Below, piece after piece: positions 1 through 64,000 of a stretch of 64,000 nt of DNA (the first letter of the stretch is position 1; every line of letters begins with the position of its first letter). The DNA lies in IMG/VR virus record IMGVR_UViG_3300029238_000243; one strand, 5' to 3'. A program made the translations under genes and the position numbers. Origin of the DNA: a virus. Under the pieces are notes generated by a model. That model saw only the letters and a program-made list of their open reading frames with translations, was not told the DNA's origin and did not search any database.

Positions 1-1683
1 ATGAAATGGTTACGAAAAGGTGCTTATAACACCGTGAAAGAACTTGTACAAGCGAATACCGGTATGAGTGCAAATGATCTTGCGTATGATGCACGTAGTT
101 ATTATTACCCAGGAATCAAAGAAGCAGCAGAATTATTCATGGACCACATCAGACACGGATCAAAGATTCTGGTATGGTGTGATTATGACACAGATGGAGT
201 TGACTGCAAATTCATCATGAGTTATACCCTTGCGCGTCCAATGAAGATCCGCAATATTGAAATCCTTTGTCCGGGACGCTACAGTGACGGATACGGAATC
301 AAGCCATCTATCGTGGAACAGTTTGCAGGTACTGATCTTTTAGTGCTCTGTGATAACGGGATCGCAGCAATCGAAGCTGTTGACCTTGCTCGTGAAATGG
401 GAATGGATGTCATCATCCTCGATCATCATGATCCAAGAGTAATTGAAGGACAGGTTGTCATGCCGAATGCGAATGTGATAGTCGACCCACATCTTACCGG
501 TGGATATATCATGGACGGGACTGGAAATCAGATTGGTGAATTCAGGGATCTTTGCGGTGCTGGAATCACATGGTATTTCACCCATGAAGTCCGGAGTATG
601 TGTGACTGGATGAGCGATAAACAGAGATGGTATCTCGACCAGATCGCTTACATTGGAGCTACGTTTGGTACTGTTGGAGATGTCGTTGACCTAAAAGACG
701 ACAACAGAAGAATCGTTAAACAGGGTCTCACAAATCTCAACAAAGGCATGGGAACTTCCGGAATCAGACAGCTTATGTACAAGTTGTATCTGAACAACGT
801 ATCGAGTATGGATATTGGTTTCCTGATCAGTCCGATCATTAACGCCAGTGGACGACTCGAAGATACCGGAGCAAATCGTATTGCAGCACTGCTCTGTACA
901 GACGCGAACGATGAGGATGCAAAAAAAGCTCTGTATGCTGAAGTTGACCGAGCAATTGAAGTCAACAAGAAACGGAAAGCGATGACAAAGGAGTCTGTTG
1001 AACGCGTTGTTGAGAATTACGAAGCAAACGGCGGAAACGATCCGTTTATCGTCTGCTATGATGAATACACGGTTTCCGGAATCGTTGGGCTTGTAGCTTC
1101 AGAACTCGTAAATCGATATCACAGACCAGCCCTGGTGTTTGCACCATCTGGAAAAGACGACGGTGTTATCAAAGGATCCGGACGTTCGATAGAAGGTATT
1201 GGAATCAAAGGTCTTTTAGATCAGGTTCAGCAATATCTGACGACATACGGTGGACATCCAATGGCATGTGGGGCAAGTCTTTTGATCGATAATCTGGATG
1301 CTTTTGGAGACGCAGTCAACGCAATTACACCTGTTCTCGATACAAGTGACGCCATTATGTACGACCTCGAATGTACTTACACTGAAGCGGCGACAAAACT
1401 TGCAGAACAGGAACAATTTGAACCATATGGCGCTGGGAATCCACAGCCTGTTTACCGGATCAATGGCGTCGAGCTTTGTGAACCTGGATATATGGGCGGT
1501 GATTCGCAGCATGTCAAGTTCCAGACAAAGGACGCCGACATCTTGTGGTTCGACGGACGAAAAGCATACGAAGACCTTGGATCTCCAAAGATGGTAGATA
1601 TGCTTGTAACGATGAGTTATCACGAATTCAAAGATCAGGTTACCGTACAGATGCAGGTCATTGACATGAAACCTGCGGATTAA
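1..1683 (+). CDS. RecJ-like DHH-family single-strand DNA exonuclease. It starts at base 1 of the window and may be 5'-partial.
   Basis: It has the DHH phosphoesterase motifs (CDYDTDGVDC; VIILDHHDP) and RecJ-like domain order. Confidence 0.75.
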   Translation: MKWLRKGAYNTVKELVQANTGMSANDLAYDARSYYYPGIKEAAELFMDHIRHGSKILVWCDYDTDGVDCKFIMSYTLARPMKIRNIEILCPGRYSDGYGIKPSIVEQFAGTDLLVLCDNGIAAIEAVDLAREMGMDVIILDHHDPRVIEGQVVMPNANVIVDPHLTGGYIMDGTGNQIGEFRDLCGAGITWYFTHEVRSMCDWMSDKQRWYLDQIAYIGATFGTVGDVVDLKDDNRRIVKQGLTNLNKGMGTSGIRQLMYKLYLNNVSSMDIGFLISPIINASGRLEDTGANRIAALLCTDANDEDAKKALYAEVDRAIEVNKKRKAMTKESVERVVENYEANGGNDPFIVCYDEYTVSGIVGLVASELVNRYHRPALVFAPSGKDDGVIKGSGRSIEGIGIKGLLDQVQQYLTTYGGHPMACGASLLIDNLDAFGDAVNAITPVLDTSDAIMYDLECTYTEAATKLAEQEQFEPYGAGNPQPVYRINGVELCEPGYMGGDSQHVKFQTKDADILWFDGRKAYEDLGSPKMVDMLVTMSYHEFKDQVTVQMQVIDMKPAD

Positions 1684-1734
1684 AAAACAAAATAGAGTCA
1701 GCCACAAACTGGCTCTATTTTTCTATTATTTGTT

Positions 1735-1774
1735 AATTCATTGACGAGATTTCCAAAAAGTGAGCCTTATCATG
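1735..1774 (+). promoter_or_regulatory. Class-A conserved promoter-like box (ATTGACGAGATTTCCAAAAAGTGAGCCTTATCAT).
   Basis: It is one of 11 copies of the 35-nt motif, and it points into the 1920/2031 ORF. Confidence 0.45.
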
Positions 1775-1919
1775 AATGTGAAATACATATAGACAAGTAT
1801 TGGAACCAAGATTTCGGCAACACAATTTCAGGTATCATCATTGATACTCTTTCACATCTTTTGCCATAGTTCTGGCAACCAATCATACCAAAGATAACAA
1901 CGACAAAAACAGTATTAGT

Positions 1920-2660
1920 TTGCGAACATCCGGCACATATTTAGTTTCAGAACGAGAAAAGTTGTGTCTAAAGTTGTGCCTAAAATTACGCAAACAGGAG
2001 GAGGGAGCCAATAACTTTGGCGGAATTTTTATGACAACAATAGAGACACAATTTGAATCACATTTACAATCACAGGTTAACAGAGCAATTATCACAGGAA
2101 ATTGGGCACAGATTAGATATCTCTTGCAAAGACCTGGTATCAATGCTTCCGTCATTCAGGATGTATTTACGGATCTTGCAGATGGGATTGCAGACGCTTT
2201 TGCAGTAAACAAAGTACTCCAGAAATTATTAAGAGGTCCTGTATCATTGACACTCGGTGAATTTATCAGACTGCTTGATGCGGTCAATCCGGAATCATTG
2301 AATCCAGGTCAGTTATCCAGAAAAAAGATAAACGAGCTTTCGAAAGTTATGAATATCACTCCGTTTGCTGTCCGACTGCAGCAAAGATTAACAGAAAGCA
2401 ATACAAACGTGATCAACATCACAGCGAAGAAAAGTCCTGAAGTCTATATCACGAAGACATTAAAACCAATCCAGGATCTTTATGAACTTTATCAGTGGGC
2501 GAACATTCAGGATCCAAAATATTACGACACTGTCTTAAACGTAGACAATATGTTTGAGATATTAGGTGACAAAGAATCGGATCATACTATTGCCCTCAAC
2601 GACATGTTGGAGTCCGAATACGAACAGCAATTGAAAGAAACCGATCATTCCTGTGAATAG
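1920..2660 (+). CDS. Hypothetical protein. The real start may be the ATG at 2031.
   Basis: A long ORF with coding-like composition that follows a class-A box. Confidence 0.5.
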   Translation: MRTSGTYLVSEREKLCLKLCLKLRKQEEGANNFGGIFMTTIETQFESHLQSQVNRAIITGNWAQIRYLLQRPGINASVIQDVFTDLADGIADAFAVNKVLQKLLRGPVSLTLGEFIRLLDAVNPESLNPGQLSRKKINELSKVMNITPFAVRLQQRLTESNTNVINITAKKSPEVYITKTLKPIQDLYELYQWANIQDPKYYDTVLNVDNMFEILGDKESDHTIALNDMLESEYEQQLKETDHSCE

Positions 2661-2706
2661 CACTACATACACTTAGCACCGTAACAGAAAGAGAGGAAAA
2701 CAAATT

Positions 2707-4428
2707 ATGGGTTCAGGAGAAGCTCAGGTGTCCATGGCGGCACAAAGTATTAACACAACGATGAACGTAGCGAATACAACAGTACAAACACTTATGCAGC
2801 TTATGTTAAAAGAGCAGACAAAAATGCGAAATCCAGAAGCTTTAGTTGTAGATATTCGTGATCTCGACAAAGTATTGAACGGATTAAACGAAGCTGGTAT
2901 TCCATGGTCAACAAGCATGCAGCGTGTTCCGGTTTATGAAAGAGACACAAATGGTGACTATGTGCTAGGAAAAGATGGTAAACCAATTTTACTTGGTTTC
3001 GAAGAAACGCCAGCGAGAACACCAGATGGTATGAGTTGTATTATCATGGTCAGCGGACATGACAGACCAATGTTAGACCCTGATACGGGAGATGTTATAT
3101 TAACCAGCAAAGGAAACACAAAGATGGTCGGCGGCGATATTGATAAAGCTGTTATGATCAGAAATACGGTCCGCGAAGAACGTATGAGAGAAAACTTAGT
3201 AGGATTCAATCTTGGAAACGATGAAGTCTATCAGGGGGATTATGTAAAATTTGAGTTTCCGGGTCTGGAATCCAGATCCCGGTTTGCAGATGCATTTGGT
3301 TCTGCTTTCTCGTTAAAATGTGTGATTCCGGAAGATTTTAATGACCATTCCATTTATGTCAGACAGGACGCCTTTGAAGAAGGCTTGAATGGAGAACACT
3401 CTCCGGCTGCCAGAGCATTAAAGGAATACTATTTTAAAGAGCAGTTTCCGGAATATGCTGATTATCTGAATCGAACAGACAGAGATCTAAACACAATGAT
3501 GGAGCGTGTAAACAAAGCAGCACTTGATCCAGGTCTGATTATCAGATTTGAGAATCCATTCGAAACCGAAGAACTTTCAGCCTGTACAGAAGAGGACTTA
3601 AAAAACGATATCATCTATGTCAAAGATCAGCGTGGATATATCAATATTCCGGATATGAACGGAGATATGCCGGATCCTATTGATCTGACAACTGAAAATG
3701 GACGAAATGCTTTTGTATATTCAGCTCGTAAACTTGGTTATCTGTATTCATTTGAGGGACTGCAGCCAACAGAGGAACAGATCCATGATTTTGCAATCAG
3801 ATCTTGCCATGATAAAGAATTCCTCGCATTCCAGAACGATATTGCAAGTTTGGGTGCTTATTATGAAAACTATATTAACGACAACATCAAACTTGATTTC
3901 AAAGACGGCGACAAATCAGTGGATCCACAAAGAGGTGCGACATGGTCAAACATTGAAGTGCGGATCGATAATATGGCGCTCGTTGGTCATGTAAACATTG
4001 ATATTTCACCGACAGATCCAGATAAAGATCAAAAATCAGCAACCGCAGCAGATCTTAACGAAAAGATCAGAACTGTAAAAGAGACATCTCTGGAACAAAA
4101 TCTTACGGTTACTATTGTGGACGGCAAATCTTTATCCGCAAATCTGTATGCAAATGGTTTGGTTCGGAATTCAGATGATATTGCAATCAAGAATGAAGAT
4201 GTTATTTCTGGAACTATAAGAGGAGATCGCAGAGATGCACTCGATGCATTCCAGCAAATGTATCTCAATAACGAAGATTCAGGACACGACAGAGATATTC
4301 CTGATGAGGAACCAAATAATCAGGATATAGATATTAGCAATTCATTTCTTGATGAAACTGGAGAACCGATTCCATATGATCAGGATGACATCGATCACGA
4401 CGACGATAGTTCAACACTTCAGCTCTAA
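2707..4428 (+). CDS. Hypothetical 573-aa protein with an acidic, D-rich C-terminus.
   Basis: A long ORF with an RBS (gagaggaaaacaaattATG). Confidence 0.6.
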   Translation: MGSGEAQVSMAAQSINTTMNVANTTVQTLMQLMLKEQTKMRNPEALVVDIRDLDKVLNGLNEAGIPWSTSMQRVPVYERDTNGDYVLGKDGKPILLGFEETPARTPDGMSCIIMVSGHDRPMLDPDTGDVILTSKGNTKMVGGDIDKAVMIRNTVREERMRENLVGFNLGNDEVYQGDYVKFEFPGLESRSRFADAFGSAFSLKCVIPEDFNDHSIYVRQDAFEEGLNGEHSPAARALKEYYFKEQFPEYADYLNRTDRDLNTMMERVNKAALDPGLIIRFENPFETEELSACTEEDLKNDIIYVKDQRGYINIPDMNGDMPDPIDLTTENGRNAFVYSARKLGYLYSFEGLQPTEEQIHDFAIRSCHDKEFLAFQNDIASLGAYYENYINDNIKLDFKDGDKSVDPQRGATWSNIEVRIDNMALVGHVNIDISPTDPDKDQKSATAADLNEKIRTVKETSLEQNLTVTIVDGKSLSANLYANGLVRNSDDIAIKNEDVISGTIRGDRRDALDAFQQMYLNNEDSGHDRDIPDEEPNNQDIDISNSFLDETGEPIPYDQDDIDHDDDSSTLQL

Positions 4429-4451
4429 TTGGAAACGAGTATCAGAATGCA

Positions 4452-4490
4452 GAAAAAGAGGAGACATTTCATTGTCTCCTCTTCTTTTCA
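4452..4490. terminator. Bidirectional rho-independent terminator between convergent genes.
   Basis: The hairpin AAAAAGAGGAGACA-TTTCATT-GTCTCCTCTTCTTTT. Confidence 0.5.
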
Positions 4491-5618
4491 TTCTTTGTGT
4501 TCTGTTTCTTTTTGCTCATCTGGATCTCCAAGCTTTTTCGCAGCCTCTTCCAGTTTTAATTTAAGGATTTCTAAACGTGCAGATATTTCTGGCAACGCTC
4601 TCGATTTCTCTGACATTTTTTCAAGCGCCTTAAGATCGTTAATAACCTTATCAATCATGTTGTTTGATCTTGTTAACGCCCTCATTCGTTTCATTTCAGC
4701 ATTCGATAACGATGACATAATCTCTTTTTGTTCCGCTTGCATTTCGTTGATTTTTGATTCTGCAAGTTCGCGTTCCTTTTCATTGCTTGCTTCTTCTTTC
4801 AGCTGCTCGAACGCCTTAATCTTTTTATCCGTATAATCAAGTCTTTCGTTTGCCGCTTCTTTTGTCTTCTGTAACTCTCGTGCTGCCTGAATATCATCCT
4901 CTGTCAGTTTGCCTTCTTCTTTTAAAACCTCAGCAAGCATCATCTGCTCCGTCTCTCCGAATCCAGCAATTTCCGCAGCCGTATTAATGGTAATTATTTT
5001 GTTTTCCCAAGCTTCGCGTAATTCCGGATTCAGTTTTGTGATTGCGATATACTTATAAATCTGACGTTCCGTCATCCTGTAAGAGTCTGCAATCTTTTTC
5101 GATACACGTTCATCGTCACCGTCTGTATTTTTCATTTCATACAACTCCAATAAACGTTGAATATCTTTGATGTTCTTTTCTAAAGTCTGCGTACGAACCT
5201 GAGCATTTGCTTCGATCAAGGCGATTTCTTCATCGACTTTTGACATTTCTGGCCTCACATGACACGGAAGCAAAGCCCCAGGAAATTGTTCTTTGAATTT
5301 ATCCGGATACTCATCACGAATCAAACGGCAGGCTCTTAATCGTCTTTCTCCAGAAATTAGCCGGACCTCTCCGTTTTCGTTTTCCTTTGTTGTTACAAAG
5401 TTGTGAAATAATCCGTTTTCCATAATACTGAACGCTAGAGACTGAATATCAATTTGATCGAATCTCTCATTCAGTTCGTTTGTAATAATTTTATCGATGT
5501 TGATATAGCGCATTCCGTATGCATTGCTCGCTCTTTGTTCATCAATATTTGTTGAACCCGGAAGCTTTCCGGATGATGTTACGCCCGGCATAAACTTAGG
5601 TCGTGTTGTTGTACTCAT
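4488..5618 (-). CDS. parB: ParB-like partition / nuclease-domain protein.
   Basis: It has the ParB/Srx motif LISGERRLRACRL and a coiled-coil Lys/Glu-rich C-terminus. It overlaps parA by 4 nt. Confidence 0.8.
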   Translation of the reverse strand: MSTTTRPKFMPGVTSSGKLPGSTNIDEQRASNAYGMRYINIDKIITNELNERFDQIDIQSLAFSIMENGLFHNFVTTKENENGEVRLISGERRLRACRLIRDEYPDKFKEQFPGALLPCHVRPEMSKVDEEIALIEANAQVRTQTLEKNIKDIQRLLELYEMKNTDGDDERVSKKIADSYRMTERQIYKYIAITKLNPELREAWENKIITINTAAEIAGFGETEQMMLAEVLKEEGKLTEDDIQAARELQKTKEAANERLDYTDKKIKAFEQLKEEASNEKERELAESKINEMQAEQKEIMSSLSNAEMKRMRALTRSNNMIDKVINDLKALEKMSEKSRALPEISARLEILKLKLEEAAKKLGDPDEQKETEHKE

Positions 5619-6535
5619 GTTTTGTTTGCTCCTTTCTTCGTCGATTTCTTATTTGTTTTCTTTTTCGAATTAGTTCCGTTCTGAAATTTTCGTACTTTTA
5701 TGAATTGACGTCCGTCCAAATAATCAATAGCTTTTAAAAGATCCATATAATCGTTCACACATTCGTTTCTCTTATTAGGAGACAACATCAACGGAACGAA
5801 ATCGGTACTTGACTTTGCTAAAACTTCAGACATTCTTATTGGAGTCGGAAGGAACATGTCATTGAGCATTTCCGCATACCCTGCAAACATATCTTTTGCT
5901 CTGTTTGTGCGTGATTTCACTTTTGTCATAAAAACATATGCCTTTTTCTTTTCGTGAAGCTCGTAATACGTTTCGATTTCTGCTGCCATGTTGACAATTT
6001 TAACAACAGATTGGTATCCGAAGTTATCCGCCTCAATTGGGCACAAAATAGTATCGCAAGCGATACCGAGTGCTGATGAAAGTGTTGTGATCGCCGGAGA
6101 ACAATCAATAACAATATGATCGTACTTAGTTCCAGCAATTTGTAATAAATTATTTCGGAAACACATGATTGCATTCGCATTTTCATTATGATTCACTTCG
6201 TCATACAGATCATAGTGTAGTGACTCGATGTCATCACATGTTGGAACTATGTCAAGGTTTTCTAGTTTTGATGGAATGATCGTTTTCTCTACTTCTTCTA
6301 ACGTCAAGTCTTTAAGAACCAGGTCTCTCATTGATACTTCCGGAACTTGTTCAATATTCTTCGCCATCATATCGGTACAATTTCTTTGGAAATCCATGTC
6401 AACAATCAACACACGTTGTCCTGATATCGCAAGTATTTGGGCAATCATTGCAGTACTCGTTGTTTTGCCAACGCCGCCCTTGCTACTTTCTATTGCTGTG
6501 ATATGATATGTTTTTTGTTCTGCATTTGTGTTCAA
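5615..6535 (-). CDS. parA: ParA/Soj-family partition ATPase with a TTG start.
   Basis: It has the deviant Walker A motif KGGVGKTT, and an AGGAGGG sequence lies 9 nt upstream of the TTG. Confidence 0.85.
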   Translation of the reverse strand: MNTNAEQKTYHITAIESSKGGVGKTTSTAMIAQILAISGQRVLIVDMDFQRNCTDMMAKNIEQVPEVSMRDLVLKDLTLEEVEKTIIPSKLENLDIVPTCDDIESLHYDLYDEVNHNENANAIMCFRNNLLQIAGTKYDHIVIDCSPAITTLSSALGIACDTILCPIEADNFGYQSVVKIVNMAAEIETYYELHEKKKAYVFMTKVKSRTNRAKDMFAGYAEMLNDMFLPTPIRMSEVLAKSSTDFVPLMLSPNKRNECVNDYMDLLKAIDYLDGRQFIKVRKFQNGTNSKKKTNKKSTKKGANKT

Positions 6536-6599
6536 TGTATTGATCCCTCCTTTTTATAACTCAACAGTATAATGGATTCCCCCGCAGTTTGCAAGGTTT

Positions 6600-7410
6600 T
6601 TCCTGTTTGAACTAATACAATTTTCGTACACATTGTGATGTTTCATTTGTTTTGGTTTCGTTTGTTCTTTTTCCGTATGTTTTGAACTAATACGAATCAC
6701 TGAGTTTAGAAACATAAAAGAGAAGCCATAATGTTTCATAATGTTTGAATGCTATGATCGTTTCCTATTCTTTGTTTCCGCATATCAAGAACCAGTACAA
6801 AGTATGCGATTGTTTGGAAGCAGAATGCCGGAAACAGACCAGGTAACAGGTTCTGGATTTGTATTAGTTTAATTCCTATCATTTACCATTAGGGTGTTAC
6901 TTCGAACTAGTACTACGACCATGTTTATTGGTTGAATCAGCATTTGAATCAGTTCGTCAGTGTACAATGTTATGTTTATATCATTTTTGAACTAGTTCAA
7001 TGCAAATTCAATACTACTTCAATTTGACTTCAATTAAACTTCAATATAGTTCCCTCAAATCACAGGTAAAGAACTGGTTCAAGGTTTTTAATATTGTTTC
7101 TTTTCCGATTTTGAACTAGTTCAAATATAATTTGTTAATAAAAATATCTATTTTCGAATTGGTTCAGTTTAAGGGTTAACTAAACTTTAAGTCAAAGTTA
7201 TGTCACGAAACACAAGTGAAAGGCAATAGAACTAATGCAAACGGTGTCATTTTATCAAAAACAGGTAAATTGTATTAATTCAAATCGGCGTTTTGTGTAA
7301 TTTGAGATACTTTGAACGAATACAATAACAGTTTTCAGGGCATCGGTACCAGATATAACGACATCCTTATTAGTTGAGTCGAAAAATATCAGTATTGGAA
7401 CTAATACAAA
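6600..7410. repeat. Array of about 11 parS/centromere-like sites (TTGAACTAGTTCAA palindrome and half-site variants GAACTAATAC).
   Basis: Copies lie near 6607, 6684, 6861 (inverted), 6902, 6988, 7070, 7111, 7156, 7229, 7312 and 7397 in a roughly 1-kb non-coding stretch just upstream of parAB. Confidence 0.55.
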
Positions 7411-7436
7411 TGGCGAATAGTCTGAACAAATTTCCG

Positions 7437-7476
7437 ATTTCCTGACGAGTTTTCTAAAATGTGAGCCTTGTTAGTT
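7437..7476 (+). promoter_or_regulatory. Class-A promoter-like box upstream of the sigma-factor gene.
   Basis: TTTCCTGACGAGTTTTCTAAAATGTGAGCCTTGTTAG. Confidence 0.45.
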
Positions 7477-7495
7477 GTAAAAGAAAGGATTGTCG

Positions 7496-7532
7496 CATAT
7501 TTGTTTGCAATATAAGTATCCATATTTAGGAT
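7496..7532 (+). promoter_or_regulatory. Class-B promoter-like box (CCATATTTAGG), placed in tandem after the class-A box.
   Basis: CATATTTAG lies 55 bp upstream of the ATG at 7582. The same decamer recurs about 18 times in the window, always oriented toward a start codon. Confidence 0.4.
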
Positions 7533-7581
7533 AACAAGATAAGTGAGCACAATATGTTGTATTTGAGAGAAGGAGAATATT

Positions 7582-8610
7582 ATGAGTAAACAGCAGGTAA
7601 GCAACAAGGAATTACAAGCACAAGATACTACTGTTATGCTTGAGAAATATATAGAAGACGAATTAATCGAATCCGAAATGGATAAATGTAAAGAAGATGA
7701 TCAGTATGTATCTGAGTATGAATATGATGAGTCTGATACTTCCGTATCCAATGATGCCATGACAGATTATATGAAACAAATTGGCAACATTAAGATCATG
7801 ACTTCAGAAGAAGAGGTTGCATGTTTTAAACGATTTGAAAGCGGAGACAGAGAGGCTTACGATGAGATTTTCAACCGCAACCTGAAGCTTGTTGTCTCTA
7901 TTGCGAAGAAATATTTTTTAGTTGCAACGAATATGGATCCACTTGATGTCGTTATGGATGGTAATATCGGTTTAATGATAGCAATTCGTAGATTTGACTA
8001 CAGAAGAGGGTATAAGTTTTCAACGTATGCTTCCTGGTGGATCAAACAAACAATCACGAGAGCGATATACAATAACAATAACATGATTAGAATTCCAATA
8101 CACGCAAACGAAGGATTACACAGATACCGTAAACTTATGGAAGAATTGGCGCAATCTGGAAAGCCGGAGCCGCCGGTCAGAGAGATTGCAAAGACAATTA
8201 ATGTTACTGAAGAACAAGTTCTAATCTTTCGAAATATCGTAAACGGAATGGTGAATCCTTCTTCCTTAAACAAACTTGCAAATCAAGAAGAAGATGCTGA
8301 TACAGAGATTCAGGATTTAGTATCTTCCAATATAAACATCGAAAACGAATATATGAACCAGGATCTTAGAGAAACTTTATTTGAAATACTAGATCAATGG
8401 ATAACGAAATATCCAGGAAAAGACAAAGAAAGACAGAGACAGATCATTATAAGGCGTTTTGGTTTAGAGACAGGATCTCCAGAAACCCTGGAAATGATAG
8501 GAGCGGACTACGGCATCACAAGAGAGCGTGTTCGTCAGATTGAGTTGAAGTTCATCCGGTATGCAAGATTACCAAAAAACAAACGAGTATTAAAAGAGTA
8601 CATCGAGTAA
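7582..8610 (+). CDS. Sigma-70 family RNA polymerase sigma factor.
   Basis: It has the region 2 motif FSTYASWWIKQTITRAI and a region 4 HTH (GADYGITRERVRQIELK). Confidence 0.85.
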   Translation: MSKQQVSNKELQAQDTTVMLEKYIEDELIESEMDKCKEDDQYVSEYEYDESDTSVSNDAMTDYMKQIGNIKIMTSEEEVACFKRFESGDREAYDEIFNRNLKLVVSIAKKYFLVATNMDPLDVVMDGNIGLMIAIRRFDYRRGYKFSTYASWWIKQTITRAIYNNNNMIRIPIHANEGLHRYRKLMEELAQSGKPEPPVREIAKTINVTEEQVLIFRNIVNGMVNPSSLNKLANQEEDADTEIQDLVSSNINIENEYMNQDLRETLFEILDQWITKYPGKDKERQRQIIIRRFGLETGSPETLEMIGADYGITRERVRQIELKFIRYARLPKNKRVLKEYIE

Positions 8611-8671
8611 CTTTGTGTGTTCATATAACATATTTAAAGTAAAAGATCACACAATAAAGGAGGAACAAAAT

Positions 8672-9208
8672 ATGTTATATGTATTCATTGGTAAATCAGC
8701 TGCCGGAAAAGATTATTTGTATCATGAATTTCTAAACTCTCATCCGGATGTCAAAGAGGTTGTTTCTTATACAACAAGACCACCTCGACCAGGAGAAGTT
8801 GATGGTATTGACTATCATTTTGTATCAGAAAGAGAGTTTATGGAAATAGTTCAAAATAATCAAATTTTGGAATACCGTTCTTATAAAACAAAGATGAATG
8901 GTGTTGCTGCAATTTGGTATTATGGATCACCAAGACTGACAGATATAAATGATGTCGATTATGCTGTCGTTCTCGATCCAGACGGAGCCAGAACAGTAGT
9001 GACCGAATATGGCGCAGAAAACTGTATGGTCACATATATAACAGCTCCAGATGCATTGAGACTCGAAAGAGCAAGAAAACGAAGCGGATTTGACCAGACA
9101 GAATGGGATAGAAGATTTCCTGATGACAATGCACGATTCAACGATGAAATGGTGACCGAGTTCAAAGAGGTTCTCGGAGATCACTTTAAAGTAATCGTAA
9201 ACAACTAG
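8672..9208 (+). CDS. Guanylate-kinase-like nucleoside monophosphate kinase.
   Basis: It has the P-loop GKSAAGKD and the GMP-kinase signature TTRPPRPGEVDGIDYHFV, with the RBS aaggaggaacaaaatATG. Confidence 0.7.
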   Translation: MLYVFIGKSAAGKDYLYHEFLNSHPDVKEVVSYTTRPPRPGEVDGIDYHFVSEREFMEIVQNNQILEYRSYKTKMNGVAAIWYYGSPRLTDINDVDYAVVLDPDGARTVVTEYGAENCMVTYITAPDALRLERARKRSGFDQTEWDRRFPDDNARFNDEMVTEFKEVLGDHFKVIVNN

Positions 9209-9301
9209 TAAAAACAGAAGAGGAGAGGAAATTATGTTTCGTTTCCTCTTCTTGAATTTGAAAGGAGTTAGACAGGTTTGTTTGAAAAGGAGAAAAGCGA
9301 T

Positions 9302-10414
9302 ATGTATTTAATGCACAAAAACAAGTTTGTTGCAAAGTTAATAACCTATCAGGGCGTGATCATAGGCGTAAGCGAAGTGTATAACGAAAAACTGCTTCCG
9401 ATTGGGATGCAGGGTAGTGTAAAATTTGCAGACTGGAAAATTCTGACATGGTTAACGAATAGGATGATTCCAAGAACCAGAACAAACATTGAAGAAATCG
9501 AAGACGAGAAAACAGTGTGGGAATATCTAAAAGATAACCATGGATTGTCTATGAATGATTGTTATTGGTTCCAGGATGTGTACACAAAAGAAGTATTATC
9601 TTGGAATGATATCAATTTCAGAGATAACGGTTACTTAAGTAAACTTCGTAGTTTTCACAAAAATACTTCTGATGATCAGCATCCATCCATTTTGTCGCCG
9701 GATTATGCAACGCCTGGAGTTTTAGAAAAGTATTGGTTTCGAAAAAATGGGCGCGATTATCTGACGAAATATGGATGGATGCCAGGTGCCCCGAGCGAAT
9801 CTGTTCTGGCAGCAAATGAGGTCGCCGTTACTCAAATTGCGAATATTCTTGGAATTCCATGCGTACAGTACGAGCAATCTATCACAGACGCCGAATACAC
9901 GTGCGTAAGTGAATGTTTCAGTAAAAGAAACGAAGACATTGTAACCGGAAAGAACATAATGGATCAGTTGAATTCTTATAATCCAATCGACATTATGTCA
10001 TATGCAAATAACCTTGGCTATAAAAAAGAGATCGATCAAATGATGATCCTTGATGTTCTTGTCGGAAACCACGATAGACATCTTTCTAATCTTGCATTTG
10101 GTATGGATGCCGATACAAGAGAATTCACGAGGTTTATTCCATTGTATGATAACGGAAGTTGTCTTGGCTGGAATAGAATGCCTTATGAAGCTTTGATTAT
10201 AAAACCGCTGGATTTGCGACCTGAAGAGGCAATCGGTTTTGTGAATACATATGTTGAGCTTCCGGACATTCGTATCCTGATTAACTGTGTCCGGTATGTA
10301 TATAATAATTATCAGATTCCTGAAGAACAGACTGAAATCGCAATCCAGACACTAACAAGCGGATACAAAGTCGTATGGGATGCGATGCAGGAACTGAAGA
10401 ATAAATCCAGGTAA
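9302..10414 (+). CDS. HipA-like serine/threonine kinase-domain protein.
   Basis: It has the HipA C-terminal catalytic motifs VLVGNHDRHLSNLAF and FIPLYDNGS. Confidence 0.6.
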   Translation: MYLMHKNKFVAKLITYQGVIIGVSEVYNEKLLPIGMQGSVKFADWKILTWLTNRMIPRTRTNIEEIEDEKTVWEYLKDNHGLSMNDCYWFQDVYTKEVLSWNDINFRDNGYLSKLRSFHKNTSDDQHPSILSPDYATPGVLEKYWFRKNGRDYLTKYGWMPGAPSESVLAANEVAVTQIANILGIPCVQYEQSITDAEYTCVSECFSKRNEDIVTGKNIMDQLNSYNPIDIMSYANNLGYKKEIDQMMILDVLVGNHDRHLSNLAFGMDADTREFTRFIPLYDNGSCLGWNRMPYEALIIKPLDLRPEEAIGFVNTYVELPDIRILINCVRYVYNNYQIPEEQTEIAIQTLTSGYKVVWDAMQELKNKSR

Positions 10415-10427
10415 GGGAGGATTCAAT

Positions 10428-10835
10428 ATGGAATACAAAAACGATTATTTTGCAGACAATCAACTTTCTGAAGACGAAATTCAGGAAGACGATTACGAGA
10501 AGGAACTCATTAACTGGTATTCTACATATCCTGTTGAGAGAAAACGCAAACTTAACAAGCGCGAACGTTATGAGAAAGAACAGAAACATCTCAAGAAACT
10601 TGAGTCTATGAATGTGCGTTATCCGCAGCCGGTTAAATATGTTGACGAAAAATGGGTGCGAGAGATTGGATATTGCAAGATTCCGAAACCATATTATAAG
10701 CGTTTGTATAGAGAGAAGATCAGTTCGTACATAAAACGTCTCGCAAACAGAAAAGTAAGACACTACAAAGGAGAGCTCCACAATGGATACCAGCATATTC
10801 ATAAAGTGTATGATTTTTGGTGGCAAATAAGCTAG
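10428..10835 (+). CDS. Hypothetical basic protein.
   Basis: An ORF with the RBS gggaggattcaatATG, directly downstream of the HipA-like gene. Confidence 0.5.
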   Translation: MEYKNDYFADNQLSEDEIQEDDYEKELINWYSTYPVERKRKLNKRERYEKEQKHLKKLESMNVRYPQPVKYVDEKWVREIGYCKIPKPYYKRLYREKISSYIKRLANRKVRHYKGELHNGYQHIHKVYDFWWQIS

Positions 10836-10848
10836 GAAGGACGAAGGT

Positions 10849-11046
10849 ATGAGCAAAATCAAAAGATATAAGTTTTCGTGCTGTGTTATTGATGCTGAAA
10901 ATTTGGTAGAGAATAGAGATTTCCCAATAAAAAGTTTCAGTACATTTTTGCATCCATTAGAATTAACAAAAAGCAATCACAAAAAGCTTATCCAATGTCA
11001 AAAGAAGAGAACACAATTCGTAGATATAGGCAAAATTGAATACTGA
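10849..11046 (+). CDS. Hypothetical small protein.
   Basis: A short ORF with the RBS ggaaggacgaaggtATG, followed by a terminator hairpin. Confidence 0.3.
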   Translation: MSKIKRYKFSCCVIDAENLVENRDFPIKSFSTFLHPLELTKSNHKKLIQCQKKRTQFVDIGKIEY

Positions 11047-11164
11047 ACAATTCGTAAACAAAAAAGAGAGCAGCCGATTATTTTGGTTGCTCTTTTGTTT
11101 TCCTTTGTTTTAGGTTTACTCATATTTAAAACAAATAACAATATTTTAATCAGGAGGGATCCAA

Positions 11165-13765
11165 ATGTCTATGCAATTAAATGAAAAACAACAAGAAGCT
11201 GCAACCACACTAAATGGCTGCCTTCTAATTGTTGCTGTAGCCGGAAGCGGAAAAACGACAGTCCTTATTAATAGGGCGGTAAATTTAGTAAACGCTGGTG
11301 TTGATCCGAAACGAATCCTGATGATTACGTTTACAAGATACGCGGCCCGGAATATGGCAACAAAAGCAAAGGAAATCGGAGATAACAAATGCATTGGACT
11401 GTACACATCGACATTCCATTCATTCTATCTTGACATGTTAAGACGATATGGCAACATCATCGGGATGGATCCAAATTTTGTAATCCTTAATTCAGACGGA
11501 AGCATCGAAGATTCCATTTCTCAGGTTATGGCAAAGTATACGGAATATGGAGAAGTAAAAGGATTCCCTAGTTTTTCTGATATCAGGGAAGCGTATTCGT
11601 ATGCAATAAATACCGGAAGACCACTTGATCAGGTGTTGTCAGAATTCAAGGAAACAATGGACTACGTGGCAGAATTATGTGACCTGTATGAAATCTGGAC
11701 AAAAGAGAAAAAAGCAACAAACAATTATACCTATGATGACCTCATGGTGAAAATGTTAGAGCTTATGCAGACAGAAAACGGAAGAAATGCCGTTTCATCT
11801 TTGTTTGATTACATTATGGTAGACGAATATCAAGATATCAATAAACCACAGAATGAAATACTGCAGCTGTTAACAAATTCGAATCCAAATGTGGCAGTAG
11901 TAGGAGATGACTATCAAGCAATCTACGGATTCAGGGGTTCCAATGTCGGTTACATTGTGAATTACGAAAAAATGAACCCAGGCACAAGAGTAGTAACAGT
12001 TGATACCAATTACAGATCATCAGACGAAATTCTAGAATTTGTGAACGCAGTCATGGATAGAAACTGTGACTTTGGAATCAAGAAGGATATGAAAGGAACC
12101 GGAAAAAGTTTCGGACCTGTTATTTTGAATCACGTGGATGACGAAGAAGACGAATACCAGCATATTGTGGATTCGATCATCCGGGTCCATTCTGAAGGCA
12201 CTCCATATTCTGAGTGTGCTGTTTTAAATTCGAAGTCAAAACCATTACACAAACTCGAATTGTTGTTAGTTCGTAATAATCTGCCATACGAGATGCGCGG
12301 TGGTAAAAAATTCTTAGATCGTGATGAAGTGAGAGATTTGATTGCGTTGATCACCTGTATTTTGGCACCTACTAGTAAGAAAAGCATGTTGTCATGGTAT
12401 CGGGTGCTGACTCAGCTGGTGACCGACGTCGGACAGAAGAAAGCAACTGGTCTTGTCGAGTGCTGCGCAGAACCTGATTTCCCATTATCTGCAACGATAA
12501 ACGGAAAGAAACCATCAGCATCTATAAGAAAACAGCTTGAAAATCTGCATGTGTACCTATCAAAGGTGCAAAACGCTACTTATGAATCCGGTTACCAGAA
12601 GGCACTTCGAATGTTGGTGGATGGTTACTATGATTTTCGTCATGATCTAATCGAAAACAGTAAGAAATACAAACAGGAAAGTAACCGGACTGACGCATTC
12701 AATGAACTGGAATCCAAACGTGAAATTTTAGAAACATTCCGAGAGATTGGAGAACAGTATATTGATTTCCAAACATTTTTGGACGGACTCACAATGAATG
12801 ACACTTCCAAAAGTTCAGATGATTGTATCTGTCTGTCTACTGTGCACTCAGCAAAGGGTTTGGAATGGGATAATGTTTATATGATGGATGTTATTAGTAC
12901 CCTATATCCTGGAAAGAACTATTCGAAAGAAGAACAGAATGAGAATCTAAGAGTATTCTATGTCGGGATCACAAGAGCAAAGAAACATCTAATTTTGTAT
13001 CATCCTCAGTTAATTTTGAGCAGAGGAGAGTATGTTCCAATAGATGTGTCTCCATATGTGTCTGAGGTAACAAAACACTATGGTTTAACATATATCAAAG
13101 AGCAGACATTGACAAATCAAGATATCGTGCACCATTATCCATTACGATTTGAGTTTGTTCCATCAAGTGTATTCGGTAAGACAGTGCGCCAAAGATTGAC
13201 GCCGGAACGTTTGGAACAGATAAGTAAGAATGTCCGTAAAATCGGGGTTTGTTCTTGTTGTGGCAGCGCTGTAGGATCAGACCATTTGTTTGCGCACGAA
13301 GTATGGGAATACAACGATTACAAAAAGATACAAGCACTTGCAGATATTATCCCTGTTTGTGAGCGTTGTAGCGCAGTTATAAGTTTCGATCATTCTGTAA
13401 ACAAGCGAAACATTGACAGAAATGATCTATTTCAATGGTATGCAAATGTTAATCGGATCCCAGTATCTGCTGCCGAAGAGGAATTAACCAGAGCTCGTCA
13501 GAAACAAAACGAAAGAGAACAGTTTATCTGGCAGCAAGATGACGGATCCGTCGATAAGGTGATCCGTCGTTATTTGGACGTGGAAAATAAAGTAGCGAAA
13601 TATCAAATTCATATGCTAACAGTTCCATATAGCAGAAACGAAGAATTCAAAGAAGACTGCTACCGATATGGAGTGCGTCCGAAATGGTTGGTTGAATATA
13701 AAGTATGGAGTTATCAGGGGAAAACAATTCCGGAACTTGATCAAAAATGGGGTGTAATAAATTAA
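11165..13765 (+). CDS. UvrD/PcrA-like SF1 helicase with a Cys-rich zinc-ribbon C-terminal extension.
   Basis: It has Walker A (AVAGSGKTT), motif II (VDEYQDIN) and motif III (AIYGFRG), and the RBS aggagggatccaaATG. Confidence 0.85.
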   Translation: MSMQLNEKQQEAATTLNGCLLIVAVAGSGKTTVLINRAVNLVNAGVDPKRILMITFTRYAARNMATKAKEIGDNKCIGLYTSTFHSFYLDMLRRYGNIIGMDPNFVILNSDGSIEDSISQVMAKYTEYGEVKGFPSFSDIREAYSYAINTGRPLDQVLSEFKETMDYVAELCDLYEIWTKEKKATNNYTYDDLMVKMLELMQTENGRNAVSSLFDYIMVDEYQDINKPQNEILQLLTNSNPNVAVVGDDYQAIYGFRGSNVGYIVNYEKMNPGTRVVTVDTNYRSSDEILEFVNAVMDRNCDFGIKKDMKGTGKSFGPVILNHVDDEEDEYQHIVDSIIRVHSEGTPYSECAVLNSKSKPLHKLELLLVRNNLPYEMRGGKKFLDRDEVRDLIALITCILAPTSKKSMLSWYRVLTQLVTDVGQKKATGLVECCAEPDFPLSATINGKKPSASIRKQLENLHVYLSKVQNATYESGYQKALRMLVDGYYDFRHDLIENSKKYKQESNRTDAFNELESKREILETFREIGEQYIDFQTFLDGLTMNDTSKSSDDCICLSTVHSAKGLEWDNVYMMDVISTLYPGKNYSKEEQNENLRVFYVGITRAKKHLILYHPQLILSRGEYVPIDVSPYVSEVTKHYGLTYIKEQTLTNQDIVHHYPLRFEFVPSSVFGKTVRQRLTPERLEQISKNVRKIGVCSCCGSAVGSDHLFAHEVWEYNDYKKIQALADIIPVCERCSAVISFDHSVNKRNIDRNDLFQWYANVNRIPVSAAEEELTRARQKQNEREQFIWQQDDGSVDKVIRRYLDVENKVAKYQIHMLTVPYSRNEEFKEDCYRYGVRPKWLVEYKVWSYQGKTIPELDQKWGVIN

Positions 13766-13851
13766 GGAAAGGATAAGGATGAGACTTAGGAAAGCATGAT
13801 TAATATAAGGCAAACACGAACAAATGCAATTATTTTTCAATTTCTTTGCAA

Positions 13852-13890
13852 TTTCCTGACGAGTTTCTGAAATTATGAGCCTTATGATAT
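13852..13890 (+). promoter_or_regulatory. Class-A promoter-like box followed by a roughly 290-nt leader.
   Basis: ATTTCCTGACGAGTTTCTGAAATTATGAGCCTTATGAT. Confidence 0.4.
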
Positions 13891-14180
13891 TCGAAACTAA
13901 ATATTGCGCTGACTGTTTAGTCCGAAGGTATGCACGAAAACAAATTGGGATGTAGATCCTGTATTGTATTTGCATGAAAGAACTAACCGGTCACAAACAT
14001 CATGAGTTTACCAGAAGGATTGTATAATCCTTACCACTGTAATTGACAGTTTGTTGTCGAAAGATAGGCGATCACACTTACACAGAGTGACGCTTTATTT
14101 GTGTGCCTAAAACAGTGGTCGAATGGTAAACGTTTGTCATATGAAGATGGGTTTCTCTGGGATTAAAAAGGAGAAACCAC

Positions 14181-14459
14181 ATGATTAGTATGACATTCGA
14201 TGACTACACAGAACTTGACGACAAGATTGCATCATTACCAAAACGTAATGAAAATTATGGTCTGGAGGAAAAAGACTTGAAGAGAATCGAAGCGGATCCG
14301 GATCGTTATTATCGTTATGTAATGTACCTTTTGAATCAGCCGTATTACGAAGTCAATGCTAAAGAACACAAATTTGATAACAAAGATGCGTTGCCACAGA
14401 ATGAGGTTACGGACCGTTTAAATGCTTTGATCCGAGACCATGTGGACATCACAGATTAG
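14181..14459 (+). CDS. Hypothetical protein.
   Basis: An ORF with the RBS aaaaggagaaaccacATG. Confidence 0.5.
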   Translation: MISMTFDDYTELDDKIASLPKRNENYGLEEKDLKRIEADPDRYYRYVMYLLNQPYYEVNAKEHKFDNKDALPQNEVTDRLNALIRDHVDITD

Positions 14460-14470
14460 AGGAAACAAGT

Positions 14471-14902
14471 ATGAAGGTCACCGATTATCGAGATATGTAT
14501 TATGCAATTTCAAATGGGATTGAGATTGGATTGTCGATCGATAGCGTGCTCGAAGAAGTGGTCGCAGAAAGAGAAAACGGTAATTTATCTGCAAAAGATT
14601 ATAACGAATTAATGGTTTTCTTCAAAGAATGCGACCGAAAACATGGAGCACAAATCGTCGAACACAACCATGCTGTTTGGTTACAGCAACAAAGAGAAAC
14701 GGAAGATCAAAACAGGCAGGTTTCAGAAAATAAAGCAAAAACACTTGGGGCTCTGTTGGAATTAACAGAAACAGAACGAGGACAAGCTCGTATTCGAACG
14801 CCAAATAATGAGTTTCCCAAAATCGATGTCCCGAAACCGGAAACAACGTTCAAGAAACCAACAACGAGAACAAAACATCAGCAAAAACGAAGGGAGTCTT
14901 AA
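14471..14902 (+). CDS. Hypothetical protein.
   Basis: An ORF with the RBS gaggaaacaagtATG. Confidence 0.55.
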   Translation: MKVTDYRDMYYAISNGIEIGLSIDSVLEEVVAERENGNLSAKDYNELMVFFKECDRKHGAQIVEHNHAVWLQQQRETEDQNRQVSENKAKTLGALLELTETERGQARIRTPNNEFPKIDVPKPETTFKKPTTRTKHQQKRRES

Positions 14903-14904
14903 TT

Positions 14905-15921
14905 ATGTATTCTAATTCATATCCACAACTTATTCAGAACTGGACAGAAGGGTTTGCAAGCAACAAACCATTTACTTTATCACCGCAGTTCTTTTCCTAT
15001 TCAGAAGAACAGAACAACGAAGATGCTGCCGGATTGATGCGCTATGTGTTCGAAGATGTTTTAGGATGGACACCAAACGATGTCCAAAATCACTGCAGTA
15101 AAGAAGTGATCGATTTACTTGGTTTGAGACCAGCATACCGCGCACTTATGTGGCCATCAACTTATGATGCAAGTGGAAAACGTGTTCCACTTGTAGACAG
15201 CAGAAGCGGATACGGATATGTTGCAGCCTTATTGTATCCAAATGTGATCCGTACGCTGGGAAAACAGAAATTATGGATCATGGAATATAACGCAATGATG
15301 TCAGGAAGAGGACAGAGAGCATTTCGTGTTGATGATTTTCTTGGCAACGATGGTTATGATCACGCAAGATTATTACTGAATCATTACCTGGTCAACAATC
15401 CAGATGAGAGATTCGAAAACATCGAGGACGTATACAAAGTATTTTCAAATCGTAAGGATGCAGAAAAGATCTTACGCAAAGCGAAATTGCTTATCATTCA
15501 GCAGGCTTTATTTAAGAGTCCGCTTGAGTATCTGCACGCCGCGCTTCCAGATGATGGCACGGAAGCTGGTTGCGATCACATGAGTTATGATTTCTATCGA
15601 TTCGAAACTATGTTAAACGGCGTCGATGAAGTGGAAAGTCATAAGCGAGAGATTATGGAACGCATCAGAAAAGATGGAGAATCCGTTTACTCTGTTGCAA
15701 AAAGTCTGTTTTTAGATGTAGATGTGGTACAGGCAAAAGTTGATTCCTGGAATGAAATCCTGGCAGATCATTTCAAAGACAAGATCATTCTGCTTCATCA
15801 GAGACATATATCTACAGACAAAATTGCGGAAAAATCAAAACTTCCAAGCGATCTTATCACAAAAAAGCTGGAAGAATGGGGCGAAACAAGGTCATCTCTG
15901 AATAAACGACGCAACTTGTAG
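14905..15921 (+). CDS. Hypothetical protein.
   Basis: A 338-aa ORF with coding-like composition. Confidence 0.6.
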   Translation: MYSNSYPQLIQNWTEGFASNKPFTLSPQFFSYSEEQNNEDAAGLMRYVFEDVLGWTPNDVQNHCSKEVIDLLGLRPAYRALMWPSTYDASGKRVPLVDSRSGYGYVAALLYPNVIRTLGKQKLWIMEYNAMMSGRGQRAFRVDDFLGNDGYDHARLLLNHYLVNNPDERFENIEDVYKVFSNRKDAEKILRKAKLLIIQQALFKSPLEYLHAALPDDGTEAGCDHMSYDFYRFETMLNGVDEVESHKREIMERIRKDGESVYSVAKSLFLDVDVVQAKVDSWNEILADHFKDKIILLHQRHISTDKIAEKSKLPSDLITKKLEEWGETRSSLNKRRNL

Positions 15922-16051
15922 TCAATGGATTGACAAACACTTATAGGAGTACTTGAAAACGGTACTCCTTTGTGTTGCTTTCGAAACGATTTCAACCAGT
16001 ATTAGTTTGTATCAAACTCGAACATATTTAGGCTGTAAGGAGGATTTCGAT

Positions 16052-17668
16052 ATGAGTGAAACAAATAAAACTACAATCGCTGCAGACTGGTGTGAAAAGA
16101 CACTTCCAGAGCTAGCACGATTTAACAAAGCATTTATAAAACGAAAAGGAAAAGGATTTGCGCACGTAATTGTGCTGACTTCTGAAAACAAAGAAGACAT
16201 CAATTATTGTTATGAAAAAGAGAGTGCACTGTTTGAGTCTTTTGGCTGGTACTGTGTTTTAATGAACGGAGATTCAGTTCCAAAAACCTGTACTTTGGTA
16301 TTCCGAACAACGCCTAACAAAGATGAGATATACAATGCTTTTGATGTTACAGGAGTCAGCCGGTCTATGATCGACAAGGATGTATTAGCGAAACTTGTTG
16401 ATATGATCGGATTTGATGACCTTACGATGGATTACTTGCAGGGTATTAATGAGAGTTATTTATTGTACCTGTTGTCGAAAGTTTCAGATTTAGGTATGGA
16501 CCGTTTCGTAAATGAGTTGCTCGTAAATCATTACAATAACACAGATTCTGATAATATGACAAAGGAAGACCTCAAGATCTTATTTGGTACAGACGACGTC
16601 AAGACACTGTGCAGTACGGCAGCTACTTGCGAAGTAAAAGAACAGGATACTAATTCTTTTGTTCCGCCGACGTCAGAGCCAACAAAAGCAGAGAGAGAAC
16701 CGGCTTCTGTAACGGGACAGGCTGATGAACCAAATAAAGCGGCTGCTAAAGAACCGGTCACACATGTAGTAGAACAAAGTGTAGAAGTCCCTGTTCCAAG
16801 ACCTGCACAACCGCAGCCAAAACCGAATCCATTACCATATGATGAGAGACCAGCAAACGAAGACAAGATTAATTCACATTCGATTCCTCATTCAAAAGGA
16901 TTTCTTTCAAGTCACGGAAAATTCCGCCCTGTTACAGTAACAAATAACGAGCGATCTGTGACTGCAAAAACAGTAGAAACGAAACAAAATGAGCCTAAGA
17001 ATGAATTAAATCCTACAATTTTAGAAGTAGAAGATAGGAAACCTGCATCCGTTCCCGAAGTAAAGCAGACTGTAATGGAAAACCAGGAAGAAAGGGAACC
17101 AAAAAGCGTTTCCGAAGATAAGAATATTGTTTCCGAAGTCGAAGAAAGCCAAACAATACCGGAACCTGTTATTTCGGAACCAAAAGAAGAGGAATCCGAT
17201 GACGACACACCAAGTGTACCGGCTCCAGTTAAAGTAAAAAAGATTTCATTTCAGTCAAAAGAGGTCTTAACGGAAGAAGATAAGAAGCAGAATGCAGAGC
17301 TGCTTCATAAAATCCGGTCCAAATATGAGCAGGCATTACAATTTGTGACAGATCTGCATAGTCCTCAGTTTACACTGTTTATCAATTTGTTCCGAGAAGC
17401 ATTAGATAACAATAAGTATACTAAGCAGTGGTGTCCTATGTATCTTGAAATCTCAGATGATCTTACAACAGAATTGTATGCGAAACTTTACGAACTGGAT
17501 CAGGTTACAGCGGAATTCAATAAGAAATTAATTCATCAGGTATTACATATTGGCTGCCCATTCTGTGCAACTGAGTGGAATGAAGATATTACTTTTGTTG
17601 ACAATGGACTTCATTATACCAGATGTCCAAACTGCAATAGTGAAAGACCATTCATGAAAGAAGAGTAA
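16052..17668 (+). CDS. Hypothetical protein with a central Pro/Glu-rich disordered region and a C-terminal CxxC..CxxC zinc ribbon.
   Basis: It has the RBS aaggaggatttcgatATG and the C-terminal motifs CPFCATEW...CPNCN. Confidence 0.6.
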   Translation: MSETNKTTIAADWCEKTLPELARFNKAFIKRKGKGFAHVIVLTSENKEDINYCYEKESALFESFGWYCVLMNGDSVPKTCTLVFRTTPNKDEIYNAFDVTGVSRSMIDKDVLAKLVDMIGFDDLTMDYLQGINESYLLYLLSKVSDLGMDRFVNELLVNHYNNTDSDNMTKEDLKILFGTDDVKTLCSTAATCEVKEQDTNSFVPPTSEPTKAEREPASVTGQADEPNKAAAKEPVTHVVEQSVEVPVPRPAQPQPKPNPLPYDERPANEDKINSHSIPHSKGFLSSHGKFRPVTVTNNERSVTAKTVETKQNEPKNELNPTILEVEDRKPASVPEVKQTVMENQEEREPKSVSEDKNIVSEVEESQTIPEPVISEPKEEESDDDTPSVPAPVKVKKISFQSKEVLTEEDKKQNAELLHKIRSKYEQALQFVTDLHSPQFTLFINLFREALDNNKYTKQWCPMYLEISDDLTTELYAKLYELDQVTAEFNKKLIHQVLHIGCPFCATEWNEDITFVDNGLHYTRCPNCNSERPFMKEE

Positions 17669-17796
17669 TTTAAGGAAGAGGATAAGGCAGTTTGGCAGGA
17701 TAATAATAGAACAACAACGAATATTGGAAAACCTGCCTATCCCTATCCTCTTTTTCTTCAAATAACGTGTATAGAAATCGAAAAGGAGTACTTAGT

Positions 17797-18117
17797 ATGA
17801 GAATTAATCGTATTGAAAACGAATTGGATATCATTGATGCTGGGCTTATCACGGAGAATCCAACCAGTGTTTTATCAGCATTTTTGAGTACGCATGCGTG
17901 GATTGTCGACGTATTGATGCTTGTTTTTGTTGTATCCGGTGTATACCGATGTTATAAAACCAAGAAACAGGACAGTGATGAGAAAGATATCAAAAATATG
18001 TTTAACGAAGACGGGACAAAGAATCAACATTATGCGCACAAAGATTATGATCCATTCCCATGTTTTACATTCGCTTTATTGTTATTTGTCGTACGGTTAC
18101 TTCTTGCAGCATTATAA
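17797..18117 (+). CDS. Small membrane protein.
   Basis: It has the RBS aaaaggagtacttagtATG and a TM helix. Confidence 0.45.
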   Translation: MRINRIENELDIIDAGLITENPTSVLSAFLSTHAWIVDVLMLVFVVSGVYRCYKTKKQDSDEKDIKNMFNEDGTKNQHYAHKDYDPFPCFTFALLLFVVRLLLAAL

Positions 18118-18216
18118 TAGCCGATAACGAAACAACGAATGCGAGATATAGATTCCTTCAGTTGAGTCCATATTTAGGATAACAAAAATGTTACATACAA
18201 AAAGGAGGAAACAAAA

Positions 18217-18915
18217 ATGGATATCAAAAAGGTCAATTATGCACTTGCTGTTATCGAAAAGGGTATTAGTGATCCAGAGTTATTATTTAAGCGTATGGAT
18301 CCAGACGTGTTGGAACTAAGCCGTATTTTGCAGATCGATGGACGAGAAGTAAAAGACTATATTGTGGATCATCTGAATGCTAAATTCGGAATGTTGGGAC
18401 TTGAGTTCAACAATTATGGAAAGACAATTGAGGTGAATCAGATAACGCCTCCGGAATATTTGTCTCTCTTTGACAGGAAAGATCATATTTTAGATATTGA
18501 TCTGGCGAAAAAGACGTACGAAGTCCGAAATTCCTGTATTCGTTGGTATGAGGATAACCTTGAACAGACGTTTTTGTGTGAACCTTTTGAATTAAGAGAC
18601 CCGTATAACATACTGAATGATTTCACTATCAGAAATCGAATGCAGTTTCTCAGAGGTCTGTGGAATCAGAATCCAGCTATTAATGCGCGTGCGATAATAG
18701 CGGATACAATTTATGTGGTGTTTCATAAAAAAGATCTGATGCAAGATCTGAATTGGATGAAACGCGAAATAGAGATCCACAATAAATTCACAGAACAAAG
18801 GAAGAATCTGGAAGCTGCAACGAAATCGTGTATTCCAAATCAAATCAGCAAAATAAAGGAATCTCAGTCTGCGGTTTCCGAATATTTGAAAACTTTGAAC
18901 TATACGGAAGTCTGA
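18217..18915 (+). CDS. Hypothetical protein.
   Basis: It has the RBS aaaaggaggaaacaaaaATG, and a class-B box lies at 18168. Confidence 0.6.
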   Translation: MDIKKVNYALAVIEKGISDPELLFKRMDPDVLELSRILQIDGREVKDYIVDHLNAKFGMLGLEFNNYGKTIEVNQITPPEYLSLFDRKDHILDIDLAKKTYEVRNSCIRWYEDNLEQTFLCEPFELRDPYNILNDFTIRNRMQFLRGLWNQNPAINARAIIADTIYVVFHKKDLMQDLNWMKREIEIHNKFTEQRKNLEAATKSCIPNQISKIKESQSAVSEYLKTLNYTEV

Positions 18916-18968
18916 TGGAAAACAAGAGAAAGAGCCGGTTTATCGCCGACTCTTCTTTTTGTTTTCTA

Positions 18969-19406
18969 CTACAGGCAACCAACGAATTTGTCATCCAAAT
19001 CCTTTTCATAGTCGTCTGTTCGAACGGAACCAAATTTAATGAATACCTGTCCAATAGGATCCATCTTTTTGATCACAGATTTTAAATCTGTCATGATCCC
19101 ATTCGCATCGTATTCAAACTTCGGTTCATCGTTATAGACGCCGGGATACCACTGTCCATCGTTTTCATCATACAAAGGTGGTTTCTGATAACATTCGGAT
19201 TCGTCTATATCAACGCTTTCCTGTGTTGTTAAGGTCGTTTTGACGGACATGATTCCAGTATCGCTGTCTATATTTGTGATGTAATTTCTCACGTTACTGT
19301 AATCAGGATTCGTATTGATTGGTCTTAATAATTCGTCTACAGTCTGACGGAATTTCAACTGATACCCAGCCTCAACAGTAATTGAAAATGTCCCTTTCTG
19401 TTCCAT
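18969..19406 (-). CDS. Hypothetical protein.
   Basis: An ORF with a class-B box (reverse orientation) at 19448. Confidence 0.55.
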   Translation of the reverse strand: MEQKGTFSITVEAGYQLKFRQTVDELLRPINTNPDYSNVRNYITNIDSDTGIMSVKTTLTTQESVDIDESECYQKPPLYDENDGQWYPGVYNDEPKFEYDANGIMTDLKSVIKKMDPIGQVFIKFGSVRTDDYEKDLDDKFVGCL

Positions 19407-19534
19407 ATCGTTTCTGATCTCCTCTCTGTGTGTTTATTGTTTCTGTTCTAAATATGGGTTGAGAGAATGCATACCATTTGTCTGCAAACAAGATAACCAT
19501 ATTTAGTGATAGAACGTGAAAGAGAGGTATTTTT

Positions 19535-20748
19535 ATGGAACCGAAAAACGAATCACTCACAAATAAGAAATTAACAGAAGTAGAAACAAACGAAGCTAAG
19601 AAACCGACAAAAAAGGATCCGAAAGAAAAGAAACCAACCGAAAAAACAAAAGAACAGGATCCGAAAGAAATGGTTTCCGAACAGCCACAGCAGTTTTTAA
19701 TTCAGTTAATGTCTGGCGATATAGATCCAAATATGATGATGGATGAAGATGCTTACACAGCAGAACAGATTGAGGATTTAAAACTCAGCATTAAGGAATG
19801 GCTTGGTCGTGTTCCGTTTACAGAGTTTCGAAACGCAATTCACAAAGATGTTATAGGACAGGACAATCTCGATTTAATACTTGCAAACGTATATAACTAT
19901 CTCACAAACGTTGCTCTCGGGAACCCAGTTAATAACAATATGCTTATGGCTGCTCCATCTGGCTGTGGAAAAACAGAAACATACCGGTCACTCCGCAATT
20001 ATTTGAAACAGAGATTCCGGAGCTTACGATCTCACAAGTAGATGTATCTGTGATTACGGAAGAAGGCATTGTCGGTGCCGGAAGTTCGATACTAGTAGAT
20101 GAGCTCATGGAGAATGGCACCAATGGTTATGGAATCGTATTTATGGATGAATTCGACAAGAAACTGATTCCTTCATTTGCAGAAGGAGCAAACACATCTG
20201 CTGCGGTCCAAAATCAGTTATTAACTATTATTGAAGGTCGTGAAGTTCCGTTTATTTTGAATGGTCAGCCAACTGGATATTATATTGATACATCCAATAC
20301 GATGTTTATTGGTTTGGGTTCGTTTAATGAATCCAGAGAGCAGAAAAAGAATGCGGCAAAGAATAATTTAGGATTCGGAGCCAGAACCCAGGATAATGAT
20401 ATGTTCGATGAGATTACAAGAGAAGATATGATTAAAATGGGAGCGAGTTACGAAATGATTGGTCGTTTCCCTTTGATTGTCAACTATCATAAGTTATCTG
20501 AAGAGGCAGTCGACAAGATTATTGACAAAACACTGGAAACGCTGAGATTAGCCTATCAGTTACCGATCGAACTGGATGCAGATATGCGAACACAATTACA
20601 TGAGTTTGCGAATGGCGTTTACGGATGTCGAATGTTAGATAGCAGCATCCGAGACCAGGTGATCAAACAGTACACAGCATGGTTGATCGGTGGCTGTAAG
20701 AAAAAGAAGATTGTAGTCCATTCGGTCACAGAATCAGAATTGGTTTAA
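19535..20748 (+). pseudogene. ClpX-like AAA+ unfoldase ATPase without the N-terminal zinc-binding domain. It is split into two ORFs (19535..20041 and 20050..20748) by a -1 frameshift around 20005-20015.
   Basis: ORF1 carries the sensor and Walker A motifs (DVIGQDN...LMAAPSGCGKTE). The downstream frame carries Walker B (VFMDEFDK) and ClpX-like segments (QNQLLTIIEGREVPF..IDTSNTMFIGLGSF; MIGRFPLIVNYHKLSEEAV). The two frames overlap between 19936 and 20041. Confidence 0.7.
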
Positions 20749-20924
20749 GAATATAGAGATCCTGCTTATTTTGAGCGGTTATAGACCCTGGTTGTTTTCG
20801 GGTAGCGTATACCTAGAATTCGAAAACCAGTCTCTGTAATAAAGTTTTATACTGTGAAGTTTACAACCCTTATTCGTTAATTCGGATAAGGGTTATCTTC
20901 TGCGTTGCTTTCTAAAGCGGAAGA

Positions 20925-21060
20925 TTTGTACTCTGTTCCTCAAGTGTATAATCATCTGCCTTTGTTTTCTTAGAAGGTTTGAACTCTGCACTCCAAGAGT
21001 AAGATCGTCTGTCTTTGTTTTCTCGAAAAATCTGTACTCTGTAAATATAAATATCATCAT
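20925..21060. repeat. About 2.5 tandem copies of a roughly 55-bp repeat (TGTACTCTGTTCCTCAAGTGTATAATCATCTGCCTTTGTTTTCT...).
   Basis: Direct repeats lie immediately upstream of a class-A box. Confidence 0.5.
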
Positions 21061-21100
21061 TCTCCTGACGAGTTTTTCAGATTGTGAGCCTTGTAATAGA
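21058..21100 (+). promoter_or_regulatory. Class-A promoter-like box.
   Basis: CTCCTGACGAGTTTTTCAGATTGTGAGCCTTGTAAT, 45 bp upstream of the ATG at 21143. Confidence 0.45.
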
Positions 21101-21142
21101 TAACAATTAGTAGTTAACGAAGAAAAGAAAGGAATTAAAACC

Positions 21143-21577
21143 ATGCATATTATATTGTTTTTATTGATCATGATAATAACTGTGTCTGTAATCTTCATTC
21201 CAATAATCCATAAATCGGTTACAGCTGATCTCGCTGCGATCGAAGCAATGGCTTTAAATGACGAGACAATGCACCCAGATATTGACGTAGCTCCCGGACT
21301 CAAAACAGAAATCTTAATCGTTGTATATGCAGTCTTGGCATTATGTCCAAGTATTTTTCTTATGGGACTATACCCTAGATTCCGGCAGCCAGTATCAGTA
21401 GAGACAGTTCCGGTATCATATGAGTCCGGAGAACAGATACCGAAAAATGTGACCGTTATTGTAGACGAAGAGAATTCAACACATTTTGAGACGATTACAT
21501 ACAAATTTGGCTTTTTGTATGAAAAGGAAACGTCATTGCACGTAAATCTCTCTGATAATATCAGCGACGCACGATAG
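21143..21577 (+). CDS. Membrane protein.
   Basis: It has two TM helices and the RBS aaaggaattaaaaccATG. Confidence 0.55.
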   Translation: MHIILFLLIMIITVSVIFIPIIHKSVTADLAAIEAMALNDETMHPDIDVAPGLKTEILIVVYAVLALCPSIFLMGLYPRFRQPVSVETVPVSYESGEQIPKNVTVIVDEENSTHFETITYKFGFLYEKETSLHVNLSDNISDAR

Positions 21578-21733
21578 AAACAGTAGAGTCGGAACCGAAT
21601 GTTTTAGAGCCGATTATTTTACAAAAACACAACTCTTTCCGAGTGAATGGGCTCCGAAAAGAGCTGTTCCGAAAGTGAAAAGCAATTCCATATTTACGAC
21701 AACAAATTGTGAAAGAGAAAAGGAGATTATATT

Positions 21734-22231
21734 ATGGTATCTATAAAACTTGTTCTTATTATTTGGCTACTGTGTTCATTGGTATCCACTATTTTGTACA
21801 TCGCTTTTGATAATGATACAGTTACAGGACTTTTTGCAGTCGGTCCGGTTGGTTGGGTTCTAAGTATCATTTGCTTCCTTGTAAACAAAATTCATCGGTT
21901 CTTCAAGTATCATTTCAAAAAGATGTCAATCTGGGATGACGGGAACGGAAATCTGTATTATGTTACGCCGAAGATGAATTGGGATATCATACATTGTGAA
22001 CTCGCAAAAGGTTACAAATTAGTAAAACAATATGCGCCGAAGTCTGAATGGAAGGATCTCGAAACATTTCCGGACGAATTTCTGGAAGTATGTCTTATTA
22101 ATTGCAGGCATTGCGTACACAGAGCTGGATGCGATGCACGTTATGAACATGGACAATCAATTCTATGCAAAACCAATGAGATCGGATGTATTATAGAATA
22201 CGATTGCTATCAATTCGATAAGACATCTTGA
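21734..22231 (+). CDS. Membrane protein with a Cys/His-rich C-terminal domain.
   Basis: It has the RBS aaaaggagattatattATG and TM helices. Confidence 0.55.
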   Translation: MVSIKLVLIIWLLCSLVSTILYIAFDNDTVTGLFAVGPVGWVLSIICFLVNKIHRFFKYHFKKMSIWDDGNGNLYYVTPKMNWDIIHCELAKGYKLVKQYAPKSEWKDLETFPDEFLEVCLINCRHCVHRAGCDARYEHGQSILCKTNEIGCIIEYDCYQFDKTS

Positions 22232-22237
22232 AAAATC

Positions 22238-22274
22238 ATAAAACAAGAAGCCACCTACCGTAATTGGTAAGTGG
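22238..22274. terminator. Bidirectional terminator hairpin (AAGCCACCTACC..GGTAAGTGGTTTCTT).
   Basis: A near-identical hairpin architecture recurs at 43996-44045. Confidence 0.45.
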
Positions 22275-22286
22275 TTTCTTGTGTGT

Positions 22287-22775
22287 TTAGAATGCCATTA
22301 CAGGCGCCGTTTCAAATGCAGGTGTTACTTCGGAGACGGCATCTGGATCTGGAAGTTCGATTCCCAGGATTGCGTTTTCCAAAAGAGCTGCGATCTGATC
22401 AAGGTCTCCGGTAAAAAGACCTGCAGACATAGACGCCAACTTATCTGTGTTAACATGTGTGTAATTATACAATGTTGTCATGATATCGTCGGATTCGTAA
22501 CCATAATCTGTAATAGTAGGGTTCCCGGATACGTTTTTGATGCGGAATATAAAGGTTCCACACCAGTCAGCCATTCCATCGGCATCCCCAAGACAGTATT
22601 CCATGCAAACAGCAAAAAGATTCACATCAGGAATAAAGACTACTGGATCACAAAGCAGAAATGTATCGTTACTAGTTAAGTCCGCTTTGATAGAATTCAT
22701 ATCGTATTCCTCAATTTCGGACTCTAATGTATCGATTACTTCCTGCAATGTTCCTGTTTTAAGTATTTCTCTCAT
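22287..22775 (-). CDS. Hypothetical acidic protein.
   Basis: It has the RBS aaggaggaattgaatATG and a class-B box at 22814. Confidence 0.55.
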   Translation of the reverse strand: MREILKTGTLQEVIDTLESEIEEYDMNSIKADLTSNDTFLLCDPVVFIPDVNLFAVCMEYCLGDADGMADWCGTFIFRIKNVSGNPTITDYGYESDDIMTTLYNYTHVNTDKLASMSAGLFTGDLDQIAALLENAILGIELPDPDAVSEVTPAFETAPVMAF

Positions 22776-22863
22776 ATTCAATTCCTCCTTTAATATGCGA
22801 TTAGTGGTTATTCTAAATATGTGCTCGAACCGTATTACGAAACAAATTTGATTTTTTTTGCAA

Positions 22864-22901
22864 TTTCCTGACGAGGTTTTCAAAAAGTGAGCCTTATCAT
22901 G
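22864..22901 (+). promoter_or_regulatory. Class-A promoter-like box.
   Basis: TTTCCTGACGAGGTTTTCAAAAAGTGAGCCTTATCAT, 45 bp upstream of the SPFH gene. Confidence 0.45.
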
Positions 22902-22945
22902 TTTAGAAACGAAAACATAACAAAAAAAACAAAGGAGGATTTAAT

Positions 22946-23902
22946 ATGTTTTTATTCGTGCTAGGCATTATTGCAACTATAGTATTATTCTTCGTTTTGG
23001 GTATTGAACTTACAGACGAAGCAGTAGAGATGCATTTTAGAAAGAGACAGTTTCTTGCTGTATTCGGACTTATACTCTGTGGTTTCGGATGTGTCCGAAC
23101 CGTACCGACTGGATATACCGGAATTTTAACTACATTCGGACGAGTCGAATCGCAGACATTAGATGCAGGTATAGCTTTTGTAGAGCCTTGGCAAAAGGTT
23201 GTAAAAATGGATAACCGTGTACAAAAAGCACAAGTAGATATGACCTGCTTCTCAAAAGATATTCAGGAAGTAACACTTACATACACCGTCAACTATCAGA
23301 TTAGCCAGCAGAATGCACAGGATATTTATCGTACAATCGGTTCTAACTACTATGACACAGTTATTGTTCCACGTGTACAGGAAGCAGTGAAAGCCGGATT
23401 TGCAAAATACACTGCAAATGAATTGATTGAAGACCGTAATAAGGTTGCTGCTTTAATTCAAACCGATTTGATTGATGATCTTGCAAGTTATAACATTAGA
23501 TTAACTGCAACCGCAATCGAAAATATCGATTTTAGTGACGAATTCACAAGCGCAGCAGAAGCGAAAGTAACAGCAGTCCAGAACAAATTAACAGCAAAGA
23601 CAGAGCAGGAAAGATTAAACCTGGAAGCAGAAGCAGAAGCAAAACGAAAAGTAACAGCAGCTCAAGCAGAAGCCGATTCTGCAATCGTAGCAGCAAAAGC
23701 TGATGCAGAGGTAGCACAGATCCAGGCAGATTCCGCTGAGTATCAGGGCAAAAAGGATGCAGCTATCATGTCATCTGTTGGTTCACAGTTAGATGCACAT
23801 CCACAGTTGATCCAGTACTACTATGTCAAAGGATGGAATGGCAAACTGCCAGAGACAATGCTAAGCGACAAGATCAATACATTGTTCCAGTTAAGCCAGT
23901 AA
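22946..23902 (+). CDS. SPFH/band-7 (HflK/C-prohibitin-like) membrane protein.
   Basis: It has an N-terminal TM helix, an SPFH-like core (GYTGILTTFGRVESQTLDAGIAFVEPWQKV...) and an Ala/Glu coiled-coil tail. Confidence 0.8.
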   Translation: MFLFVLGIIATIVLFFVLGIELTDEAVEMHFRKRQFLAVFGLILCGFGCVRTVPTGYTGILTTFGRVESQTLDAGIAFVEPWQKVVKMDNRVQKAQVDMTCFSKDIQEVTLTYTVNYQISQQNAQDIYRTIGSNYYDTVIVPRVQEAVKAGFAKYTANELIEDRNKVAALIQTDLIDDLASYNIRLTATAIENIDFSDEFTSAAEAKVTAVQNKLTAKTEQERLNLEAEAEAKRKVTAAQAEADSAIVAAKADAEVAQIQADSAEYQGKKDAAIMSSVGSQLDAHPQLIQYYYVKGWNGKLPETMLSDKINTLFQLSQ

Positions 23903-23968
23903 ACAGAATTAAATACAGAGGCTGTTGCATTGCGTAGCAGCCTTTGTTTTCTAATCAAGGAGAACCGT

Positions 23969-24664
23969 ATGGTATTATACAAATTTAAGAAACCGAATCA
24001 GGCGGAAGACAAACCGAAAACAGAGCCGAGAAAGACGTTGGATTCTAAAGATTCGGAAGATAGCGTATATCATTATGATTACATGAAACAGCTTATGAAA
24101 CAGAAAAACGGAACAAAGTCAACGAAAGCAACAGAGGAGTCTAAGAAGAGTAAGAATGGTCCTTTCTGTTTGACAAAATATGACCTACAACCATTTGTTG
24201 AAGTTTCTGTACTACTTGTTGTTATTATTTGTATTATGTTCGTTGCTGTTTTTTTATTATCAGAGCCCGATAATTCAGATACGGATATTGCACAAGCAGA
24301 ACAAACAGCAACCATCGAATCGCATTCCAATGTAGTGTCTGAATATAGTAAATTTGAAGGAATGCAGGAAAATGGGTTGCCAAAAAAGTGGATCGCAACT
24401 GTAAACAAAGACCATAAGTATATTGATTTTAGAGATCTGGCAAAAGAATACGAATACCGAGATATTACAAGGTCATTAAGCTTTACAGTAACAGAAGGAG
24501 ACGAATGTATTGTAGACTCAATCTATGATGTTGGATTTCAAACATCGTGGCCAGCATATGATCTCTGTAATGACTCGAACACAAAAACCTATAATCTTAC
24601 GGTACATGTTAGTGATTCAGATGAGATTGGTACGGTTCAGTTAGTTCTGACAGTAGAAAAATAA
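23969..24664 (+). CDS. Membrane protein.
   Basis: It has a TM helix (VSVLLVVIICIMFVAVFLL). The real start is probably MVLYKFKK. Confidence 0.5.
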   Translation: MVLYKFKKPNQAEDKPKTEPRKTLDSKDSEDSVYHYDYMKQLMKQKNGTKSTKATEESKKSKNGPFCLTKYDLQPFVEVSVLLVVIICIMFVAVFLLSEPDNSDTDIAQAEQTATIESHSNVVSEYSKFEGMQENGLPKKWIATVNKDHKYIDFRDLAKEYEYRDITRSLSFTVTEGDECIVDSIYDVGFQTSWPAYDLCNDSNTKTYNLTVHVSDSDEIGTVQLVLTVEK

Positions 24665-24761
24665 GAAGATCGAAAAGCAGGAAGAGGATATAAGAGAGAG
24701 GATTAGGATGAGGATAAGAAAAACATCTGAAACGGAATATATTCCTCTTCCTTTTTCTTGT

Positions 24762-24798
24762 ATTTCCTGACGAGTTTTCGATATATTGAGCCTTATTG
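24762..24798 (+). promoter_or_regulatory. Class-A promoter-like box.
   Basis: ATTTCCTGACGAGTTTTCGATATATTGAGCCTTATTGT. Confidence 0.45.
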
Positions 24799-24830
24799 TT
24801 AACAAGTAAAAACGAAGGGAGAATACATAT

Positions 24831-25559
24831 ATGTTTCATACAGAAGAATTAAAACAAGTCATTGATCAATTACAGAGTTCTCATGGAGCCAGTCTTGGTT
24901 ATTTTGATACCTTGCTGTTGATTACGAAATTAATCGGACTGTGTGCGGGACCGATTTTATTTGTGTTTGCAGTCTTTGCAGTATTGTATTTTGTTCCAAA
25001 ATATTTACCGCAAATTCTGATACCGCTAGAAAAAGACATGAAGCCATATTATTTTTTGTGCAGCTGGGGAGATCAAAATCTAAATGATCTTCATTTTGAA
25101 GGGATAAGGTTTACGAAGAAATATAAAGCAATCCTTGAAAAACGCGGACATCTAAGATATCAGATAACAACCGTTTTATCCTTAATTGCGTGTTTTTTGT
25201 TAAGTCCATTTTTATTCGTAAGCTTCGGTACTATGTTAACCTACATTACAGTTGTCTGTATCTTTTTATATTGGATTGTAGGAAATAAGACTAAAGATGG
25301 TTATTACCTAACAACTGAAATTGATGATATTAATTTTCGATCACTCTGCCACGAAAACCATTGGGCAATATATGGAAATATTCAAAAACTATCAAGTATC
25401 AATGAGATTGAATCCAATATCAAAGAACAACTGTACAAAGAGGTGTTCTCACTGAAAATGGATAAAGTAGAAATGACACCAATTGAGTTTGAAAAATATA
25501 TGGATGAACATATAGTATCTGACTGTTGTTCTATTCGTTTACCGTTTTCTGAAATCTAA
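24831..25559 (+). CDS. Paralog 1 of a 3-member two-TM membrane-protein family.
   Basis: The N-terminus MFHTEELKQVIDQLQSSHGASLGYFDTLLLITKLIGLCAGP is shared with the genes at 25732 and 26661. Confidence 0.65.
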   Translation: MFHTEELKQVIDQLQSSHGASLGYFDTLLLITKLIGLCAGPILFVFAVFAVLYFVPKYLPQILIPLEKDMKPYYFLCSWGDQNLNDLHFEGIRFTKKYKAILEKRGHLRYQITTVLSLIACFLLSPFLFVSFGTMLTYITVVCIFLYWIVGNKTKDGYYLTTEIDDINFRSLCHENHWAIYGNIQKLSSINEIESNIKEQLYKEVFSLKMDKVEMTPIEFEKYMDEHIVSDCCSIRLPFSEI

Positions 25560-25659
25560 CGAATTCAGTTACTGATTATTTCGGAAACAGATATTTATGG
25601 AGCAAGAGTTGAGTAAACCAATTAATTAGTTTACCGACTTTTTGCTCCCTATTTTATTG

Positions 25660-25698
25660 TTTCCTGACGAGTTTTCCAGATTGTGAGCCTTATTATCA
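25660..25698 (+). promoter_or_regulatory. Class-A promoter-like box.
   Basis: TTCCTGACGAGTTTTCCAGATTGTGAGCCTTATTAT. Confidence 0.45.
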
Positions 25699-25731
25699 AT
25701 AACAAGTAAAGGAAACGAAAGGAGATTATAT

Positions 25732-26439
25732 ATGTTTCATACAGAAGAATTACAACAAATAATTGATCAGTTACAACATGCACAAGGAAGCGGACTCGGG
25801 TATTTCGATACACTACTGCTGATTTTTAAATTAATTGGACTATGTGCAGTTCCTACACTGTTTGTTATCAGTTTAATAGTGATTTTAGTATTGGGACCAA
25901 AATGGATTTCATACAAATTAACGCCAGTGTCAGACACAATGAAGTTATACGATTATCACTTTGTTCTTAAACGAAAGAAAGACAAATATTTTTTGAAGCC
26001 GTCTGATTGGGAAGAAAGTCGTGATTATGAAAAACTACTTTGTAAACGGGGATTCTTGCGTTATAAAATAACCTGTGGCTTCTCTGTAATCGTATTATTG
26101 TTATTAAGTCCATTTCTTTTTAATGACCATACAAAAGTTCTTTTTGGTATATTTACATTTTGTATAATCGTAGGACTTGTACTTACATTGTTTTTCTGTA
26201 ACGATAGTTTTGGTTGCGATGATTGGAGCGATATAGCAAAGGAAAACCCTGTAAATAAAGCAGAAATCAGAAGTCAGTTTCGTGAGAAAATCCAGGAAGC
26301 ATTTAAAACTATAGATACAAAGAAATTGAAGGATATAGATAACCATGAGATTAACCATGAGATAGAACAAACTATAAATGCAACTGTGAATGATCGATAT
26401 TACAAAGCGGTTATCTATGTGAACATTGATGAACGATAG
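25732..26439 (+). CDS. Paralog 2 of the two-TM membrane-protein family.
   Basis: MFHTEELQQIIDQLQHAQGSGLGYFDTLLLIFKLIGLCAVP. The C-terminus diverges from the other two copies. Confidence 0.65.
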   Translation: MFHTEELQQIIDQLQHAQGSGLGYFDTLLLIFKLIGLCAVPTLFVISLIVILVLGPKWISYKLTPVSDTMKLYDYHFVLKRKKDKYFLKPSDWEESRDYEKLLCKRGFLRYKITCGFSVIVLLLLSPFLFNDHTKVLFGIFTFCIIVGLVLTLFFCNDSFGCDDWSDIAKENPVNKAEIRSQFREKIQEAFKTIDTKKLKDIDNHEINHEIEQTINATVNDRYYKAVIYVNIDER

Positions 26440-26660
26440 AATTATCGGAAACGGATATTCACGGGAACAAAAAGGAAGTAAACAAATTAATCAGTTTAGC
26501 AATACTTTTTGTTCCCTGATATTTTGTTTCCGTATAAGTGTATTCGCATCCGGTATTTTTGTGCCAAACTTATCATATAGAACACCGGCTTCTTCGTTAA
26601 CATCGGGCACATATTTAAGACGTAACAAATAAACCATCAAAAGAAAAGGAGAAAAGTATT

Positions 26661-27356
26661 ATGTTTCAAACAGACGAACTTGTAAAAATTATTAACCAGT
26701 TGCAACACGCAGACGGCATGGGGTATTTCGAGACCCTTGGATTGATCTTAAAGTTACTTGGATTATGTGTCGGTCCCGTTATGATTATTGTAGCAGCGAT
26801 CGCAATCGAATATTTCTTGCCGAAACTGGTAGCTAAAAGATTTGTTTCAGTCCCTAACGATTTCAAGCAGTATAATATTTTCATTTATTGTGATCAAGAC
26901 AAAAATCGATTCGAACATTGTTGTACAAGAATGACAGAGGATTTATTACAATATTTGAATAAACAGGAAAAATTCAGAATCATTACTTCCTGGATCTTAA
27001 TTCCAATAATCACCCTGTTTTTATCGCCGATGTTGTTCATTAACATCAACGTGACGATCATTCTTGTATTTGGCTTCTGTGTTGCTTTGTTAATCAAAGG
27101 TTATAATACCTGGACCGTATTTGATTCAAATTCAATTAATATTGCTCCTGATAATATTGCTCCTGATTACAAACGATACAAAGAAAAAGGATACAAACTC
27201 GGACAAAAAGCAGAGTACGTTTGCAGGGAATTAAACAAAGAATATCCTGATCCAACAAAAATATCTGATACAGACAAAGAGGAATGCGCAAAGCGAATTA
27301 AAGAAAAGCTCGAAGATAGTATTTGTGATGTATCGGTCAGATTAGGTCGATTTTAA
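26661..27356 (+). CDS. Paralog 3 of the two-TM membrane-protein family.
   Basis: MFQTDELVKIINQLQHADGMGYFETLGLILKLLGLCVGP. It is preceded by a class-B-like box at 26608. Confidence 0.65.
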   Translation: MFQTDELVKIINQLQHADGMGYFETLGLILKLLGLCVGPVMIIVAAIAIEYFLPKLVAKRFVSVPNDFKQYNIFIYCDQDKNRFEHCCTRMTEDLLQYLNKQEKFRIITSWILIPIITLFLSPMLFININVTIILVFGFCVALLIKGYNTWTVFDSNSINIAPDNIAPDYKRYKEKGYKLGQKAEYVCRELNKEYPDPTKISDTDKEECAKRIKEKLEDSICDVSVRLGRF

Positions 27357-27519
27357 AATGAAACAGAGGCAGGCGTAATAACCTGTCTTTGTTTTTGGAG
27401 ACGAAGCTGTAATACACTTAAACGTTAGTAGTTCAAGCATCATGGCTTCTAGGTTAAGCCCATTCATTACATATTTAAGATGTAACAAAATAACATACAA
27501 GAAAAGGAGAGTAAACCTT

Positions 27520-27657
27520 ATGAGTCGTTACTGTCCAATCGTTGACCACAATGTTACTTACCAGTTTTGCGAAGACTGTGAAGATCGGCAATGTAGTAAA
27601 CGAAACAACAAAAACAAACTAAAGGAGAACAAAAGCAATGACACATGCAGACATTGA
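27520..27657 (+). CDS. Small Cys-rich protein.
   Basis: It has the RBS aaaaggagagtaaaccttATG and the sequence CPIVDHNVTYQFCEDCEDRQC. Confidence 0.4.
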   Translation: MSRYCPIVDHNVTYQFCEDCEDRQCSKRNNKNKLKENKSNDTCRH

Positions 27658-28078
27658 CGTCCGGTATTTGAATCCGGATATTGAAAAATTGACTTATATT
27701 GATGACAAGTCAGATTGGATCGACCTTAGAGCCGCCAAAGAAATGAAACTGAAGAAAGGCGACTTTGCATTGATCCCACTTGGAATTGCCATGAAAATCC
27801 CTTACGGTTTCGAAGCATATGTTGCACCGCGTAGCTCAACATTCAAGAAATGGGGACTTATCCAGACAAATAGTATCGGAATCATCGATAACTCTTATTG
27901 TGGAAACAATGACGAGTGGATGATGCCAGTATACGCAACACGCGATACCGAAATCCATGTAAATGACCGTATCTGTCAGTTCCGCATTATTGAGAATCAG
28001 CCACGAATTATATTCCATGAAAAGGAACAGTTAGTTGGTGAAAATCGAGGTGGATTCGGCAGCACAGGAACAAACTAA
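27638..28078 (+). CDS. dut: dUTP pyrophosphatase (dUTPase).
   Basis: It has dUTPase motif 3 (IGIIDNSYCG) and motif 5 (RGGFGSTG). Confidence 0.9.
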   Translation: MTHADIDVRYLNPDIEKLTYIDDKSDWIDLRAAKEMKLKKGDFALIPLGIAMKIPYGFEAYVAPRSSTFKKWGLIQTNSIGIIDNSYCGNNDEWMMPVYATRDTEIHVNDRICQFRIIENQPRIIFHEKEQLVGENRGGFGSTGTN

Positions 28079-28322
28079 GCCGTAAAACAGAAAACAGATC
28101 TTCTTATGAGGGTCTGTTTTTCTTTGCTTGAAACTTGTACATATTTAGTAAATAAGGAACAATAAGTAACGTTCCGAATAATCCGCAATTATAAAGAAAG
28201 GAACTATCACATTGTCAACTACCCATCACAAAGGAGTAAGGAGTGAAAGCTGCCACCTTATGGTGTGCAGAGGAAACTCCGTTCATGTACAAAATAATTA
28301 GAAATATTTTGTAATTTCCTGA

Positions 28323-28360
28323 CGAGGTTTCCAAAATGTGAGCCTTATTGGTATTAAAGA
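28323..28360 (+). promoter_or_regulatory. Class-A promoter-like box inside the mini-element.
   Basis: ATTTCCTGACGAGGTTTCCAAAATGTGAGCCTTATTGG. Confidence 0.4.
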
Positions 28361-28388
28361 GTTTAGAAATAACTCTTTGCGGTTCCAA

Positions 28389-28697
28389 CTGAGACCGTAA
28401 GACTGCAGGACGAAGAGTCCTGTGAAACCTACCATGTAGGGATGTCTTGAACGTTTCTGCAACGGAGAGACTACATCGCTCAATTTATTGAGGGATTGAG
28501 TCTGTATTTCAAGACCACATCAGACAGATTTGAATACCATAAAAAAAACACTGGGAAACTTCAGAGAAGATCCAGATGTCCTGGTATTTCAAACCTTAAG
28601 TGATACCACTCCTTCGGAGTACAGTTCACTCGAGATAAACTCTCGTGATGTCCTCCTGTACTGAAACCTGCCACCTACTGGCGTGCAGATCAGTTAG
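28389..28697 (+). ncRNA. Orphan omega-RNA-like scaffold (the TnpB guide-RNA 3' region) with no adjacent tnpB.
   Basis: It is about 85% identical to the reverse complement of 61973-62200, the region downstream of tnpB, with two extra insertions of about 50 nt. Confidence 0.4.
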
Positions 28698-28859
28698 TAA
28701 GCCAAGATTATAGAACTGCTAATGTTCTATAATGCTAAGCTTCGGAGTGTGTTTGAGTAACAATTTGACAGAACAAAGAAAGGGAACGACATAGCCAGGA
28801 GTGCTCCTCCCACGACTGAAGGCGTGGGTCTCCGCACATGGCTTGTTAAAGGTATTAAG

Positions 28860-29639
28860 ATGAAAAAGAAAGCAGTAACATTGTTGTTAGCCAGTATGTG
28901 TCTCGGTATGTTAGCTACCGGATGCGGTACATCCGCTTCAACAAAAAACACAAAGACCACGGTTGCAACAGAAGCATCCGCTGAAACAGAAACAGAAGTT
29001 GAAACAGAACAGCCGGATGAGGTAGAGGCAACCGAGATAGTGATCGAAACAGAAACAGAAACAGAAGCGGTCGATGAATCAACAGAAACTGCTGATACAA
29101 AATCAGCAGAAACCGCAACAATCGGTGGCAACTATGTCGATTTTGATAACATGCAGTTTGCGATCAACGGAAAAACATATACATTAGGTCAGACTACATT
29201 ACAGGAACTGATCGATGACGGAGTTCCGTTTAATGAGGATGATATTGCAAATGCATCGAATAATTTGAATAAAAACAGCCAGTCCAGTGGATTCCGCATC
29301 ACATTAGGGGACTATTGGAGTGGACAGGTATATGTATTCAACGATTCAGATGCAGGCAAAACAGCATCCGAGTGTTACATCAGCGAAGTATACTTACCAA
29401 TGCATATTGGAGAAACACAGAACGTAATGTCGTTTGCTTTTCCTGTTGATATGACTTTAGACGAATTGCTCGCAAACGAAAGCGATCCAACAGACAACAG
29501 AACATACGAAGGTGAAAGCCACACAACTGACACAGTAGAATACAAGAAGGATTCAACTAAGTATTATGGTCAGTATGGTTACAAGTTCGAATTCCTTGAT
29601 GGAAATCTTCAGTATATAACCATTGACTACCTGCCATAA
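28860..29639 (+). CDS. Lipoprotein with an acidic Thr/Glu-rich low-complexity linker.
   Basis: It has a signal peptide plus lipobox (LLLASMCLGMLATGCG) and a (TETE)n region encoded by a gaaacagaa DNA repeat. Confidence 0.7.
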   Translation: MKKKAVTLLLASMCLGMLATGCGTSASTKNTKTTVATEASAETETEVETEQPDEVEATEIVIETETETEAVDESTETADTKSAETATIGGNYVDFDNMQFAINGKTYTLGQTTLQELIDDGVPFNEDDIANASNNLNKNSQSSGFRITLGDYWSGQVYVFNDSDAGKTASECYISEVYLPMHIGETQNVMSFAFPVDMTLDELLANESDPTDNRTYEGESHTTDTVEYKKDSTKYYGQYGYKFEFLDGNLQYITIDYLP

Positions 29640-29894
29640 ACAGAATACAATCAGAAAACAGTAAAAGAGACAGATCTTCGATTTCTGAAGGTCTGTTTTC
29701 TTTTCGTTTCTCTCCGTTTCTTTTGAAGGAAATCGAAAAGTGGCGCAACAGAATTGCCATACAAGAGCAAAATGTCTCTTACTCGAAACATTCTTCATCT
29801 AAACGACAAAATGGCTCTATGAGGCATATACGCTTCCACAGAGGCATCCACAAAATTAGAGCTTATTTTCTTACCGTTTCGTCCTTTAGTTTTG

Positions 29895-30080
29895 CTAAAA
29901 CTTCGTCAAAATCTGTTCCTTTTCGAAATCGGTTTTGTTTCTGGTATTATGAAGCAGTTTCTTTACAAATCGTTTCTGTTTCAAATTCAATTTCCGGTAG
30001 TTTGCAAGAAACTCTCGTTCCTCATTAGACAGTTCGATTTCTTTTTCTCCATTTCTGGGACCAAAGACAAAGTCAAGCAT
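29895..30080 (-). CDS. Small hypothetical protein.
   Basis: It has the RBS ggagaaataattATG. Confidence 0.35.
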   Translation of the reverse strand: MLDFVFGPRNGEKEIELSNEEREFLANYRKLNLKQKRFVKKLLHNTRNKTDFEKEQILTKF

Positions 30081-30623
30081 AATTATTTCTCCATATTTTC
30101 CAACATCTGTTTTATGTCACAAAAGGCTTCACTGTAACAAATCTTTGTTTCTTATGAATATATATATGTGTTGATATCATATACATAATAACAGTTATCA
30201 GTACATCATATATATCAGTATAGCATATTTCATAATAGATAACAGCAAAGTCTGTAAACCCTGATGTTTCCTGCATTTCGTGACCATTTGTAAGAAACCA
30301 AAGTGTCGTAAAACCTGATAGTTCGGTCACCAAAACGGAAACGTCTGTCCAGAAAACAAGAATCCACGTACCAAATTTATAAACTGTACAAATAAAACCG
30401 ATTACAGTCACAAGAAACACAATGATGTCGCAAAATCTTGATTTCTGTCCAATGTGGATAAAAATAAAAGTCCCCAATCAAGATATTAACCCACCATTAC
30501 GAGGACAAAACGATGTATCCGTACAAAATAACCACTATTTTATAGACAAAATAAAGTATACGGACAAAACAAAAAGCCCGGCATTGACATCCAGGCAGTA
30601 ACAAATATGTAGTTTTAGAATCA

Positions 30624-31754
30624 TTAAGTTCCGGGAACGAGTTTTTGGTATCCATAAATATCCCAAGCAAGTGTTCGTACCATAGCCCCGATACTTCTGA
30701 TCCGTTCCCCTTTTTTGATATATGTCTCATGGAAACGCGACAATGCTTGTACAATGCAGGATACTGGCAGTTGTAGCGAAATATTAGCAACGTCTCGAAT
30801 ATCCTCATTTGTTAAAGATAGTAGAGAAATCTTTGTCTTTTGTTTTTTGTTGACTTTTGTGATGTCTGCATTGATACGACTTAAGGCAGATTCAATTGTT
30901 GCTTTGGCATCATCTACTTTAACCGATTTGATACGAATTGGATTGTATTCTTCTTTCATTGTAATATAAAAGAAGGAACGTTCTTTTGATAACTTTACAC
31001 CGAACATCTGACAGAAATGATCTGATGTAATCGTATTTCTGATAAGTTTCTTTGTTGCATACGCTGGAAGCATGCGTTTAATGTCAGCATAAGAAGTCTC
31101 ATGAAGGATCTGATTTTTCGTTGCACCTTCAAGAGTTGAAATAACGCCTCTTAACTGAAGCCTTAGTTCATTGATCGTCTGACATCCAAGAAGGATCTTA
31201 AACATATCGTAAGACAGCACAAAATAACCACGTCCACCCTGGGATGCAGTTTTCTTGTTTTCGGTTGACGACAATAGAAACACTTGGTATGTTCCTGTAT
31301 ATAGACCTTTTGTATATGAAATATAACCACGTTCCGACAACGTATGTAAATTACGAATGACAGAACGCCTGGAACAGGATAAAATAGTTGCAGCTTCTTC
31401 TAATTCAATACGAAGGTACCCGAATTTATCCGAGCGCAAAAAGTGCAGGTACAGAAAAAGTTTGATTGCAAGTGTAGGAAGCTCTTTTTTGTACCCGAAA
31501 CGATTGTGCTCATTAATATAGGTACGAACCTGTTTTTTGACAAATTGTTTCTGATCACAGGATTTCGCACAATTAACACCTTTTTTGTAATAAGGGCACG
31601 CGTAACAGTTACTAGAATCAGGGTCCACGATGTCTGTTGTGATAACATCTGTAAGGTAATGATTCTTTTGACATCGAATTGCTGTTACGACTGCGGCTGT
31701 GTTTATAATTGTCGTATCTGGATATTCGTGTTCAAAATAGATATTTGCAGACAT
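30624..31754 (-). CDS. Putative replication-initiation / winged-helix DNA-binding protein with an N-terminal Cys cluster.
   Basis: It has a wHTH-like segment (FGYLRIELEEAATILSCSRRSVIRNLHTLSERGYISY). It lies immediately next to the iteron array. Confidence 0.45.
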   Translation of the reverse strand: MSANIYFEHEYPDTTIINTAAVVTAIRCQKNHYLTDVITTDIVDPDSSNCYACPYYKKGVNCAKSCDQKQFVKKQVRTYINEHNRFGYKKELPTLAIKLFLYLHFLRSDKFGYLRIELEEAATILSCSRRSVIRNLHTLSERGYISYTKGLYTGTYQVFLLSSTENKKTASQGGRGYFVLSYDMFKILLGCQTINELRLQLRGVISTLEGATKNQILHETSYADIKRMLPAYATKKLIRNTITSDHFCQMFGVKLSKERSFFYITMKEEYNPIRIKSVKVDDAKATIESALSRINADITKVNKKQKTKISLLSLTNEDIRDVANISLQLPVSCIVQALSRFHETYIKKGERIRSIGAMVRTLAWDIYGYQKLVPGT

Positions 31755-31839
31755 CGCGTCAACTCCTTTCTTCTAACATTTTCCACAAACATAACAGTTT
31801 AATCGACAAAAGTAAAGGGTTCCCAAAACAGCAGAAATC

Positions 31840-32625
31840 GAAACAAAAACGAATAAATCGAACCAGTAGGTACCGAATGAGAAAATATCGAAAGAAACGG
31901 TACCGAATGAGTGAATATCGAAAAAACAGGGGTCAAAATTTGTTTTATCGAAAGAAAAGTCGTTTATCGAAAAGAATGCACAGAATCGAAAGAAATAGGT
32001 ACCAAATGAATCAATATCGAAAGAAACGGTACCGAATGAGTGAATATCGAAGAAAACAGGTACCAAAATAGTTTTATCGAAAAATATAGCACCAAATGAA
32101 TGCTTATCGAAAAATATGGTACCGTTTGAAAAATATCGAAAGAAACAGGTACCAAATGAGAATTTATCGAAAAATATGGTACCAAATGAATGCTTATCGA
32201 AAAATATGGTACCGTTTGAGAAATATCGAAAAATATGGCACCAAATTAGATTTATCGAAAAATACGGTACCAAACGAGTGTTTATCGAAAAATATGGCAC
32301 CGATTGAAAAATATCGAAGGAAACAGGTACCAAATGAGAACTTATCGAAAAATGCGGTACCAAATGAATGTTTATCGAAAAATGCGGTACCAAATGAGAA
32401 ATATCGAAAAATATGGTACCAAATTAGATTTATCGAAAAATACGGTACCAAATGAGTGTTTATCGAAAAATACGGCACCAAATTAGATTTATCGAAAAAT
32501 ACGGCACCAAATTAGATTTATCGAAAAATACGGCACCAAATGAGTGTTTATCGAAAGAAACAGGTACCAAATGAATGCTTATCGAAAAATACGGTACCAA
32601 ATGAAGCAATAACGAAAGAAGCAGT
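31840..32625. repeat. Iteron array of about 26 tandem direct repeats of 29-30 bp (TATCGAAAAATAyGGyACCAAATGAnnnnn).
   Basis: The period is visible directly in the sequence. The array sits in a divergent intergenic region, and the six-frame ORFs across it are repeat artefacts. Confidence 0.85.
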
Positions 32626-32696
32626 GCCAAATTCTATCAATTGCACAACGGACCAAAAACAATTATAATGATGCTATAAGAACGGAGGATAACAGA

Positions 32697-34178
32697 ATGG
32701 GTTCGATCAAGTATTCAAAAAGTTTCATTAACAAAATAACGAGCAAAGTAGATCCAGCCATTATTGAATATCACGAAAACAGAAAAGATCGTTACAAAAT
32801 ATTTAATAAACCGATAGAATCCTTCGTGGAAAGTGTGTTAATTGAGGAACTCGGAACAACAGATAGAATAGAACTAAGAAAGATAGCTGGTGTAAAGAAA
32901 AAAGCACTTATCAGAAAGAAAAATCGATACTATAAGAATTGTTCCGACATGGTAGAGACAAATGAATGGAAAAATGAATCGGATTCCTATTTTTATCGTG
33001 ACGCATTAACCGTATACAATCTGACAGGACAGCTCGTTCTGAATGATAAAGTGTATCCGGATTTTCCATCAATGGAACAAGAACAGTTGCGTATCATAAA
33101 AGAATGGGCATTAGATAACGATACCAAAATGATCGATTTCCCTGGTCAAGGAAAGAAAACACCAAAAGCACAGGAAAAAGACTTTATTATGGATCTCACC
33201 ATCAACATATTGAATATAGCGGAGGAGGATTACGGATTTGACCTGTCTTCAGTTGTTTACGTAGGAGTTGACGACATTAGCGCGAATTCATTATTCGTAA
33301 ACAAAAAACAGATGGTCAAAAAGGAAGATCTGCAGAACGGAAAACTTGAAGTATACCGCAGCGAAGACGGAAAACACAGAACTGTCATGACGTTTCCTCC
33401 AGATATGTTTAAAAAGAAAGAGAGTATCCAACTATTCGATTCCAAAGATTTACAGATACTATCTTATCTGATACTGCAGTGGGAACAAAGTTCAAGCACT
33501 GTTCGTCCGTTGCCGATTCGAATTATTGATATATACCATGCAATCAGTGGCAATGTAAAATCGAATCCAAGTGCGAACCAGTATGAAGATATCTGGAATC
33601 GATGCTATAAGATGTGGGCATTAGGGTTTGAATCATACTCATTCGATAATGTGACCGGTGGTCGACGATTGATTGCAGAATGTGAACGAGATGAGAAACA
33701 GAATATCATTTACATTGTAATGTCTCAGTATCTGATGGATGAGATCAAGGAAAATAAGATCAGAAAGATGCCAGCAGAGCCGTTAAACAATCTGGAAGAT
33801 AATACGGCTCGCATCTTGTATTATCCATTCATGAAACAAAGAGTATCAGCTTACGAGACAGCCGTAGAAAAAGGTATGGAAGTACAAGTATATCCGATGA
33901 ATATTAAGTACGAGAGCTTCCTGCGCTGGGTAAACTTTGGAGATGCTAATAAAAAGGATAACAATGCAGCAATTACAGAAGCGCTTGAGGAATACAAAGA
34001 GAAAGGAATTTTCATCAAAAATTACAGATATCAGGCAACAAAACAAATGTATTATATCGAATTCTTTGCACTCACAGACATCGAGATCCAGGATTTAGAT
34101 TTCTATTTCAATAAATCAGAGGATAATCCGGAAGATATGATCGATCAACTGAGTATATTCTCACCGGTTATCGATTAA
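32697..34178 (+). CDS. Hypothetical 493-aa protein divergent from the iteron array. It may be an alternative or additional replication protein.
   Basis: A long ORF with an RBS (gaacggaggataacagaATG). Confidence 0.6.
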   Translation: MGSIKYSKSFINKITSKVDPAIIEYHENRKDRYKIFNKPIESFVESVLIEELGTTDRIELRKIAGVKKKALIRKKNRYYKNCSDMVETNEWKNESDSYFYRDALTVYNLTGQLVLNDKVYPDFPSMEQEQLRIIKEWALDNDTKMIDFPGQGKKTPKAQEKDFIMDLTINILNIAEEDYGFDLSSVVYVGVDDISANSLFVNKKQMVKKEDLQNGKLEVYRSEDGKHRTVMTFPPDMFKKKESIQLFDSKDLQILSYLILQWEQSSSTVRPLPIRIIDIYHAISGNVKSNPSANQYEDIWNRCYKMWALGFESYSFDNVTGGRRLIAECERDEKQNIIYIVMSQYLMDEIKENKIRKMPAEPLNNLEDNTARILYYPFMKQRVSAYETAVEKGMEVQVYPMNIKYESFLRWVNFGDANKKDNNAAITEALEEYKEKGIFIKNYRYQATKQMYYIEFFALTDIEIQDLDFYFNKSEDNPEDMIDQLSIFSPVID

Positions 34179-34206
34179 CAGAACGAAAGAAAAGGTCAAA
34201 ATACGA

Positions 34207-34404
34207 ATGAAACGACAAAAGAGAAGATATAGGAAAGAACTGCAGCAAGCGAAGACCATCATTCAGAAATTAATGTATGGGGACCAGCTGGTGTGCGAGT
34301 TCTGTACATACGAAGCCGATCAGAGTAGCCCATGTGCAAATGGAGACAAAGAATGGTGCAAAACTCATGCTACGTGGAAAGGGCTTCAAAAAACAAAAGA
34401 ATAA
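34207..34404 (+). CDS. Small Cys-rich protein.
   Basis: It has the motifs CEFC...C...C. Confidence 0.35.
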   Translation: MKRQKRRYRKELQQAKTIIQKLMYGDQLVCEFCTYEADQSSPCANGDKEWCKTHATWKGLQKTKE

Positions 34405-34407
34405 CAA

Positions 34408-34445
34408 ATGAGAAAACGACAGCTCTGGAATTCAGGGCTGTTTTT
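34408..34445 (+). terminator. Terminator hairpin (CGACAGCTCTGGAATTCAGGGCTGTTTTTCT).
   Basis: A near-identical copy lies at 35738-35775. Confidence 0.5.
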
Positions 34446-34857
34446 CTTATGCTCAGTTTTCAGTGTTTGAGAGAACTTGAAAGGATAACAGGCTTTGAAA
34501 CCCAGGATGGTGTCAAATCTTTCTTCGGGTACCCATAGGGGTTTTGACACCATGTTTTGAAAAGTCTCAGAACTATTGAATTTACTGGGTTTGCGGAGTT
34601 TGTGTTTTCAGACTCATTTGACGATTTTTTTGAAAATAACGTCATTTTTGGTATGGTTTGCATGCGTATGTTTATAGCTCTTATGATGTTGACAAGATGC
34701 TCGTATTCATATATCGAGCCATATATTTTGCATGCGATTTATCATCTCAAAAACTTTTTGGAAATATTTTTCGTTTTCTTAAAACCTGTTTGTGATTTGC
34801 TCTGTCTAATAAGTATACGGAACAAAAATTTCAAACACGAAAAAGGAGAAAACGAAA

Positions 34858-35229
34858 ATGAAAACGAAATCTGTAAATGTATTGTATGTATTATTCACAC
34901 TGGTTAAGGTAACTTTGATGGCTTTGTTTGTAGTATTTGAGGCTGTTCCAACTTTTATTGACCGGCTTAGCGAAGACAGAACAATGTTGTTCGACATTGT
35001 GGAATTCGTAGGCAGCACAGCTTCCATCTATGTGGTAGTCACAGCTCTTGTATTGGTATTTATTTCAACATTCTCTCTTTGGAGTACTTTTATTGCATTT
35101 GTCATAATGGTATTTCTTATGAGTTTATGTACCGGGAATACGGCAGCAATCGTCTTGAATATTGGGTTTGTAATCGCATTTATCCTGATGCTTCTTTATG
35201 ATCTTAGCAATTGGGTTGTAGAAGAATGA
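34858..35229 (+). CDS. Membrane protein (3-4 TM).
   Basis: It has the RBS aaaaggagaaaacgaaaATG. Confidence 0.55.
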   Translation: MKTKSVNVLYVLFTLVKVTLMALFVVFEAVPTFIDRLSEDRTMLFDIVEFVGSTASIYVVVTALVLVFISTFSLWSTFIAFVIMVFLMSLCTGNTAAIVLNIGFVIAFILMLLYDLSNWVVEE

Positions 35230-35332
35230 GAAATATTTTTTAATCTTTAAAACCTGTTAACGATTTTAATTGTCTAGTAAGTGTAACCTAAAAAAAATAA
35301 CATATAACAAAATGAAAAGGAGATTTAGAATT

Positions 35333-35734
35333 ATGGAAAATGTAACATGGAGTAAAAGAATGATAGCAGCAGCAGTAATGTCAATTGCGACACCAATCGT
35401 AACGGTTTTTATGACCGGTTATTATGCTGAAGAAGGCGGATATCTGATCGGAATTCCGATGGCTGTAGTGTCATACCTGTTGATCAATGGCTGGACTGCC
35501 CTGTTGTATGCGTTAAGTAGAGCTTTTCGTATTTTTACAAGTCATCTGACATTCCCGGGATTTAGCCTTGTGGGACTACTGATAACAATATTCTTCGTAC
35601 TTATGGGATTTGCTATTGGTATGATTTATTTTGTTTGTTGTCCGATCGTAATGCTTTTCATGCATTATTCTGAGTTGATGGGAGAAGCAGTAGAACCGGA
35701 AACGATAGATGAAGTTTCCGAAACAAATGAATAA
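35333..35734 (+). CDS. Membrane protein.
   Basis: It has the RBS aaaaggagatttagaattATG and TM helices. Confidence 0.55.
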   Translation: MENVTWSKRMIAAAVMSIATPIVTVFMTGYYAEEGGYLIGIPMAVVSYLLINGWTALLYALSRAFRIFTSHLTFPGFSLVGLLITIFFVLMGFAIGMIYFVCCPIVMLFMHYSELMGEAVEPETIDEVSETNE

Positions 35735-35737
35735 AAT

Positions 35738-35775
35738 AAGAAACACGACAGCTCTGGAAACAGGGCTGTTTTTCT
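35738..35775 (+). terminator. Terminator hairpin, a copy of the one at 34408.
   Basis: CGACAGCTCTGGAAACAGGGCTGTTTTTCT. Confidence 0.5.
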
Positions 35776-35839
35776 TTGATCTCTCGTCATCCATATTTAG
35801 TAAATATAAATATGTTTGAAAAAAGAGAGGAGAATTCAT

Positions 35840-36574
35840 ATGTTTTCATTCTTCAGGAAACCAAAGACAAAACCAAATATAGAAAACAAAAATGAGACTG
35901 CAAACCTGGAATCATTTTTGATCGGGACCGGGACTGACAGACACGGACGAACTTACAACCAGATCATCCGATATAATGATTTACAGTTAGAGAGCGATCA
36001 TTCGTATATTCAATGGGTATTTCCAACAGAAACGCAGTCTAAATATAACGCTTTGGCACCCGTAATATCTAGGGAGCAGGCAAAGAAACTCGCAGATATT
36101 GGTTTGGTGAAAGAAAACCTTCACCGGATGTTCATGAGAATGCTCCTGTTTTATGGGGTGCAGCTTATGAGTAATATCGAACTAGAAGAAAAAGAAGACG
36201 ACACGATTGTTGTGGTTACGAAAGGTCGGCGTACATCATGGGTATTCCATAAAGCGCGCATAGAAGAGTGGTTACAAAACGAAAACCATAATTTATTGCG
36301 CATTTCAAGAATACTAGAATGTTTGCGCATGTTCGAACGTGAGACTGATCATAAACTGCTCTGTAAAATCGTAAACAGCTTAGCTGAGTACAAACCGGAG
36401 ATTAAAACGTGGTTATGCTGGGAGTATTGGACTGACTATATGGTTTACGAAATGCCAGAAACAGAAAGAGTGGCTGTAAAAATGGGAGAAAGACTGCAGA
36501 AGATGAGTGACAATCAGAAAGTTATGGATAATTTGGCTACAGAACGTCGAAATCATGATGTTTTCGGAAATTAG
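35840..36574 (+). CDS. Hypothetical protein.
   Basis: It has the RBS agagaggagaattcatATG and a class-B box at 35791. Confidence 0.55.
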   Translation: MFSFFRKPKTKPNIENKNETANLESFLIGTGTDRHGRTYNQIIRYNDLQLESDHSYIQWVFPTETQSKYNALAPVISREQAKKLADIGLVKENLHRMFMRMLLFYGVQLMSNIELEEKEDDTIVVVTKGRRTSWVFHKARIEEWLQNENHNLLRISRILECLRMFERETDHKLLCKIVNSLAEYKPEIKTWLCWEYWTDYMVYEMPETERVAVKMGERLQKMSDNQKVMDNLATERRNHDVFGN

Positions 36575-36589
36575 GATGTAGTCAGATTC

Positions 36590-36632
36590 GCTATTAGTGC
36601 GTCGTAAATCAAAAGAAAAGCGACGCACTGAC
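36590..36632. terminator. Terminator with a perfect 9-bp stem (AGTGCGTCG..CGACGCACT).
   Basis: The hairpin is visible in the sequence. Confidence 0.5.
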
Positions 36633-36778
36633 AATAATAGAAAATGATTTCTGGTGTACTGGCATTCGTAAGACAGCGGCACCGGAATGAACGTTTACAA
36701 AACGAGTAAAACAACGAAATAGCACCGAAAGAGATGGTAAACTCTCAAACGGTGCTATTTTTGTTGCTGAATTATATG

Positions 36779-36997
36779 TTATTCGCCAAGCTGGTCTTCT
36801 TTTTCTTTGTTGTAACAGAAGAGTACGAGGAATAAACCAAGCACGGACATTCCAGCTGGAATCAATTTAACAAATTCGTAAATCGCTTCGTCTGTAATAA
36901 CGATTCCAAGCAATACCGTGATCACTTTTCCAACCACATAACCAAGAACCATACCAAGAAGTAACCATTTAACCCATTTTCTGTCGTAATCAGTCAT
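36779..36997 (-). CDS. Small two-TM membrane protein (holin-like topology).
   Basis: MTDYDRKWVKWLLLGMVLGYVVG... It is the last gene of the minus-strand operon. Confidence 0.4.
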   Translation of the reverse strand: MTDYDRKWVKWLLLGMVLGYVVGKVITVLLGIVITDEAIYEFVKLIPAGMSVLGLFLVLFCYNKEKEDQLGE

Positions 36998-37016
36998 AAT
37001 ACTTTCCTCCAATTAG

Positions 37017-37874
37017 TTATTCTTTATCCGAATCATGAAGTGGCTCGTCTTCTCTTGGTTCATCGACCATATGTGTAGACTCGAGAACATCATCTTTGAA
37101 ATCTCGTAAGTATTCCATAGAATATGGACTCAGCGTCATAGAAGCTGTTTTATAAGGAATCGTCGCTCCACAATGTGGACAGATTGTGGTTCTTTCCTGC
37201 TGGATCACATGAATATATCCATCCAGGTAAACAAGAGCATTCTGTTGTAAAACATCATGGTCATCATAAGCGATATCGCCATAACTAATCACAACAGGGT
37301 AATCTGCATGATCTTCTTCTCCATCAGAATCAGCAACATAAAGCTTTCGGTTTACAGCAAGCTGATATCTGCAATATGGAACGCCATTTTCAGTTTCTGC
37401 CATTGTGATAGAATCTGTAGGACAACATACACGTCCGATCACTTTAGCGATATTTGAAATCTCTGCTACATTTAACAGATAATTGAGTCCTTCTGTGTTA
37501 TTCTGAATGTTTGTTACGACAGCGCCAACGAAAGACGGATTGATAAGCTGAATAGGAGCGTCTACAGTGGTAGTTTCTCCACAAGCCTCGCAAACCTTAT
37601 GTCGAGATGACATTTTAGTACGAAACGATCCTTTTACTTCGACGATATCGTATTTCTTAAGTTCTTTGACAGCTCTGATGATCTCTTTATCTGATGTCAA
37701 AATGATCGGTCTGTCGAATTTCGGTGAAAGATTACCTGCGCGATCCCAAATATTACGTCTTAATACGTATAATGGGAACATTGCGGATGTAATTTCACCA
37801 GTGTCCGGATCCGTCACAAAACGAACATCGCCACGTAACTGACCCTTGAGCGAAATATAGTTTTCCTTTGCCAT
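37017..37874 (-). CDS. SSB-like protein with two OB-fold-like segments and two Cys4 zinc ribbons.
   Basis: It has two segments ending in LAVNRK-type strands (ISLKGQLRGDVRF...; VIGRVCCPTDS...YQLAVNRK) and the motifs CEACG...C and CPHCG. Confidence 0.4.
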   Translation of the reverse strand: MAKENYISLKGQLRGDVRFVTDPDTGEITSAMFPLYVLRRNIWDRAGNLSPKFDRPIILTSDKEIIRAVKELKKYDIVEVKGSFRTKMSSRHKVCEACGETTTVDAPIQLINPSFVGAVVTNIQNNTEGLNYLLNVAEISNIAKVIGRVCCPTDSITMAETENGVPYCRYQLAVNRKLYVADSDGEEDHADYPVVISYGDIAYDDHDVLQQNALVYLDGYIHVIQQERTTICPHCGATIPYKTASMTLSPYSMEYLRDFKDDVLESTHMVDEPREDEPLHDSDKE

Positions 37875-37984
37875 TATTTGTTTCCTCCACTAATCAATGT
37901 TTACAGGGATTTTCCCTGCTACAGTTAAATATGTGTGAGTTCTGAACAAAGGAATAACAAAAAGAGAAGCCAAAGAGCAGACTT

Positions 37985-38164
37985 TTCGTATTTCGTTGAT
38001 CAATGTCTTAATATGTATAGTCCTGCAATTATAGCAACGGCAACGATGATAAAACTTAATATACAGTATACTTTATATCGTTTGTTTTCTGGGTGCTGTT
38101 CATGCAGTTCTGTCATAATAAAGCTGCACGCTGCAGAAATAATGAATATACCCATGAAAACCAT
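37985..38164 (-). CDS. Small 59-aa membrane protein.
   Basis: It has the RBS taggaggcaacatttATG and the sequence MFLRFMVFMGIFIISAACSF... Confidence 0.35.
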
Positions 38165-38195
38165 GAATCTTAGAAACATAAATGTTGCCTCCTAG

Positions 38196-38423
38196 TTATT
38201 TTGAATTCGAATTATCGTTTTCTCTCAAAGCATCACAAATAACGTCATCGTATTTTTCGAAAACAGCATCCCGAATTCGACATATCGGAGGCTGCCCCTG
38301 ATATCTGTCACATCCACTTATTCCGGAAACTCGGAATAAAGAGAAATCATGATGTTTTGCTTTTTCTGTAATGTCATCAAGGATCATACATAATTCTTTT
38401 ACACATTCTTGTTCTCTGGTCAT
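38196..38423 (-). CDS. Hypothetical protein.
   Basis: An ORF in the same minus-strand operon. Confidence 0.45.
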   Translation of the reverse strand: MTREQECVKELCMILDDITEKAKHHDFSLFRVSGISGCDRYQGQPPICRIRDAVFEKYDDVICDALRENDNSNSK

Positions 38424-38429
38424 AATAAG

Positions 38430-38642
38430 TTACCTCTCATCAAGCCAATTTCGTAATACTGGCATAATGTCATCTTTCCAGTATCGATACCGCTTAGCGT
38501 GCCCTATACCGTTTTCAGTTTTGTTACATTTTTGTTTGCAGCAAGCATAAGCAGATTTATAGTTTTCGGGTGTGTATATGTCGTTTTCAAGCAAAAATGA
38601 CTGAATGATGTTTCCCATTGCGAATCCACTGATATAATTCAT
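38430..38642 (-). CDS. Hypothetical protein.
   Basis: An ORF in the same minus-strand operon. Confidence 0.45.
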   Translation of the reverse strand: MNYISGFAMGNIIQSFLLENDIYTPENYKSAYACCKQKCNKTENGIGHAKRYRYWKDDIMPVLRNWLDER

Positions 38643-38660
38643 AAATATACCCTCCTCCTG

Positions 38661-39083
38661 TTATTGGTTCATGACGCAGCCGGATGTCTGGAACCAATAA
38701 CAGGCTTCTCCGTTTTCGTCTCTGTCTGTTACACATCCAATGATGGAAGCCTCAAATTGGTTCCGAAGATAATCGGCTGCATTTTTATTCGGTTCATGAT
38801 GTGTGACATAATCGTCGAATATGCTTTTAACTCTCTGAAGAATAAGTTGCTTTTCGTCATCAGACAGCACAAGCGTTGTATTCGGATTAAGCAGTTCCCG
38901 AATCTTATTTACACGAATAGAGCACTGTATGTATTCGTCAAATACATCGCTATCGGGTCCTTCGAGCGTATATTTTGTGTACAAATCTATGGGAACCGAA
39001 GTCAATCCATTATACAAATTATGAACAAAACCGCTCATGATATCTTGGAAATCGTTATCGTGCACTGTTATTCGAATGATCAT
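38661..39083 (-). CDS. Hypothetical protein.
   Basis: An ORF in the same minus-strand operon. Confidence 0.5.
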   Translation of the reverse strand: MIIRITVHDNDFQDIMSGFVHNLYNGLTSVPIDLYTKYTLEGPDSDVFDEYIQCSIRVNKIRELLNPNTTLVLSDDEKQLILQRVKSIFDDYVTHHEPNKNAADYLRNQFEASIIGCVTDRDENGEACYWFQTSGCVMNQ

Positions 39084-39085
39084 AA

Positions 39086-39367
39086 TTATTCTCCTTTCGA
39101 CATACGATCCTCGATACGTTTCTGTTTGAAATCAATCCAGAACTGCATCTGCTCATCTGAAATACCATAAATCTGTTTTAAGACCTCAATACAGATACAT
39201 ACATCTGCCATTTCCTCAGCAAGATGATCAATGTTTGATTTGCCTCGAATCTCTTTGCTAATACACTGAATAAGTTCTGCACATTCCTCCATACAGACTG
39301 TTGCCTGAATGTTCGCCCCATAAAAATCGATTGCTTCTTTAACTGTGTCTTCCTTGATTGTTCTCAT
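39086..39367 (-). CDS. MazG-like nucleoside triphosphate pyrophosphohydrolase.
   Basis: It has the motif EECAELIQCISKEIRGK...HLAEEMADVCICIEVL. Confidence 0.6.
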   Translation of the reverse strand: MRTIKEDTVKEAIDFYGANIQATVCMEECAELIQCISKEIRGKSNIDHLAEEMADVCICIEVLKQIYGISDEQMQFWIDFKQKRIEDRMSKGE

Positions 39368-39407
39368 TATGAAAAGCTCCTTTGTCTTCGAATTATTTGT
39401 TTACATA

Positions 39408-39446
39408 TGATAAGGCTCAAAGTATGGAAAACTCGTCAGATTTGTT
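39408..39446 (-). promoter_or_regulatory. Class-A promoter-like box driving the minus-strand MazG operon.
   Basis: Its reverse complement is CAAATCTGACGAGTTTTCCATACTTTGAGCCTTATCAT. Confidence 0.45.
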
Positions 39447-39480
39447 GCCATTTTTTCGTATTCGTTTTATAATATCTAGT

Positions 39481-40533
39481 ATGAAAGAAGATGTAAAATA
39501 CAAAAAGCAGCAACAACTGAATAAATTGAAAGCAGATCTTCCTGATTACGTGAAAGAGTATATAAGTTATTGTGAAGGAACATTGAATCGGTCCTATAAC
39601 ACAATGATTTCTTACACATACAACATTCGTCAGTTCTTTCAGTTTTTGATAGATCAGAATCCATTGATTTCCGGATATGATGACATTACGATTGATATGC
39701 TGAATCAAATAGAGGCTCTCGATATGCAGGATTATATGAGTTATTTACGTTTGCATAAGTCAGAAACAAAAACCATCCAGAACGAAGCAAAATCACGAGC
39801 TCAGAGACTAAGCTGTATGCGTCACTTTTTTCAATATCTGTCTATATATAAGGGACTTTCCGTGAATACGGCTAAATTATTAGACAGACCAAAAGCGCAT
39901 TCAAAAAAGAAACAGCCGCTAACGAGTGAAGAAACGGTAGAATTATTGAACAATGTGAAAGCCTGTGTCGGGAAACCGGAATCTTTGTTTTATCTTGAGA
40001 ATACAAAGTATAGGAATATTGCAATTATAACTACACTTGCTTACACAGGAATTCGTGTTTCCGAATTGTGCAACCTGAATCTCGATGACATCCATAGGGA
40101 TACAATGACGATTCACGTGACAAGAAAAGGTGGCGATGATGATGAGGTTATTATAAATAATGAGGTCCGTAAAGCTATCGATCGTTATATCGATTTTGAA
40201 AGACAACCTTACGATGACGCAAACCGGGCATTATTTTTATCATCAAGACATGCCACTGGAGATCGGTTGTCAGTACGGTCCGTAGAACGAATGATCAAAG
40301 CGTATGGAGACACCATTGGGGAACATGTAACACCTCACACCTTAAGACGTACCTTCGGAACAAAACTTTATAACCAAACCGGAGATTTGTATTTGACCGC
40401 CACTGCATTGGGCCACAAAAATATTCAGACGACGAAAGATTATTATACAACGATGTCCGAAGAACGAAAGCAGCTGATCAGAGGGATTAACTACGAAGAA
40501 ACAAATAAATCAGAAGAAAACAAAGGAGACTAA
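39481..40533 (+). CDS. Tyrosine recombinase (phage-integrase / XerD family).
   Basis: It has the catalytic-region motifs LAYTGIRVSEL, HTLRRTF and LGHKNIQTTKDYY. Confidence 0.85.
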   Translation: MKEDVKYKKQQQLNKLKADLPDYVKEYISYCEGTLNRSYNTMISYTYNIRQFFQFLIDQNPLISGYDDITIDMLNQIEALDMQDYMSYLRLHKSETKTIQNEAKSRAQRLSCMRHFFQYLSIYKGLSVNTAKLLDRPKAHSKKKQPLTSEETVELLNNVKACVGKPESLFYLENTKYRNIAIITTLAYTGIRVSELCNLNLDDIHRDTMTIHVTRKGGDDDEVIINNEVRKAIDRYIDFERQPYDDANRALFLSSRHATGDRLSVRSVERMIKAYGDTIGEHVTPHTLRRTFGTKLYNQTGDLYLTATALGHKNIQTTKDYYTTMSEERKQLIRGINYEETNKSEENKGD

Positions 40534-40552
40534 ATAATAGTCTCCTCTTTTT
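40517..40552. terminator. Terminator (GGAGACTAAATAATAGTCTCC + T8).
   Basis: A hairpin followed by a T-run. Confidence 0.55.
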
Positions 40553-40559
40553 TTTGCGC

Positions 40560-42083
40560 CTATGTGGTTATTTTAGAACCTGTCTTTTTGGTTCCTTTTG
40601 TGTTAGTTCTCTTTGTCGTCTGCATTTTCTTGGAACCGGAAGTTTTGGTTCCGGCAGTTTTTGTTCCATTTCGTTTCGATGTTACCGTTTTAGTCTTTTT
40701 AACAGTAGTTTTCGAAGTTTTGGTTCCGGCCGTTTTCGTTTTCGAATTTACTGTTTTCGAAGTTTTGGAATCAGTTGTTTTTGCTGTTGTTTTCTTAGTA
40801 GCAGTAGTAGCTTTTTTCTTTGTATATGTCCAGGCATATCCATTTTTGTAGAACTTAAGAACCGTTTTGTCAGACATCAGATAATCTTCAACAACTGGTT
40901 CCGTCAGATAAAGTCCATCTGGTCCTGTCACCCGAGAGAGTGCTACATATAACTGACCGGCAGCGAATATCTTAGGTGATAGTACCATGGCGTCGAATGT
41001 TTTTCCCTGAGATTTATGGATTGTAATTGCAGCAGCCAGACGAAGAGGGATCTGTTTTACGACGCCGACCTCATCACGAAGCAGAGTATTGCTTTTTACT
41101 TTGTATTCATAATGGATAAATTCATGTTGGTATACATTAATTTCTTTCCCATCCACCTGTACAAGAACATGGTCAGGATAGCAGGAGAGTACTGTGCCCA
41201 TTTGTCCGTTCCTATACTGACATTTGACATCATTTGCAAGGAACACTACCCGGGCACCTTCTTTGAGTAAAATGATCTCGTCGATGTAATTACCGGTTGT
41301 TCTCCCTTCTTTCGTACACTGATAGGGGACCGGCATCCCTGGCAGACTGTCTAAATACATCCGGTTGATCTTTTCTACTTCAGCATTGGTTCCGCATAAT
41401 CGAATCACATTATCAGGCGGTATATCGGTCAGAAACCCATTGAAATATGGAATACACTTTTTATCTGCAAGTCTGGCTCTGTGTAATTCCTTAATAAATT
41501 CGACGTCACTTTGTCTACGGACTTCTGTCAACTCACATACTGTAAATTTACAGGTTCCCCATTCTTTTGTTGTAAAAGCGAATCCGGATGTATCGAATCC
41601 GAACTTTTTCAATAATTTAGCGTCCGAAGTTGTGACGACTGGAGGTAATTGTGAAAAATCTCCGACGACAATAAGACGGATTCGCTTGCCTTTTAGACGC
41701 TCGGCTTTCTTGAGTACTTTATACATGAAAGAAAAAGTATCATTTCTGCACATTGAAATCTCATCAATGATCACAACATCTGCTTTGATCAATGGTTTGA
41801 TACGGGATTGATCGATCTTCTTTAAGTCGGCTCCGCATGCTGGTACTGGAATTGCAAAGATCCGATGCATCGTATCCCCACCAATGTTTGCCGCTGCCAT
41901 ACCGGTTGTCCCGCATACGATAGCATTGGTTGCTGTTGCAAGATATGAATTTATAAGATAAGTCTTTCCGGTTCCGCCGGGTCCTGTAATAAATAAGTTT
42001 TTATCACTATTAAATAGTAAGTCTTTTATCTTTTCGTAATCAGTTACTGGTTTCATTTTTAATATCCTTTCTGAAATACCCAT
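40560..42083 (-). CDS. PIF1/RecD-like SF1 helicase with a Thr/Lys-rich low-complexity C-terminal tail.
   Basis: It has Walker A (ITGPGGTGKT), motif II (VIIDEISM) and the motif VVGDFSQLPPV. Confidence 0.8.
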   Translation of the reverse strand: MGISERILKMKPVTDYEKIKDLLFNSDKNLFITGPGGTGKTYLINSYLATATNAIVCGTTGMAAANIGGDTMHRIFAIPVPACGADLKKIDQSRIKPLIKADVVIIDEISMCRNDTFSFMYKVLKKAERLKGKRIRLIVVGDFSQLPPVVTTSDAKLLKKFGFDTSGFAFTTKEWGTCKFTVCELTEVRRQSDVEFIKELHRARLADKKCIPYFNGFLTDIPPDNVIRLCGTNAEVEKINRMYLDSLPGMPVPYQCTKEGRTTGNYIDEIILLKEGARVVFLANDVKCQYRNGQMGTVLSCYPDHVLVQVDGKEINVYQHEFIHYEYKVKSNTLLRDEVGVVKQIPLRLAAAITIHKSQGKTFDAMVLSPKIFAAGQLYVALSRVTGPDGLYLTEPVVEDYLMSDKTVLKFYKNGYAWTYTKKKATTATKKTTAKTTDSKTSKTVNSKTKTAGTKTSKTTVKKTKTVTSKRNGTKTAGTKTSGSKKMQTTKRTNTKGTKKTGSKITT

Positions 42084-42226
42084 AGTACCTCAGATTAAAT
42101 ATGGACGAGAACGAAACAAGGGAATTCGCAACGAATGATATTGAAAAATGTTCATTTGTCTCGATAACAAAGAGCACATATTTAGTATGAAACCACTAAT
42201 CATATATGTATGAAAGGAGCTTACAT

Positions 42227-43081
42227 ATGGATAACAGCAGTAGCAGTAGTAAATTTGATGCATCTGAATTTTTGAATGATGTATTCGGATCTCTTCATTT
42301 ATTACAAGATGAAGAAGGAACAATTTGGTTCATTGGGCGAGAAGTTGCAGACAAACTTGGGTACGATAATTTAAGTACCAAAGGACATGCAATCACTAGA
42401 TTTGTTCGAAAAGAAGACCGCAAAGCCTTGAAATATAAGGATTTGTCTGCTGCGGACAAACCTATTTTATGGACAAATCCAAATGATTTTAAAGATAAAT
42501 GGATCATCAATGAGTGCGGTTTCTATGATCTGTTAATGCATTCTGAGGCAAAATTCGCATCTGATTTCCAGCACTGGGTAACGCATGAAGTATTACCATC
42601 CGTTCGTAAACATGGTGGTTATATCATGGGTCAGGAACATCTGGAAGAGAAAGAAAGATGTCAGCTCAACAGACAGATTGGTGACCTTGCAGAAGAAGTT
42701 TACCGTCTGAGGACCAAGCTTCGAAAAAAGAATGAGAAGATGCGGGAGTTAAAACGGTCTGCAGAAATCAACCGGTTATGCCGCAGCAAGTACAAAGAAG
42801 CGCTGGATGACATCGATCGGATGACAAAACTGTTTGAGATCGAAGATAAGTACAACGAACATTTGAGACAGCGTGATGTTGACAGAGACGTCGATCTCGA
42901 AATGATGCGTGATCAGCTGCATGCACTTCGTGTCCTGGTAATTGCGCACGGAGCTTCAGATCTGATTGAAGCGGCGATCCGTGACGGACACGCAAATGAC
43001 GTAAACTTAATGGCGAATGCTGTAAAGGTAGGTTCGTCTGATTTGAAATCCAGTCATGGAACAAATTGTTTTCTGATGTAA
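42227..43081 (+). CDS. Bro-N-domain (antirepressor-like) protein with a C-terminal coiled coil.
   Basis: It has Bro-N-like sequence (IWFIGREVADKLGY...FYDLLMHSEAKFASDFQHWVTHEVLPSVRKHGGY) and a class-B box at 42175. Confidence 0.7.
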   Translation: MDNSSSSSKFDASEFLNDVFGSLHLLQDEEGTIWFIGREVADKLGYDNLSTKGHAITRFVRKEDRKALKYKDLSAADKPILWTNPNDFKDKWIINECGFYDLLMHSEAKFASDFQHWVTHEVLPSVRKHGGYIMGQEHLEEKERCQLNRQIGDLAEEVYRLRTKLRKKNEKMRELKRSAEINRLCRSKYKEALDDIDRMTKLFEIEDKYNEHLRQRDVDRDVDLEMMRDQLHALRVLVIAHGASDLIEAAIRDGHANDVNLMANAVKVGSSDLKSSHGTNCFLM

Positions 43082-43361
43082 GGAAAAAGAAATTGAGGTC
43101 ACATTTTGTGATCTCTTTTCTTATGCTCAACTTTTTGAAATTCGCAAAGCCTATGTTCTTGTTTATAGTTTTGTATTCTTGTTTGCGGATGATAAATTTG
43201 GATATAAAAATGAAGTCCAAGCGGAAAGGATAGTAATAGTTATATATTATCAGTGCGTCGCATAATAATAATTATACGACGTACCGCAGATAAAAACGGA
43301 AGTAGTGCAAGTTGAATTTCGCAAAAAGAGCCTGCAATAAAGCAAGCTCAATTCGTTTTAA

Positions 43362-43763
43362 TTATGTGTCTGCCGGAACTGGGATACCTGTAAGTGTGTA
43401 CCTTTGTTTACAACGATAACACCAACACAATCCATCCTTAAAAGGAACCATGTCAACGTCGTTACCGCAGCTACACAGGTAAGTTGCTGGTTCGACGACA
43501 GTGATACTTTGAATAATAACACCAGCATCGTCAAACTCCTCTGGATGTGACATACAATATTCATAATTTTGTTTCCAGCTTTCGTAGGAGCTGTCGTTTG
43601 TGTCTACAGTTCCGTCTTCAAAACACGGGAAACTATAACCAAGAATATCTGTTTTATCACTTCGTTTGTTTGTTTTCTGATTATGTATCCAGAATTCTCT
43701 GAAGTATTTCGGAACTTCTCGTTCTTTTCTGGGACTGATTACTTTTACGAGCTTATTCATACT
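43362..43763 (-). CDS. Hypothetical Cys-containing protein.
   Basis: It has the RBS gaaaggaaaggtattagtATG. Confidence 0.5.
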   Translation of the reverse strand, partial: SMNKLVKVISPRKEREVPKYFREFWIHNQKTNKRSDKTDILGYSFPCFEDGTVDTNDSSYESWKQNYEYCMSHPEEFDDAGVIIQSITVVEPATYLCSCGNDVDMVPFKDGLCWCYRCKQRYTLTGIPVPADT

Positions 43764-43995
43764 AATACCTTTCCTTTCTCTGAATGCGTTCCATCTTCTG
43801 ACGTCTGTTATCAGTACGTGCCGGTTTTCCACCTGGTTTCTTCTTGTATGTTTTGCAGGTCTGACACTGATGACGAAATGTACCGTCTTTTCCAAGATCA
43901 CAGTTTAATACATTGAATTTCTCTAGTTTTTGCCATAATTCGTTTCCTCCTTGAATTGTATATAAATTGTTTCGTATTAAATATGGTTCGAGAGA

Positions 43996-44045
43996 GACGA
44001 AACAAAAAAAAAGAACCACCTACCGCAACAGGCAAGTGGTTATGA
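43996..44045. terminator. Bidirectional terminator hairpin (AACCACCTACCGCAACAGGCAAGTGGTT).
   Basis: It has the same architecture as the hairpin at 22238. Confidence 0.45.
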
Positions 44046-44066
44046 GATTTGTTCAAATTAGATTTC

Positions 44067-44900
44067 TTATTTTGTGTACGTTAACAGAATGATTGATTCC
44101 TCGTCAATGGAATGGATTTCATCGCCTTTGTACATAATCTGGAAACGTTCTTTAGAAACATGATCAAGACCAAACCCGGAATCAACAATCTTAAAATCCG
44201 TCACATTTCCGGATCCGTCATAAATGCAATCATATACTGTGATACTATGATCAGCAGCCAAATTATTGTTTTTATAGACCCTGGTTGCTAAATCATCGGC
44301 TGTCATTGCAACGGAATCCACACTGACGATTGCAGCTGTTTTTGGATCCGAAATGAGATCTGCCAGCTCGTCTAAAGAAAGCATATTCTGGCTGTTGTAT
44401 ACCGTCACCTGGATAAAACCTTCTGGATCTAAAATATCAGCAATCTGAACGAGGTCGCTTGTCTGAGTTGCTCCCATAGATTCCGGAAACGTATCTTTTA
44501 CACATAAATCGTTATCCATAGCAATTTTTACAACGTCATTTTCCGTGTATAATGTAGAGTCCGTTATGATATTGATTGCATTCGCAAGGGAGGTCAATCC
44601 ACAGGTTCCGAGTGCGTAATAATCATTTTGACCCTGACGATAGAATGCATTTGGAAGGTAAGCGTCGTTTTCAATATACGGATGATTCAGATTATAATAC
44701 CAAACGTATGCTCTATTCTTGAGATTTGGGAACGCAATATTCACGATGACTAAAACAACTGCTAAAATTACGATTACAACAGCAAAATTCATCAACTCTT
44801 TTAACATTATTTGTTTTATTTTCGACCATTTCGTATTCTTTTCGTTCTGTATTCCATCCATTTGTAACCGGTTATTGTTCTCCATATTGGTTTTCTCCAT
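44067..44900 (-). CDS. Membrane-anchored protein, possibly a C39-like cysteine peptidase.
   Basis: It has a TM helix and a Q...GTCGLTSLANAIN segment. Confidence 0.35.
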   Translation of the reverse strand: MEKTNMENNNRLQMDGIQNEKNTKWSKIKQIMLKELMNFAVVIVILAVVLVIVNIAFPNLKNRAYVWYYNLNHPYIENDAYLPNAFYRQGQNDYYALGTCGLTSLANAINIITDSTLYTENDVVKIAMDNDLCVKDTFPESMGATQTSDLVQIADILDPEGFIQVTVYNSQNMLSLDELADLISDPKTAAIVSVDSVAMTADDLATRVYKNNNLAADHSITVYDCIYDGSGNVTDFKIVDSGFGLDHVSKERFQIMYKGDEIHSIDEESIILLTYTK

Positions 44901-44996
44901 TTATGTGTTCTTGATACTGACTCCTATTATAAAGGAAGAAAAATGAAAGGGCAATAAGAAAAGGAGTCCGAAATAAATCGAACTCCAAGTTTGATA

Positions 44997-45964
44997 TTAT
45001 TTTAAAGCTGTTTTCTCGAATGCATCTGCACTGACATTTACTCCGTTGGCGACCAATACTGCTTCTAGCTCTGATTTTGTATCGTAAACAGTTCCTCTGT
45101 ATTTGACGGAAGTTAACGACGTACAGGTGTAAAAGGCGTTAGAACCTATACTGGTTATATTGTTGGAGATTGAAACATATTTAAGATTTTCACAATAAGA
45201 AAAAGACATAGTTCCTATCTTCGTTACACTATTAGGAATAAAAACATTCTCAACAGTATAAACAGAATGACCATTACTACCATTGGCAAAAGCATAATTA
45301 CCAATCTGAGATACGTTATTTGGAATTACAATATTAATAACAGAAGGGTATTTTTTGTTAATTACATAATATGCTGAATTTATAGCATCGATAAAATAAT
45401 CAGGAGATCCGCCATATGGTACATAATTCTTTTCTGGATTGATTTCACTTTCTTCCCAAGAACATAACATTATCCCATTTGCATCATAAAGTCCAGCATC
45501 TATCTTTTTGTCTACATCAATCGAAAATCTAAATACTCCAGACCAATCACCGGATGTTAAGTCTTCAGCAGTGATCTTACCATCGGTCGAACATCCATCA
45601 TCTGCTGTAATCTCATTGCATAAAAACTCTGTCTTTACCTGATCAATAGTTCCTGTTACTGGTGTTTTGCCATTTGCGTCGTTTAAGGTTACTGTTGCAT
45701 CCGGAATAACGGTTACGCTTTCATTTCCGGCAATATCACCTTTGACTTTCACGTTGTAGGCAGCATTCTTGTTACTATTTAATACAATTGCTTTTGGAAT
45801 TGTAACCGAAAATGCGGATGCCTGCTCATAGTTTACGATAGCTGATTGTTTACCAGCTATATTTGTTTCCTGAGTACTGTCTGCAGCTAATGCCGGTACC
45901 GATTGTGTGGTTACCATATATAAAGCAGACAGAAATGACAGGAAACGAACTGTTTTCTGTTTCA
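44997..45964 (-). CDS. Secreted BspA-type leucine-rich-repeat protein (short paralog).
   Basis: It has a signal peptide, an N-terminal domain shared with the gene at 46166..49729, and LRR_5-type repeats (IPNSVTKIGTMSFSYC). Confidence 0.7.
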
Positions 45965-46165
45965 TAACTCTTTCCCTATCCCTTTCTTGGATGTGTGTTG
46001 TTAGGTTACATATACTAAATATGGGTGGCAGAGATACAAAGGAACGAAAATTTACGAAAATAAGTAAAAGTGATGAAAGGCTGGTAATCTCTTTATACTG
46101 GAAGGCAATAAGAAAAGGAGTCCGAAATAAATCGAACTCCTTTTTGAAATCTATTGTTTCTAACA

Positions 46166-49100
46166 TTATTCATGCGTCCAGTAACTACTGTGATATTTTG
46201 ATGTTAAATATGTAGCTGCTATAGATGTGTTTGATAAATCAGAACTACTAAGTGCTGTTGTCTTCGTACCTTCAGAATCACCTAAATACCAACCGGAAGT
46301 GTTTTCAAAAGATACATAAGTTAATTTATCACAATTACAAAAAGCTTGTTTACCAAGACTTGTGACATTTTTTGGTATAGTGACATTAGTTAAGCTATCG
46401 CAGTACATAAATGTACTATAACCGATACTTGTCACACCTTCAGGAATTATTACGTTATTTAAACTTACACAACTTTGGAACACACGTTCGTTTAATTTTG
46501 TCAAACCTGATGGAAGCTTTACTGTTTTTAAATTAGAACATGCTTGAAATGCGGCGGTTCCGATATTTACAACACTATTAGGAATCACTATACTTGTTAA
46601 TCCCTCACAACCATAAAATAATCCATCACCAATATTGGTGACACTATCAGGGATTGTAACTGACGTTAATCCGGAGCAATGCCAAAATGCATGTGTTCCA
46701 ATACTCGTTACACTATCTGGGATTGTAAGTGAGGTTAAACCTTTACAACCATAAAATGCTTCTTTTCCAATACTTGTCACATCGTCTGGGATTGTAAGTG
46801 AGGTTAAATCTTTACAACGATCAAATGCACAATCTCCAACACTTGTCACACTATCTGGAATCATTATATTTGTAAGACTAGAACAACCTTTGAATGCATA
46901 TTGTCCAACCTTTGTTAATGAATTTGGTAAATGTACAGTTTCTAACGCAGTGCAATCACAAAACGTAGCATCTCCAGTGCTTGTAACGCTGTCTGGGATT
47001 TCGATAGATCTTAAACTTGTACAACCTTGGAACACACCATAGTAATACCTTTCAGAAGTTGGATATTCTCTACCTAAAGTCTGCAAAGCACTATTTTCCT
47101 CAAAAACAACATTCGTTAATGAAATGCAATCTTTAAACACTCCATTGCTTATATTCATTACATTTCGAGGAATTGTAATTGAAGTTAAGCTAGAACAATT
47201 AGAAAATGTAAGCAGTTCGATACTTGTTACGCTGTCCGGTATTTTAATATTTGTTAGCGAAGAACAACCGTAAAATGCATATTGTCCAACCTTTTTTACG
47301 GAATTTGGTAAATGTACAGTTTCTAACACAGTACAATCTCTAAACGTAGCGTCTCCAGTGCTTGTAACGCTATCTGGGATTTCGATAGATTTCAAACTTG
47401 TACAACCTTGGAACACACCATAGTAATATCTATCAAGATCTGTATGTTCTCTACCTAAAGTCTGCAAAGCACTATTTTCTTCAAAAACAACATTCATTAA
47501 TGAAGTGCAATCTTTAAACACACCACTGTTTATATTCATTACATTTCGAGGAATTGTAAGATTTGTGAGACTAGAACAATTGTAAAACGCATTCCAATCA
47601 ATATTAGTTACACTTTCTGGAATCGTGATATTTGATAGACTAGAACATCCATTGAATGTATTATTTTCAATTGCGTTTAAACTATCTGACATGTTTACAG
47701 ATGCTAAGTGTGTACATTCATAAAACGTATAGGATCCCATATTTGTAACACTGTCTGGTATTGTAATACTTTGTAACGAGGTACATCCTTGAAAAACGCC
47801 ATACTTATTTCCACCGGCAACACCGAGAGTTAATAATTTATTATTATTGTTAAATGAAACATCATCTAAAGCGCTATCGTTACAAAACACACCAGAGCTC
47901 ATAGACTCCATTCCAGATCCAATACTTACTCTTTTAAGACTAGTACAATCCTTAAATGCATTATAATCAACGGTCTTTACATTATCCGGAATAGTAATAC
48001 TTGTAAGTGCTGTGTTTAAAAAGGCAGAATATCCTATACTGGTAACATTTTCTGGAATTGACACATTTTGAAGACTTGTGCATGAATCAAATAATCTTTC
48101 ACTGATATTTGTTATCTTACTTGGTATTGTTACACTGGTTAGATTATTACATTTGTAAAATGCACCTCTACCTATGGATGTAACACTATCTGGAATGTAA
48201 ATATTTGTTATTCCATTCATTTGGAACGCCCATGTCCCTATGTTAGTCACAGTGTCAGGAATAACTACACTTGTTAAATTTGCATAATGACCAAATGCAT
48301 TTGACCCGATATTAGTTATTCCAAAAGGGATAACAACTTTCGTTGCTGTGGGATAATTGTTTGTCAAAACGTAATAACCGGATGTTGGTGTCGTTGTATA
48401 AGGGTTTTCACCGGAAGCTGATCCATAATTCTGTGTAACATCAATACCTGATTCCTCCCAAGAACAAAGCATTACATCATTCGCGTTATATAATCCCGGC
48501 TCTTTTGCATTACATACCGTACACACATTATTTACATAATTATGATTAACAATCGCAATGTCTTGTATATCCTTCGTCTGAGCTACGAAAACTGTATTTT
48601 TAAATGTGGCTGTATATGTCGTTGTTCCTTTCGCTGTACATGTTGCAGCCTCTTTAACAGTACTAGAAATCGTTGCTTCTTCTGTTTCTACAGATGAAGG
48701 ATGATTCACACAAGTACGTTTCGCTGTACATGTCTGTCCGTCTTCAGACCAAACATAAGTTGGTTCTCCATAAGTATGTTCAAACAACTCAGAGTCAATC
48801 GTGACATCATTTTCAGTCAAAGCAGAACCAATATCTGTTTTATCATAACTATTCGCTTTGTATTGGATTGCTGATAAGTTAGAACATCCTTCGAATACAT
48901 TAGACTTTACTGTTTTAAGTGCAGATGGAAGTGACACGCTTGATAGTTTCGAACAGTTAGCAAAAGCTCCGGTTCCAATTTCGGTAACAGAGTCGGCGAT
49001 CGCAACACTCGTCATCTCATTGCAATCCCGGAATGCATAATCGCCAATACTGGTTACCGCATGCCTGGTGTTATCTTCGTCTGTTACATATTCCGGAATT

Positions 49101-49729
49101 ACAACGTCGCCTACGGTATCAATCTGATACGTATCAAGATTTGAATTTGTAAGCGATATTCCGTCACCGATCTGATTTGTATTGATTGCGAACGTGAAGT
49201 TACCAGACCAATCACCAGAAGTCAAATCATCTGCTGCTATATTACCATTTGTTTTAGTACCGTCAATCTGATTCACTCCTGTAGAAGAAAACTCAGTCTT
49301 TTCCTGGGCGATGTTTCCGGTAACAGGATCTTTTCCGTTTGCATCATTTAAGGTTACTGTCTGGTCAGGAACAACAGTGATAATATCGTTTCCAAGGATA
49401 TCGCCTTTAACCTTAACATTGTAGGTTGCTGTTTTGTTGCTGTCTAATACAATTGACTTTGGAATTGTAACAGTAAACGAAGACGCCTGGTCATATTTGA
49501 CGACTGCTGCTTTAGATCCGGAATCGTTTGTCTCCTGTTGTCCGTCGGCTGATGTCCCGTCTGTTTGAGTTTCGTCTGCTAATGTTTTGTCTGCCTGGTT
49601 TTCGTCCGCCAAGGTTTCGTTTACCACTGTTTTACCTGCCTGATTTTCGGCAGCCAGTGTTGGAATACTAGGCGTCATTGTAAGAACCGAAGCCAGAACA
49701 AGCAGACAGCTTATTGCTTTTCGTTTCAT
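46166..49729 (-). CDS. Secreted 1187-aa BspA-type leucine-rich-repeat surface protein.
   Basis: It has a signal peptide and more than 20 repeats of the form IPDSVTSIG..AF..C..LTS. Confidence 0.8.
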   Translation of the reverse strand: MKRKAISCLLVLASVLTMTPSIPTLAAENQAGKTVVNETLADENQADKTLADETQTDGTSADGQQETNDSGSKAAVVKYDQASSFTVTIPKSIVLDSNKTATYNVKVKGDILGNDIITVVPDQTVTLNDANGKDPVTGNIAQEKTEFSSTGVNQIDGTKTNGNIAADDLTSGDWSGNFTFAINTNQIGDGISLTNSNLDTYQIDTVGDVVIPEYVTDEDNTRHAVTSIGDYAFRDCNEMTSVAIADSVTEIGTGAFANCSKLSSVSLPSALKTVKSNVFEGCSNLSAIQYKANSYDKTDIGSALTENDVTIDSELFEHTYGEPTYVWSEDGQTCTAKRTCVNHPSSVETEEATISSTVKEAATCTAKGTTTYTATFKNTVFVAQTKDIQDIAIVNHNYVNNVCTVCNAKEPGLYNANDVMLCSWEESGIDVTQNYGSASGENPYTTTPTSGYYVLTNNYPTATKVVIPFGITNIGSNAFGHYANLTSVVIPDTVTNIGTWAFQMNGITNIYIPDSVTSIGRGAFYKCNNLTSVTIPSKITNISERLFDSCTSLQNVSIPENVTSIGYSAFLNTALTSITIPDNVKTVDYNAFKDCTSLKRVSIGSGMESMSSGVFCNDSALDDVSFNNNNKLLTLGVAGGNKYGVFQGCTSLQSITIPDSVTNMGSYTFYECTHLASVNMSDSLNAIENNTFNGCSSLSNITIPESVTNIDWNAFYNCSSLTNLTIPRNVMNINSGVFKDCTSLMNVVFEENSALQTLGREHTDLDRYYYGVFQGCTSLKSIEIPDSVTSTGDATFRDCTVLETVHLPNSVKKVGQYAFYGCSSLTNIKIPDSVTSIELLTFSNCSSLTSITIPRNVMNISNGVFKDCISLTNVVFEENSALQTLGREYPTSERYYYGVFQGCTSLRSIEIPDSVTSTGDATFCDCTALETVHLPNSLTKVGQYAFKGCSSLTNIMIPDSVTSVGDCAFDRCKDLTSLTIPDDVTSIGKEAFYGCKGLTSLTIPDSVTSIGTHAFWHCSGLTSVTIPDSVTNIGDGLFYGCEGLTSIVIPNSVVNIGTAAFQACSNLKTVKLPSGLTKLNERVFQSCVSLNNVIIPEGVTSIGYSTFMYCDSLTNVTIPKNVTSLGKQAFCNCDKLTYVSFENTSGWYLGDSEGTKTTALSSSDLSNTSIAATYLTSKYHSSYWTHE

Positions 49730-50040
49730 AATATTTCATTTCCTTTCTTTGTATTTGTTTGTGTTTTTCACATAATACTAAATATGGGTTACAAAGATAC
49801 AAAGGAAGCGATTTATAGGGAAACAAAGTATAGAAAACGAAAAAGAGCCTACCATATTGGTAAGCTCTCTTTCGTAACAAATAAACACACTTGGAGATTA
49901 TGGATTTCTCTCATTATCTCCATATACAAGGAAACAATCCTGCCAACGAATTTGGCATTTTTGAACCCGTCAACAATTAATTTGGAAACCGGTTTCGCTT
50001 CCGTAGAGTCTGTATACTCCTGTGTGCTCTTCAGCATTTC

Positions 50041-51975
50041 TTATGACTGATAGAGTTCTGTTTCGTAATACTCTCCTTGAAGCACACCATTATAGTACAA
50101 CTTCAAAAGTATTATATCATATGTTTCCCCATAAATGTCAAGTGTTTCTCCAGACGGTTCCAAAGTAAATGCATATCCGCTGTCTGTGAAATTCGAATAG
50201 GAACTGTCTGCTTTCTTCAGATAATAGATCTTGTCACCATAATTGAAGACTTCCAGAGAACCTATTGATCCGCCATTTATGTTTCCGCACCAGCCTTCTA
50301 CTCCGCCGTCTTCCGTAAACATGCTTAATGATATTGTCTGTCCATCATTGCTTGAGTAAGAACCCGGTGTATTCCAGAAATTGCCGGTTGGTGTATAGTT
50401 CGGAACCGGGATATTTCCGCTCTGATCAACAGTCTCCTCTTCTGCTTGTACTTCTGTTCCCTCCGGAGCCGTTTCTGTCGGTTCTTCAGTTGTTTCTTCC
50501 ACTACTTCTTCGGTTTCTGTTTCCGGAATTGATTCTGTTACAGTGATATGGGATGCATATATGGCATTCATCTCTGCTTCCCCATTTGTAACCCAATCAT
50601 TGTATGCGTCGTCAGCACCAGAGAAAATAATGTCATCTTCTGTAATGCAGTACCATTCATCAAAACTATAACCGTCAGAATTGATCATCTTGTTTATATC
50701 TTTAAATTGAGTATGTTCGTCTTCATCATAGACAAGCTCATAATCCGATTCCTCAGAATACATAAAAGTAGAATCAGCCAACACAACGTCTATATTCATA
50801 TCTGGATCTTCAATGTATTTATTATATTTTTCAGATTCAGGAACACGATTGAGCATGTAACCACCACCATCTGTCTCATAAGTAAAATATATACGTCCTT
50901 TATATTCTCCGAAATACCACTTTTTATCATTATCTTTTTTCATTTCTGAGAATCCTATATTATTTGATTCACACTGGAATAAAACTCCTCCATGTTCCAC
51001 ATCATCAATCTCATTTATATATAATTTAAGCGGATATTTATATTCACGAATACTAATATATTTTACACCGTATCTATGATCTACATTATATTTAGCCCAT
51101 TGAGGTAATTCCTCTTTCTGCTCCTGCATATGCACAATCGCTGCTGCTCCACCTCCGACAACAAGCGTTCCGGCGACAATGCCTGCGATCACCTTTGTTG
51201 CGATTCCCTTTCCGGCGCCTGCTGCTACTGTGGCTGCGGTTGTTCCGGCAACGGTACTTCCGGTTCCTGCTGCGGCTGTAACTGCTTTAGTTGCCGAAGA
51301 CACTGCAGCCGACATTGCCGGAATCTGTGTCGTCTGTGCCGCTTTAACATCCTCTTTAAGCAGCAACAGGAAGAATGGAATCGGAGCAAGACCATAAAGC
51401 TTGGTCCCCTTCTTTTCAAGATCTAATACTTTGTCCTTGATCTTTTGTCTGCCATAATTCAGGCGGCTCTTAACGGTATTCTCTGATACTTCAAGCACGG
51501 ACGCCATTTCTTTTACAGACATCTGCTCCATATAGAACATTGTGACACAGATGCGCTGTTCATCTGTCAAAGTATCAATGATCTCTTTCATCAGTCTCGT
51601 TGTCTCATTCTGGTCCATAACGATTTCCGGCTGAACAGACACACGGTCATCCACAAAGGTATCACTGATATCCTGTCCGTCTTCGGTTTCTGTTTCTGAA
51701 AACAAGGTTACCTTTCTCCGTTTTAACTCGTTTTTGGAAAGGTTCGACACAATCGTTCCGATCCAGGACTGAAACTTCTCCGGATCTTCCAAGGTATCCA
51801 GAGACTTAAAAGCCTTCACATAGGCATCCTGAACGATATCCTGAGCTGTGTGCTCGCTGTTTAAAAACTTCCTCGCCAGGTAAAAACATTTCGTATACGT
51901 TTTCTCATACAGGTACGTATACGCTTCCTGATCTCCTTTCATTGCTTTTTGTACTGCTTCAGTATAGCTATTCAT
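50041..51975 (-). CDS. ECF-type sigma factor fused to a TM segment and a roughly 380-aa extracytoplasmic C-terminal domain.
   Basis: It has ECF region 2 (DIVQDAYVKAFKSLDTL..FQSWIGTIVSN) and region 4 (LTDEQRICVTMFYMEQMSVKEMASVLEVSENTVKSRL), followed by a hydrophobic Ala/Gly-rich stretch and a long C-terminal domain. Confidence 0.75.
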   Translation of the reverse strand: MNSYTEAVQKAMKGDQEAYTYLYEKTYTKCFYLARKFLNSEHTAQDIVQDAYVKAFKSLDTLEDPEKFQSWIGTIVSNLSKNELKRRKVTLFSETETEDGQDISDTFVDDRVSVQPEIVMDQNETTRLMKEIIDTLTDEQRICVTMFYMEQMSVKEMASVLEVSENTVKSRLNYGRQKIKDKVLDLEKKGTKLYGLAPIPFFLLLLKEDVKAAQTTQIPAMSAAVSSATKAVTAAAGTGSTVAGTTAATVAAGAGKGIATKVIAGIVAGTLVVGGGAAAIVHMQEQKEELPQWAKYNVDHRYGVKYISIREYKYPLKLYINEIDDVEHGGVLFQCESNNIGFSEMKKDNDKKWYFGEYKGRIYFTYETDGGGYMLNRVPESEKYNKYIEDPDMNIDVVLADSTFMYSEESDYELVYDEDEHTQFKDINKMINSDGYSFDEWYCITEDDIIFSGADDAYNDWVTNGEAEMNAIYASHITVTESIPETETEEVVEETTEEPTETAPEGTEVQAEEETVDQSGNIPVPNYTPTGNFWNTPGSYSSNDGQTISLSMFTEDGGVEGWCGNINGGSIGSLEVFNYGDKIYYLKKADSSYSNFTDSGYAFTLEPSGETLDIYGETYDIILLKLYYNGVLQGEYYETELYQS

Positions 51976-52127
51976 TTTTCATCCTCCGTAATATGTACTC
52001 TAATATCTTTCTCACTTTCGTTTTGTTTACTGTATATCCGTTCTGGTCTTGTTGTGCCAGTTCCTGAAACCATAACATTTCCCGGCATGGTTCCTCATGA
52101 ATGATTTCCTCTCTGCGTTCATCCATG
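51975..52127 (-). CDS. Small ORF of about 50 aa immediately upstream of, and overlapping, the ECF-fusion start.
   Basis: It has the RBS aaaggagggattgcATG, and its stop overlaps the ATG at 51975. Confidence 0.3.
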
Positions 52128-52368
52128 CAATCCCTCCTTTCTGTCCGTCTACTTAAAAGACAGTAGAAAACAGGAATCGGTTTTAGGTTTTCTTCAACAA
52201 TTCAACATTTTATAACTGTTCGCTGTTTTGCACAAGCCTGTTTTCGTATATTCATGCATTTTTGTATATATTGCCGGATGATTCGTTTCCGGCATTCGTG
52301 TGCACTGAAACACATATTTAAAGTATTGAACAAAAATATATGCACACAAAAGGAGGAAACAAAAGAAA

Positions 52369-52988
52369 TGAATCAGAGAGGTTTCAGTTTAAAGAAATGT
52401 ATGGTAGGACTTGTATTGGCAATCGCAATGGTTATCCAAACACCAGTATCAGGATTTGCAGCAGATGTTTGTACGCAGAGTAACGTTGTCCAGGCAGAAG
52501 GAAAAGTTTCGAAGACCAGAGTCAACAATGTAAATGCGTACTATTTAGGAATTCCGGAGAATGTAAGACAATATCTGGAGGACCGAGGTTGGACATTCAT
52601 CTGCTCAGATCAGAGTTTTGGTAAACGATATGGGTATACAGGATCGATTCTCGCTTTAACACTTTATAACGACAAGGTTATCTATATTGATAATCGAAAG
52701 AAAGCAGAGCCCTCAATCGTACACGAAGTCGGGCATGCTATTGATTATTCCTACGGGTTTACCTCAAATTCGCAGGCGTTTAATGATATATTCGCTGTAG
52801 AACATAATAATGTAAGCTCATTTTGGAAAACGCATCATAATAACACGGACACAGCTATCGAATATTTTGCTGAAGCGTTCCAGATCTATGTGCAGCAGCC
52901 AGAAAATTTACAGACTTACTGTCCGCAGACCTACGAGTATATTCAAAATATTGTTTCCGGACTTAGACCTGAAACAACCGAAAATTAA
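52369..52988 (+). CDS. Secreted zinc metallopeptidase of the anthrax-lethal-factor / PPEP-like (M34-like) type.
   Basis: It has a signal peptide, an HEVGHAID (HExxH) motif and a downstream EYFAEAF motif (third-ligand Glu). Confidence 0.6.
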
Positions 52989-53066
52989 GCAAAAGAAAAC
53001 ACCCATGGAACTCATTTTGAGTCTGAGGGTGTTTTTGTTGTGGTACTGTATGGTAATGTATGGTAA

Positions 53067-54857
53067 TTAATCGCCGATGTCGCCAGGATCATCTAAGTCA
53101 TCGAACTCAGGATCATCCAATGCATTTTGGTCATCCAATGTCATTGTGTCTGACATATTAAGTGCGCCTATATTGATATCTCCGGTAATCGGGGCTCCAT
53201 ATTCGAGATGCTGTCTGATTTCCTCCATATCTGAAGCGCTAATACTCGGATCCGCATATTTGGATACATCGATATTATGATCCATACCATACCGAATCTG
53301 TTTCATCTGTTCATTAGTATATTCCGGATCCATATATACAGAGACATCAAGTCCGGATTCCATTCCAATTCGGATCTCATTCATTTGAAATCCGTTAAAT
53401 ACTGGATCTGCATATGTGTAAACAGATGCAAAATCTAAACCATGTCGCAATCCTTCTGTAATCTGGCGCATCTGATAAGAATCAAACTCCGGTTTCGCAT
53501 AGAACGATACATCAATACCAGATTCCAAGGCTTTCTTGAGTTCTAACATCTGGTAAGAATTAAAAGCTGGATCCGCATATTTTGAAACATCAATGCCGGA
53601 TTCCATGCCACGCCGAATTGCATCCATCTGGTATTTGTCATATTTCGGATCCGCATAAATGGAAACGTTTAATCCTTTTTCCAGACCATACCGGATCTGT
53701 CTCATTTGTTTCCAGTCATATCTCGGATCCGTATATTTTAATACATCTACATTGCTTTCAAACCCGAGCATCAACTGATGTTTCTGGTTCGTATCCATCT
53801 GACTTAACAGTGATTTCATTTCTTTTTCTGGATCTGATTCGATTCCTTTAATCATATTAACGTAATTTGTAACATTGATTCCTGCACTCAGTCCAATAAA
53901 AATATTATGCATCTGCTGTGGTGTGAGTGCCGGATCCGCATAAATAGATACATCCAAACCACTTCGCAAGCCATCTTTGATTTCCTCCATCTGTTCTACA
54001 GAAAATGCCGGATCTGCAAACTTGGTAACATCAGCAACAGGCATGCCATCCATCAGTCCAAAACATATCGTATCCATCTGCTTTTGCGTGAACTGCGGAT
54101 TTGCATAAATAGAAGCATCGACGCCCTGCTCAAGACCAAACATAATGGAATCCATTTGCTGTGGCGTAAACTTTGGATCTGCATACGGGGTAACATCAAT
54201 TCCCTTTTCAAGTCCATAGATGATGCTTGACATCTGTTCTGTTGAAAATGCCGGGTCTGCGTATTTTGTAACATCAATTCCGGAAATCAAACCGCTTCTG
54301 ATATAATGCATCTGTGTGGTACTAAGCTCTGGATTACAAAGCGCTGATATGTCGTAGCCTTCTTTCATCACCATATGCATGATTGCCATTTGATCTGAAT
54401 TATACTTTGGGTCTGCATATTTCGATACATCAAATCCATTCTCCAAACCATTCAAGATATAATACATCTGAACAATATCGTATTCTGGGTTTGCATAAGC
54501 AGATACGTCTAGTCCTTCTTTCAGACCTGTCATGATAATACGAAGCTGACCTTCCGTAAATTTCGGATCCATATATTTGGACACATCAAGATTATTTTCC
54601 AATCCTTCTCGGATGAAATACATCTTATCTGCATTGCATGTCGGATCCGCATATTGTGTCACATCAATACCGGATCGTAATCCAAGTTTGATCTCAGTCA
54701 TCTGATCTTCTGTGTACTGTGGGTCTGCATAAATAGATACATCCAGCCCGTCTTCCAAACCTTCACGAATTTCTATTGTTTGTGCAACAGTATACAAAGA
54801 CCAATCAATTTCATTCTCAAGTTGACTTACGTCTACAGGTTTCTTTTTGTCTGCCAT
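53067..54857 (-). CDS. Tandem-repeat protein with about 16 repeats of about 34 aa (consensus ..GL..G.DVS.YADP.F...QM..I...).
   Basis: The periodicity is visible in the translation, for example DVSKYADPKFTEGQLRIIMTGLKEGL. Confidence 0.7.
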   Translation of the reverse strand: MADKKKPVDVSQLENEIDWSLYTVAQTIEIREGLEDGLDVSIYADPQYTEDQMTEIKLGLRSGIDVTQYADPTCNADKMYFIREGLENNLDVSKYMDPKFTEGQLRIIMTGLKEGLDVSAYANPEYDIVQMYYILNGLENGFDVSKYADPKYNSDQMAIMHMVMKEGYDISALCNPELSTTQMHYIRSGLISGIDVTKYADPAFSTEQMSSIIYGLEKGIDVTPYADPKFTPQQMDSIMFGLEQGVDASIYANPQFTQKQMDTICFGLMDGMPVADVTKFADPAFSVEQMEEIKDGLRSGLDVSIYADPALTPQQMHNIFIGLSAGINVTNYVNMIKGIESDPEKEMKSLLSQMDTNQKHQLMLGFESNVDVLKYTDPRYDWKQMRQIRYGLEKGLNVSIYADPKYDKYQMDAIRRGMESGIDVSKYADPAFNSYQMLELKKALESGIDVSFYAKPEFDSYQMRQITEGLRHGLDFASVYTYADPVFNGFQMNEIRIGMESGLDVSVYMDPEYTNEQMKQIRYGMDHNIDVSKYADPSISASDMEEIRQHLEYGAPITGDINIGALNMSDTMTLDDQNALDDPEFDDLDDPGDIGD

Positions 54858-55047
54858 GATTCTTTTCCTCCTTCTTGAAAAATCTCTGGTTTTCTACTCA
54901 TCTAACTAAATATGTGCTCTAAGAACGTGCTATTAACGGCTTGTTTTTGTTCCGTTCATCCGGTTCCGTATATTTTGGATTTTCTTTTTGAACACAAAGA
55001 AAGCGGAACCGATCATCTCGGAACCGCAATCTTCGTCTTCCATAATT

Positions 55048-57651
55048 TTAGTCTACGATATCGCCAATATCATCCGGTTCTACATTCTCTTCCGGATAGA
55101 AACCGGTATCATTAGCATCCTGCCGGAACTCAGGAACATTCATGTCACCAGCGATAGCATCCATTCTAGGGCCAGAAATACTCATATCTCCAGCGATATG
55201 TTCGATATCCGGTTCCTTTTTACCTGCTGCCATAAGTTCGGATGCGATGTAATCGAAGTCATTTGTGGAAACGACCTTGGCATCCGGTTGTAACGGCAGC
55301 TCTTTGTTCTCTGTATACAGTTCCGGTTTCATGGTAAAGATCATATCAGCTTCTGTAGGTTCAAAAACTTCTGTTGCTTTACCAGCGCATACATAAGCTG
55401 CAACCAAGTCACCAAGTGATGGTGTATAGTTGTTTGTATACCGGTGAATCAAAGCTTCCGTTGCGTTCATATATGCTACGTTTGCAATATTCTGGAGTCC
55501 TTTTTCGTGTTCCAATGGTTTGTCTACCCAGATAAATTCGTCCTTTTCGACATCATAGATAAGAGGAACCGTTGCTGTTGATTCGGAGTTAAGGTCAATG
55601 AGTGCTTCTACGGTAGATGGTTCAAAAATCTGACCATTAAACTCATTCCATTTGTCATGCCATACATTTGGATCTAAAGAACCTTGTCTCTGCATGAATC
55701 CGAATTTTACGACATCAAGTTTATTGTATGGAACATTGCTGTAACTATTCACTGACAATACCATATACTTGATACCCGCTTCCCTACATTTCTGCTTATC
55801 GATATCCATATATTCGGCTGAGAATACAGGTGCACTTGTGATATCACCACCATGAATAGCGACAAGATCTCTGGATTTATCATCTTTCTGCACATATGCT
55901 TTCTGATCATAATAAGCGCATTCTGTAATAAGGTTTAAATCTTTATCATAGAAAGCAGCAGAGGTGTCAATATCAATACGCTCCTGATTTTGATTCTGCC
56001 AGCCAATAAACTGACGGATGATATTGCAATTTTTGTCGCCTTTCATAATGGATCCGGAAGTTAAGGAACTACCTTTTGAGGAGCTTCTCTCTCCGTTTTC
56101 TGGAAGCAGCATGTCCACAACATTCGGATCTATATAAACGCGACCTAAATTGTCATGAGTCTGAAGCTGTTTTGAAACAGAATCAATGATTCCTTTTTTG
56201 ATCATCTGCGCCTGGTCTTCTGCAAAATGATAAGTACTTTCCTCTTTTACGAAACGACCAAGTTTTGCGACATGGATGGCACGATACGGAAGTCCTTTTT
56301 CATACAAGTCAACCAGGTTATACAGCTTTAACTGCTCACGGATTGGTGTTTCATATGCGTTTGCGGCATAAATATCACAAATAGCCTGTAACTGATCATG
56401 TTTGATCCCGGCAACCGCAAACTGAATGAAGTTACGATTGAATACGCCAGGAAAATCGTGTGCCGCTTTTTCGGTCAAAGCAAGCGCATCATCGGCACCA
56501 GAACGAACGGCGTCTAAAGCTTTCTGTACGACAGCATAAGGTGATACGATTGGCACTCCAATCTCGTTTACCTTCTGTCCGGAATACAGATTATCGTACG
56601 CTTTCTGTAAACGAGAATAAACGGTATCTCTTGGTACTGATTTTGAAAAAGTCTTAAACAAATCAGGACGAAGCCAGACTGCAGTAAACAGATCGTGCGT
56701 CTTATCCAAAAGGCTATTCATCATTCTTGCTTCCGAACGTGATAATTTAAAGTAAACCTTACCGGCAAGACCTGGTTTATTCTCAATTGTTTCCTGATTA
56801 CGTTTTGTACGCCATTCCAGATGTCCATTATCACGAGTTTCTCCCTTTTTCGGATTCCAAACAAATACTTTCGCTTTGCTTTTTACCGTATGAGTCTTTC
56901 CGTTTGATAATTCCGCAGCCAGACGAAGGACATCAGTTGCTTCGGTAACCAATTTATGCAGCATATCATCTTTTGCACGAGATGTAAGGTTACTGTTTTT
57001 TGTGATGTCGAAAGCAATGGCTGCCTTATTTTCTCGGTTAGGAATAGCCTGCTCATAAACCCATGGAAACCATTCGTTTGTGTCATGCATATAGTTAAGT
57101 AACGTCTCCATTTTAGGTTTTGATAACGAAGCTGTCGAAAACATACGGTCATGCATAGTCTCATGGATCAGGTAGTAATTATCAGTTTCGATCAGTTTTA
57201 AGTCACGATGAAAGTCTTCAAGTAATGGATTACGCTCTGATGCTTCAAATTCTGGACGTAAATCCGGGTTGAGATATTCTGCCAGCTGATTGATATACTG
57301 CTCTACTTCGCTCATTTCCATTACCTGTTCAGGGAAATCAGGATAAAATACAGTAGCATTCTGGAACGCTTCCGCCTGACTGGATTCGCGCACAGAATTC
57401 ATAAGCTTCTGACATTCTTTTACGATCTCAGACTCAGGAAGCGAAACCATGGTATCAAGAAGAGAAAGAGACATGGTACGTCCATAAGCTTCAAGGTTGC
57501 GGTTTGTAGACAAAACAAGCTGCATAGCGCGATCTGATGGATTTTCATTAATCTCAACAGAAGGCATTACCCATGTACCTGTTTCCTGATAGATGACGTC
57601 ACGATATTTAGTCACAAGGTCTTTTTCGTTTAACATAATTATTTCCTCCAT
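55048..57651 (-). CDS. Large 867-aa hypothetical protein with a C-terminal TerD-like domain.
   Basis: It has a long ORF and a TerD-like segment (GWQNQ..RIDIDTSAAFYDKDLNL...AIHGGDITS...MDID). Confidence 0.6.
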   Translation of the reverse strand: MEEIIMLNEKDLVTKYRDVIYQETGTWVMPSVEINENPSDRAMQLVLSTNRNLEAYGRTMSLSLLDTMVSLPESEIVKECQKLMNSVRESSQAEAFQNATVFYPDFPEQVMEMSEVEQYINQLAEYLNPDLRPEFEASERNPLLEDFHRDLKLIETDNYYLIHETMHDRMFSTASLSKPKMETLLNYMHDTNEWFPWVYEQAIPNRENKAAIAFDITKNSNLTSRAKDDMLHKLVTEATDVLRLAAELSNGKTHTVKSKAKVFVWNPKKGETRDNGHLEWRTKRNQETIENKPGLAGKVYFKLSRSEARMMNSLLDKTHDLFTAVWLRPDLFKTFSKSVPRDTVYSRLQKAYDNLYSGQKVNEIGVPIVSPYAVVQKALDAVRSGADDALALTEKAAHDFPGVFNRNFIQFAVAGIKHDQLQAICDIYAANAYETPIREQLKLYNLVDLYEKGLPYRAIHVAKLGRFVKEESTYHFAEDQAQMIKKGIIDSVSKQLQTHDNLGRVYIDPNVVDMLLPENGERSSSKGSSLTSGSIMKGDKNCNIIRQFIGWQNQNQERIDIDTSAAFYDKDLNLITECAYYDQKAYVQKDDKSRDLVAIHGGDITSAPVFSAEYMDIDKQKCREAGIKYMVLSVNSYSNVPYNKLDVVKFGFMQRQGSLDPNVWHDKWNEFNGQIFEPSTVEALIDLNSESTATVPLIYDVEKDEFIWVDKPLEHEKGLQNIANVAYMNATEALIHRYTNNYTPSLGDLVAAYVCAGKATEVFEPTEADMIFTMKPELYTENKELPLQPDAKVVSTNDFDYIASELMAAGKKEPDIEHIAGDMSISGPRMDAIAGDMNVPEFRQDANDTGFYPEENVEPDDIGDIVD

Positions 57652-57685
57652 GATTTGATTGATATATATATGAATGATTATTAGT

Positions 57686-57722
57686 TGACAAAGAGAACGG
57701 CTGCTAGAAAAACCAGCAGCCG
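57686..57722. terminator. Perfect hairpin terminator (CGGCTGCT-AGAAAAACC-AGCAGCCG).
   Basis: The hairpin is visible in the sequence. Confidence 0.55.
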
Positions 57723-58022
57723 AATATGAATGGATACCATGCTCTTTCGAACATTACACAATCAGAACACGAAAACCATATTAGGTCTTCACATTCTGTC
57801 CTCATTTCACAAGAATTCTGATGGCAGGTCAAAAGACCAGCATCAATTGTTTTTATAGAAGTATTCCATTTCGTAATCTCTATTCGCTGATATGAACTGG
57901 TATTACACTGCAATTCTGCAATGTAAGAAAATACAATTAGCAGTTGTATGGATTTACCCAATAGAAGTATCCAGTTTCTTTGTGCGATTATTTTAATCCC
58001 CTCTACATAGTTAAATATGTGC
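57690..58022 (-). ncRNA. Candidate non-coding unit 2, about 300 nt, running from the class-B box at 58011 to the terminator at 57700.
   Basis: It has no credible ORF and contains two copies of the repeat ATAGAAGTATyCnnTTyGTAAT (at 57847 and 57960). Confidence 0.35.
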
Positions 58023-58059
58023 GGGCGATTTACAAAGTAATACGTTTTCTTGTAAACAA

Positions 58060-58362
58060 AAAGAGAAAAGCTGCCGTAACGAACAGCAGCCATAGTTTTG
58101 TGAACAGGTAAGATACCCATAAAGGGTATTATCACATACATGAGTAAATGAAAGTTACTAGCTTTCATTACTCAAACCTTCAGTTATGTAATAGAAGTAT
58201 CCTGTTCGTAATTCTCTTTGCGCATTGTGAACTGATAGGAAACACATATGTGTTTCAAATTTCTGGATTTGACATACTCAAAAATAGAAGAATAGAAGTA
58301 TTCAGTTCGTATTGCGCATGATGTCTCCATTCATCATTTTGCTTACGTATTAAATATGGTAC
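58060..58362 (-). ncRNA. Candidate non-coding unit 1, about 280 nt, running from the class-B box at 58350 to the terminator hairpin at 58060-58098.
   Basis: It contains two repeat copies (58187 and 58300). A class-A box at 58427 lies upstream in tandem. Confidence 0.35.
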
Positions 58363-58426
58363 GCATACTTGCAAACTAAAACGAGTTTTCTCTGATGAAC
58401 GACGGCTATTGTTGTTTACGAATATT

Positions 58427-58462
58427 ACAAGGCTCACTTTTTGGAAAACTCGTCAGGAAAAT
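58427..58462 (-). promoter_or_regulatory. Class-A promoter-like box.
   Basis: Its reverse complement is TTTCCTGACGAGTTTTCCAAAAAGTGAGCCTTGTAAT. Confidence 0.45.
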
Positions 58463-58559
58463 GAGAAAAAGTTTATGTTTATTGACGGATGGGTGTTGGG
58501 CATAAAGAAAAGCCACACTTTGTTGTGTGACTTTTCTTGAAATGATGGGGTATGGGATT

Positions 58560-58868
58560 AATCATTTAATCCTGCGTTATTAAATATATCAGTTTCTACT
58601 GTTACGTTATTACCAAATGCTGCTATCAACGCTGATTTGCATGTATATCTGTCCTTTATAGGTTACAGATTCTAAACTTATACAATCATGGAATGCCCCG
58701 TCTCCAATGTTTGTTACGAGTTCCTTGTTTAGCGGTAGCTGGCAGTAAGGCGGTCGTGCTGCTTACCTTCTCCACACCATCACGAGTGCCAATGTAGTTG
58801 ATGTAATTGGTTAGGTGCGTTGGTGTGGAATTGTTGAGGTAGTTGCAACGCAAGATTAGTTTTGGCAT
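58560..58868 (-). pseudogene. C-terminal fragment of a BspA-type LRR gene.
   Basis: The translation (..VTNIGDGAFHDCISLESV..) matches the repeat of the gene at 46166..49729. It is frame-disrupted and abuts the IS91-family element. Confidence 0.45.
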
Positions 58869-58974
58869 GAGATCCTCCTATAAAAAAGTGTCTGCGACAC
58901 TCTCAACTCCCCTAACCCCTCATTCATGAGGGGAAGGGGTTTTCTTATCTCTTTCTTTATTGTAAAATTCTATT

Positions 58975-60099
58975 ATGAATATATTACAATCCATCTTTAC
59001 CGATTATTATGAACACATCATTTACGAACTCCATCCTCGTCCTGCTGTCATTGAAAATGTCAACAAGATGATTCATTGTGGTGATCCTTCTCACGGTGGT
59101 GCCATGTATGGCTGTCCTCACTGTGGAAATCTTAAATTTGTTCCCTTTCGCTGTAAAAGTCGTTTTTGCCCTTCCTGCGGAAACAAATACAACCAGCTTC
59201 GTTCTTTTCATATGTCCTGTAAGCTTGTTTCTTGCGTTCATCGCCATTGTGTTTTCACTATCCCAGCGGAACTTCGCGTTTATTTTCTCGAAGACAGAAC
59301 TCTCTTAGATTGTTTATTTCATTCTGTTCGTGATGTTGTCTTACGCATGTTTTCCAAAATGAATAAAACCGAAAACTTTACTCCTGGGCTTATCTGTGTT
59401 CTTCACACTTTTGGGCGTGATTTAAAATGGAATCCTCATATCCACGCTCTCATCTCAGAGGGTGGGGCTGGTAACATCACTCCTTGGCGTCCTGTCAAAC
59501 ACTTTGATTACAATTTCCTTCGTAATGCTTTTCGCAAAGTACTGCTTGAACGACTTACCTCCCGCATTGGTCCGGCTTTTCGCAAAGTCAAAAATGAAAT
59601 GTACACGAAACACGCTGACGGCTTTTATGTCCGTGCAAAACCAAATCTTTGCACTCCTGATATCACCATTAAATACATCAGCCGATACCTCGGCAGACCT
59701 GTTATTGCCACATCGCGTATTGATACTTATGACGGTGAAAACGTAACCTTTCATTACACCAGACACGAAGACAATAAAACTGTTACTGAAACCATTCCTG
59801 CTTTAAACTTCATTCAAAAACTCATTGTCCATATCCCCGAAAAACATTTCAAAATGCTTCGCTACTATGGGATATATGCAAAACATCATAAGCAGGAAAT
59901 GAAGCTCCGTAAATGTATTTCTGCCGAAAAACAACGTTTCCTACGTTCTATTCAGGACTGGCGGCAATCCATTCTGCTCTCTTTCGGATACGACCCTCTC
60001 TGTTGTTCCGAGTGTGGTACTTCTATGTTGGTTTTAGAAGTTTACCACAAAAAAACTGCACTATTTGAACAATATCGAAAGGTTATGAAATATGGATAA
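58975..60099 (+). CDS. IS91-family (Y2 HUH rolling-circle) transposase.
   Basis: It has an N-terminal zinc-binding motif (CPHCG..CPSCG), the HUH motif HTFGRDLKWNPHIHALISEGG and the segment RYLGRPVIATSRI. A hairpin (CCCCTAACCCCTCATTCATGAGGGGAAGGGG) lies upstream. Confidence 0.75.
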   Translation: MNILQSIFTDYYEHIIYELHPRPAVIENVNKMIHCGDPSHGGAMYGCPHCGNLKFVPFRCKSRFCPSCGNKYNQLRSFHMSCKLVSCVHRHCVFTIPAELRVYFLEDRTLLDCLFHSVRDVVLRMFSKMNKTENFTPGLICVLHTFGRDLKWNPHIHALISEGGAGNITPWRPVKHFDYNFLRNAFRKVLLERLTSRIGPAFRKVKNEMYTKHADGFYVRAKPNLCTPDITIKYISRYLGRPVIATSRIDTYDGENVTFHYTRHEDNKTVTETIPALNFIQKLIVHIPEKHFKMLRYYGIYAKHHKQEMKLRKCISAEKQRFLRSIQDWRQSILLSFGYDPLCCSECGTSMLVLEVYHKKTALFEQYRKVMKYG

Positions 60100-60356
60100 A
60101 TCCATGTTCATAATAATTCTTTCTCCATAGTCAGATAGTGCAGCTAACCTAAACCAAAACAAAAAACTTCATAAACAACGTCATGGCGAAGCCCCCTTCG
60201 CTCTTTTGTTATGTCATTTTTTATTTCCAGCCTATTATACACTATTTCTGACGATTTGAGAAATTTCCTATAAAGTAAAAAAAGACCACTGCTTTAAACA
60301 GTGATCTTAATAAATCTGCATGGCAAAGGCAGATACTAGTCGTATCTGAATTTTTC

Positions 60357-60536
60357 TTATCTGGCTAAACAAGTAGAGGCTTTCTTATAAGCATGCGCAT
60401 AGCGAAAACGATCCTCATCAATTTTCTTATCTGACTCACGTACCAACTCCTGATATTTCTTTCCTGCTCTGGGCTTACTTTTCGTAGTCCCTTTAATACC
60501 AAACTGAACTGCATCACTCAATATAATCCTTGCCAT
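60357..60536 (-). CDS. Small basic protein (59 aa).
   Basis: It has the RBS aggagaaaagaaATG. Confidence 0.3.
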   Translation of the reverse strand: MARIILSDAVQFGIKGTTKSKPRAGKKYQELVRESDKKIDEDRFRYAHAYKKASTCLAR

Positions 60537-60599
60537 TTCTTTTCTCCTAACATCAATGCTCATTTCATTATTGGATGAGCCCTAATTGGCACTCTATTT

Positions 60600-61398
60600 T
60601 TAATACACAGTAATCGTTACTGCCTGGGTTGCTCCATTACAAGCGGTTTCCGTTTCAACATCATATGTATTGATGCTAATAGTGACTTCGTTTTTTCCTT
60701 CATCCAGCAACTCATACATATTCGCTTCTACCATGTTACCAGGTTTGATTGCTTTGGTCTCAAAGATAACTTCATCATCTTTTATGATCTGATACTGCAG
60801 ATATACAGTGTTCGCTTCCGGATTACCAAGACGAATCGTCGGATTATCTTTTGATACACCTAGATTTGAGTATCCAGGAATTTCAATAGATTCTGTGATC
60901 GCAGTCTCAGTCTGGTCCTGAATGGTTCCGTCCCACTTGTTATCGCCTTCAATTTCAATGTCTGGTCTATTTGGTGTCGTCGGTGCGTTTGCCGGACCAC
61001 AGCCATCACATGATCTAAGAAGTAATAACAGGATGATAATGATGATTGCAATCACTGCTGCTGCAACCTTTCGTATGGTTTTCTTTTTCTCTAGCTTCTC
61101 TTCTTTGTCTTCTGATTTGTTTCCAGAAAACTCTGAAGCCGGATCTGAGATAACTACATTTTCGGTTGCATCCTGAATATCGGAACAGCCCGCTTTCCTT
61201 AAATCTTCTTCGGTATACTTGTAGTCGGCGTCTACTTCTGACTGATCTGGGTTTTCCGGCTGTTTTGGAACCGAAGTCTCTGGCTCCGTGCTTTTGTTTT
61301 CTACATCTGCGTTTTCGATTGTTGGAGCCTTAATTTCCGGTTCCTGCTGTTTTGTGTTCTGTTTGTTTTCGTTTTCAAGTTCGATTTCTTTACTCATT
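60600..61398 (-). CDS. Exported/membrane protein. An N-terminal extension to 61688 is possible.
   Basis: MSKEIELENE has an RBS, and a class-B box lies at 61436. There is a TM helix (AAAVIAIIIIILLLLL). The alternative ATG at 61688 has a strong RBS but crosses an 18-bp DNA repeat. Confidence 0.55.
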
Positions 61399-61708
61399 TT
61401 ATTCGTTTCCTTTCCGTCATGTTTTTTCTGACGGTTTAAATATGTGCGAGTAAAAAACAAAGAAATACGATTTGAAAACGAAGCAATTCTACCGGTAAAC
61501 ACAGCAAGTCTGTTTAATATTTTTAGATCCATGGGTGTTTCATCCGGATCATCATCTTCGTACGGATCATCATCTTCGTACGAACTATCATTTTCGTACG
61601 AACGAGAACGGCGACGATGGCCATTTGATGTCATAACACGGTTCGATGTTGTTAAAGAACTCATTAAAAGTGGCGGCATCGGCATCATGATTAGCAGTTT
61701 CCTCCTTA

Positions 61709-61972
61709 TTAACCAAAATAATAAGTACCATTAACAGTATCCAAAAGTGCGGTTACATTGTTGAGTTTGATATTTAGGTTATCGAAGTCTACAATTTCCG
61801 AAAACTTTACGATATCATAACTCTTACTGTCAATAATTTCTCTGAGTTTATCAGTCGCTGCTTTCCCTGTTTTGTAGTAATTGATGAGGTTTACAATATA
61901 ATTTCCAAAAACATAGACATATAGGACAACGAATACAGCAGCAGCACAAATTGTGCGATCACGATACTCAAG
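61709..61972 (-). pseudogene. 3' part of a membrane-protein gene interrupted by the IS605-family insertion.
   Basis: The reading frame is open right up to the IS right-end boundary and contains no start codon (LEYRDRTICAAAVFVVLYVYVFGNYIVNLINYYKTGK...). Confidence 0.55.
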
Positions 61973-62200
61973 CTAACTGATCTGCACGCCAGTAGGCGGC
62001 AGGTTTCAGTACAGGAGGACGTCACTTAAGGTTTGAAACACCAGGACATCGGGATCTTCATTGAAGTTTCCTGGTGTCTTTTTTATGGTATTCAAAGCTG
62101 TCTGTTGTAATCTCTCCGTTGCAGAAACGTTCAAGACATCCCTACAGGGTAGGTTTCACAGGACTTTCGTCCTGCAGTCTTACGGTCTCAGCTGGAACCG
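61973..62200 (-). ncRNA. Putative omega RNA (TnpB guide-RNA scaffold) downstream of the tnpB 3' end.
   Basis: A conserved structured region lies between the tnpB stop and the right end of the element. It is duplicated in the mini-element. Confidence 0.45.
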
Positions 62201-62278
62201 TTTAAAATGTATATGTAAAATAGAAACTGTAGTTTTGTTCTATGTGTGTATATAAAAAGTTATTGTTCCATGTATGTG

Positions 62279-63766
62279 TTACGCAGCTCTTTTGAGTCCA
62301 AAACTGGAAGGGATATGTTTTACGGACCGTAAGATCTCGGTAATACACTGGTCATGCATATTTTTAAACTGAGGATAGTTCTGAAGGCATTTATCACGGT
62401 CTGTGTGTTCCAAAGTATCATCGGAATTCATGAGGAGAAAAGCACTGTAGAGATCACGCTGTACCCATTCTCCGTTTATGGTGTTGTGACGTCTGGAAAG
62501 TTTCTTTCTCCAGTACGTATCACTGGTATGGTCATACTGGCTTGCTTTAAACGTCCAGGTATTGACTTCGTGGTAGGTTCCTCCGGTGTAACCAAGCTTT
62601 CTCTTCAATATGGTAAGAAACTGGGATGGAGCTCTGGTCCCGATGGATTTTCCGAAGCGTTTCTTCCGTTTATATTTCCCTTTCTTATTCTTTTCCGTCT
62701 TTTTGGACCGTTTCTGTAATCCCTTGAAATTCATGTCCTCAACATAAACCTCATTGCCTTCTTCCAATAACAGGTTCGCATAGGCTTCCTGCCATTGTCT
62801 CAATGTGTCGGAACGTTTTCTCTGCATCGCACTGAGTTCGTTACGGATCTTTTTGTACCGGTTGCTGTAGTTCCAGGTTTTCCTTCCCTTCTTTATGGTA
62901 CCGTCCGCATTGTAATTGTCCGGATTGGATGCCCGTCTGGATCGTTCCAGTTTTCGCTGCATCTTCCGGATCTTTTTATCCTGTACTTCAATCCCTTTCC
63001 CAAGTTCTGTGAGATGACATTTTGTATCACTCACTGTAGCAACAGTGGAAGTACCAATATCAATACCGACCCTTCCGGTACCCACTGCATGTCTTAACGG
63101 CGGTGTCCCTTCCTGTACCAATTGTACGTAGTATCTCCATCCGGTACTGAACTTCTTTCTTACAATTCTGCAGTATTTTGTTCTGTCATTTAAAGCAGAA
63201 GTCTCGTAATACCAATGATCCGTGTTTTGATTTCCTGGTAATATCACATCCAGTGTCAGACCACGGTTCTGTCTCTTTGGGGATGCATTGATGTATACTT
63301 TTCCGTCTTTGTAGATGATCCCTGTTGTATTCTTTTTGCCTTCGAAACTTAAGAATTCATCCCATTTCTTGTAATGGATCTGTTTCCCGGTGGAATACAA
63401 TACTTTTTCCACACCTTTCCATACCGAGTCACTGATCTTCTGATAAACTGCAGAATGTACGTATTTTAAGTTACATCTCAGTTTTGTGGCGGATTTCTGG
63501 AGGTCGTATTGTGTGAGCCCGTAAGATTTTACAATAACAGATAACTGTTTTGACAGGGCTACCTTCTCTGGACCTTTCTCAAGTGCCACATACTGCTTTA
63601 AGAGATCCGTATAAGTTTTATCCCGTTTCAGTAATGTGATCTGCCGGATCGCAAAACGACGGATTGTATTACCGATCTTCGCTACTTCTCGGAAATAGTT
63701 TTCCAGGTAACGCTGGTCGGAATATTTCTTTGTATTCAGTTTTAACTCCAGCGTGTAAGTAGGCAT
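62279..63766 (-). CDS. tnpB: TnpB-like RuvC-fold nuclease (IS605 OrfB family).
   Basis: It has RuvC-I (VGIDIGTSTV), RuvC-II (EVYVEDMNFKG) and a C-terminal RDLYSAFLL (RuvC-III-like) motif. The true start is MPTYTLELKL, with the RBS ggaggaaaacgatcATG. Confidence 0.75.
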   Translation of the reverse strand: MPTYTLELKLNTKKYSDQRYLENYFREVAKIGNTIRRFAIRQITLLKRDKTYTDLLKQYVALEKGPEKVALSKQLSVIVKSYGLTQYDLQKSATKLRCNLKYVHSAVYQKISDSVWKGVEKVLYSTGKQIHYKKWDEFLSFEGKKNTTGIIYKDGKVYINASPKRQNRGLTLDVILPGNQNTDHWYYETSALNDRTKYCRIVRKKFSTGWRYYVQLVQEGTPPLRHAVGTGRVGIDIGTSTVATVSDTKCHLTELGKGIEVQDKKIRKMQRKLERSRRASNPDNYNADGTIKKGRKTWNYSNRYKKIRNELSAMQRKRSDTLRQWQEAYANLLLEEGNEVYVEDMNFKGLQKRSKKTEKNKKGKYKRKKRFGKSIGTRAPSQFLTILKRKLGYTGGTYHEVNTWTFKASQYDHTSDTYWRKKLSRRHNTINGEWVQRDLYSAFLLMNSDDTLEHTDRDKCLQNYPQFKNMHDQCITEILRSVKHIPSSFGLKRAA

Positions 63767-63803
63767 GATCGTTTTCCTCCATTTTAGTTTCTTAGCTATA
63801 TAC

Positions 63804-63840
63804 ATCATAAGGCTCACTTTTCGGAAACCTCGTCACATTT
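63804..63840 (-). promoter_or_regulatory. Class-A promoter-like box about 45 bp upstream of tnpB, inside the IS.
   Basis: Its reverse complement is AAATGTGACGAGGTTTCCGAAAAGTGAGCCTTATGAT. Confidence 0.45.
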
Positions 63841-63902
63841 TTACATATTATTTTGTTTTATTTTACTGAAATTCATCTGCACACCAGAAGGTGGCAGCTT
63901 TC

Positions 63903-64000
63903 TTTCAGATTTTCTTTGTAAACGCCATAACCTGCCAACGCTAAAAAGACAGCTAAAAATAGTACCCAAAATGCGAAATGCAGTTTTCTGTTTTCCTCTG
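63903..64000 (-). pseudogene. 5' part of the IS-interrupted membrane-protein gene. It continues beyond the window.
   Basis: The translation ..KLHFAFWVLFLAVFLALAGYGVYKENLK ends exactly at the IS left border. Confidence 0.5.

What the first reader, a model, noticed from the sequence alone, without database searches (positions are those of the whole stretch)
50041..52988. A membrane-tethered ECF sigma fusion divergent from a secreted PPEP/lethal-factor-like metalloprotease, next to LRR surface proteins
The 644-aa protein has canonical ECF regions 2 and 4 in its first roughly 190 aa. These are followed by an Ala/Gly-rich hydrophobic segment and a roughly 380-aa C-terminal domain. It is thus a sigma and anti-sigma-like sensor in one chain, and presumably needs proteolysis or a signal to act. 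A small ORF of about 50 aa overlaps its start. Divergently transcribed from a class-B box is a signal-peptide HExxH protease (HEVGHAID...EYFAEAF) of the anthrax-LF/PPEP type. In Clostridia that family cleaves surface adhesins. Immediately upstream (44997-49729) are two BspA-type LRR surface proteins. Together they suggest a host-envelope interaction or remodelling module with its own sigma.
Basis: partly seen in the sequence, partly recalled or inferred. Interest (0 to 1): 0.6.

Follow-up and report, generated by a model that had tools for sequence, protein, structure and literature searches.

The report
Membrane-tethered sigma factor with small partner
The 644-residue protein is a real sigma factor anchored in the membrane by its own tail; it belongs to a large family in Clostridia that I did not find described in the papers I searched, it has a small partner protein and its own promoter, and nothing links it functionally to the neighbouring protease and LRR genes.

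Summary
There is a 644-aa ECF sigma factor (sigma2/sigma4, residues 1-185), one N-in/C-out transmembrane helix (262-281) and a 363-aa outside domain. A 52-aa ORF overlaps its start. A divergent secreted HExxH...E protease has the PPEP/lethal-factor fold. Two BspA-type LRR genes lie downstream.

The proposed "module with its own sigma" does not hold. The sigma belongs to a Clostridia-wide family (76 loci). Its members share an invariant LEKKGTKLY..P.PF motif after sigma4, an Ala/Gly-rich linker, one TM helix and a variable ectodomain. No anti-sigma domain is detectable.

The conserved partner is the small upstream two-helix protein, which a profile finds in 40 of 85 genes. The protease is not conserved beside the sigma.

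An ECF-type promoter, TAAAACC-N16-TGTCTnnTAAGT, precedes the small-ORF/sigma operon. It occurs only twice more in the window, ahead of two small multi-pass membrane proteins at 34.8-35.7 kb. The LRR genes carry a different box that recurs across the element, and the protease gene has a variant of it.

The most likely mechanism, which is inferred, is a signal at the orphan ectodomain followed by proteolytic release of the sigma. This is a new variant of the single-chain sigma class known from IutY and ECF52. Interest is moderate.

The parts
50041..51975 (-). Gene for the 644-aa membrane-tethered ECF sigma factor (whole gene, stop included)
   Evidence: ORF; Pfam and NCBIfam sigma domains; about 100 full-length homologues at 63-96% identity
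51421..51975 (-). ECF sigma core, residues 1-185 (sigma2 22-88, sigma4 129-179)
   Evidence: Pfam Sigma70_r2, Sigma70_r4_2 and Sigma70_ECF; SigW in the PDB at 6.5e-21
51358..51420 (-). Invariant motif next to sigma4, residues 186-206: LEKKGTKLYGLAPIPFFLLLL
   Evidence: Invariant in alignment A1. LEKKGTKLY is at least 90% identical at every column in 84 family sequences
51193..51357 (-). Low-complexity Ala/Thr/Gly/Ser linker, residues 207-261
   Evidence: Read from the sequence. Across the family the linker has a median of 65 aa and is 30% Ala, 16% Gly, 10% Thr; no Pfam domain
51133..51192 (-). Single transmembrane helix, residues 262-281 (VIAGIVAGTLVVGGGAAAIV), N-in/C-out
   Evidence: Kyte-Doolittle 2.13, the only segment above 1.6. 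In the family the N-terminal flank has net charge +2.4 and the C-terminal flank -0.96; the N side is the more positive in 69 of 75 members
50044..51132 (-). Extracytoplasmic region, residues 282-644: a mixed alpha/beta domain (about 289-478), an acidic disordered linker (about 482-531) and an 8-stranded beta-barrel (about 533-644)
51968..52126 (-). 52-aa two-helix partner protein, translationally coupled to the sigma gene (8-nt overlap)
   Evidence: Strong RBS. Homologous small ORFs lie upstream of sigma genes across Clostridia. No Pfam or PDB relative
52151..52185 (-). ECF-type promoter of the small-ORF/sigma operon: TAAAACC-N16-TGTCTTTTAAGT
   Evidence: Conserved at the same position in L009, L008 and L010. 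AAACC-N16-(C/T)GTC lies upstream of 27 of 85 family genes where about 2 are expected. There are 3 exact sites in the window and 0.29 expected even when 3 mismatches are allowed
34780..34814 (+). Second copy of the ECF-type promoter (TAAAACC-N16-TGTCTAATAAGT)
   Evidence: conserved in related elements L093-L097
34858..35229 (+). Predicted target gene: 123-aa multi-pass membrane protein
   Evidence: ORF with a GGAGA RBS 51 nt after the promoter; no Pfam; called as a gene in public assemblies
35248..35282 (+). Third copy of the ECF-type promoter (TAAAACC-N16-TGTCTAGTAAGT)
35333..35734 (+). Predicted target gene: 133-aa multi-pass membrane protein
52368..52988 (+). Secreted 206-aa zinc metalloprotease of the ATLF/M34 fold (HEVGH plus the Glu of EYFAEAF). 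A neighbouring cargo gene, not shown to belong to the sigma system
   Evidence: Pfam ATLF. PDB sequence hits to lethal factor and PPEP-1. AlphaFold2 pLDDT 85-98 over the mature chain. Foldseek top hits are PPEP-1, -2, -3 and lethal factor, with target-normalised TM-scores of 0.60-0.69 for the PPEPs
52273..52293 (.). Perfect palindrome GCCGGAtgattcgttTCCGGC in the divergent intergenic region; possible operator, function unknown
   Evidence: The only perfect copy in the window; the other 3 matches carry 1-2 mismatches
49837..49875 (-). Intrinsic-terminator-like hairpin (18 pairs plus a T-run) between the sigma gene and the first LRR gene
46166..49729 (-). 1187-aa secreted BspA-type LRR protein. 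A neighbouring cargo gene with its own upstream box at 49775-49803
   Evidence: Pfam LRR_5 2.6e-201; box
44997..45965 (-). Second BspA-type LRR protein (about 322 aa from the internal start) with its own copy of the box at 46012-46040
   Evidence: Pfam LRR_5 9e-18; relatives called at 322 aa; box

Best explanation
The 644-aa protein is a single-pass, N-in/C-out membrane-tethered ECF sigma factor. It belongs to a large family found across Clostridia. The family architecture is:
- an optional N-terminal zinc ribbon;
- sigma2 and sigma4;
- the invariant motif LEKKGTKLY-h-x-P-h-P-F-hhhh (h = hydrophobic);
- a flexible Ala/Gly/Thr-rich linker;
- one TM helix;
- a variable ectodomain.

The sigma gene is co-transcribed and translationally coupled with a 52-aa two-helix partner protein. 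Both are driven by an ECF-type promoter, TAAAACC-N16-TGTCTnnTAAGT, which makes the operon a candidate for autoregulation. The same promoter precedes two small multi-pass membrane proteins 17 kb away. Within this window those two genes and the operon itself are the predicted regulon.

Inferred mechanism: tethering keeps the sigma inactive. A signal at the orphan ectodomain (an alpha/beta domain, an acidic linker and a small beta-barrel) triggers proteolysis in or near the membrane. This is regulated intramembrane proteolysis, as in IutY. The sigma core is released and then transcribes its regulon. The small protein forms a 1:1 complex with the sigma, either as a cytoplasmic inhibitor or as a co-factor.

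The PPEP/lethal-factor-fold protease and the two LRR genes are separate secreted-protein cargo genes of the same mobile element. They carry a different upstream box.

Shown here: the architecture, the topology signal, the family, the partner gene, the promoter sites and the lack of conserved linkage to the protease. Inferred: release by proteolysis and the role of the small protein.
For: - Sigma domains.
- One TM helix per protein in nearly all complete family members, with a positive-inside flank (+2.4 against -0.96; 69 of 75).
- Family of 76 genomic loci in Lachnospiraceae, Oscillospiraceae, Ruminococcus, Enterocloster, Faecalibacterium and others, with tandem paralogues.
- Invariant motif and linker statistics.
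- Small partner ORF with a good RBS that abuts or overlaps the sigma start. A profile finds it upstream of 40 of 85 distinct sigma genes.
- Promoter conserved upstream of the operon in relatives at 46-60% identity.
- The promoter core is enriched 27 of 85 against about 2 expected.
- In other family loci the same motif precedes secreted proteins, lipoproteins and small 3-5 TM proteins, almost always on the sigma strand.
- Three exact 17-base matches in the window, with no further match at up to 3 mismatches (0.29 expected).
- The sites are conserved in related elements.
- A strong terminator lies between the sigma gene and the LRR gene.
- The LRR genes carry the other, element-wide box.
- Precedent for proteolytic activation of a sigma fused to a TM tail: IutY, as reviewed in PMC8999054.
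Against: - There is no experimental evidence for cleavage, and no candidate site-1 or site-2 protease was identified.
- There is no recognisable anti-sigma domain, so tethering alone would have to inactivate the sigma. The long flexible linker could instead let it work while tethered.
- The window's own small ORF scores only E=0.05 against the profile built from other loci. Its homology rests on the intermediate L009.
- The seed ORFs for that profile were picked with a motif pattern and were also among the sequences scored, so the 40-of-85 count is partly circular.
- Only 27 of 85 family genes show the strict promoter core. The long pattern was refined on the window's own three sites.
- Targets were sought only in 64 kb of an element whose contigs reach 390 kb, and not in the host chromosome.
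- The literature search covered open-access text only, so a prior description of the family could have been missed.
Confidence: 0.6

Rival explanations
1. The sigma, the divergent protease and the LRR proteins form one envelope-interaction module. Either the sigma drives the protease and LRR genes, or the secreted protease is the site-1 protease that cuts the sigma's ectodomain and so activates it.
For: The gene order 596-aa protein / protease / small ORF / sigma / LRR is kept in all close relatives. The ectodomain has a long exposed acidic linker (low pLDDT) that a protease could cut. All the products are secreted or membrane proteins.
Against: The conserved order is seen only in one element lineage (sigma 78-96% identical). 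Sigma relatives at 46-50% identity have a divergent HTH gene and unrelated neighbours. Protease relatives at 38-58% identity lie in other contexts with no such sigma. No ECF promoter precedes the protease or LRR genes even at 3 mismatches. A strong terminator separates the sigma gene from the LRR gene. Both LRR genes carry the element-wide box, and the protease gene has a variant of it. Pro-Pro motifs in the window's reading frames fall outside the sigma ectodomain and the LRR coding regions.
Confidence: 0.1
2. The sigma works while still tethered and is never cleaved. The 42-202-residue flexible linker acts as a leash that lets the sigma core join RNA polymerase at the membrane. Activity is gated by the small partner protein, acting as a soluble anti-sigma factor, or by a conformational signal passed through the invariant motif.
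For: No anti-sigma domain sits in the chain. Every family member keeps a long low-complexity linker. A small soluble partner is encoded upstream and translationally coupled, as the anti-sigma genes are in the sigF and sigB operons (my own knowledge). The predicted targets are membrane proteins, which could be made at the membrane.
Against: The only tested single-chain example, IutY, needs proteolysis (PMC8999054). I know of no precedent for a sigma factor that works while membrane-anchored. The Gly/Ala-rich TM helix resembles substrates of intramembrane proteases, but that is inference only.
Confidence: 0.2
3. The fusion is an annotation or assembly artefact, or a decaying gene: a sigma gene accidentally joined to a downstream membrane-protein gene, with no function as a single chain.
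For: None found. The C-terminal domain is an orphan.
Against: The same uninterrupted reading frame occurs in hundreds of independent assemblies and in 76 genomic loci with the same architecture. The junction motif is the most conserved part of the protein.
Confidence: 0.02

Closest known systems
IutY of Pseudomonas putida (ECF243), a hybrid of a sigma factor and an anti-sigma factor
   Same: One polypeptide with an N-terminal ECF sigma domain, one TM helix and an extracytoplasmic C-terminal sensor part. It is the only case shown experimentally to be activated by proteolytic release, through Prc and RseP (PMC8999054; PMC5411451).
   Different: IutY carries a recognisable FecR-type anti-sigma part and works with a TonB-dependent outer-membrane receptor in a Gram-negative cell. 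The protein here has no detectable anti-sigma domain, has an invariant LEKKGTKLY..P.PF motif instead, has a small upstream partner protein, and comes from Gram-positive Clostridia.
ECF48, ECF52 and ECF53 sigma factors of Actinobacteria (for example SCO4117 of Streptomyces coelicolor)
   Same: ECF sigma factors with long C-terminal extensions that contain one or two TM helices and an outside domain. They are predicted to be activated by proteolysis (PMC8999054; PMC5826349).
   Different: Those extensions begin with a zinc-finger (ZAS-type) anti-sigma domain, and in ECF52 they end in a carbohydrate-binding domain. Here no ZAS domain lies between sigma4 and the TM helix, the ectodomain is an orphan, and the phylum differs.
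SigW-type ECF sigma factors of Bacillus with the membrane anti-sigma factor RsiW
   Same: This is the closest sequence relative of the sigma core (NCBIfam SigW 1.6e-28; PDB 5wuq 6.5e-21). The promoter has the same layout, an AAC-containing -35 element, a 16-nt spacer and a (C/T)GT -10 element; the SigW consensus TGAAAC-N16-CGTA is from my own knowledge. The regulon consists of envelope proteins.
   Different: In the SigW system the sigma and the membrane anti-sigma factor are separate proteins, and the anti-sigma factor is the one cleaved. Here the sigma itself carries the TM helix, and all scores fall below the SigW equivalog cut-offs.
Pro-Pro endopeptidases PPEP-1, -2 and -3, and the catalytic domain of anthrax lethal factor (MEROPS M34, Pfam ATLF)
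   Same: The neighbouring protease has the same fold over its whole mature length (Foldseek target-normalised TM-score 0.60-0.69 for the PPEPs). It has HExxH plus the downstream zinc-binding Glu. It is small and secreted like the PPEPs.
   Different: Identity to the PPEPs is 14-23%, whereas PPEP-3 is 39% and 34% identical to PPEP-1 and PPEP-2 (PMC12828418). There is a single Glu rather than the Glu-Glu pair. Position -7 from the zinc Glu is Asn, not the oxyanion Tyr. No adjacent Pro-Pro substrate gene was found.

Membership tests
ECF (group 4) sigma factor | Only regions sigma2 and sigma4, both matching the family profiles | tested here: met
   Pfam Sigma70_r2, Sigma70_r4_2 and Sigma70_ECF over residues 2-182. 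TIGR02937 scores 98 bits against a cut-off of 42.9. The PDB hits are all ECF sigma factors.
ECF (group 4) sigma factor | A cognate promoter with an AAC-type -35 element and a CGT/TGT-type -10 element, also ahead of its own gene | tested here: met
   TAAAACC-N16-TGTCT lies upstream of the operon and is conserved in relatives. This is computational only. No transcription start site was mapped.
Single-chain sigma/anti-sigma hybrids (IutY, ECF48/52/53) | A C-terminal extension with TM helix or helices and an extracytoplasmic domain | tested here: met
   One TM helix at 262-281 and 363 residues outside it. The flank charges indicate N-in/C-out.
Single-chain sigma/anti-sigma hybrids (IutY, ECF48/52/53) | A recognisable anti-sigma domain (ZAS/zf-HC2, FecR, RskA or similar) between sigma4 and the TM helix | tested here: not met
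   No Pfam hit for residues 180-300 even at E up to 10. The full-length scan found only sigma domains and a sub-threshold Mga helix-turn-helix match. The region is a 21-residue motif followed by a low-complexity linker.
Single-chain sigma/anti-sigma hybrids (IutY, ECF48/52/53) | Activation by proteolytic release of the sigma core | not testable with these tools
   This needs protein-level experiments. Here it is inferred only by analogy (PMC8999054).
Peptidase family M34 / Pfam ATLF | HExxH on the active-site helix plus a downstream zinc-binding Glu | tested here: met
   HEVGH aligns to the HExxH of lethal factor and PPEP-1. The first Glu of EYFAEAF aligns to the first Glu of EFFAEAF in lethal factor, which is zinc ligand E735 by my own knowledge of lethal factor numbering. 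Both are conserved in all full-length homologues.
Peptidase family M34 / Pfam ATLF | The overall two-subdomain fold | tested here: met
   AlphaFold2 pLDDT is 85-98 for residues 41-200. The Foldseek top 50 are all PPEP-1, -2, -3 or lethal factor, probability 1.00, with target-normalised TM-scores of 0.60-0.69 for the PPEPs.
Peptidase family M34 / Pfam ATLF | An oxyanion-hole tyrosine 7 residues before the zinc Glu (Tyr178 in PPEP-1; Tyr728 in lethal factor) | tested here: inconclusive
   In the sequence alignment this position is Asn or Asp, within a conserved T-H-x-N-N-T stretch. The loop alignment is uncertain, and I could not inspect the model coordinates.
Pro-Pro endopeptidases (PPEP) | An S-loop carrying Trp103/Tyr113 and Lys101/Arg111 that closes over the Pro-Pro substrate (PMC12828418) | not tested
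   The N-terminal half does not align to the PPEPs by sequence, and no residue-level structural alignment was available.
Pro-Pro endopeptidases (PPEP) | Sequence similarity at the level seen among PPEPs (PPEP-3 is 39% and 34% identical to PPEP-1 and PPEP-2), and the Glu-Glu pair | tested here: not met
   Identity in the structural alignments is 14-23%. There is a single Glu (I-E-Y-F) where PPEP-1 has E184-E185.
Pro-Pro endopeptidases (PPEP) | A secreted or surface substrate with a Pro-Pro cleavage motif (P-P-x-P) encoded next to the protease gene; the adjacency of PPEP-1 and PPEP-2 substrates is from my own knowledge | tested here: not met
   No Pro-Pro motif falls in the coding regions of the LRR proteins, in the sigma ectodomain or in the 596-aa neighbour. 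The one hit inside the 44997-46166 ORF lies upstream of the probable real start.
BspA-type LRR surface proteins | LRR_5 repeats and a signal peptide | tested here: met
   Pfam LRR_5 2.6e-201 and 9e-18. N-terminal signal-peptide-like sequences are visible in the translations.
BspA-type LRR surface proteins | Attachment to the cell surface (LPXTG, a TM anchor or a cell-wall-binding domain) | tested here: not met
   The C-termini seen carry no LPXTG motif and no hydrophobic anchor, and Pfam found no wall-binding domain. The proteins are secreted. 'Surface' remains unverified.

The most novel reading that the evidence does not exclude
Clostridia have a large class of one-component transmembrane sigma factors that I did not find described in the papers I searched. 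In this class the sigma itself is the membrane sensor. It has no anti-sigma domain. It carries an invariant LEKKGTKLY..P.PF element that engages some common host factor, such as RNA polymerase, the membrane or a processing protease. It also has a dedicated 40-55-residue two-helix partner protein that controls it. A highly prevalent large mobile element of human-gut Lachnospiraceae has captured one such sigma. That copy has an orphan ectodomain and switches on two of the element's own small membrane proteins in response to an outside signal.
Probability: 0.4. Interest if true: 0.65.

Novelty: new variant of a known kind. Interest (0 to 1): 0.5.

Why it matters
ECF sigma factors are among the main bacterial signalling systems. 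Nearly all known ones are held by a separate anti-sigma protein. Only one single-chain membrane-tethered example, IutY, has been studied experimentally, and the other predicted groups all contain a recognisable anti-sigma domain.

Here a whole family of gut Clostridia shows a simpler layout: sigma, invariant motif, linker, TM helix and variable sensor. It comes with a conserved small partner and a clear promoter motif. Many genomes carry several paralogues.

That gives three directly testable questions:
- How is a sigma silenced without an anti-sigma domain?
- What does the invariant motif bind?
- What do the many different ectodomains sense in the gut?

For this window the practical result is a specific predicted regulon of three promoters. 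It also corrects the tempting but unsupported idea that the sigma controls the neighbouring protease and LRR genes.

Tried and rejected
- Near-identical DNA in the phage and plasmid collections: no match.
- IMG/VR scans: none for the protease and only one locus for the sigma family. The element cannot be called a phage. No phage structural genes appeared in the PHROG scans, and ParA/ParB are present.
- Homologue search with the ectodomain alone: only the same lineage. The exhaustive HMMER search gave 4 hits in 1.84 billion proteins.
- Small partner protein against Pfam and the PDB as a profile: only chance-level hits.
- PADLOC defence models: nothing for the sigma, partner, protease, neighbours or targets.
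- The short promoter core AAACC-N15-17-TGTC alone is not significant in the window (3 found, 1.8 expected). Only the full pattern and the cross-locus conservation carry weight.
- The palindrome at 52273-52293 as a repeated operator: it is the only perfect copy.
- The hydrophobic LYGLAPIPFFLLLL stretch as a first TM helix, which would put the C-terminus inside the cell: rejected. It is 14 residues long with two prolines, and its Kyte-Doolittle score is at most 1.07.
- Pro-Pro motifs as PPEP substrates: none in the relevant secreted proteins.
- Literature searches for membrane-bound, membrane-anchored or transmembrane sigma factors, or for this family in Lachnospiraceae: nothing relevant. The supplements of the ECF classification paper were not available, so I could not check whether the family has an ECF group number.

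Full report
**Observation**

ORF 50041-51975(-) encodes 644 residues. Pfam finds Sigma70_r2 (22-88), Sigma70_r4_2 (129-179) and the whole-length Sigma70_ECF model (2-182). NCBIfam's ECF superfamily model scores 98 bits against a cut-off of 42.9. The best specific models are SigW-like but fall below their cut-offs. The closest solved structure is B. subtilis SigW at 6.5e-21.

The protein has one hydrophobic segment above the usual Kyte-Doolittle threshold. It is V262-V281, with a score of 2.13, flanked by K256/K261 on one side and by H282...E285, E288, E289 on the other.

The 52-aa ORF at 51968-52126(-) has an AAGGAGGG ribosome-binding site, and its stop overlaps the sigma ATG by 8 nt. The divergent HExxH ORF most likely starts at 52368 (RBS AAAGGAGGAA), giving 206 aa as in all relatives, not at 52254. 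The two downstream genes are BspA-type LRR proteins. The second probably starts at 45965, giving about 322 aa.

**The sigma fusion is a member of a large Clostridial family**

A homologue search returned about 100 full-length relatives at 63-96% identity. It then returned proteins that share only the first 280 or so residues and carry other C-termini, some with SH3 or LRR_5 domains.

In an alignment down to 35% overall identity, the most conserved stretch is not inside sigma2 or sigma4. It is ...VSENTVKSRLNYGRQKIKDKVLDLEKKGTKLYGLAPIPFFLL, which runs from the sigma4 recognition helix into a 21-residue segment just after it.

Scanning one genome per species with these peptides gave 76 loci. They come from Lachnospiraceae, Oscillospiraceae, Ruminococcus, Enterocloster, Faecalibacterium, Pseudobutyrivibrio, Roseburia, Dorea and others. 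Many are chromosomal, several genomes have more than one locus, and some carry tandem arrays (three in a row in L073).

Across 85 distinct genes the layout is constant:
- an optional N-terminal CxxC...CxxC zinc ribbon, present in 21 of 85;
- the ECF core;
- LEKKGTKLY, at least 90% identical at every position, followed by h-x-P-h-P-F and a hydrophobic run;
- a linker of 42-202 residues (median 65), made of 30% Ala, 16% Gly, 10% Thr and 8% Ser;
- one TM helix;
- a variable C-terminal region of 124-765 residues.

The 15 residues before the TM helix carry a mean net charge of +2.4, and the 15 after it carry -0.96. The N side is the more positive in 69 of 75 proteins. This indicates that the sigma lies in the cytoplasm and the C-terminus lies outside.

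The hydrophobic part of the invariant motif is too short and too proline-rich to be a TM helix. It has 14 residues, two prolines, and a Kyte-Doolittle score of at most 1.07.

**No anti-sigma domain, and an orphan ectodomain**

Residues 180-300 match no Pfam family even at E=10. The full-length scan found only sigma domains and a sub-threshold Mga helix-turn-helix match. Thus the feature that defines the known sigma/anti-sigma hybrids is not met: IutY has a FecR-type part, and ECF48/52/53 have a ZAS-type part (PMC8999054).

An exhaustive HMMER search of 1.84 billion representative proteins found four hits. Two are the same lineage, one is a 35% relative that is also a sigma fusion, and one is a weak match. 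Equally, nothing indicates what the domain senses.

**The conserved partner is the small upstream protein, not the protease**

In sigma relatives at 46-50% identity (L007/L008 and L009) the protease is absent. A small HTH gene sits divergently instead, and the downstream genes are unrelated. A 47-50-aa ORF is nevertheless still called immediately upstream of the sigma gene, overlapping its start in L009. The more distant relative in Pseudobutyrivibrio (L010) also lacks the protease, and a 40-aa ORF can be read in the same position there.

A systematic scan of the 300 nt upstream of all 85 genes found such ORFs widely. They have good ribosome-binding sites, and their stops lie within a few bases of the sigma start. 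They align as two amphipathic helices: h-x-x-L-h...(L/I)(D/S/P)xExAxxILxxIL.

A profile built from 32 of these ORFs detects an upstream ORF at E<0.01 for 40 of 85 genes. The seed ORFs were picked with a motif pattern and were also among the sequences scored, so this count is partly circular. Further divergent candidates are visible by eye.

The window's own ORF scores only E=0.05 against that profile. It is, however, 43% identical to the L009 protein, with WFQ.L..Q and RK.L..ILRR.KN shared. The family has no Pfam or PDB relative.

Translational coupling suggests a stoichiometric complex with the sigma. Whether the small protein inhibits the sigma or assists it cannot be decided here.

The invariant motif is identical among paralogues whose small partners differ. 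I therefore infer that the motif addresses a common host factor rather than the partner.

**The promoter and the predicted regulon**

The regions just upstream of the small ORF were aligned for the window, L009, L008 and L010. The alignment shows TAAAACC, exactly 16 nt, then TGTC(T/A)..TA. The same signal precedes the gene downstream of the sigma in L008.

This is the standard ECF layout. For comparison, the SigW consensus is TGAAAC-N16-CGTA (my own knowledge).

AAACC-N16-(C/T)GTC occurs within 350 nt upstream of 27 of 85 family genes. About 2 would be expected from its density over all loci. Elsewhere in those loci it lies, almost always on the sigma strand, ahead of genes for signal-peptide proteins, lipoproteins and small proteins with 3-5 TM helices.

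In the window the full pattern TAAAACC-N16-TGTCTnnTAAGT has exactly three matches:
- 52151-52185(-), 32 nt ahead of the small ORF;
- 34780-34814(+), ahead of a 123-aa multi-pass membrane protein;
- 35248-35282(+), ahead of a 133-aa multi-pass membrane protein.

Allowing three mismatches adds no further match, and 0.29 matches are expected by chance. The sites are conserved in related elements. The short core alone is not significant in the window. The weight therefore rests on the long pattern and on the cross-locus conservation.

The box between the sigma and protease genes points toward the sigma operon, not toward the protease.

**The protease and LRR genes have a different upstream box**

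Both LRR genes are preceded by TTTGTATCTnTGnnnCCCATATTTAGTAT. Its core, CCATATTTAGTAT, is over-represented in the window: 17 matches at up to 2 mismatches, where 2.6 are expected. It lies ahead of many unrelated genes, including the element's RpoD-like sigma gene.

The protease gene has a variant, CACATATTTAAAGTAT, at about 52311-52326. An 18-pair terminator hairpin lies between the sigma gene and the first LRR gene. Each LRR gene is followed by an identical 37-nt hairpin and T-run (family D19).

By these signals the LRR and protease genes are independent units of the element's general programme.

**The protease**

Sequence search hits lethal factor and PPEP-1 at about 1e-5 over the C-terminal 80 residues. 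HEVGH aligns to HExxH, and the Glu of EYFAEAF aligns to the third zinc ligand.

The AlphaFold2 model has pLDDT 85-98 for residues 41-200. It matches PPEP-1, -2, -3 and the lethal factor catalytic domain over the whole mature chain, with target-normalised TM-scores of 0.60-0.69 for the PPEPs at 14-23% identity.

It is an M34/ATLF-fold secreted zinc protease. I do not file it as a Pro-Pro endopeptidase, for four reasons:
- PPEP-3 is 39% and 34% identical to PPEP-1 and PPEP-2, well above the 14-23% seen here.
- The PPEPs share an S-loop aromatic residue, a Glu-Glu pair and an oxyanion tyrosine (PMC12828418). Here there is a single Glu.
- The residue 7 positions before the zinc Glu is Asn, within a conserved T-H-x-N-N-T stretch.
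- The neighbouring secreted proteins contain no Pro-Pro motif.

Its relatives at 38-58% identity sit in other mobile-element contexts without a sigma fusion. Those contexts include methyltransferase arrays, an actin-like partition gene and integrases.

**Context**

The window carries ParA/ParB, a RecJ-like nuclease, helicases, an RpoD-like sigma, a Bro-N protein, integrases and transposases. No phage structural gene was found. It has no near match in the phage or plasmid collections.

The element is very common in gut metagenomes. The 123-aa target protein occurs with an identical sequence in 334 blocks of the collection, on contigs up to 390 kb.

**Mechanism**

Shown here:
- a cytoplasmic ECF core tethered by one TM helix to an outside domain;
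- a coupled small partner;
- an ECF-type promoter ahead of its own operon and of two membrane-protein genes.

Inferred:
- the tether keeps the sigma from productive use;
- a signal at the ectodomain leads to cleavage near or within the Gly/Ala-rich TM helix, releasing the core, as for IutY;
- the small protein modulates this step.

The main rival is that the sigma works on its flexible leash without cleavage and is gated by the small protein (20%).

**Novelty and score**

Single-chain membrane-tethered ECF sigma factors are a known kind. This Clostridial family differs in three ways. It lacks an anti-sigma domain, it has an invariant motif next to sigma4, and it has a dedicated small partner.

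I found no description of it in the searchable literature. I could not check the ECF group tables, because the supplements were not held.

I rate it a new variant of a known kind, with interest 0.5.

Noticed in passing
window 7520, 18168, 19445, 19497, 28139, 35791, 42092, 42176, 43974, 46012, 49775, 58347 (each a 13-nt box): A promoter-like box recurs across the element: (C/A)CATATTTAG(T/G)A(T/A), in several cases about 11-12 nt after a TTTG(C) element. There are 17 matches where 2.6 are expected. It lies ahead of many unrelated genes, including the RpoD-like sigma gene, both LRR genes, the Bro-N gene and the OGFr_N-like gene. It is probably the element's main promoter class.
   Followed up: partly
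window 7582-8610 (+): The element encodes its own RpoD-like (group 1/3) sigma factor. Its best NCBIfam match is a partial one to MzaA, the sigma associated with the MZA anti-phage system. It has the CCATATTTAGGAT box upstream.
   Followed up: no
window 53067-54857 (-): A 596-aa protein made almost entirely of about 22 tandem 26-residue (78-nt) repeats of the form DVSxYADPxFxxxQMxxIxxGLexGl. It has no signal peptide and no informative family hit. It lies between the protease gene and the 867-aa gene.
   Followed up: no
window 55048-57651 (-): An 867-aa protein with a partial match (3e-49, below cut-off) to the MXAN_6230/SCO0854 RING-domain family and to phrog_33734. An 840-aa protein sits directly beside the 58%-identical protease relative in L089 and L090. 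I did not compare the two large proteins, so whether this adjacency is conserved is unknown.
   Followed up: no
window 44950-44986 and 46104-46140: An identical 37-nt hairpin with a T-run follows each of the two LRR genes. Together with the shared upstream box and the shared N-terminal domain, this shows that the two LRR genes are duplicated cassettes.
   Followed up: partly
window 44067-44900 (-): A 277-aa protein with one N-terminal TM helix and an outside domain. It has no Pfam, PHROG, NCBIfam, PADLOC or PDB match. It is conserved downstream of the LRR genes in related elements.
   Followed up: partly
window 52273-52293: A perfect 6+9+6 palindrome, GCCGGAtgattcgttTCCGGC, lies between the ECF promoter and the protease gene. 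It is the only perfect copy in the window. It is partly degraded in the relative L004 (ATCGGA...TCCGTC).
   Followed up: partly
window 35816-36574 (+): A protein similar to the conserved region of the opioid growth factor receptor (OGFr_N, 1.6e-14) is encoded directly after the two predicted sigma targets. It has the element-wide box upstream, not the ECF box.
   Followed up: no
window 58975-60099 (+) and 62279-63817 (-): An IS91-family transposase (Y2_Tnp plus its zinc-binding domain) and a transposase matching phrog_506. Close relatives of the element carry a Cas12f1-like TnpB insertion between the 862-aa and 596-aa genes that this window lacks.
   Followed up: no
loci L073, L082, L057, L049, L084 and L021, L030, L031 among others: In Enterocloster-like genomes the sigma-TM genes form tandem arrays of two or three paralogues. 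21 of 85 family members carry an extra N-terminal CxxC...CxxC zinc ribbon ahead of sigma2.
   Followed up: partly
loci L093-L097 and window 34858-35229: The 123-aa target protein is found with an identical sequence in 334 blocks of the public collection, on contigs of up to 390 kb. The element is therefore very widespread in human-gut metagenomes. Its nature is unresolved: ParA/ParB are present and no phage structural genes were seen.
   Followed up: partly

What the first reader, a model, noticed from the sequence alone, without database searches (positions are those of the whole stretch)
57652..58462. An 800-bp non-coding region with two promoter-to-terminator units of about 300 nt, each carrying a repeated 30-nt element
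There is no credible ORF between 57652 and 58440. Read on the minus strand, a class-A box (58427) and a class-B box (58350) are followed by two repeat copies and a hairpin plus T-run at 58098-58060. Then comes another class-B box (58011), two more repeat copies and the perfect hairpin at 57722-57686. The four repeat copies lie at 57847, 57960, 58187 and 58300. This looks like two paralogous small RNAs of unknown role, such as regulatory, antisense, or decoy or binding-site RNAs. Alternatively it is an operator or origin-like region.
Basis: seen in the sequence. Interest (0 to 1): 0.6.

Follow-up and report, generated by a model that had tools for sequence, protein, structure and literature searches.

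The report
Tandem structured RNAs guarding a TerD-like gene
The 800-bp "empty" stretch encodes two paralogous, strongly structured non-coding RNAs, and they are a divergent local form of a widespread RNA module, not found in Rfam 15, that sits in arrays next to one family of TerD-domain protein genes in large phages and some bacteria.

Summary
On the minus strand there are two promoter-to-terminator units (about 58345-58056 and 58006-57688). Each carries two exact copies of GRATACTTCTAT, which occurs nowhere else in the window. The only long ORF (154 aa) has no relatives below 86% identity.

Each unit folds into two similar domains: an outer helix, an inner helix, the invariant loop AUACUUCUAUU, and variable hairpins. 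A terminator follows. Across 15 units from related elements, 95% of cells pair and 23 of 39 pairs show compensatory changes.

The units always lie directly upstream of homologues of the 867-aa gene (55048-57651), which encodes a helical-repeat N-domain plus a TerD C-domain. Distant homologues (20-30% identity) carry a related 65-95-nt domain with core CUUCCUUCUA. It has strong covariation and no Rfam match. A model of it gave 258 hits in 80 protein-selected phage loci, all on the gene strand, just upstream and downstream of the gene. Some copies sit in tRNA arrays.

My best reading is a dedicated RNA partner or ligand of the TerD-like protein, which also throttles the gene through its terminators. 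A riboswitch-like leader is the main rival. Function is inferred, not shown. The window's units are linked to the wider family through intermediates, not by a direct model hit.

The parts
58429..58456 (-). Class-A promoter-like box (CCTGACGAG-N14-GAGCCTT) upstream of unit A
   Evidence: the same motif occurs 11 times in the window, mostly in front of genes. It is conserved at the same place in L061 and L069.
58351..58375 (-). Class-B promoter-like box of unit A (TTTGCAA-N10-CATATTTA)
   Evidence: It is conserved in front of every unit in L061, L062, L069, L070, L065 and L071.
58056..58345 (-). Unit A RNA, about 290 nt. The 5' end is inferred from the promoter box; the 3' end is the terminator tail.
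   Evidence: Fold z = -6.8. Covariation on alignment A5.
58220..58317 (-). Unit A, domain 1. P1 is GCGC 58317-58314 with GCGC 58223-58220. P2 is GAACUGA 58308-58302 with UCAGUUC 58235-58229. The invariant loop AUACUUCUAUU is at 58301-58291.
   Evidence: P1 is 100% paired and P2 99% paired, with compensatory changes in 2 of 4 and 4 of 7 pairs.
58102..58218 (-). Unit A, domain 2. The P3 5' strand AAGAGAA is at 58218-58212; it pairs with the terminator tail at 58067-58061. P4 is GAACAGG 58207-58201 with CCUGUUC 58108-58102. The invariant loop is at 58200-58190. The P5 hairpin is 58129-58124 with 58118-58113.
   Evidence: all 7 P4 pairs show compensatory changes. P3 is 86% paired, with 4 of 7 pairs changed on both sides.
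58056..58091 (-). Intrinsic terminator A (stem 58091-58069) plus the UUUUCUCUUUUU tail
   Evidence: helix 6: 99% paired.
58012..58036 (-). Class-B promoter-like box of unit B
57688..58006 (-). Unit B RNA, about 320 nt, with two domains. Domain 1: P1 is 57987-57984 with 57887-57884; P2 is 57976-57971 with 57900-57895; the loop is 57970-57960. Domain 2: P3 is 57881-57877 with 57696-57692; P4 is 57870-57865 with 57734-57729; the loop is 57864-57854; the P5 hairpin is 57754-57739.
   Evidence: z = -5.1.
57688..57722 (-). Intrinsic terminator B (stem 57722-57698) plus the UUCUCUUUGU tail
55048..57651 (-). The 867-aa gene that the RNAs accompany. It has a helical-repeat N-domain and a TerD beta-sandwich C-domain. 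No class-A or class-B box lies between terminator B and its ATG.
57704..58168 (-). 154-aa ORF that pipelines call as a gene. I judge it spurious.
   Evidence: It spans terminator A and promoter B. No ORF is called in L061, L062 or L070.

Best explanation
**Shown.** The region encodes two tandem, paralogous, highly structured non-coding RNAs of about 290 and 320 nt. Each starts at an element-specific class-B promoter and ends at an intrinsic terminator. Each is built from two copies of one domain: an outer helix, a 4-5-nt internal loop, an inner helix of about 7 bp, the invariant single-stranded loop AUACUUCUAUU, and variable hairpins. In the second domain the outer helix is formed by an AAGAGAA tract pairing with the terminator's UUCUCUU tail. 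This domain is the window lineage's version of an RNA module that accompanies one protein family (helical-repeat N-domain plus TerD C-domain). In other elements the module has the core CUUCCUUCUA and stands in arrays of 1-6 copies on the gene strand, immediately upstream and downstream of the gene. Some copies sit in tRNA arrays.

**Inferred.** The modules are the RNA ligand or partner of the encoded TerD-like protein, with the invariant pyrimidine loop and internal loop as the recognition surface. In the window most transcripts would stop at the terminators and yield abundant free RNAs. The fraction that reads through both terminators would be the main or only source of mRNA for the 867-aa gene. 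That would keep RNA in excess over protein and would allow feedback if the protein binds its own leader.
For: RNA structure in the window's lineage:
- 15 units: 95% of cells paired against 40-46% when partners are slid. 23 of 39 pairs have compensatory changes against 2-8 when slid. 0 of 500 shuffles reach the observed value.
- Fold z-scores are -6.8 and -5.1.
- The structure is on the sense strand only: G-U 39 against A-C 13.
- The region is not coding.

Linkage to the gene:
- In every relative of the 867-aa protein from 99% down to 40% identity that I fetched with upstream DNA, units of the same build lie directly upstream on the same strand, whatever the upstream neighbour is.
- In L062 and L067 the Shine-Dalgarno sequence follows the terminator tail directly.
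- In the window no class-A or class-B box lies between terminator B and the ATG.

Wider family:
- Homologues at 20-30% identity carry the CUUCCUUCUA domain upstream: L001, L174 (Paenibacillus chromosome), L175 and L178.
- 43 domains are 90% paired, with covariation 0.95 against 0.21 shuffled and at most 0.23 slid.
- An RNA-pattern-only scan of IMG/VR returned 32 loci, and 22 of them have a family protein on the motif's strand, directly downstream of the motif in 15.
- Conversely, in 80 loci chosen by protein alone, model R1 gave 258 hits at E <= 0.01, all on the gene strand, clustered just before and just after the gene. Sequence-only nhmmer gave 165 plus-strand and 0 minus-strand hits in 67 of 80 loci.

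Why a partner RNA rather than a plain leader:
- Downstream copies are followed by unrelated ORFs.
- Other copies lie in tRNA arrays of genomes that also have gene-linked copies (L180 with L193, L197 with L185).

Bridge between the window's type and the wide family:
- L237 and L240 (28-29% identical protein, from the same sample as the window) have the core CUUACUUCUAUU. They are the top, borderline R1 hits (E 0.014-0.066) at exactly the two upstream domains.
Against: - No experiment or transcript data were available. RNA ends, abundance and protein binding are all inferred.
- Model R1 does not detect the window's domains or the type-II domains of L065 and L071. Homology with the wide family therefore rests on the shared gene family, position, layout, the shared CUUCUA core and the L237/L240 intermediates.
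- A sigma-70-like TTGTCA-N17-TATATA lies between terminator B and the ATG (read by eye; not called by the scan). If it is active, the gene may not depend wholly on read-through.
- Many of the 80 IMG/VR loci are near-duplicates, so the hit counts overstate the number of independent events.
Confidence: 0.45

Rival explanations
1. The units are a cis-acting sensory leader (a riboswitch-like or ion-sensing attenuator). Each domain would be an aptamer. Ligand binding would set how many polymerases pass terminators A and B and so control the TerD-like gene. The tandem units and tandem domains would sharpen the response.
For: - The position is fixed: directly upstream of the same gene family, on the same strand.
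- A promoter, structured domains with invariant unpaired nucleotides, and a terminator are followed by the SD and ATG with no room for a promoter in L062 and L067.
- In some wide-family loci the outer helix abuts the start codon or is followed by a U-run.
Against: - I found no conserved alternative (antiterminator) pairing. The one candidate in unit A (ACGAACAG with CUGUUCGU) is absent from unit B and from the relatives.
- In the wide family, copies also lie downstream of the gene in front of unrelated ORFs and inside tRNA arrays.
- Arrays reach 6 copies.
- Each unit in the window has its own promoter.
- There is no Rfam riboswitch match.
Confidence: 0.3
2. The units are trans-acting base-pairing small RNAs. 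The four copies of the pyrimidine-rich loop (ACUUCUAU, which resembles an anti-Shine-Dalgarno sequence) would be seeds that pair with purine-rich ribosome-binding sites or other targets on host or element mRNAs.
For: - The units have their own promoters and terminators, and the invariant 10-nt stretches are single-stranded.
- CUUCU can pair with AGGAG or GGAGG through G-U pairs, and genes of this element have strong GGAGG-type ribosome-binding sites (read).
Against: - Scanning both strands of the window for duplexes with the seed gave only the antisense of the units themselves; nothing stood out at a ribosome-binding site.
- The core stays invariant across elements whose proteins are only 40% identical, and it is related across 20-30% identity. 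That fits recognition by a conserved macromolecule better than co-evolving mRNA targets.
- The strict physical linkage to one gene family is not expected for a general regulator.
Confidence: 0.12
3. The feature acts at the DNA level: operator sites, iterons or an origin, or recombination sites that mobilise the TerD-like gene as a cassette.
For: - Four identical 12-mers lie in 450 bp.
- In the wide family, arrays flank the gene on both sides, superficially like cassette boundaries.
- The element encodes ParA/ParB and an integrase elsewhere in the window.
Against: - Spacings are 101, 230 and 106 bp, not head to tail.
- What is conserved is pairing potential with compensatory changes, not sequence.
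- G-U pairs exceed A-C mismatches about 3- to 6-fold, so the fold exists on the sense strand only.
- All 258 model hits are on the gene strand.
- In the window the units are precisely bracketed by promoter boxes and terminators.
Confidence: 0.04
4. The region encodes a real 154-aa protein (57704-58168, minus strand), as public gene calls assume.
For: The ORF is open in the window and in L060. Shorter versions (138 aa) are called in L057 and L059.
Against: - Only three relatives exist, all at least 86% identical, among 1.84 billion representatives.
- There is no Pfam or PHROG hit.
- The ORF runs through an intrinsic terminator and a promoter box.
- No ORF is called at the equivalent place in L061, L062 or L070, while the RNA helices there are kept by compensatory changes.
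Confidence: 0.02

Closest known systems
Bacterial Y RNAs (YrlA/YrlB) with Ro60/Rsr
   Same: - One to several structured ncRNAs are encoded right next to, and on the strand of, the gene for a large helical-repeat protein that binds them.
- The RNAs are modular and associated with tRNA-like contexts.
- Such pairs also occur in phages (from my knowledge of Chen et al. 2014 and the Sim and Wolin reviews).
- Here RNA modules flank a helical-repeat protein gene, and some copies sit in tRNA arrays.
   Different: - The C-domain is TerD rather than vWA.
- The RNA matches no Y RNA model in Rfam.
- This is an analogy in layout only.
Autoregulatory mRNA leaders bound by their own gene product (ribosomal-protein leaders, T4 gp32/RegA-type)
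   Same: A structured, conserved RNA lies immediately 5' of one specific gene family, with invariant loop nucleotides suited to protein recognition. The gene is expressed only through that RNA.
   Different: - Here the domains are multiplied (4 in the window, up to 6 elsewhere).
- They also lie 3' of the gene and in tRNA arrays.
- In the window they have their own promoters and terminators.
Type III toxin-antitoxin loci (ToxIN-like: repeat RNA, terminator, then the protein gene read through it)
   Same: A promoter is followed by repeated RNA elements, an intrinsic terminator, and a protein gene that depends on read-through, so RNA is made in excess over protein.
   Different: - The repeats are not head-to-tail 34-36-nt units. 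They are about 90-nt folded domains with spacings of 101-106 nt.
- The protein is 867 aa and is not a ToxN/AbiQ-type endoRNase.
- No PADLOC defence model matches.
Tandem riboswitches / transcription attenuators
   Same: Tandem similar domains with conserved junction nucleotides are followed by an intrinsic terminator in front of the regulated gene.
   Different: No conserved antiterminator was found, there is no Rfam match, and copies occur outside 5' leaders.

Membership tests
CUUCCUUCUA RNA domain flanking TerD-like genes (model R1, defined here) | A match to covariance model R1 (P1, GG-CUAU, P2, CUUCCUUCUA, YAG, P2', GCUUUCC, P1') | tested here: not met
   With filters off, no match above noise falls on the four domains of the window's units. 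The only match inside the units, 58170-58146, scores 9.2 bits at E 5.8. Types I and II in L061-L071 are not detected either. The intermediates L237 and L240 are detected weakly (E 0.014-0.066).
CUUCCUUCUA RNA domain flanking TerD-like genes (model R1, defined here) | Located next to, and on the strand of, a gene of the helical-repeat + TerD family | tested here: met
   The window's units lie directly upstream of 55048-57651 (minus strand). The same holds in all relatives fetched with upstream DNA. For the family, all 258 hits are on the gene strand.
CUUCCUUCUA RNA domain flanking TerD-like genes (model R1, defined here) | Two nested covarying helices, with an invariant pyrimidine core containing CUUCUA immediately 3' of the inner helix's 5' strand | tested here: met
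   for the window's type. Core series: CUUCCUUCUAA (family), CUUACUUCUAUU (L237), CCUACUUCUAUU (L065 and L071) and AAUACUUCUAUU (window).
Any Rfam 15 family | A match at the family's gathering score | tested here: not met
   There are no matches in the window at gathering thresholds. The best sub-threshold hit is a terminator-like match to suhB/mmgR at 29 of 41 bits. There is none for the wide-family loci L001, L174, L175 or L178 at E <= 1.
Y RNA / Ro60 ribonucleoprotein | The partner protein has the TROVE (Ro60) fold | tested here: not met
   [not shown]
Type III toxin-antitoxin (ToxIN-like) | A head-to-tail array of short repeats processed by an adjacent endoRNase toxin | tested here: not met
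   Repeat spacings are 101, 230 and 106 nt with unrelated sequence in between. There is no PADLOC hit for the protein. The protein's fold is a solenoid plus TerD.
Riboswitch / transcription attenuator | Mutually exclusive terminator and antiterminator pairings conserved among relatives, and ligand binding | tested here: inconclusive
   Inspection of the alignment and the helix search found no conserved alternative pairing. Ligand binding cannot be tested with these tools.
Iterons / operator array | Conserved DNA sequence repeats without strand-specific RNA-type pairing | tested here: not met
   There are compensatory changes and an excess of G-U over A-C. The copies have one orientation only and are irregularly spaced.
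Protein-coding gene | An ORF conserved in diverged relatives | tested here: not met
   (only relatives at 86% identity or more). (no ORF called in diverged loci).
Base-pairing sRNA | Complementary target sites | tested here: inconclusive
   No target stands out in the 64-kb window. The rest of the roughly 364-kb element and the host genome were not available.

The most novel reading that the evidence does not exclude
The helical-repeat + TerD proteins and their flanking RNA arrays form a previously unrecognised, widespread RNA-protein system of large phages, megaplasmid-like elements and some Firmicutes. Dozens-of-nucleotide structured modules carrying an invariant CUUCUA-type loop would be bound, or used as cofactor, scaffold or decoy, by the protein. 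This would be a functional counterpart of Ro60/Y RNA that evolved independently. The window's two units would be a lineage that turned the modules into autonomous, highly expressed small RNAs.
Probability: 0.35. Interest if true: 0.8.

Novelty: new variant of a known kind. Interest (0 to 1): 0.66.

Why it matters
TerD-domain proteins are common in bacteria and in huge gut phages, and they are reported as highly transcribed there (PMC12880540). Their molecular role remains obscure.

A dedicated, strongly covarying RNA module almost always sits beside one large TerD-containing family: about 77 of 80 protein-selected phage loci have a hit. The module has no match in Rfam 15. This gives a concrete, testable handle on that family. 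It suggests the proteins work on or with RNA, or that their expression is controlled by an unusual multi-copy RNA element.

For annotation, it removes a spurious 154-aa 'gene' that public pipelines call. It also supplies two promoter motifs and an RNA model that could be applied to many jumbo-phage genomes.

Tried and rejected
1. Similarity searches of the region against phage and plasmid records found nothing for the RNA region. Only the neighbouring IS91-like element matched.
2. A first collection scan with two copies of the 10-nt core gave 55 IMG/VR hits. None carried the extended repeat, so I treated them as chance. The refined pattern gave 27 GTDB-genome hits, and none matched the unit profile in nhmmer. 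The metagenome scan added only close relatives.
3. Rfam found no family, at gathering thresholds or at permissive E-values.
4. I tested the trans-target idea by computing duplexes of the seed against both strands of the window. Nothing beyond self-antisense appeared. The 1-mismatch copy at 7510-7521 lies inside a class-B promoter spacer and is within chance expectation.
5. Leader-peptide idea: the GGAG-ATG-5-codon ORF in unit A is not conserved in L151, L061 or L062.
6. Antiterminator idea: the alternative pairing in unit A is not conserved.
7. I looked for a pseudoknot between the core and the 5' GGAG or inner hairpins. The partners are not conserved (by eye).
8. A tRNA or tRNA-like gene: ARAGORN found none. 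The CUUCUA resemblance to a tRNA-Arg(UCU) anticodon loop has no flanking stem.
10. Literature searches for the protein family names, the core sequence and TerD with RNA motifs found no description. Large unnamed catalogues of candidate phage RNAs (PMC10690425) could still contain it.
Full report
**1. What is in the window**

Read on the minus strand, the stretch 58456-57688 holds these features in order:

- a class-A box (58455-58429);
- a class-B box (58375-58353);
- about 290 nt ending in an intrinsic terminator (stem 58091-58069, T-rich tail to 58056);
- a second class-B box (58036-58014);
- about 320 nt ending in a second terminator (57722-57698, tail to 57688);
- 36 nt later, the ATG of an 867-aa gene (57651-55048).

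The 12-mer GRATACTTCTAT occurs exactly four times, twice per unit, and nowhere else in 64 kb. At up to one mismatch there are 5 matches against 0.97 expected, and 0 of 100 shuffles reach 5. The two units align end to end and their terminators are paralogous.

Both box types are genuine recurrent motifs of this element. There are 11 class-A boxes (TGACGAG-N14-GAGCCTT) and 28 copies of the class-B element [AC]CATATTTA in the window. Many of them lie 30-60 nt in front of a Shine-Dalgarno sequence and start codon, on the correct strand. The hexamer spacings of these boxes do not fit the sigma-70 consensus (read). The element encodes at least two sigma factors, so an element-specific polymerase specificity is plausible; this is an inference.

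**2. Not a protein**

A 154-aa ORF (57704-58168, minus strand) is open, and pipelines call it as a gene in public assemblies. It crosses terminator A and promoter B. It has no Pfam or PHROG match. An exhaustive HMMER search of 1.84 billion representative proteins found only three relatives, all at least 86% identical. In diverged relatives no gene is called there.

**3. Source and relatives**

The window is identical to part of a 363.7-kb contig from JGI sample 3300045988. The element carries ParA/ParB, RecJ, UvrD, PIF1, SSB, an integrase, Bro-N, sigma factors, BspA-type LRR proteins, TnpB and an IS91-family transposase. I could not settle from this window whether it is a huge phage or a megaplasmid.

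Homologues of the 867-aa protein at 99-40% identity were traced to their contigs. Every locus that had upstream DNA showed the same build directly upstream on the same strand:

| Locus | Protein identity | Upstream RNA units |
|---|---|---|
| L061 | 74% | two units |
| L069 | 66% | two units |
| L062 | 65% | one unit |
| L070 | 55% | one unit |
| L065, L071 | 39-41% | two shorter 'type II' units, each with one domain and the core CCUACUUCUAU |

The upstream neighbour gene differs between loci. A metagenome scan with the RNA pattern added 15 more, closely related, loci. None of the 27 hits in GTDB genomes, nor the 55 first-pass viral hits, was a true unit.

**4. Structure of the units**

Single-sequence folds of 12 units agree on the architecture. 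Both window units are much more stable than shuffled controls, with z = -6.8 and -5.1. The architecture is as follows.

- Domain 1: P1 (GCGC with GCGC), a 4-5-nt internal loop on each side, and P2 (GAACUGA with UCAGUUC). P2 encloses the invariant AUACUUCUAUU plus variable hairpins.
- Domain 2: P3 (AAGAGAA pairing with the terminator tail UUCUCUU) and P4 (GAACAGG with CCUGUUC). P4 encloses the second AUACUUCUAUU, variable hairpins and a conserved tetraloop hairpin, P5.
- The terminator hairpin sits between the 3' strands of P4 and P3.

The helix immediately 5' of each core changes sequence from unit to unit, yet always finds its complement downstream. Examples are GAACUGA/UCAGUUC, GGAUUGA/UCAAUCC, GAACCGA/UCGGUUC, GAGUAGA/UCUACUC, GGCAAA/UUUGCC and AAACGGG/CCCGUUU.

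On a 15-unit alignment (A5), 95% of cells pair, against 40-46% when partners are slid by 1-3 columns. 23 of 39 pairs carry compensatory changes, against 2-8 when slid and 10.9 +/- 2.0 in shuffles; 0 of 500 shuffles reach the observed value. All 7 pairs of P4 covary. One caveat is that the structure string was derived from unit A, and many sequences are related. The per-helix compensatory changes and the slid controls remain convincing. G-U pairs outnumber A-C mismatches 39 to 13, so the fold belongs to the sense-strand transcript.

**5. The gene depends on the units**

No class-A or class-B box lies between terminator B and the ATG. In L062 and L067 the Shine-Dalgarno sequence follows the terminator tail within about 10-25 nt. 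The 867-aa gene is therefore most simply transcribed by read-through from the units' promoters.

There is one caveat. In the window, TTGTCA-N17-TATATA overlaps the tail of terminator B and could be a weak host-type promoter. The consensus scan did not call it.

**6. The protein**

NCBIfam gives a partial, sub-threshold match to NF041916 (MXAN_6230/SCO0854 family) over the C-terminal half. There is no PADLOC match and no PDB sequence match. Pfam TerD is seen weakly in 3 of 19 family members.

**7. The wider RNA family**

Distant homologues (20-30% identity, about 700 aa, some named 'TerD family protein' by NCBI) also have long upstream spacers. These spacers contain 1-4 tandem copies of a 65-95-nt domain. 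Its layout is P1, GG-CUAU, P2 (7 bp), CUUCCUUCUA(A), a variable part, YAG, P2', GCUUUCC, P1'. I saw it in L001 (IMG/VR), L174 (Paenibacillus camerounensis chromosome), L175/L176 and L178.

The association holds in both directions.

- **RNA to protein.** A scan of IMG/VR using only the three conserved sequence pieces returned 32 loci. 22 have a family protein on the motif's strand, directly downstream of the motif in 15. About six look like chance hits inside coding sequence. Four lie inside tRNA gene arrays, and two of those are on contigs that also have gene-linked copies.
- **Covariation.** 43 distinct domains (A4) give 90% pairing against 53% shuffled. Covariation is 0.95 against 0.21 shuffled and at most 0.23 slid. 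12 of 14 pairs show compensatory changes. G-U to A-C is 42 to 7. The helices were not part of the search pattern, so this test is not circular.
- **Rfam.** Rfam 15 has no match at E <= 1.
- **Protein to RNA.** A covariance model (R1) was run on 80 IMG/VR loci selected only by the protein. It gave 258 hits at E <= 0.01. All are on the gene strand, clustered just upstream and just downstream of the gene. Only L237, L240 and the partial L264 lacked hits.
- **Sequence-only check.** nhmmer found 165 plus-strand and 0 minus-strand hits in 67 of 80 loci, with 1-3 upstream copies in 56 loci and 1-6 downstream copies in 34.
- **Downstream copies.** These are followed by unrelated ORFs.

Many of the loci are near-duplicates, so the counts are not independent events. 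R1's E-values are rough.

**8. Is the window's RNA a member of that family?**

R1 does not detect the window's domains, nor types I and II elsewhere. Membership by model is therefore not met. Four observations make divergent homology the simplest reading, although it is an inference.

1. The protein family, strand and position are the same.
2. The layout is the same: outer helix, 4-5-nt internal loops, a 7-bp inner helix, a pyrimidine core directly after the inner helix's 5' strand, and a variable insert.
3. Both occur as tandem multiplicity.
4. The cores form a graded series: CUUCCUUCUAA (family), CUUACUUCUAUU (L237/L240), CCUACUUCUAUU (type II) and AAUACUUCUAUU (window).

L237 and L240 encode a protein 28-29% identical to the window's protein and come from the same sample. 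Their two upstream domains are the top, borderline R1 hits (E 0.014-0.066).

**9. Mechanism**

Shown:
- promoter-to-terminator structured RNAs;
- strict linkage to one gene family;
- invariant single-stranded loops.

Inferred, as my preferred reading: the modules are the RNA ligand or partner of the TerD-like protein. The reasons are these:

- Copies occur 5' and 3' of the gene and in tRNA arrays, where they would be released as small stable RNAs.
- Multiplicity reaches six.
- The loop sequence is invariant across very different hosts, which suits recognition by a conserved macromolecule.
- The window lineage gave each pair of domains its own promoter and terminator, which suits making free RNA in excess.

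The terminators would at the same time keep the protein's mRNA low, and they would allow feedback if the protein binds the leader.

The main rival is a sensory attenuator (riboswitch-like). It fits the 5' position and the terminators. It does not fit the 3' and tRNA-array copies, and I found no conserved antiterminator.

A base-pairing sRNA with anti-SD-like seeds found no target in the window. DNA-level roles and a protein-coding reading are contradicted by the covariation, the strand asymmetry and the lack of ORF conservation.

**10. Known or new**

There is no Rfam family. I found no paper linking TerD-family genes to an RNA motif. Large unnamed catalogues of candidate phage RNAs exist (PMC10690425), and I could not check them.

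The closest known arrangements are Ro60/Y RNA, autoregulatory leaders and type III toxin-antitoxin loci. In each case a defining feature was tested and not met. I therefore describe the resemblance as functional analogy only.

**Verdict:** a real feature; a new RNA family or variant of the general kind 'gene-associated structured ncRNA'; function unproven.

Noticed in passing
window 58880-60282 (transposase ORF 58975-60099, plus strand): An IS91-family (Y2_Tnp + Zn_Tnp_IS91) element is inserted just upstream of the RNA locus. It is absent at this place in the sister contigs L057 and L059, and no transposase gene is called there in L060. Copies 93-96% identical sit at the ends of other 'Bacteriophage sp.' gut contigs, so it is an active repeat that breaks assemblies.
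   Followed up: partly
window, whole (e.g. 7443-7469, 13857-13883, 21066-21092, 24768-24794, 39438-39412, 63835-63809; the CATATTTA boxes are listed): Two recurrent promoter-like motif classes occur across the window. Class A is TGACGAG-N14-GAGCCTTAT (11 copies). Class B is TTTGYA-N10-12-CATATTTA (28 copies of its CATATTTA part). Many copies lie in front of ribosome-binding sites and start codons. The hexamer spacings do not fit sigma-70, and the element encodes its own sigma factors (7582-8610 and 50041-51975).
   Followed up: partly
window 58282-58289 (minus strand): An 8-nt tandem duplication (TTCTATTT) lies right after the first invariant loop of unit A. It is present only in this contig and absent in L057, L059 and L060. 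The site therefore tolerates insertion, consistent with a variable region of the fold.
   Followed up: no
window 7504-7526 (plus strand): The only other near-copy of the repeat (GGATACTTATAT on the minus strand, 7510-7521) lies inside the spacer of a class-B promoter in front of the sigma-factor gene 7582-8610. It is within chance expectation, but it would be complementary to the RNA loop if transcribed.
   Followed up: partly
window 58505-58538: A near-perfect hairpin (AAGAAAAGCCACAC / GTGTGACTTTTCTT) with A- and T-runs on both sides looks like a bidirectional terminator closing the upstream gene block. It is conserved in L061 (1119-1150).
   Followed up: no
L175 1960-2745 and 5260-5740: This distant locus has a tRNA cluster directly upstream of the RNA domain and the family gene. 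It has two further domain copies downstream of the gene, weak sub-threshold YrlA-like Rfam hits near tRNAs, and Thg1-like and PemK-like genes nearby.
   Followed up: no
L180, L197, L201, L209 (IMG/VR jumbo-phage contigs): Copies of the CUUCCUUCUA domain sit between tRNA genes in phage tRNA arrays, away from any family gene within the stretch held.
   Followed up: partly
window 62279-63817 (minus strand): A TnpB-like (OrfB_IS605) 512-aa gene has a class-A box at 63835-63809. I did not look for an associated omega-RNA.
   Followed up: no
window 34225-34337 (minus strand): This is the best R1 hit in the window, and it is not significant (10.5 bits, E 2.5). It reads GGGCUAC...CUUC...CUUUCC. I treated it as noise.
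   Followed up: no

Follow-up and report, generated by a model that had tools for sequence, protein, structure and literature searches.

The insertion near the end of this DNA raises the question of what kind of element has split a membrane-protein gene, how it could have moved, and under whose control its lone gene now stands. The window, by which we mean the whole stretch of 64,000 nucleotides analysed, comes from a carrier that is a gut phage or plasmid of ~320-364 kb. We consider it highly probable that the insertion (copy 1) is an IS608-like, tnpB-only element that depends on TnpA in trans, carries an RNA-guided cargo and bears a promoter-like box of the backbone. Coordinates are those of the window; copy 1, its flanks and the interrupted gene are read on the minus strand, and a shorter second copy (copy 2) on the plus strand.

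Related contigs with and without the insertion define its limits. In eight of them (L001-L008), the empty site joins window position 63918 straight to 61972, and the uninterrupted gene reads ...GGCGTTTAC/CTTGAGTATCG... or GGTTATGGCGTTTAC/CTTGAGTATCG, where the slash marks the junction; the occupied site equals the empty site GGCGTTTAC/CTTGAG plus exactly 1945 nt when compared with these eight contigs. Because of this empty-site DNA, the element must end at 63917 and not at 63902, and the whole insertion sequence, as delimited by empty sites and occupied allele, spans 61973 to 63917 (1945 nt). The first-pass annotation had described it as precisely bounded at 61973 to 63902: its right end, ...GTGCAGATCAGTTAG, does fall exactly at 61973, but its left border is 15 nt short. 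An element running exactly from 61973 to 63902, bordered by GAAAG and GATCAGTTAG and yielding YKENLK/LEYRDR on excision, would accommodate the GAAAG found 5′ of the left hairpin of each window copy, as well as the reading frame preserved by excision at 63902. It has virtually no chance of being correct, however, since the 15 nt are missing from 8/8 empty sites and KENLK from 7/7 intact proteins, the junction AAAGAAAATCTGAAA that it needs is refuted by the eight empty sites, copies at other sites retain the 20 nt that precede the hairpin, and GAAAG, far from being a border, lies inside the left end and includes the 4-nt guide that adjoins the hairpin. With the end at 63917, the element sits 3′ of TTTAC (63918 to 63922; core TTAC), which is flanking DNA outside the element, ends ...GGCGTTTAC and doubles as the predicted TAM. 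There is no target-site duplication, as the empty-site comparison confirms and as had been claimed, and the site is of the kind targeted by the IS200/IS605 family. The same occupied allele is present in five contigs (L121-L125) at 100% identity over 3401 nt; these contigs represent at least three sample accessions, and two were assembled from other sequencing runs. The identity of the five indicates that the allele is fixed in a sub-lineage and offers no hint that movement continues here, so the earlier description of the insertion as recent is not borne out. Exact-junction searches of IMG/VR, run for the copy 1 site in its occupied and empty states and for the empty site postulated for copy 2, returned no match, and BLAST of the element against phage and plasmid collections returned either no match or only short tnpB fragments of 70-75% identity.

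The interrupted gene encodes a small protein with two transmembrane helices, in agreement with the original assignment of the insertion to a membrane-protein gene. Its 5′ part (63918 to 64000, ...FWVLFLAVFLALAGYGVY) carries TM1 and runs off the window, and its 3′ part (61709 to 61972, LEYRDR...GTYYFG followed by a stop codon) carries TM2 and aligns with seven intact proteins from relatives (P0121-P0127); the insertion lies in the loop that connects the two helices of this backbone protein of 131 aa. These intact 131-aa homologs read GVY/LEY at the junction. Conceptual excision had been reported to rejoin the halves in frame as ...YKENLK/LEYRDR...; the in-frame rejoining is real, but the true junction is ...AGYGVY/LEYRDR..., and the earlier excision preserved the frame only because the 15 nt of the error are divisible by three. 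An alternative frame in which GAAAG is kept as target, giving ...KESLSIVIAQF... up to a stop codon, is ruled out by the intact homologs.

The ends of copy 1 follow the plan of IS608 from Helicobacter pylori, in which 4-nt guides 5′ of each hairpin recognise the cleavage sites, cleavage on the left falls 19 nt 5′ of the foot of the hairpin and AAAG serves as the left guide, GL (PMC3201880). At the left end of copy 1, a 20-nt linker, AAAGAAAATCTGAAAGAAAG (63898 to 63917), closes with GL AAAG as its last 4 nt (63901-63898) and leads into an imperfect hairpin with a bulged T, CTGCCACCTTCTGGTGTGCAG (63877 to 63897), around which CTGAAA/TTTCAG forms an outer stem. At the right end, the guide GR AAAC (62006-62003) precedes the imperfect hairpin CTGCCGCCTACTGGCGTGCAG (61982 to 62002), the stem of which co-varies in 21 relatives, and the cleavage site CR TTAG (61976-61973) follows, closing the 9 nt that remain after this hairpin. 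The hairpins reported at both ends are thus present on the same strand, at 63897-63877 and 62002-61982, and are near-identical (arms CTGCCACC..GGTGTGCAG on the left and CTGCCGCC..GGCGTGCAG on the right, with a bulged T in both). GR and CR are assigned from covariation between guide and cleavage site, which in independent copies takes the forms AAAG/TTAC and GAAG/TCAC on the left and AAAC/TTAG and GAAC/TCAG on the right; counted as distinct sites, AAAG occurs with TTAC at ~7 and GAAG with TCAC at 6. Other copies with the guide AAAG stand after ATTAC, CTTAC, GTTAC or TTTAC, those with GAAG stand after TCAC, and the left-end types differ in their outer stems, with covariation of the two arms (GGAGT/ACTCC and AGGCT/AGCCT). 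Judged by these pairings, copy 1 obeys the IS608 rule for guides and cleavage sites. It shares with IS608 the insertion 3′ of TTAC without duplication, the same-strand subterminal imperfect hairpins, a left cleavage position ~19-20 nt from the hairpin foot on its 5′ side and a right one ~9-10 nt away on the 3′ side, and the left guide AAAG directly 5′ of its hairpin (PMC3201880), but on the right it has the cleavage site TTAG with guide AAAC, in contrast to TCAA in IS608.

Copy 1 is non-autonomous, has tnpB as its only gene and derives from an IS608-like IS200/IS605 element; its ends, its target, the missing duplication and the lone tnpB all agree with the first-pass placement. A tblastn search found no tnpA in the 64-kb window, and no close tnpA was found on IMG/VR viral contigs, the best identity being 55%. 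Relatives with TnpB proteins 83% and 69% identical to that of copy 1 have a Y1 TnpA gene just upstream of tnpB, and in the autonomous relatives L030 and L032 the Y1_Tnp gene abuts tnpB between ends like those of copy 1. Since copy 1 has no tnpA of its own and its relatives do have Y1_Tnp, we group it with the tnpB-only (IS1341-type), non-autonomous members, which it resembles in having tnpB alone between IS200/IS605 ends. The autonomous relatives are arranged as IS608 is, with tnpA and tnpB co-directional and abutting or overlapping; copy 1 differs from IS608 in lacking tnpA, in its larger TnpB (495 aa) without a zinc finger, and in a backbone-type promoter box in place of the IS promoter. It is likewise distinct from the IS607 family, as NCBIfam IS607_TnpB gives 31.8 bits against a cut-off of 350 and the relatives of copy 1 have Y1 TnpA, not a serine recombinase. 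By analogy with IS608 and from the observed covariation, movement would need a Y1 TnpA in trans that recognises the two same-strand hairpins and finds the cleavage sites by pairing AAAG with TTAC on the left and AAAC with TTAG on the right. The element entered as single-stranded DNA 3′ of TTTAC, and the RE-LE junction of its excision circle would read ...CAGTTAG/AAAGAAAATC....

The tnpB gene (62279 to 63766) encodes 495 aa behind the RBS GGAGG and was identified by Pfam and NCBIfam matches and by an AF2 model. Profile searches support its naming as TnpB in part: Pfam OrfB_IS605 scores 34.5 bits, above the cut-off of 30.5, but the 80.9 bits of NCBIfam guided_TnpB fall short of its cut-off of 100. 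The RuvC triad, D236/E343/D438, is invariant in all 35 homologs, so the catalytic residues on which the earlier identification depended are in place. Profile alignment matches E343 and D438 to a solved 540-aa, TnpB-like "Transposase" chain, 9j09_A, in which CxxC...CxxC lies ahead of DRD. An AF2 structure model was used because sequence searches of the PDB reached only this one TnpB-like chain by profile and nothing relevant by phmmer; the model has a pLDDT of 90.4 and, among PDB structures, is best matched by Cas12p, ISFba1 TnpB, ISDra2 TnpB and Cas12f. The resemblance to ISDra2 TnpB (PDB 8H1J/8EXA) extends over the WED/REC/RuvC fold (Foldseek E 2.6e-11, TM-score to target 0.65) and the D-E-D triad, with a sequence identity of only ~14%. 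ISDra2 TnpB also has a CCCC zinc finger, whereas no zinc-ribbon domain was found in the protein of copy 1 by Pfam, the four zinc-finger Cys of 9j09_A align to non-Cys residues, and the TNB domain has an invariant SQY.H instead. This TNB domain without a zinc finger is shared by at least the 35 homologs that were aligned; the number of database proteins matching at E <= 0.001 is ~4300. The score under the guided_TnpB cut-off, together with the missing zinc ribbon and four Cys, means that the predicted nuclease competence is not assured.

The cargo includes, besides tnpB, an omega-RNA-like scaffold of ~228 nt at 61973 to 62200. Covariation in 21 relatives supports stem 1 (62200-62196 with 62187-62183), a pseudoknot (62193-62188 with 61980-61975) and the right hairpin, in the region for which the first-pass annotation had proposed a covariance fold. 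Across these relatives, 94.2% of the cells in the three elements are paired, against 28-37% in slid controls; compensatory changes occur in 12/19 pairs, the covariation score is 0.475 against <0.1 in controls, pseudoknot pair 47-304 is AU 10 times and GC 10 times, and the scaffold fold has a z-score of -3.4. On the widest alignment RNAalifold recovers two helices only, and the middle of the scaffold aligns poorly, so inner stems are claimed for close relatives only; an Rfam search of the whole window found no family. As in ISDra2, the omega-RNA derives from the right end and the pseudoknot joins nucleotides just upstream of the guide to a 5′ segment, but that of copy 1 lies entirely downstream of the stop codon. 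Its 3′ end would extend into the flank, where the layout of TnpB/omega-RNA systems (PMC10097598) places a predicted 16-nt guide, CTTGAGTATCGTGATC (61957 to 61972), beyond the right end of the element. In the relatives, the empty sites have the same CTTGAGTATCGTGATC after TTTAC. The predicted TAM coincides with the transposon target, as in ISDra2, although it is TTAC here and TTGAT there. A TnpB/omega-RNA complex would be expected to cut TTAC-CTTGAGTATCGTGATC, the empty site still present in sibling backbones, and such cutting would help the element to be retained or to home.

The promoter-like box TGACGAGGTTTCCGAAAAGTGAGCCTT (63809 to 63835), followed by TATGAT, is recognised from its repeat count and its spacing to tnpB. 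With 0 copies expected in the window, the motif TGACGAG-N13-GAGCCTT is found 11 times, and the box inside the element, reported as ~45 bp upstream of tnpB, lies 42 nt upstream of its ATG; at five backbone genes the distance is 36-50 nt. Among backbone-borne copies of the element the box is found with both left-end types, whereas it is missing from the autonomous relatives, in which a sigma-70-like extended -10, TGGTATAAT or TTGTATACT, is found instead; the box is also absent from bacterial TnpB loci. Comparison with the autonomous relatives shows that, at the level of sequence, their tnpA and sigma-70-like promoter have been replaced by the promoter-like box of the backbone. The box could instead be a signal other than a promoter, for example a site for a repressor or partition protein, or an RNA motif of the 5′-UTR, in which case shared transcription would not be implied. 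Canonical -35/-10 geometry is indeed missing, and a plain sigma-70 promoter was rejected, as TGACGA-17-CCTTAT lacks the essential -11 A and a good TATNAT lies 21 nt from TGACG; moreover, for 5/11 boxes no clear start codon lies at a distance of 36-50 nt. Yet all 11 are co-oriented with the downstream gene, six stand 36-50 nt before a start with an RBS, a TATNAT-like hexamer lies 3′ of nearly every box, and in the element the box holds the very place of the extended -10 promoter of the relatives. An RNA motif fares no better: Rfam yields no RNA family, and a hammerhead-like RNA (CUGANGAG..., CUGANGA) was discarded with most copies lacking the required GAAA core. We therefore consider a non-promoter role unlikely and favour a promoter. 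One regulator common to the box-bearing genes and tnpB is plausible, and tnpB, with the omega-RNA by read-through, would be transcribed along with about nine backbone genes. The backbone has an RpoD-like sigma factor gene at 7582-8610, the product of which may be the reader of the box.

Copy 2 (28230 to 28697) is a decayed, fixed, tnpB-less relic of 468 nt, recognised by its shared ends. The first-pass annotation, which placed it at 28245-28697, was right that both ends are shared with copy 1, as alignment confirms, but the copy begins at 28230; this left border is set by analogy with copy 1 and other copies because no empty site was found in IMG/VR. It comprises a left hairpin (28250-28270), the promoter-like box (28320-28346) 33 nt upstream of the omega-RNA scaffold, an omega-RNA-like part (28380-28697) and a right hairpin (28668-28688) with one A.C mismatch. 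At its left end, GL AAAG mismatches the flank TCAC; it contains two ~45-nt insertions and is 99.4-100% conserved in 7 relatives. With ends and omega-RNA region but no ORF, it resembles PATE/MITE-like derivatives. The two copies differ from IS1341-type and PATE/MITE-like elements in that loss of tnpA went with gain of a carrier-specific promoter-like box, present in both the full copy 1 and the miniature copy 2.

This combination raises the possibility that transposition has been lost altogether and that copy 1 is a domesticated nuclease cassette, controlled by the backbone and directed at sibling genomes or the host, with its ends as relics. The lack of tnpA in the window and on related viral contigs, the backbone-type promoter, the occupied allele that is 100% identical across samples, and the fixed and decayed copy 2 are all compatible with such a fate. 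TldR proteins are domesticated, nuclease-dead TnpBs of prophages, and the protein of copy 1 resembles them as a TnpB relative on a phage-like element with predicted non-transposon control of expression; its RuvC triad and transposon ends are intact, however, so it is not a TldR. We judge domestication quite improbable, as the hairpins of copy 1 are intact with guide and cleavage site matched at both ends, the triad is preserved, and box-bearing copies 93-95% identical occupy at least five different TTAC/TCAC sites in relatives. Their presence at these sites indicates that the element moved after it gained the box. Copy 1 is therefore best regarded as an ordinary member of IS200/IS605 with a single unusual adaptation, the promoter swap.

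TnpB elements have usually been described as having promoters of their own or as being transcribed by read-through. In the carrier lineage studied here the element, once swapped, reached several sites and, should the box be a promoter, would offer an example from nature of how an RNA-guided nuclease becomes coupled to the life cycle of the DNA that carries it. The TNB domain without a zinc finger and the predicted TTAC TAM may also interest the mining of compact editors. We speculate, as a doubtful extension of the IS608-like account, that the element has been absorbed into the transcription programme of the carrier and acts as an RNA-guided drive or exclusion weapon, for which copy 2 may supply a second guide. 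If so, TnpB would be produced from the backbone-type promoter and would cut TTTAC-CTTGAGTATCGTGATC of co-circulating siblings and convert or eliminate them in co-infection, and copy 2 would be a stand-alone guide-RNA gene providing the second guide in trans, an intermediate from transposon-bound TnpB to multi-guide, CRISPR-like systems. As sibling genomes carry real empty-site targets, it is directly testable whether competing genomes show homing or exclude one another.

Comparison with uninterrupted relatives fixes the borders of the tnpB-bearing copy (copy 1, minus strand). With the joined flanking ORF as query, we recovered seven protein clusters, the best being 131 aa long, 92% identical and covering the full query, and eight related contigs (L001-L008) supplied the corresponding DNA. 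The empty site reads GGTTATGGCGTTTAC|CTTGAGTATCG, joining window position 63918 directly to 61972, and by this comparison the element spans 61973-63917 (1945 nt) and was inserted 3′ of TTTAC with zero bases duplicated or lost. Intact homologs of the joined ORF, sought on the advice of the first-pass annotation, thus exist, and the absence of target duplication and the right border at 61973 that it proposed are both exact. Its left border at 63902 falls 15 nt short, and the sequence GAAAG taken as a border sits within the element. The residues KENLK, assigned to the host gene in a junction YKENLK|LEYRDR, belong to the insert, because all seven intact clusters read ...LALAGYGVY|LEYRDRTI... there. 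Excision does restore the frame, as claimed, but with the earlier border the frame held only because the 15-nt shortfall is divisible by three. In L005-L008, the uninterrupted membrane-protein gene carries a 1-nt deletion at about position 10090 of L005 (GCGTTGCAGG versus GCGTTGGCAGG in others) and its called start lies further downstream, giving 104 aa; the gene may be dispensable.

The ends agree with the description of IS608, in which the target is TTAC, cleavage occurs 19 nt 5′ of the left hairpin foot and 10 nt 3′ of the right one, and the guides are the 4 nt directly 5′ of each hairpin, the left one being AAAG (PMC3201880). Copy 1 has near-identical imperfect hairpins on the same strand at its left (63897-63877, minus strand, CTGCCACCTTCTGGTGTGCAG) and right (62002-61982, minus strand, CTGCCGCCTACTGGCGTGCAG) ends, a 20-nt left linker whose last bases are AAAG, and a right hairpin with AAAC on its 5′ side and ATCAGTTAG| on its 3′ side. 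When guides and cleavage sites were compared among the two copies and relatives from metagenomes, left guide AAAG paired with target TTAC (copy 1, L009/L016, L033, L034/L035, L042, L046 and L049) and GAAG with TCAC (L025, L030, L032, L038, L039 and L040), while right guides AAAC and GAAC accompanied right cleavage sites TTAG and TCAG, respectively. Such co-change is what one would expect of a Y1 transposase reading the ends as IS608 TnpA does. No tnpA was found within the 64-kb window. Two relatives with the same ends, L030 (TnpB 83% identical) and L032 (69%), have a 139- to 140-aa PF01797 Y1_Tnp gene abutting tnpB, and L018 and L019 retain the 3′ end of a tnpA-like gene cut by the contig end. 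Because its ends are IS608-like, tnpA is missing from the window and relatives carry Y1_Tnp, copy 1 is a non-autonomous, tnpB-only (IS1341-type) element derived from an IS608-like one; the original placement in the IS200/IS605 family holds.

The tnpB region holds one long minus-strand ORF (63766-62279, 495 aa), whose ATG follows a GGAGG ribosome-binding site. Profile searches gave a Pfam OrfB_IS605 match above the cut-off (34.5 against 30.5 bits) and an NCBIfam guided_TnpB match under the model cut-off (80.9 against 100 bits). The RuvC residues D236 (GIDIG), E343 (YVEDMN) and D438 (QRDLYSA), whose absence would have counted against the assignment, are invariant in an alignment of 35 homologs (42-95% identity). 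The profile of this alignment matches one solved chain, 9j09_A, in which E343 aligns with FEDLN and D438 with DRDLNAA; the CxxC...CxxC of 9j09_A faces non-cysteine residues, and SQY.H, invariant in this clade of homologs, stands at the zinc-finger position. An AlphaFold2 model (mean pLDDT 90.4) has as best Foldseek PDB matches Cas12p, ISFba1 TnpB, ISDra2 TnpB and Cas12f (E 1e-12 to 1e-10; TM-score to target 0.52-0.68, the two TnpBs at 0.65-0.68). Unlike ISDra2 TnpB, for which a zinc finger is described (PMC10097598), this TnpB, a putative nuclease, has an intact RuvC triad and no zinc finger. In L009-L017 (TnpB P0006-P0008), the IS lies between a dUTPase gene and a 376-aa gene, and its TnpB lacks 43 aa in frame (about residues 288-330, in the stretch that separates RuvC-I from RuvC-II); these copies are possibly inactive. 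The close backbone relative L113 (2416-3546) carries, upstream of the dUTPase gene, a different, classical TnpB of 376 aa with HTH_OrfB_IS605 and a zinc-ribbon TNB domain; several TnpB lineages have thus gathered on this backbone.

From the tnpB stop codon to the right end run about 306 non-coding nt. We aligned the right-end regions of 21 relatives (TnpB identity 37-95%) and counted pairs in three named helices: the 5′ stem, the right hairpin and a pseudoknot in which the 5′-stem loop pairs with the TCAGTT at the end of the element. Standard pairs filled 94.2% of cells, against 28-37% in slid controls, whose partners were displaced by 1-3 columns; compensatory changes occurred at 12 of 19 pairs, and the covariation score was 0.475 (slid controls <0.1). 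Shuffles matched the observed value in 0/500 cases on four of five measures and 2/500 on the fifth. Pseudoknot pair 47-304 is AU in 10 and GC in 10, and each of the loop variants ACTG, ACAG and ACGG is matched by its 3′ partner. As in ISDra2, where nucleotides -5 to -3, directly upstream of the guide, pair with a 5′ segment (PMC10097598), the pseudoknot joins bases next to the guide with a 5′ segment. Covariation in the right hairpin could serve TnpA on single-stranded DNA, the RNA, or both; that in the 5′ stem and pseudoknot argues for an RNA. Additional inner stems are backed by closer relatives, and the window sequence has a better fold than its shuffled versions (z = -3.4). As guide we predict the flank CTTGAGTATCGTGATC, with TTAC as TAM. 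TnpB is known to act in retention or homing, and TAM plus guide is the exact empty site of L001-L008, as would be expected for such a role, which TnpB would have here too.

Copy 2 (about 28230-28697, plus strand) has no ORF and shares both ends with copy 1, as the first-pass annotation had proposed, together with the promoter-like box (TGACGAG-N13-GAGCCTT) and the greater part of the 3′ non-coding region; by the layout of copy 1, its start would be 28230 (CATCAC|AAAGGAG...) instead of 28245. An exact-junction search of IMG/VR found no empty site. Its left guide AAAG faces a TCAC flank, whereas GAAG is found elsewhere in this left-end type; its right hairpin contains a single A.C mismatch, and its omega-RNA part contains two insertions of about 45 nt seen in no other member. 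Copy 2 is a relic, and it is fixed, because it is 99.4-100% identical across seven related contigs; since its box lies 33 nt upstream of omega-RNA stem 1, it could conceivably act as a stand-alone guide RNA. Just outside its right end (28703-28735) is a palindrome of about 30 nt, CAAGATTATAGAACTGCTAATGTTCTATAAT, also present in the right-hairpin loop once in L009-L017 (L009:7657-7690) and L034 and twice in tandem in L033; this palindrome is perhaps a very small hairpin, mobile or recombinogenic.

The copy 1 insertion also occurs outside the window: five contigs show 100% identity over 3401 nt spanning it, and the sample accessions they come from number at least three (a JGI collection and two ENA assemblies). 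The occupied contigs include ones of 364 kb and 322 kb, and short contigs end within the IS. The carrier is a human gut element of about 320-364 kb. Related contigs are classed as viral in IMG/VR; given an iteron-like array and a recent account of gut megaplasmids >300 kb (PMC12934698), the carrier may be a phage or a plasmid. The array (31986-32605), in which a unit of 29-30 nt (TATCGAAAAATAYGGYACCAAATKAG) is directly repeated about 20 times, resembles replication-origin iterons; the genes on either side, of 376 aa (minus strand) and 493 aa (plus strand), have no family hit. An IS91-family transposase gene (58975-60099, plus strand; NCBIfam transpos_IS91, 304 bits; Y2_Tnp) near the TnpB element marks a second, polymorphic insertion sequence, because L121, L124 and L125 carry it and the same place is empty in L122 and L123. 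L034 and L035 have a common IS left flank (…GACTTTGTTTAC|) and different right flanks, that of L034 being the one in L009, which points to recombination among the IS copies or to chimeric assembly. Two long minus-strand genes of 69-nt and 78-nt repeats (46166-49729 and 53067-54857) probably encode surface or host-interaction proteins, because homologs in relatives match LRR_5 (BspA-type leucine-rich repeats).

The box occurs 11 times in the window, nine times in the backbone and once per IS copy, always co-oriented with the next gene; a shuffle test with a longer 25-nt pattern, recovering five of the 11, gave a chance expectation of none. Six lie 36-50 nt 5′ of a start codon with a ribosome-binding site, and the one claimed at about 45 bp upstream of tnpB is indeed inside the IS, at 42 nt. 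Three tandem paralogous genes (24831-27356, plus strand; 231-242 aa), differing in copy number between relatives, have a box 36-40 nt before the start of the first two. The box is at odds with canonical -35/-10 spacing. The backbone has an RpoD-like sigma factor of its own (RpoD/RpoS-like, 7582-8610, plus strand; Sigma70_r2 and r4; PHROG 'RNA polymerase sigma factor'); with a box 112 nt upstream of its gene, this factor is a candidate reader of the box. In every backbone-borne copy read, the box belongs to the element, with both left-end sequence types (copy 1, L009 and L033-L035; copy 2 and L025-L029). It is missing from the autonomous relatives, whose left ends have an extended -10-like TGGTATAAT or TTGTATACT before tnpA, and from five bacterial-genome TnpB loci. 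The last 15 or so nt 5′ of the tnpB ATG look like a tnpA 3′ end, and a backbone box (L005:408-434) has exactly the same spacer as the copy 1 box. The simplest history is replacement of tnpA and its promoter by a backbone promoter segment. The element still moved after this swap, because related contigs have copies 93-95% identical at no fewer than five distinct sites, either TTAC or TCAC. With its borders corrected, copy 1 is otherwise a well-behaved IS200/IS605 element; what goes beyond the routine is the putative promoter swap, which would place tnpB under the type of promoter that the carrier uses, and a conserved TNB domain that lacks the zinc finger.
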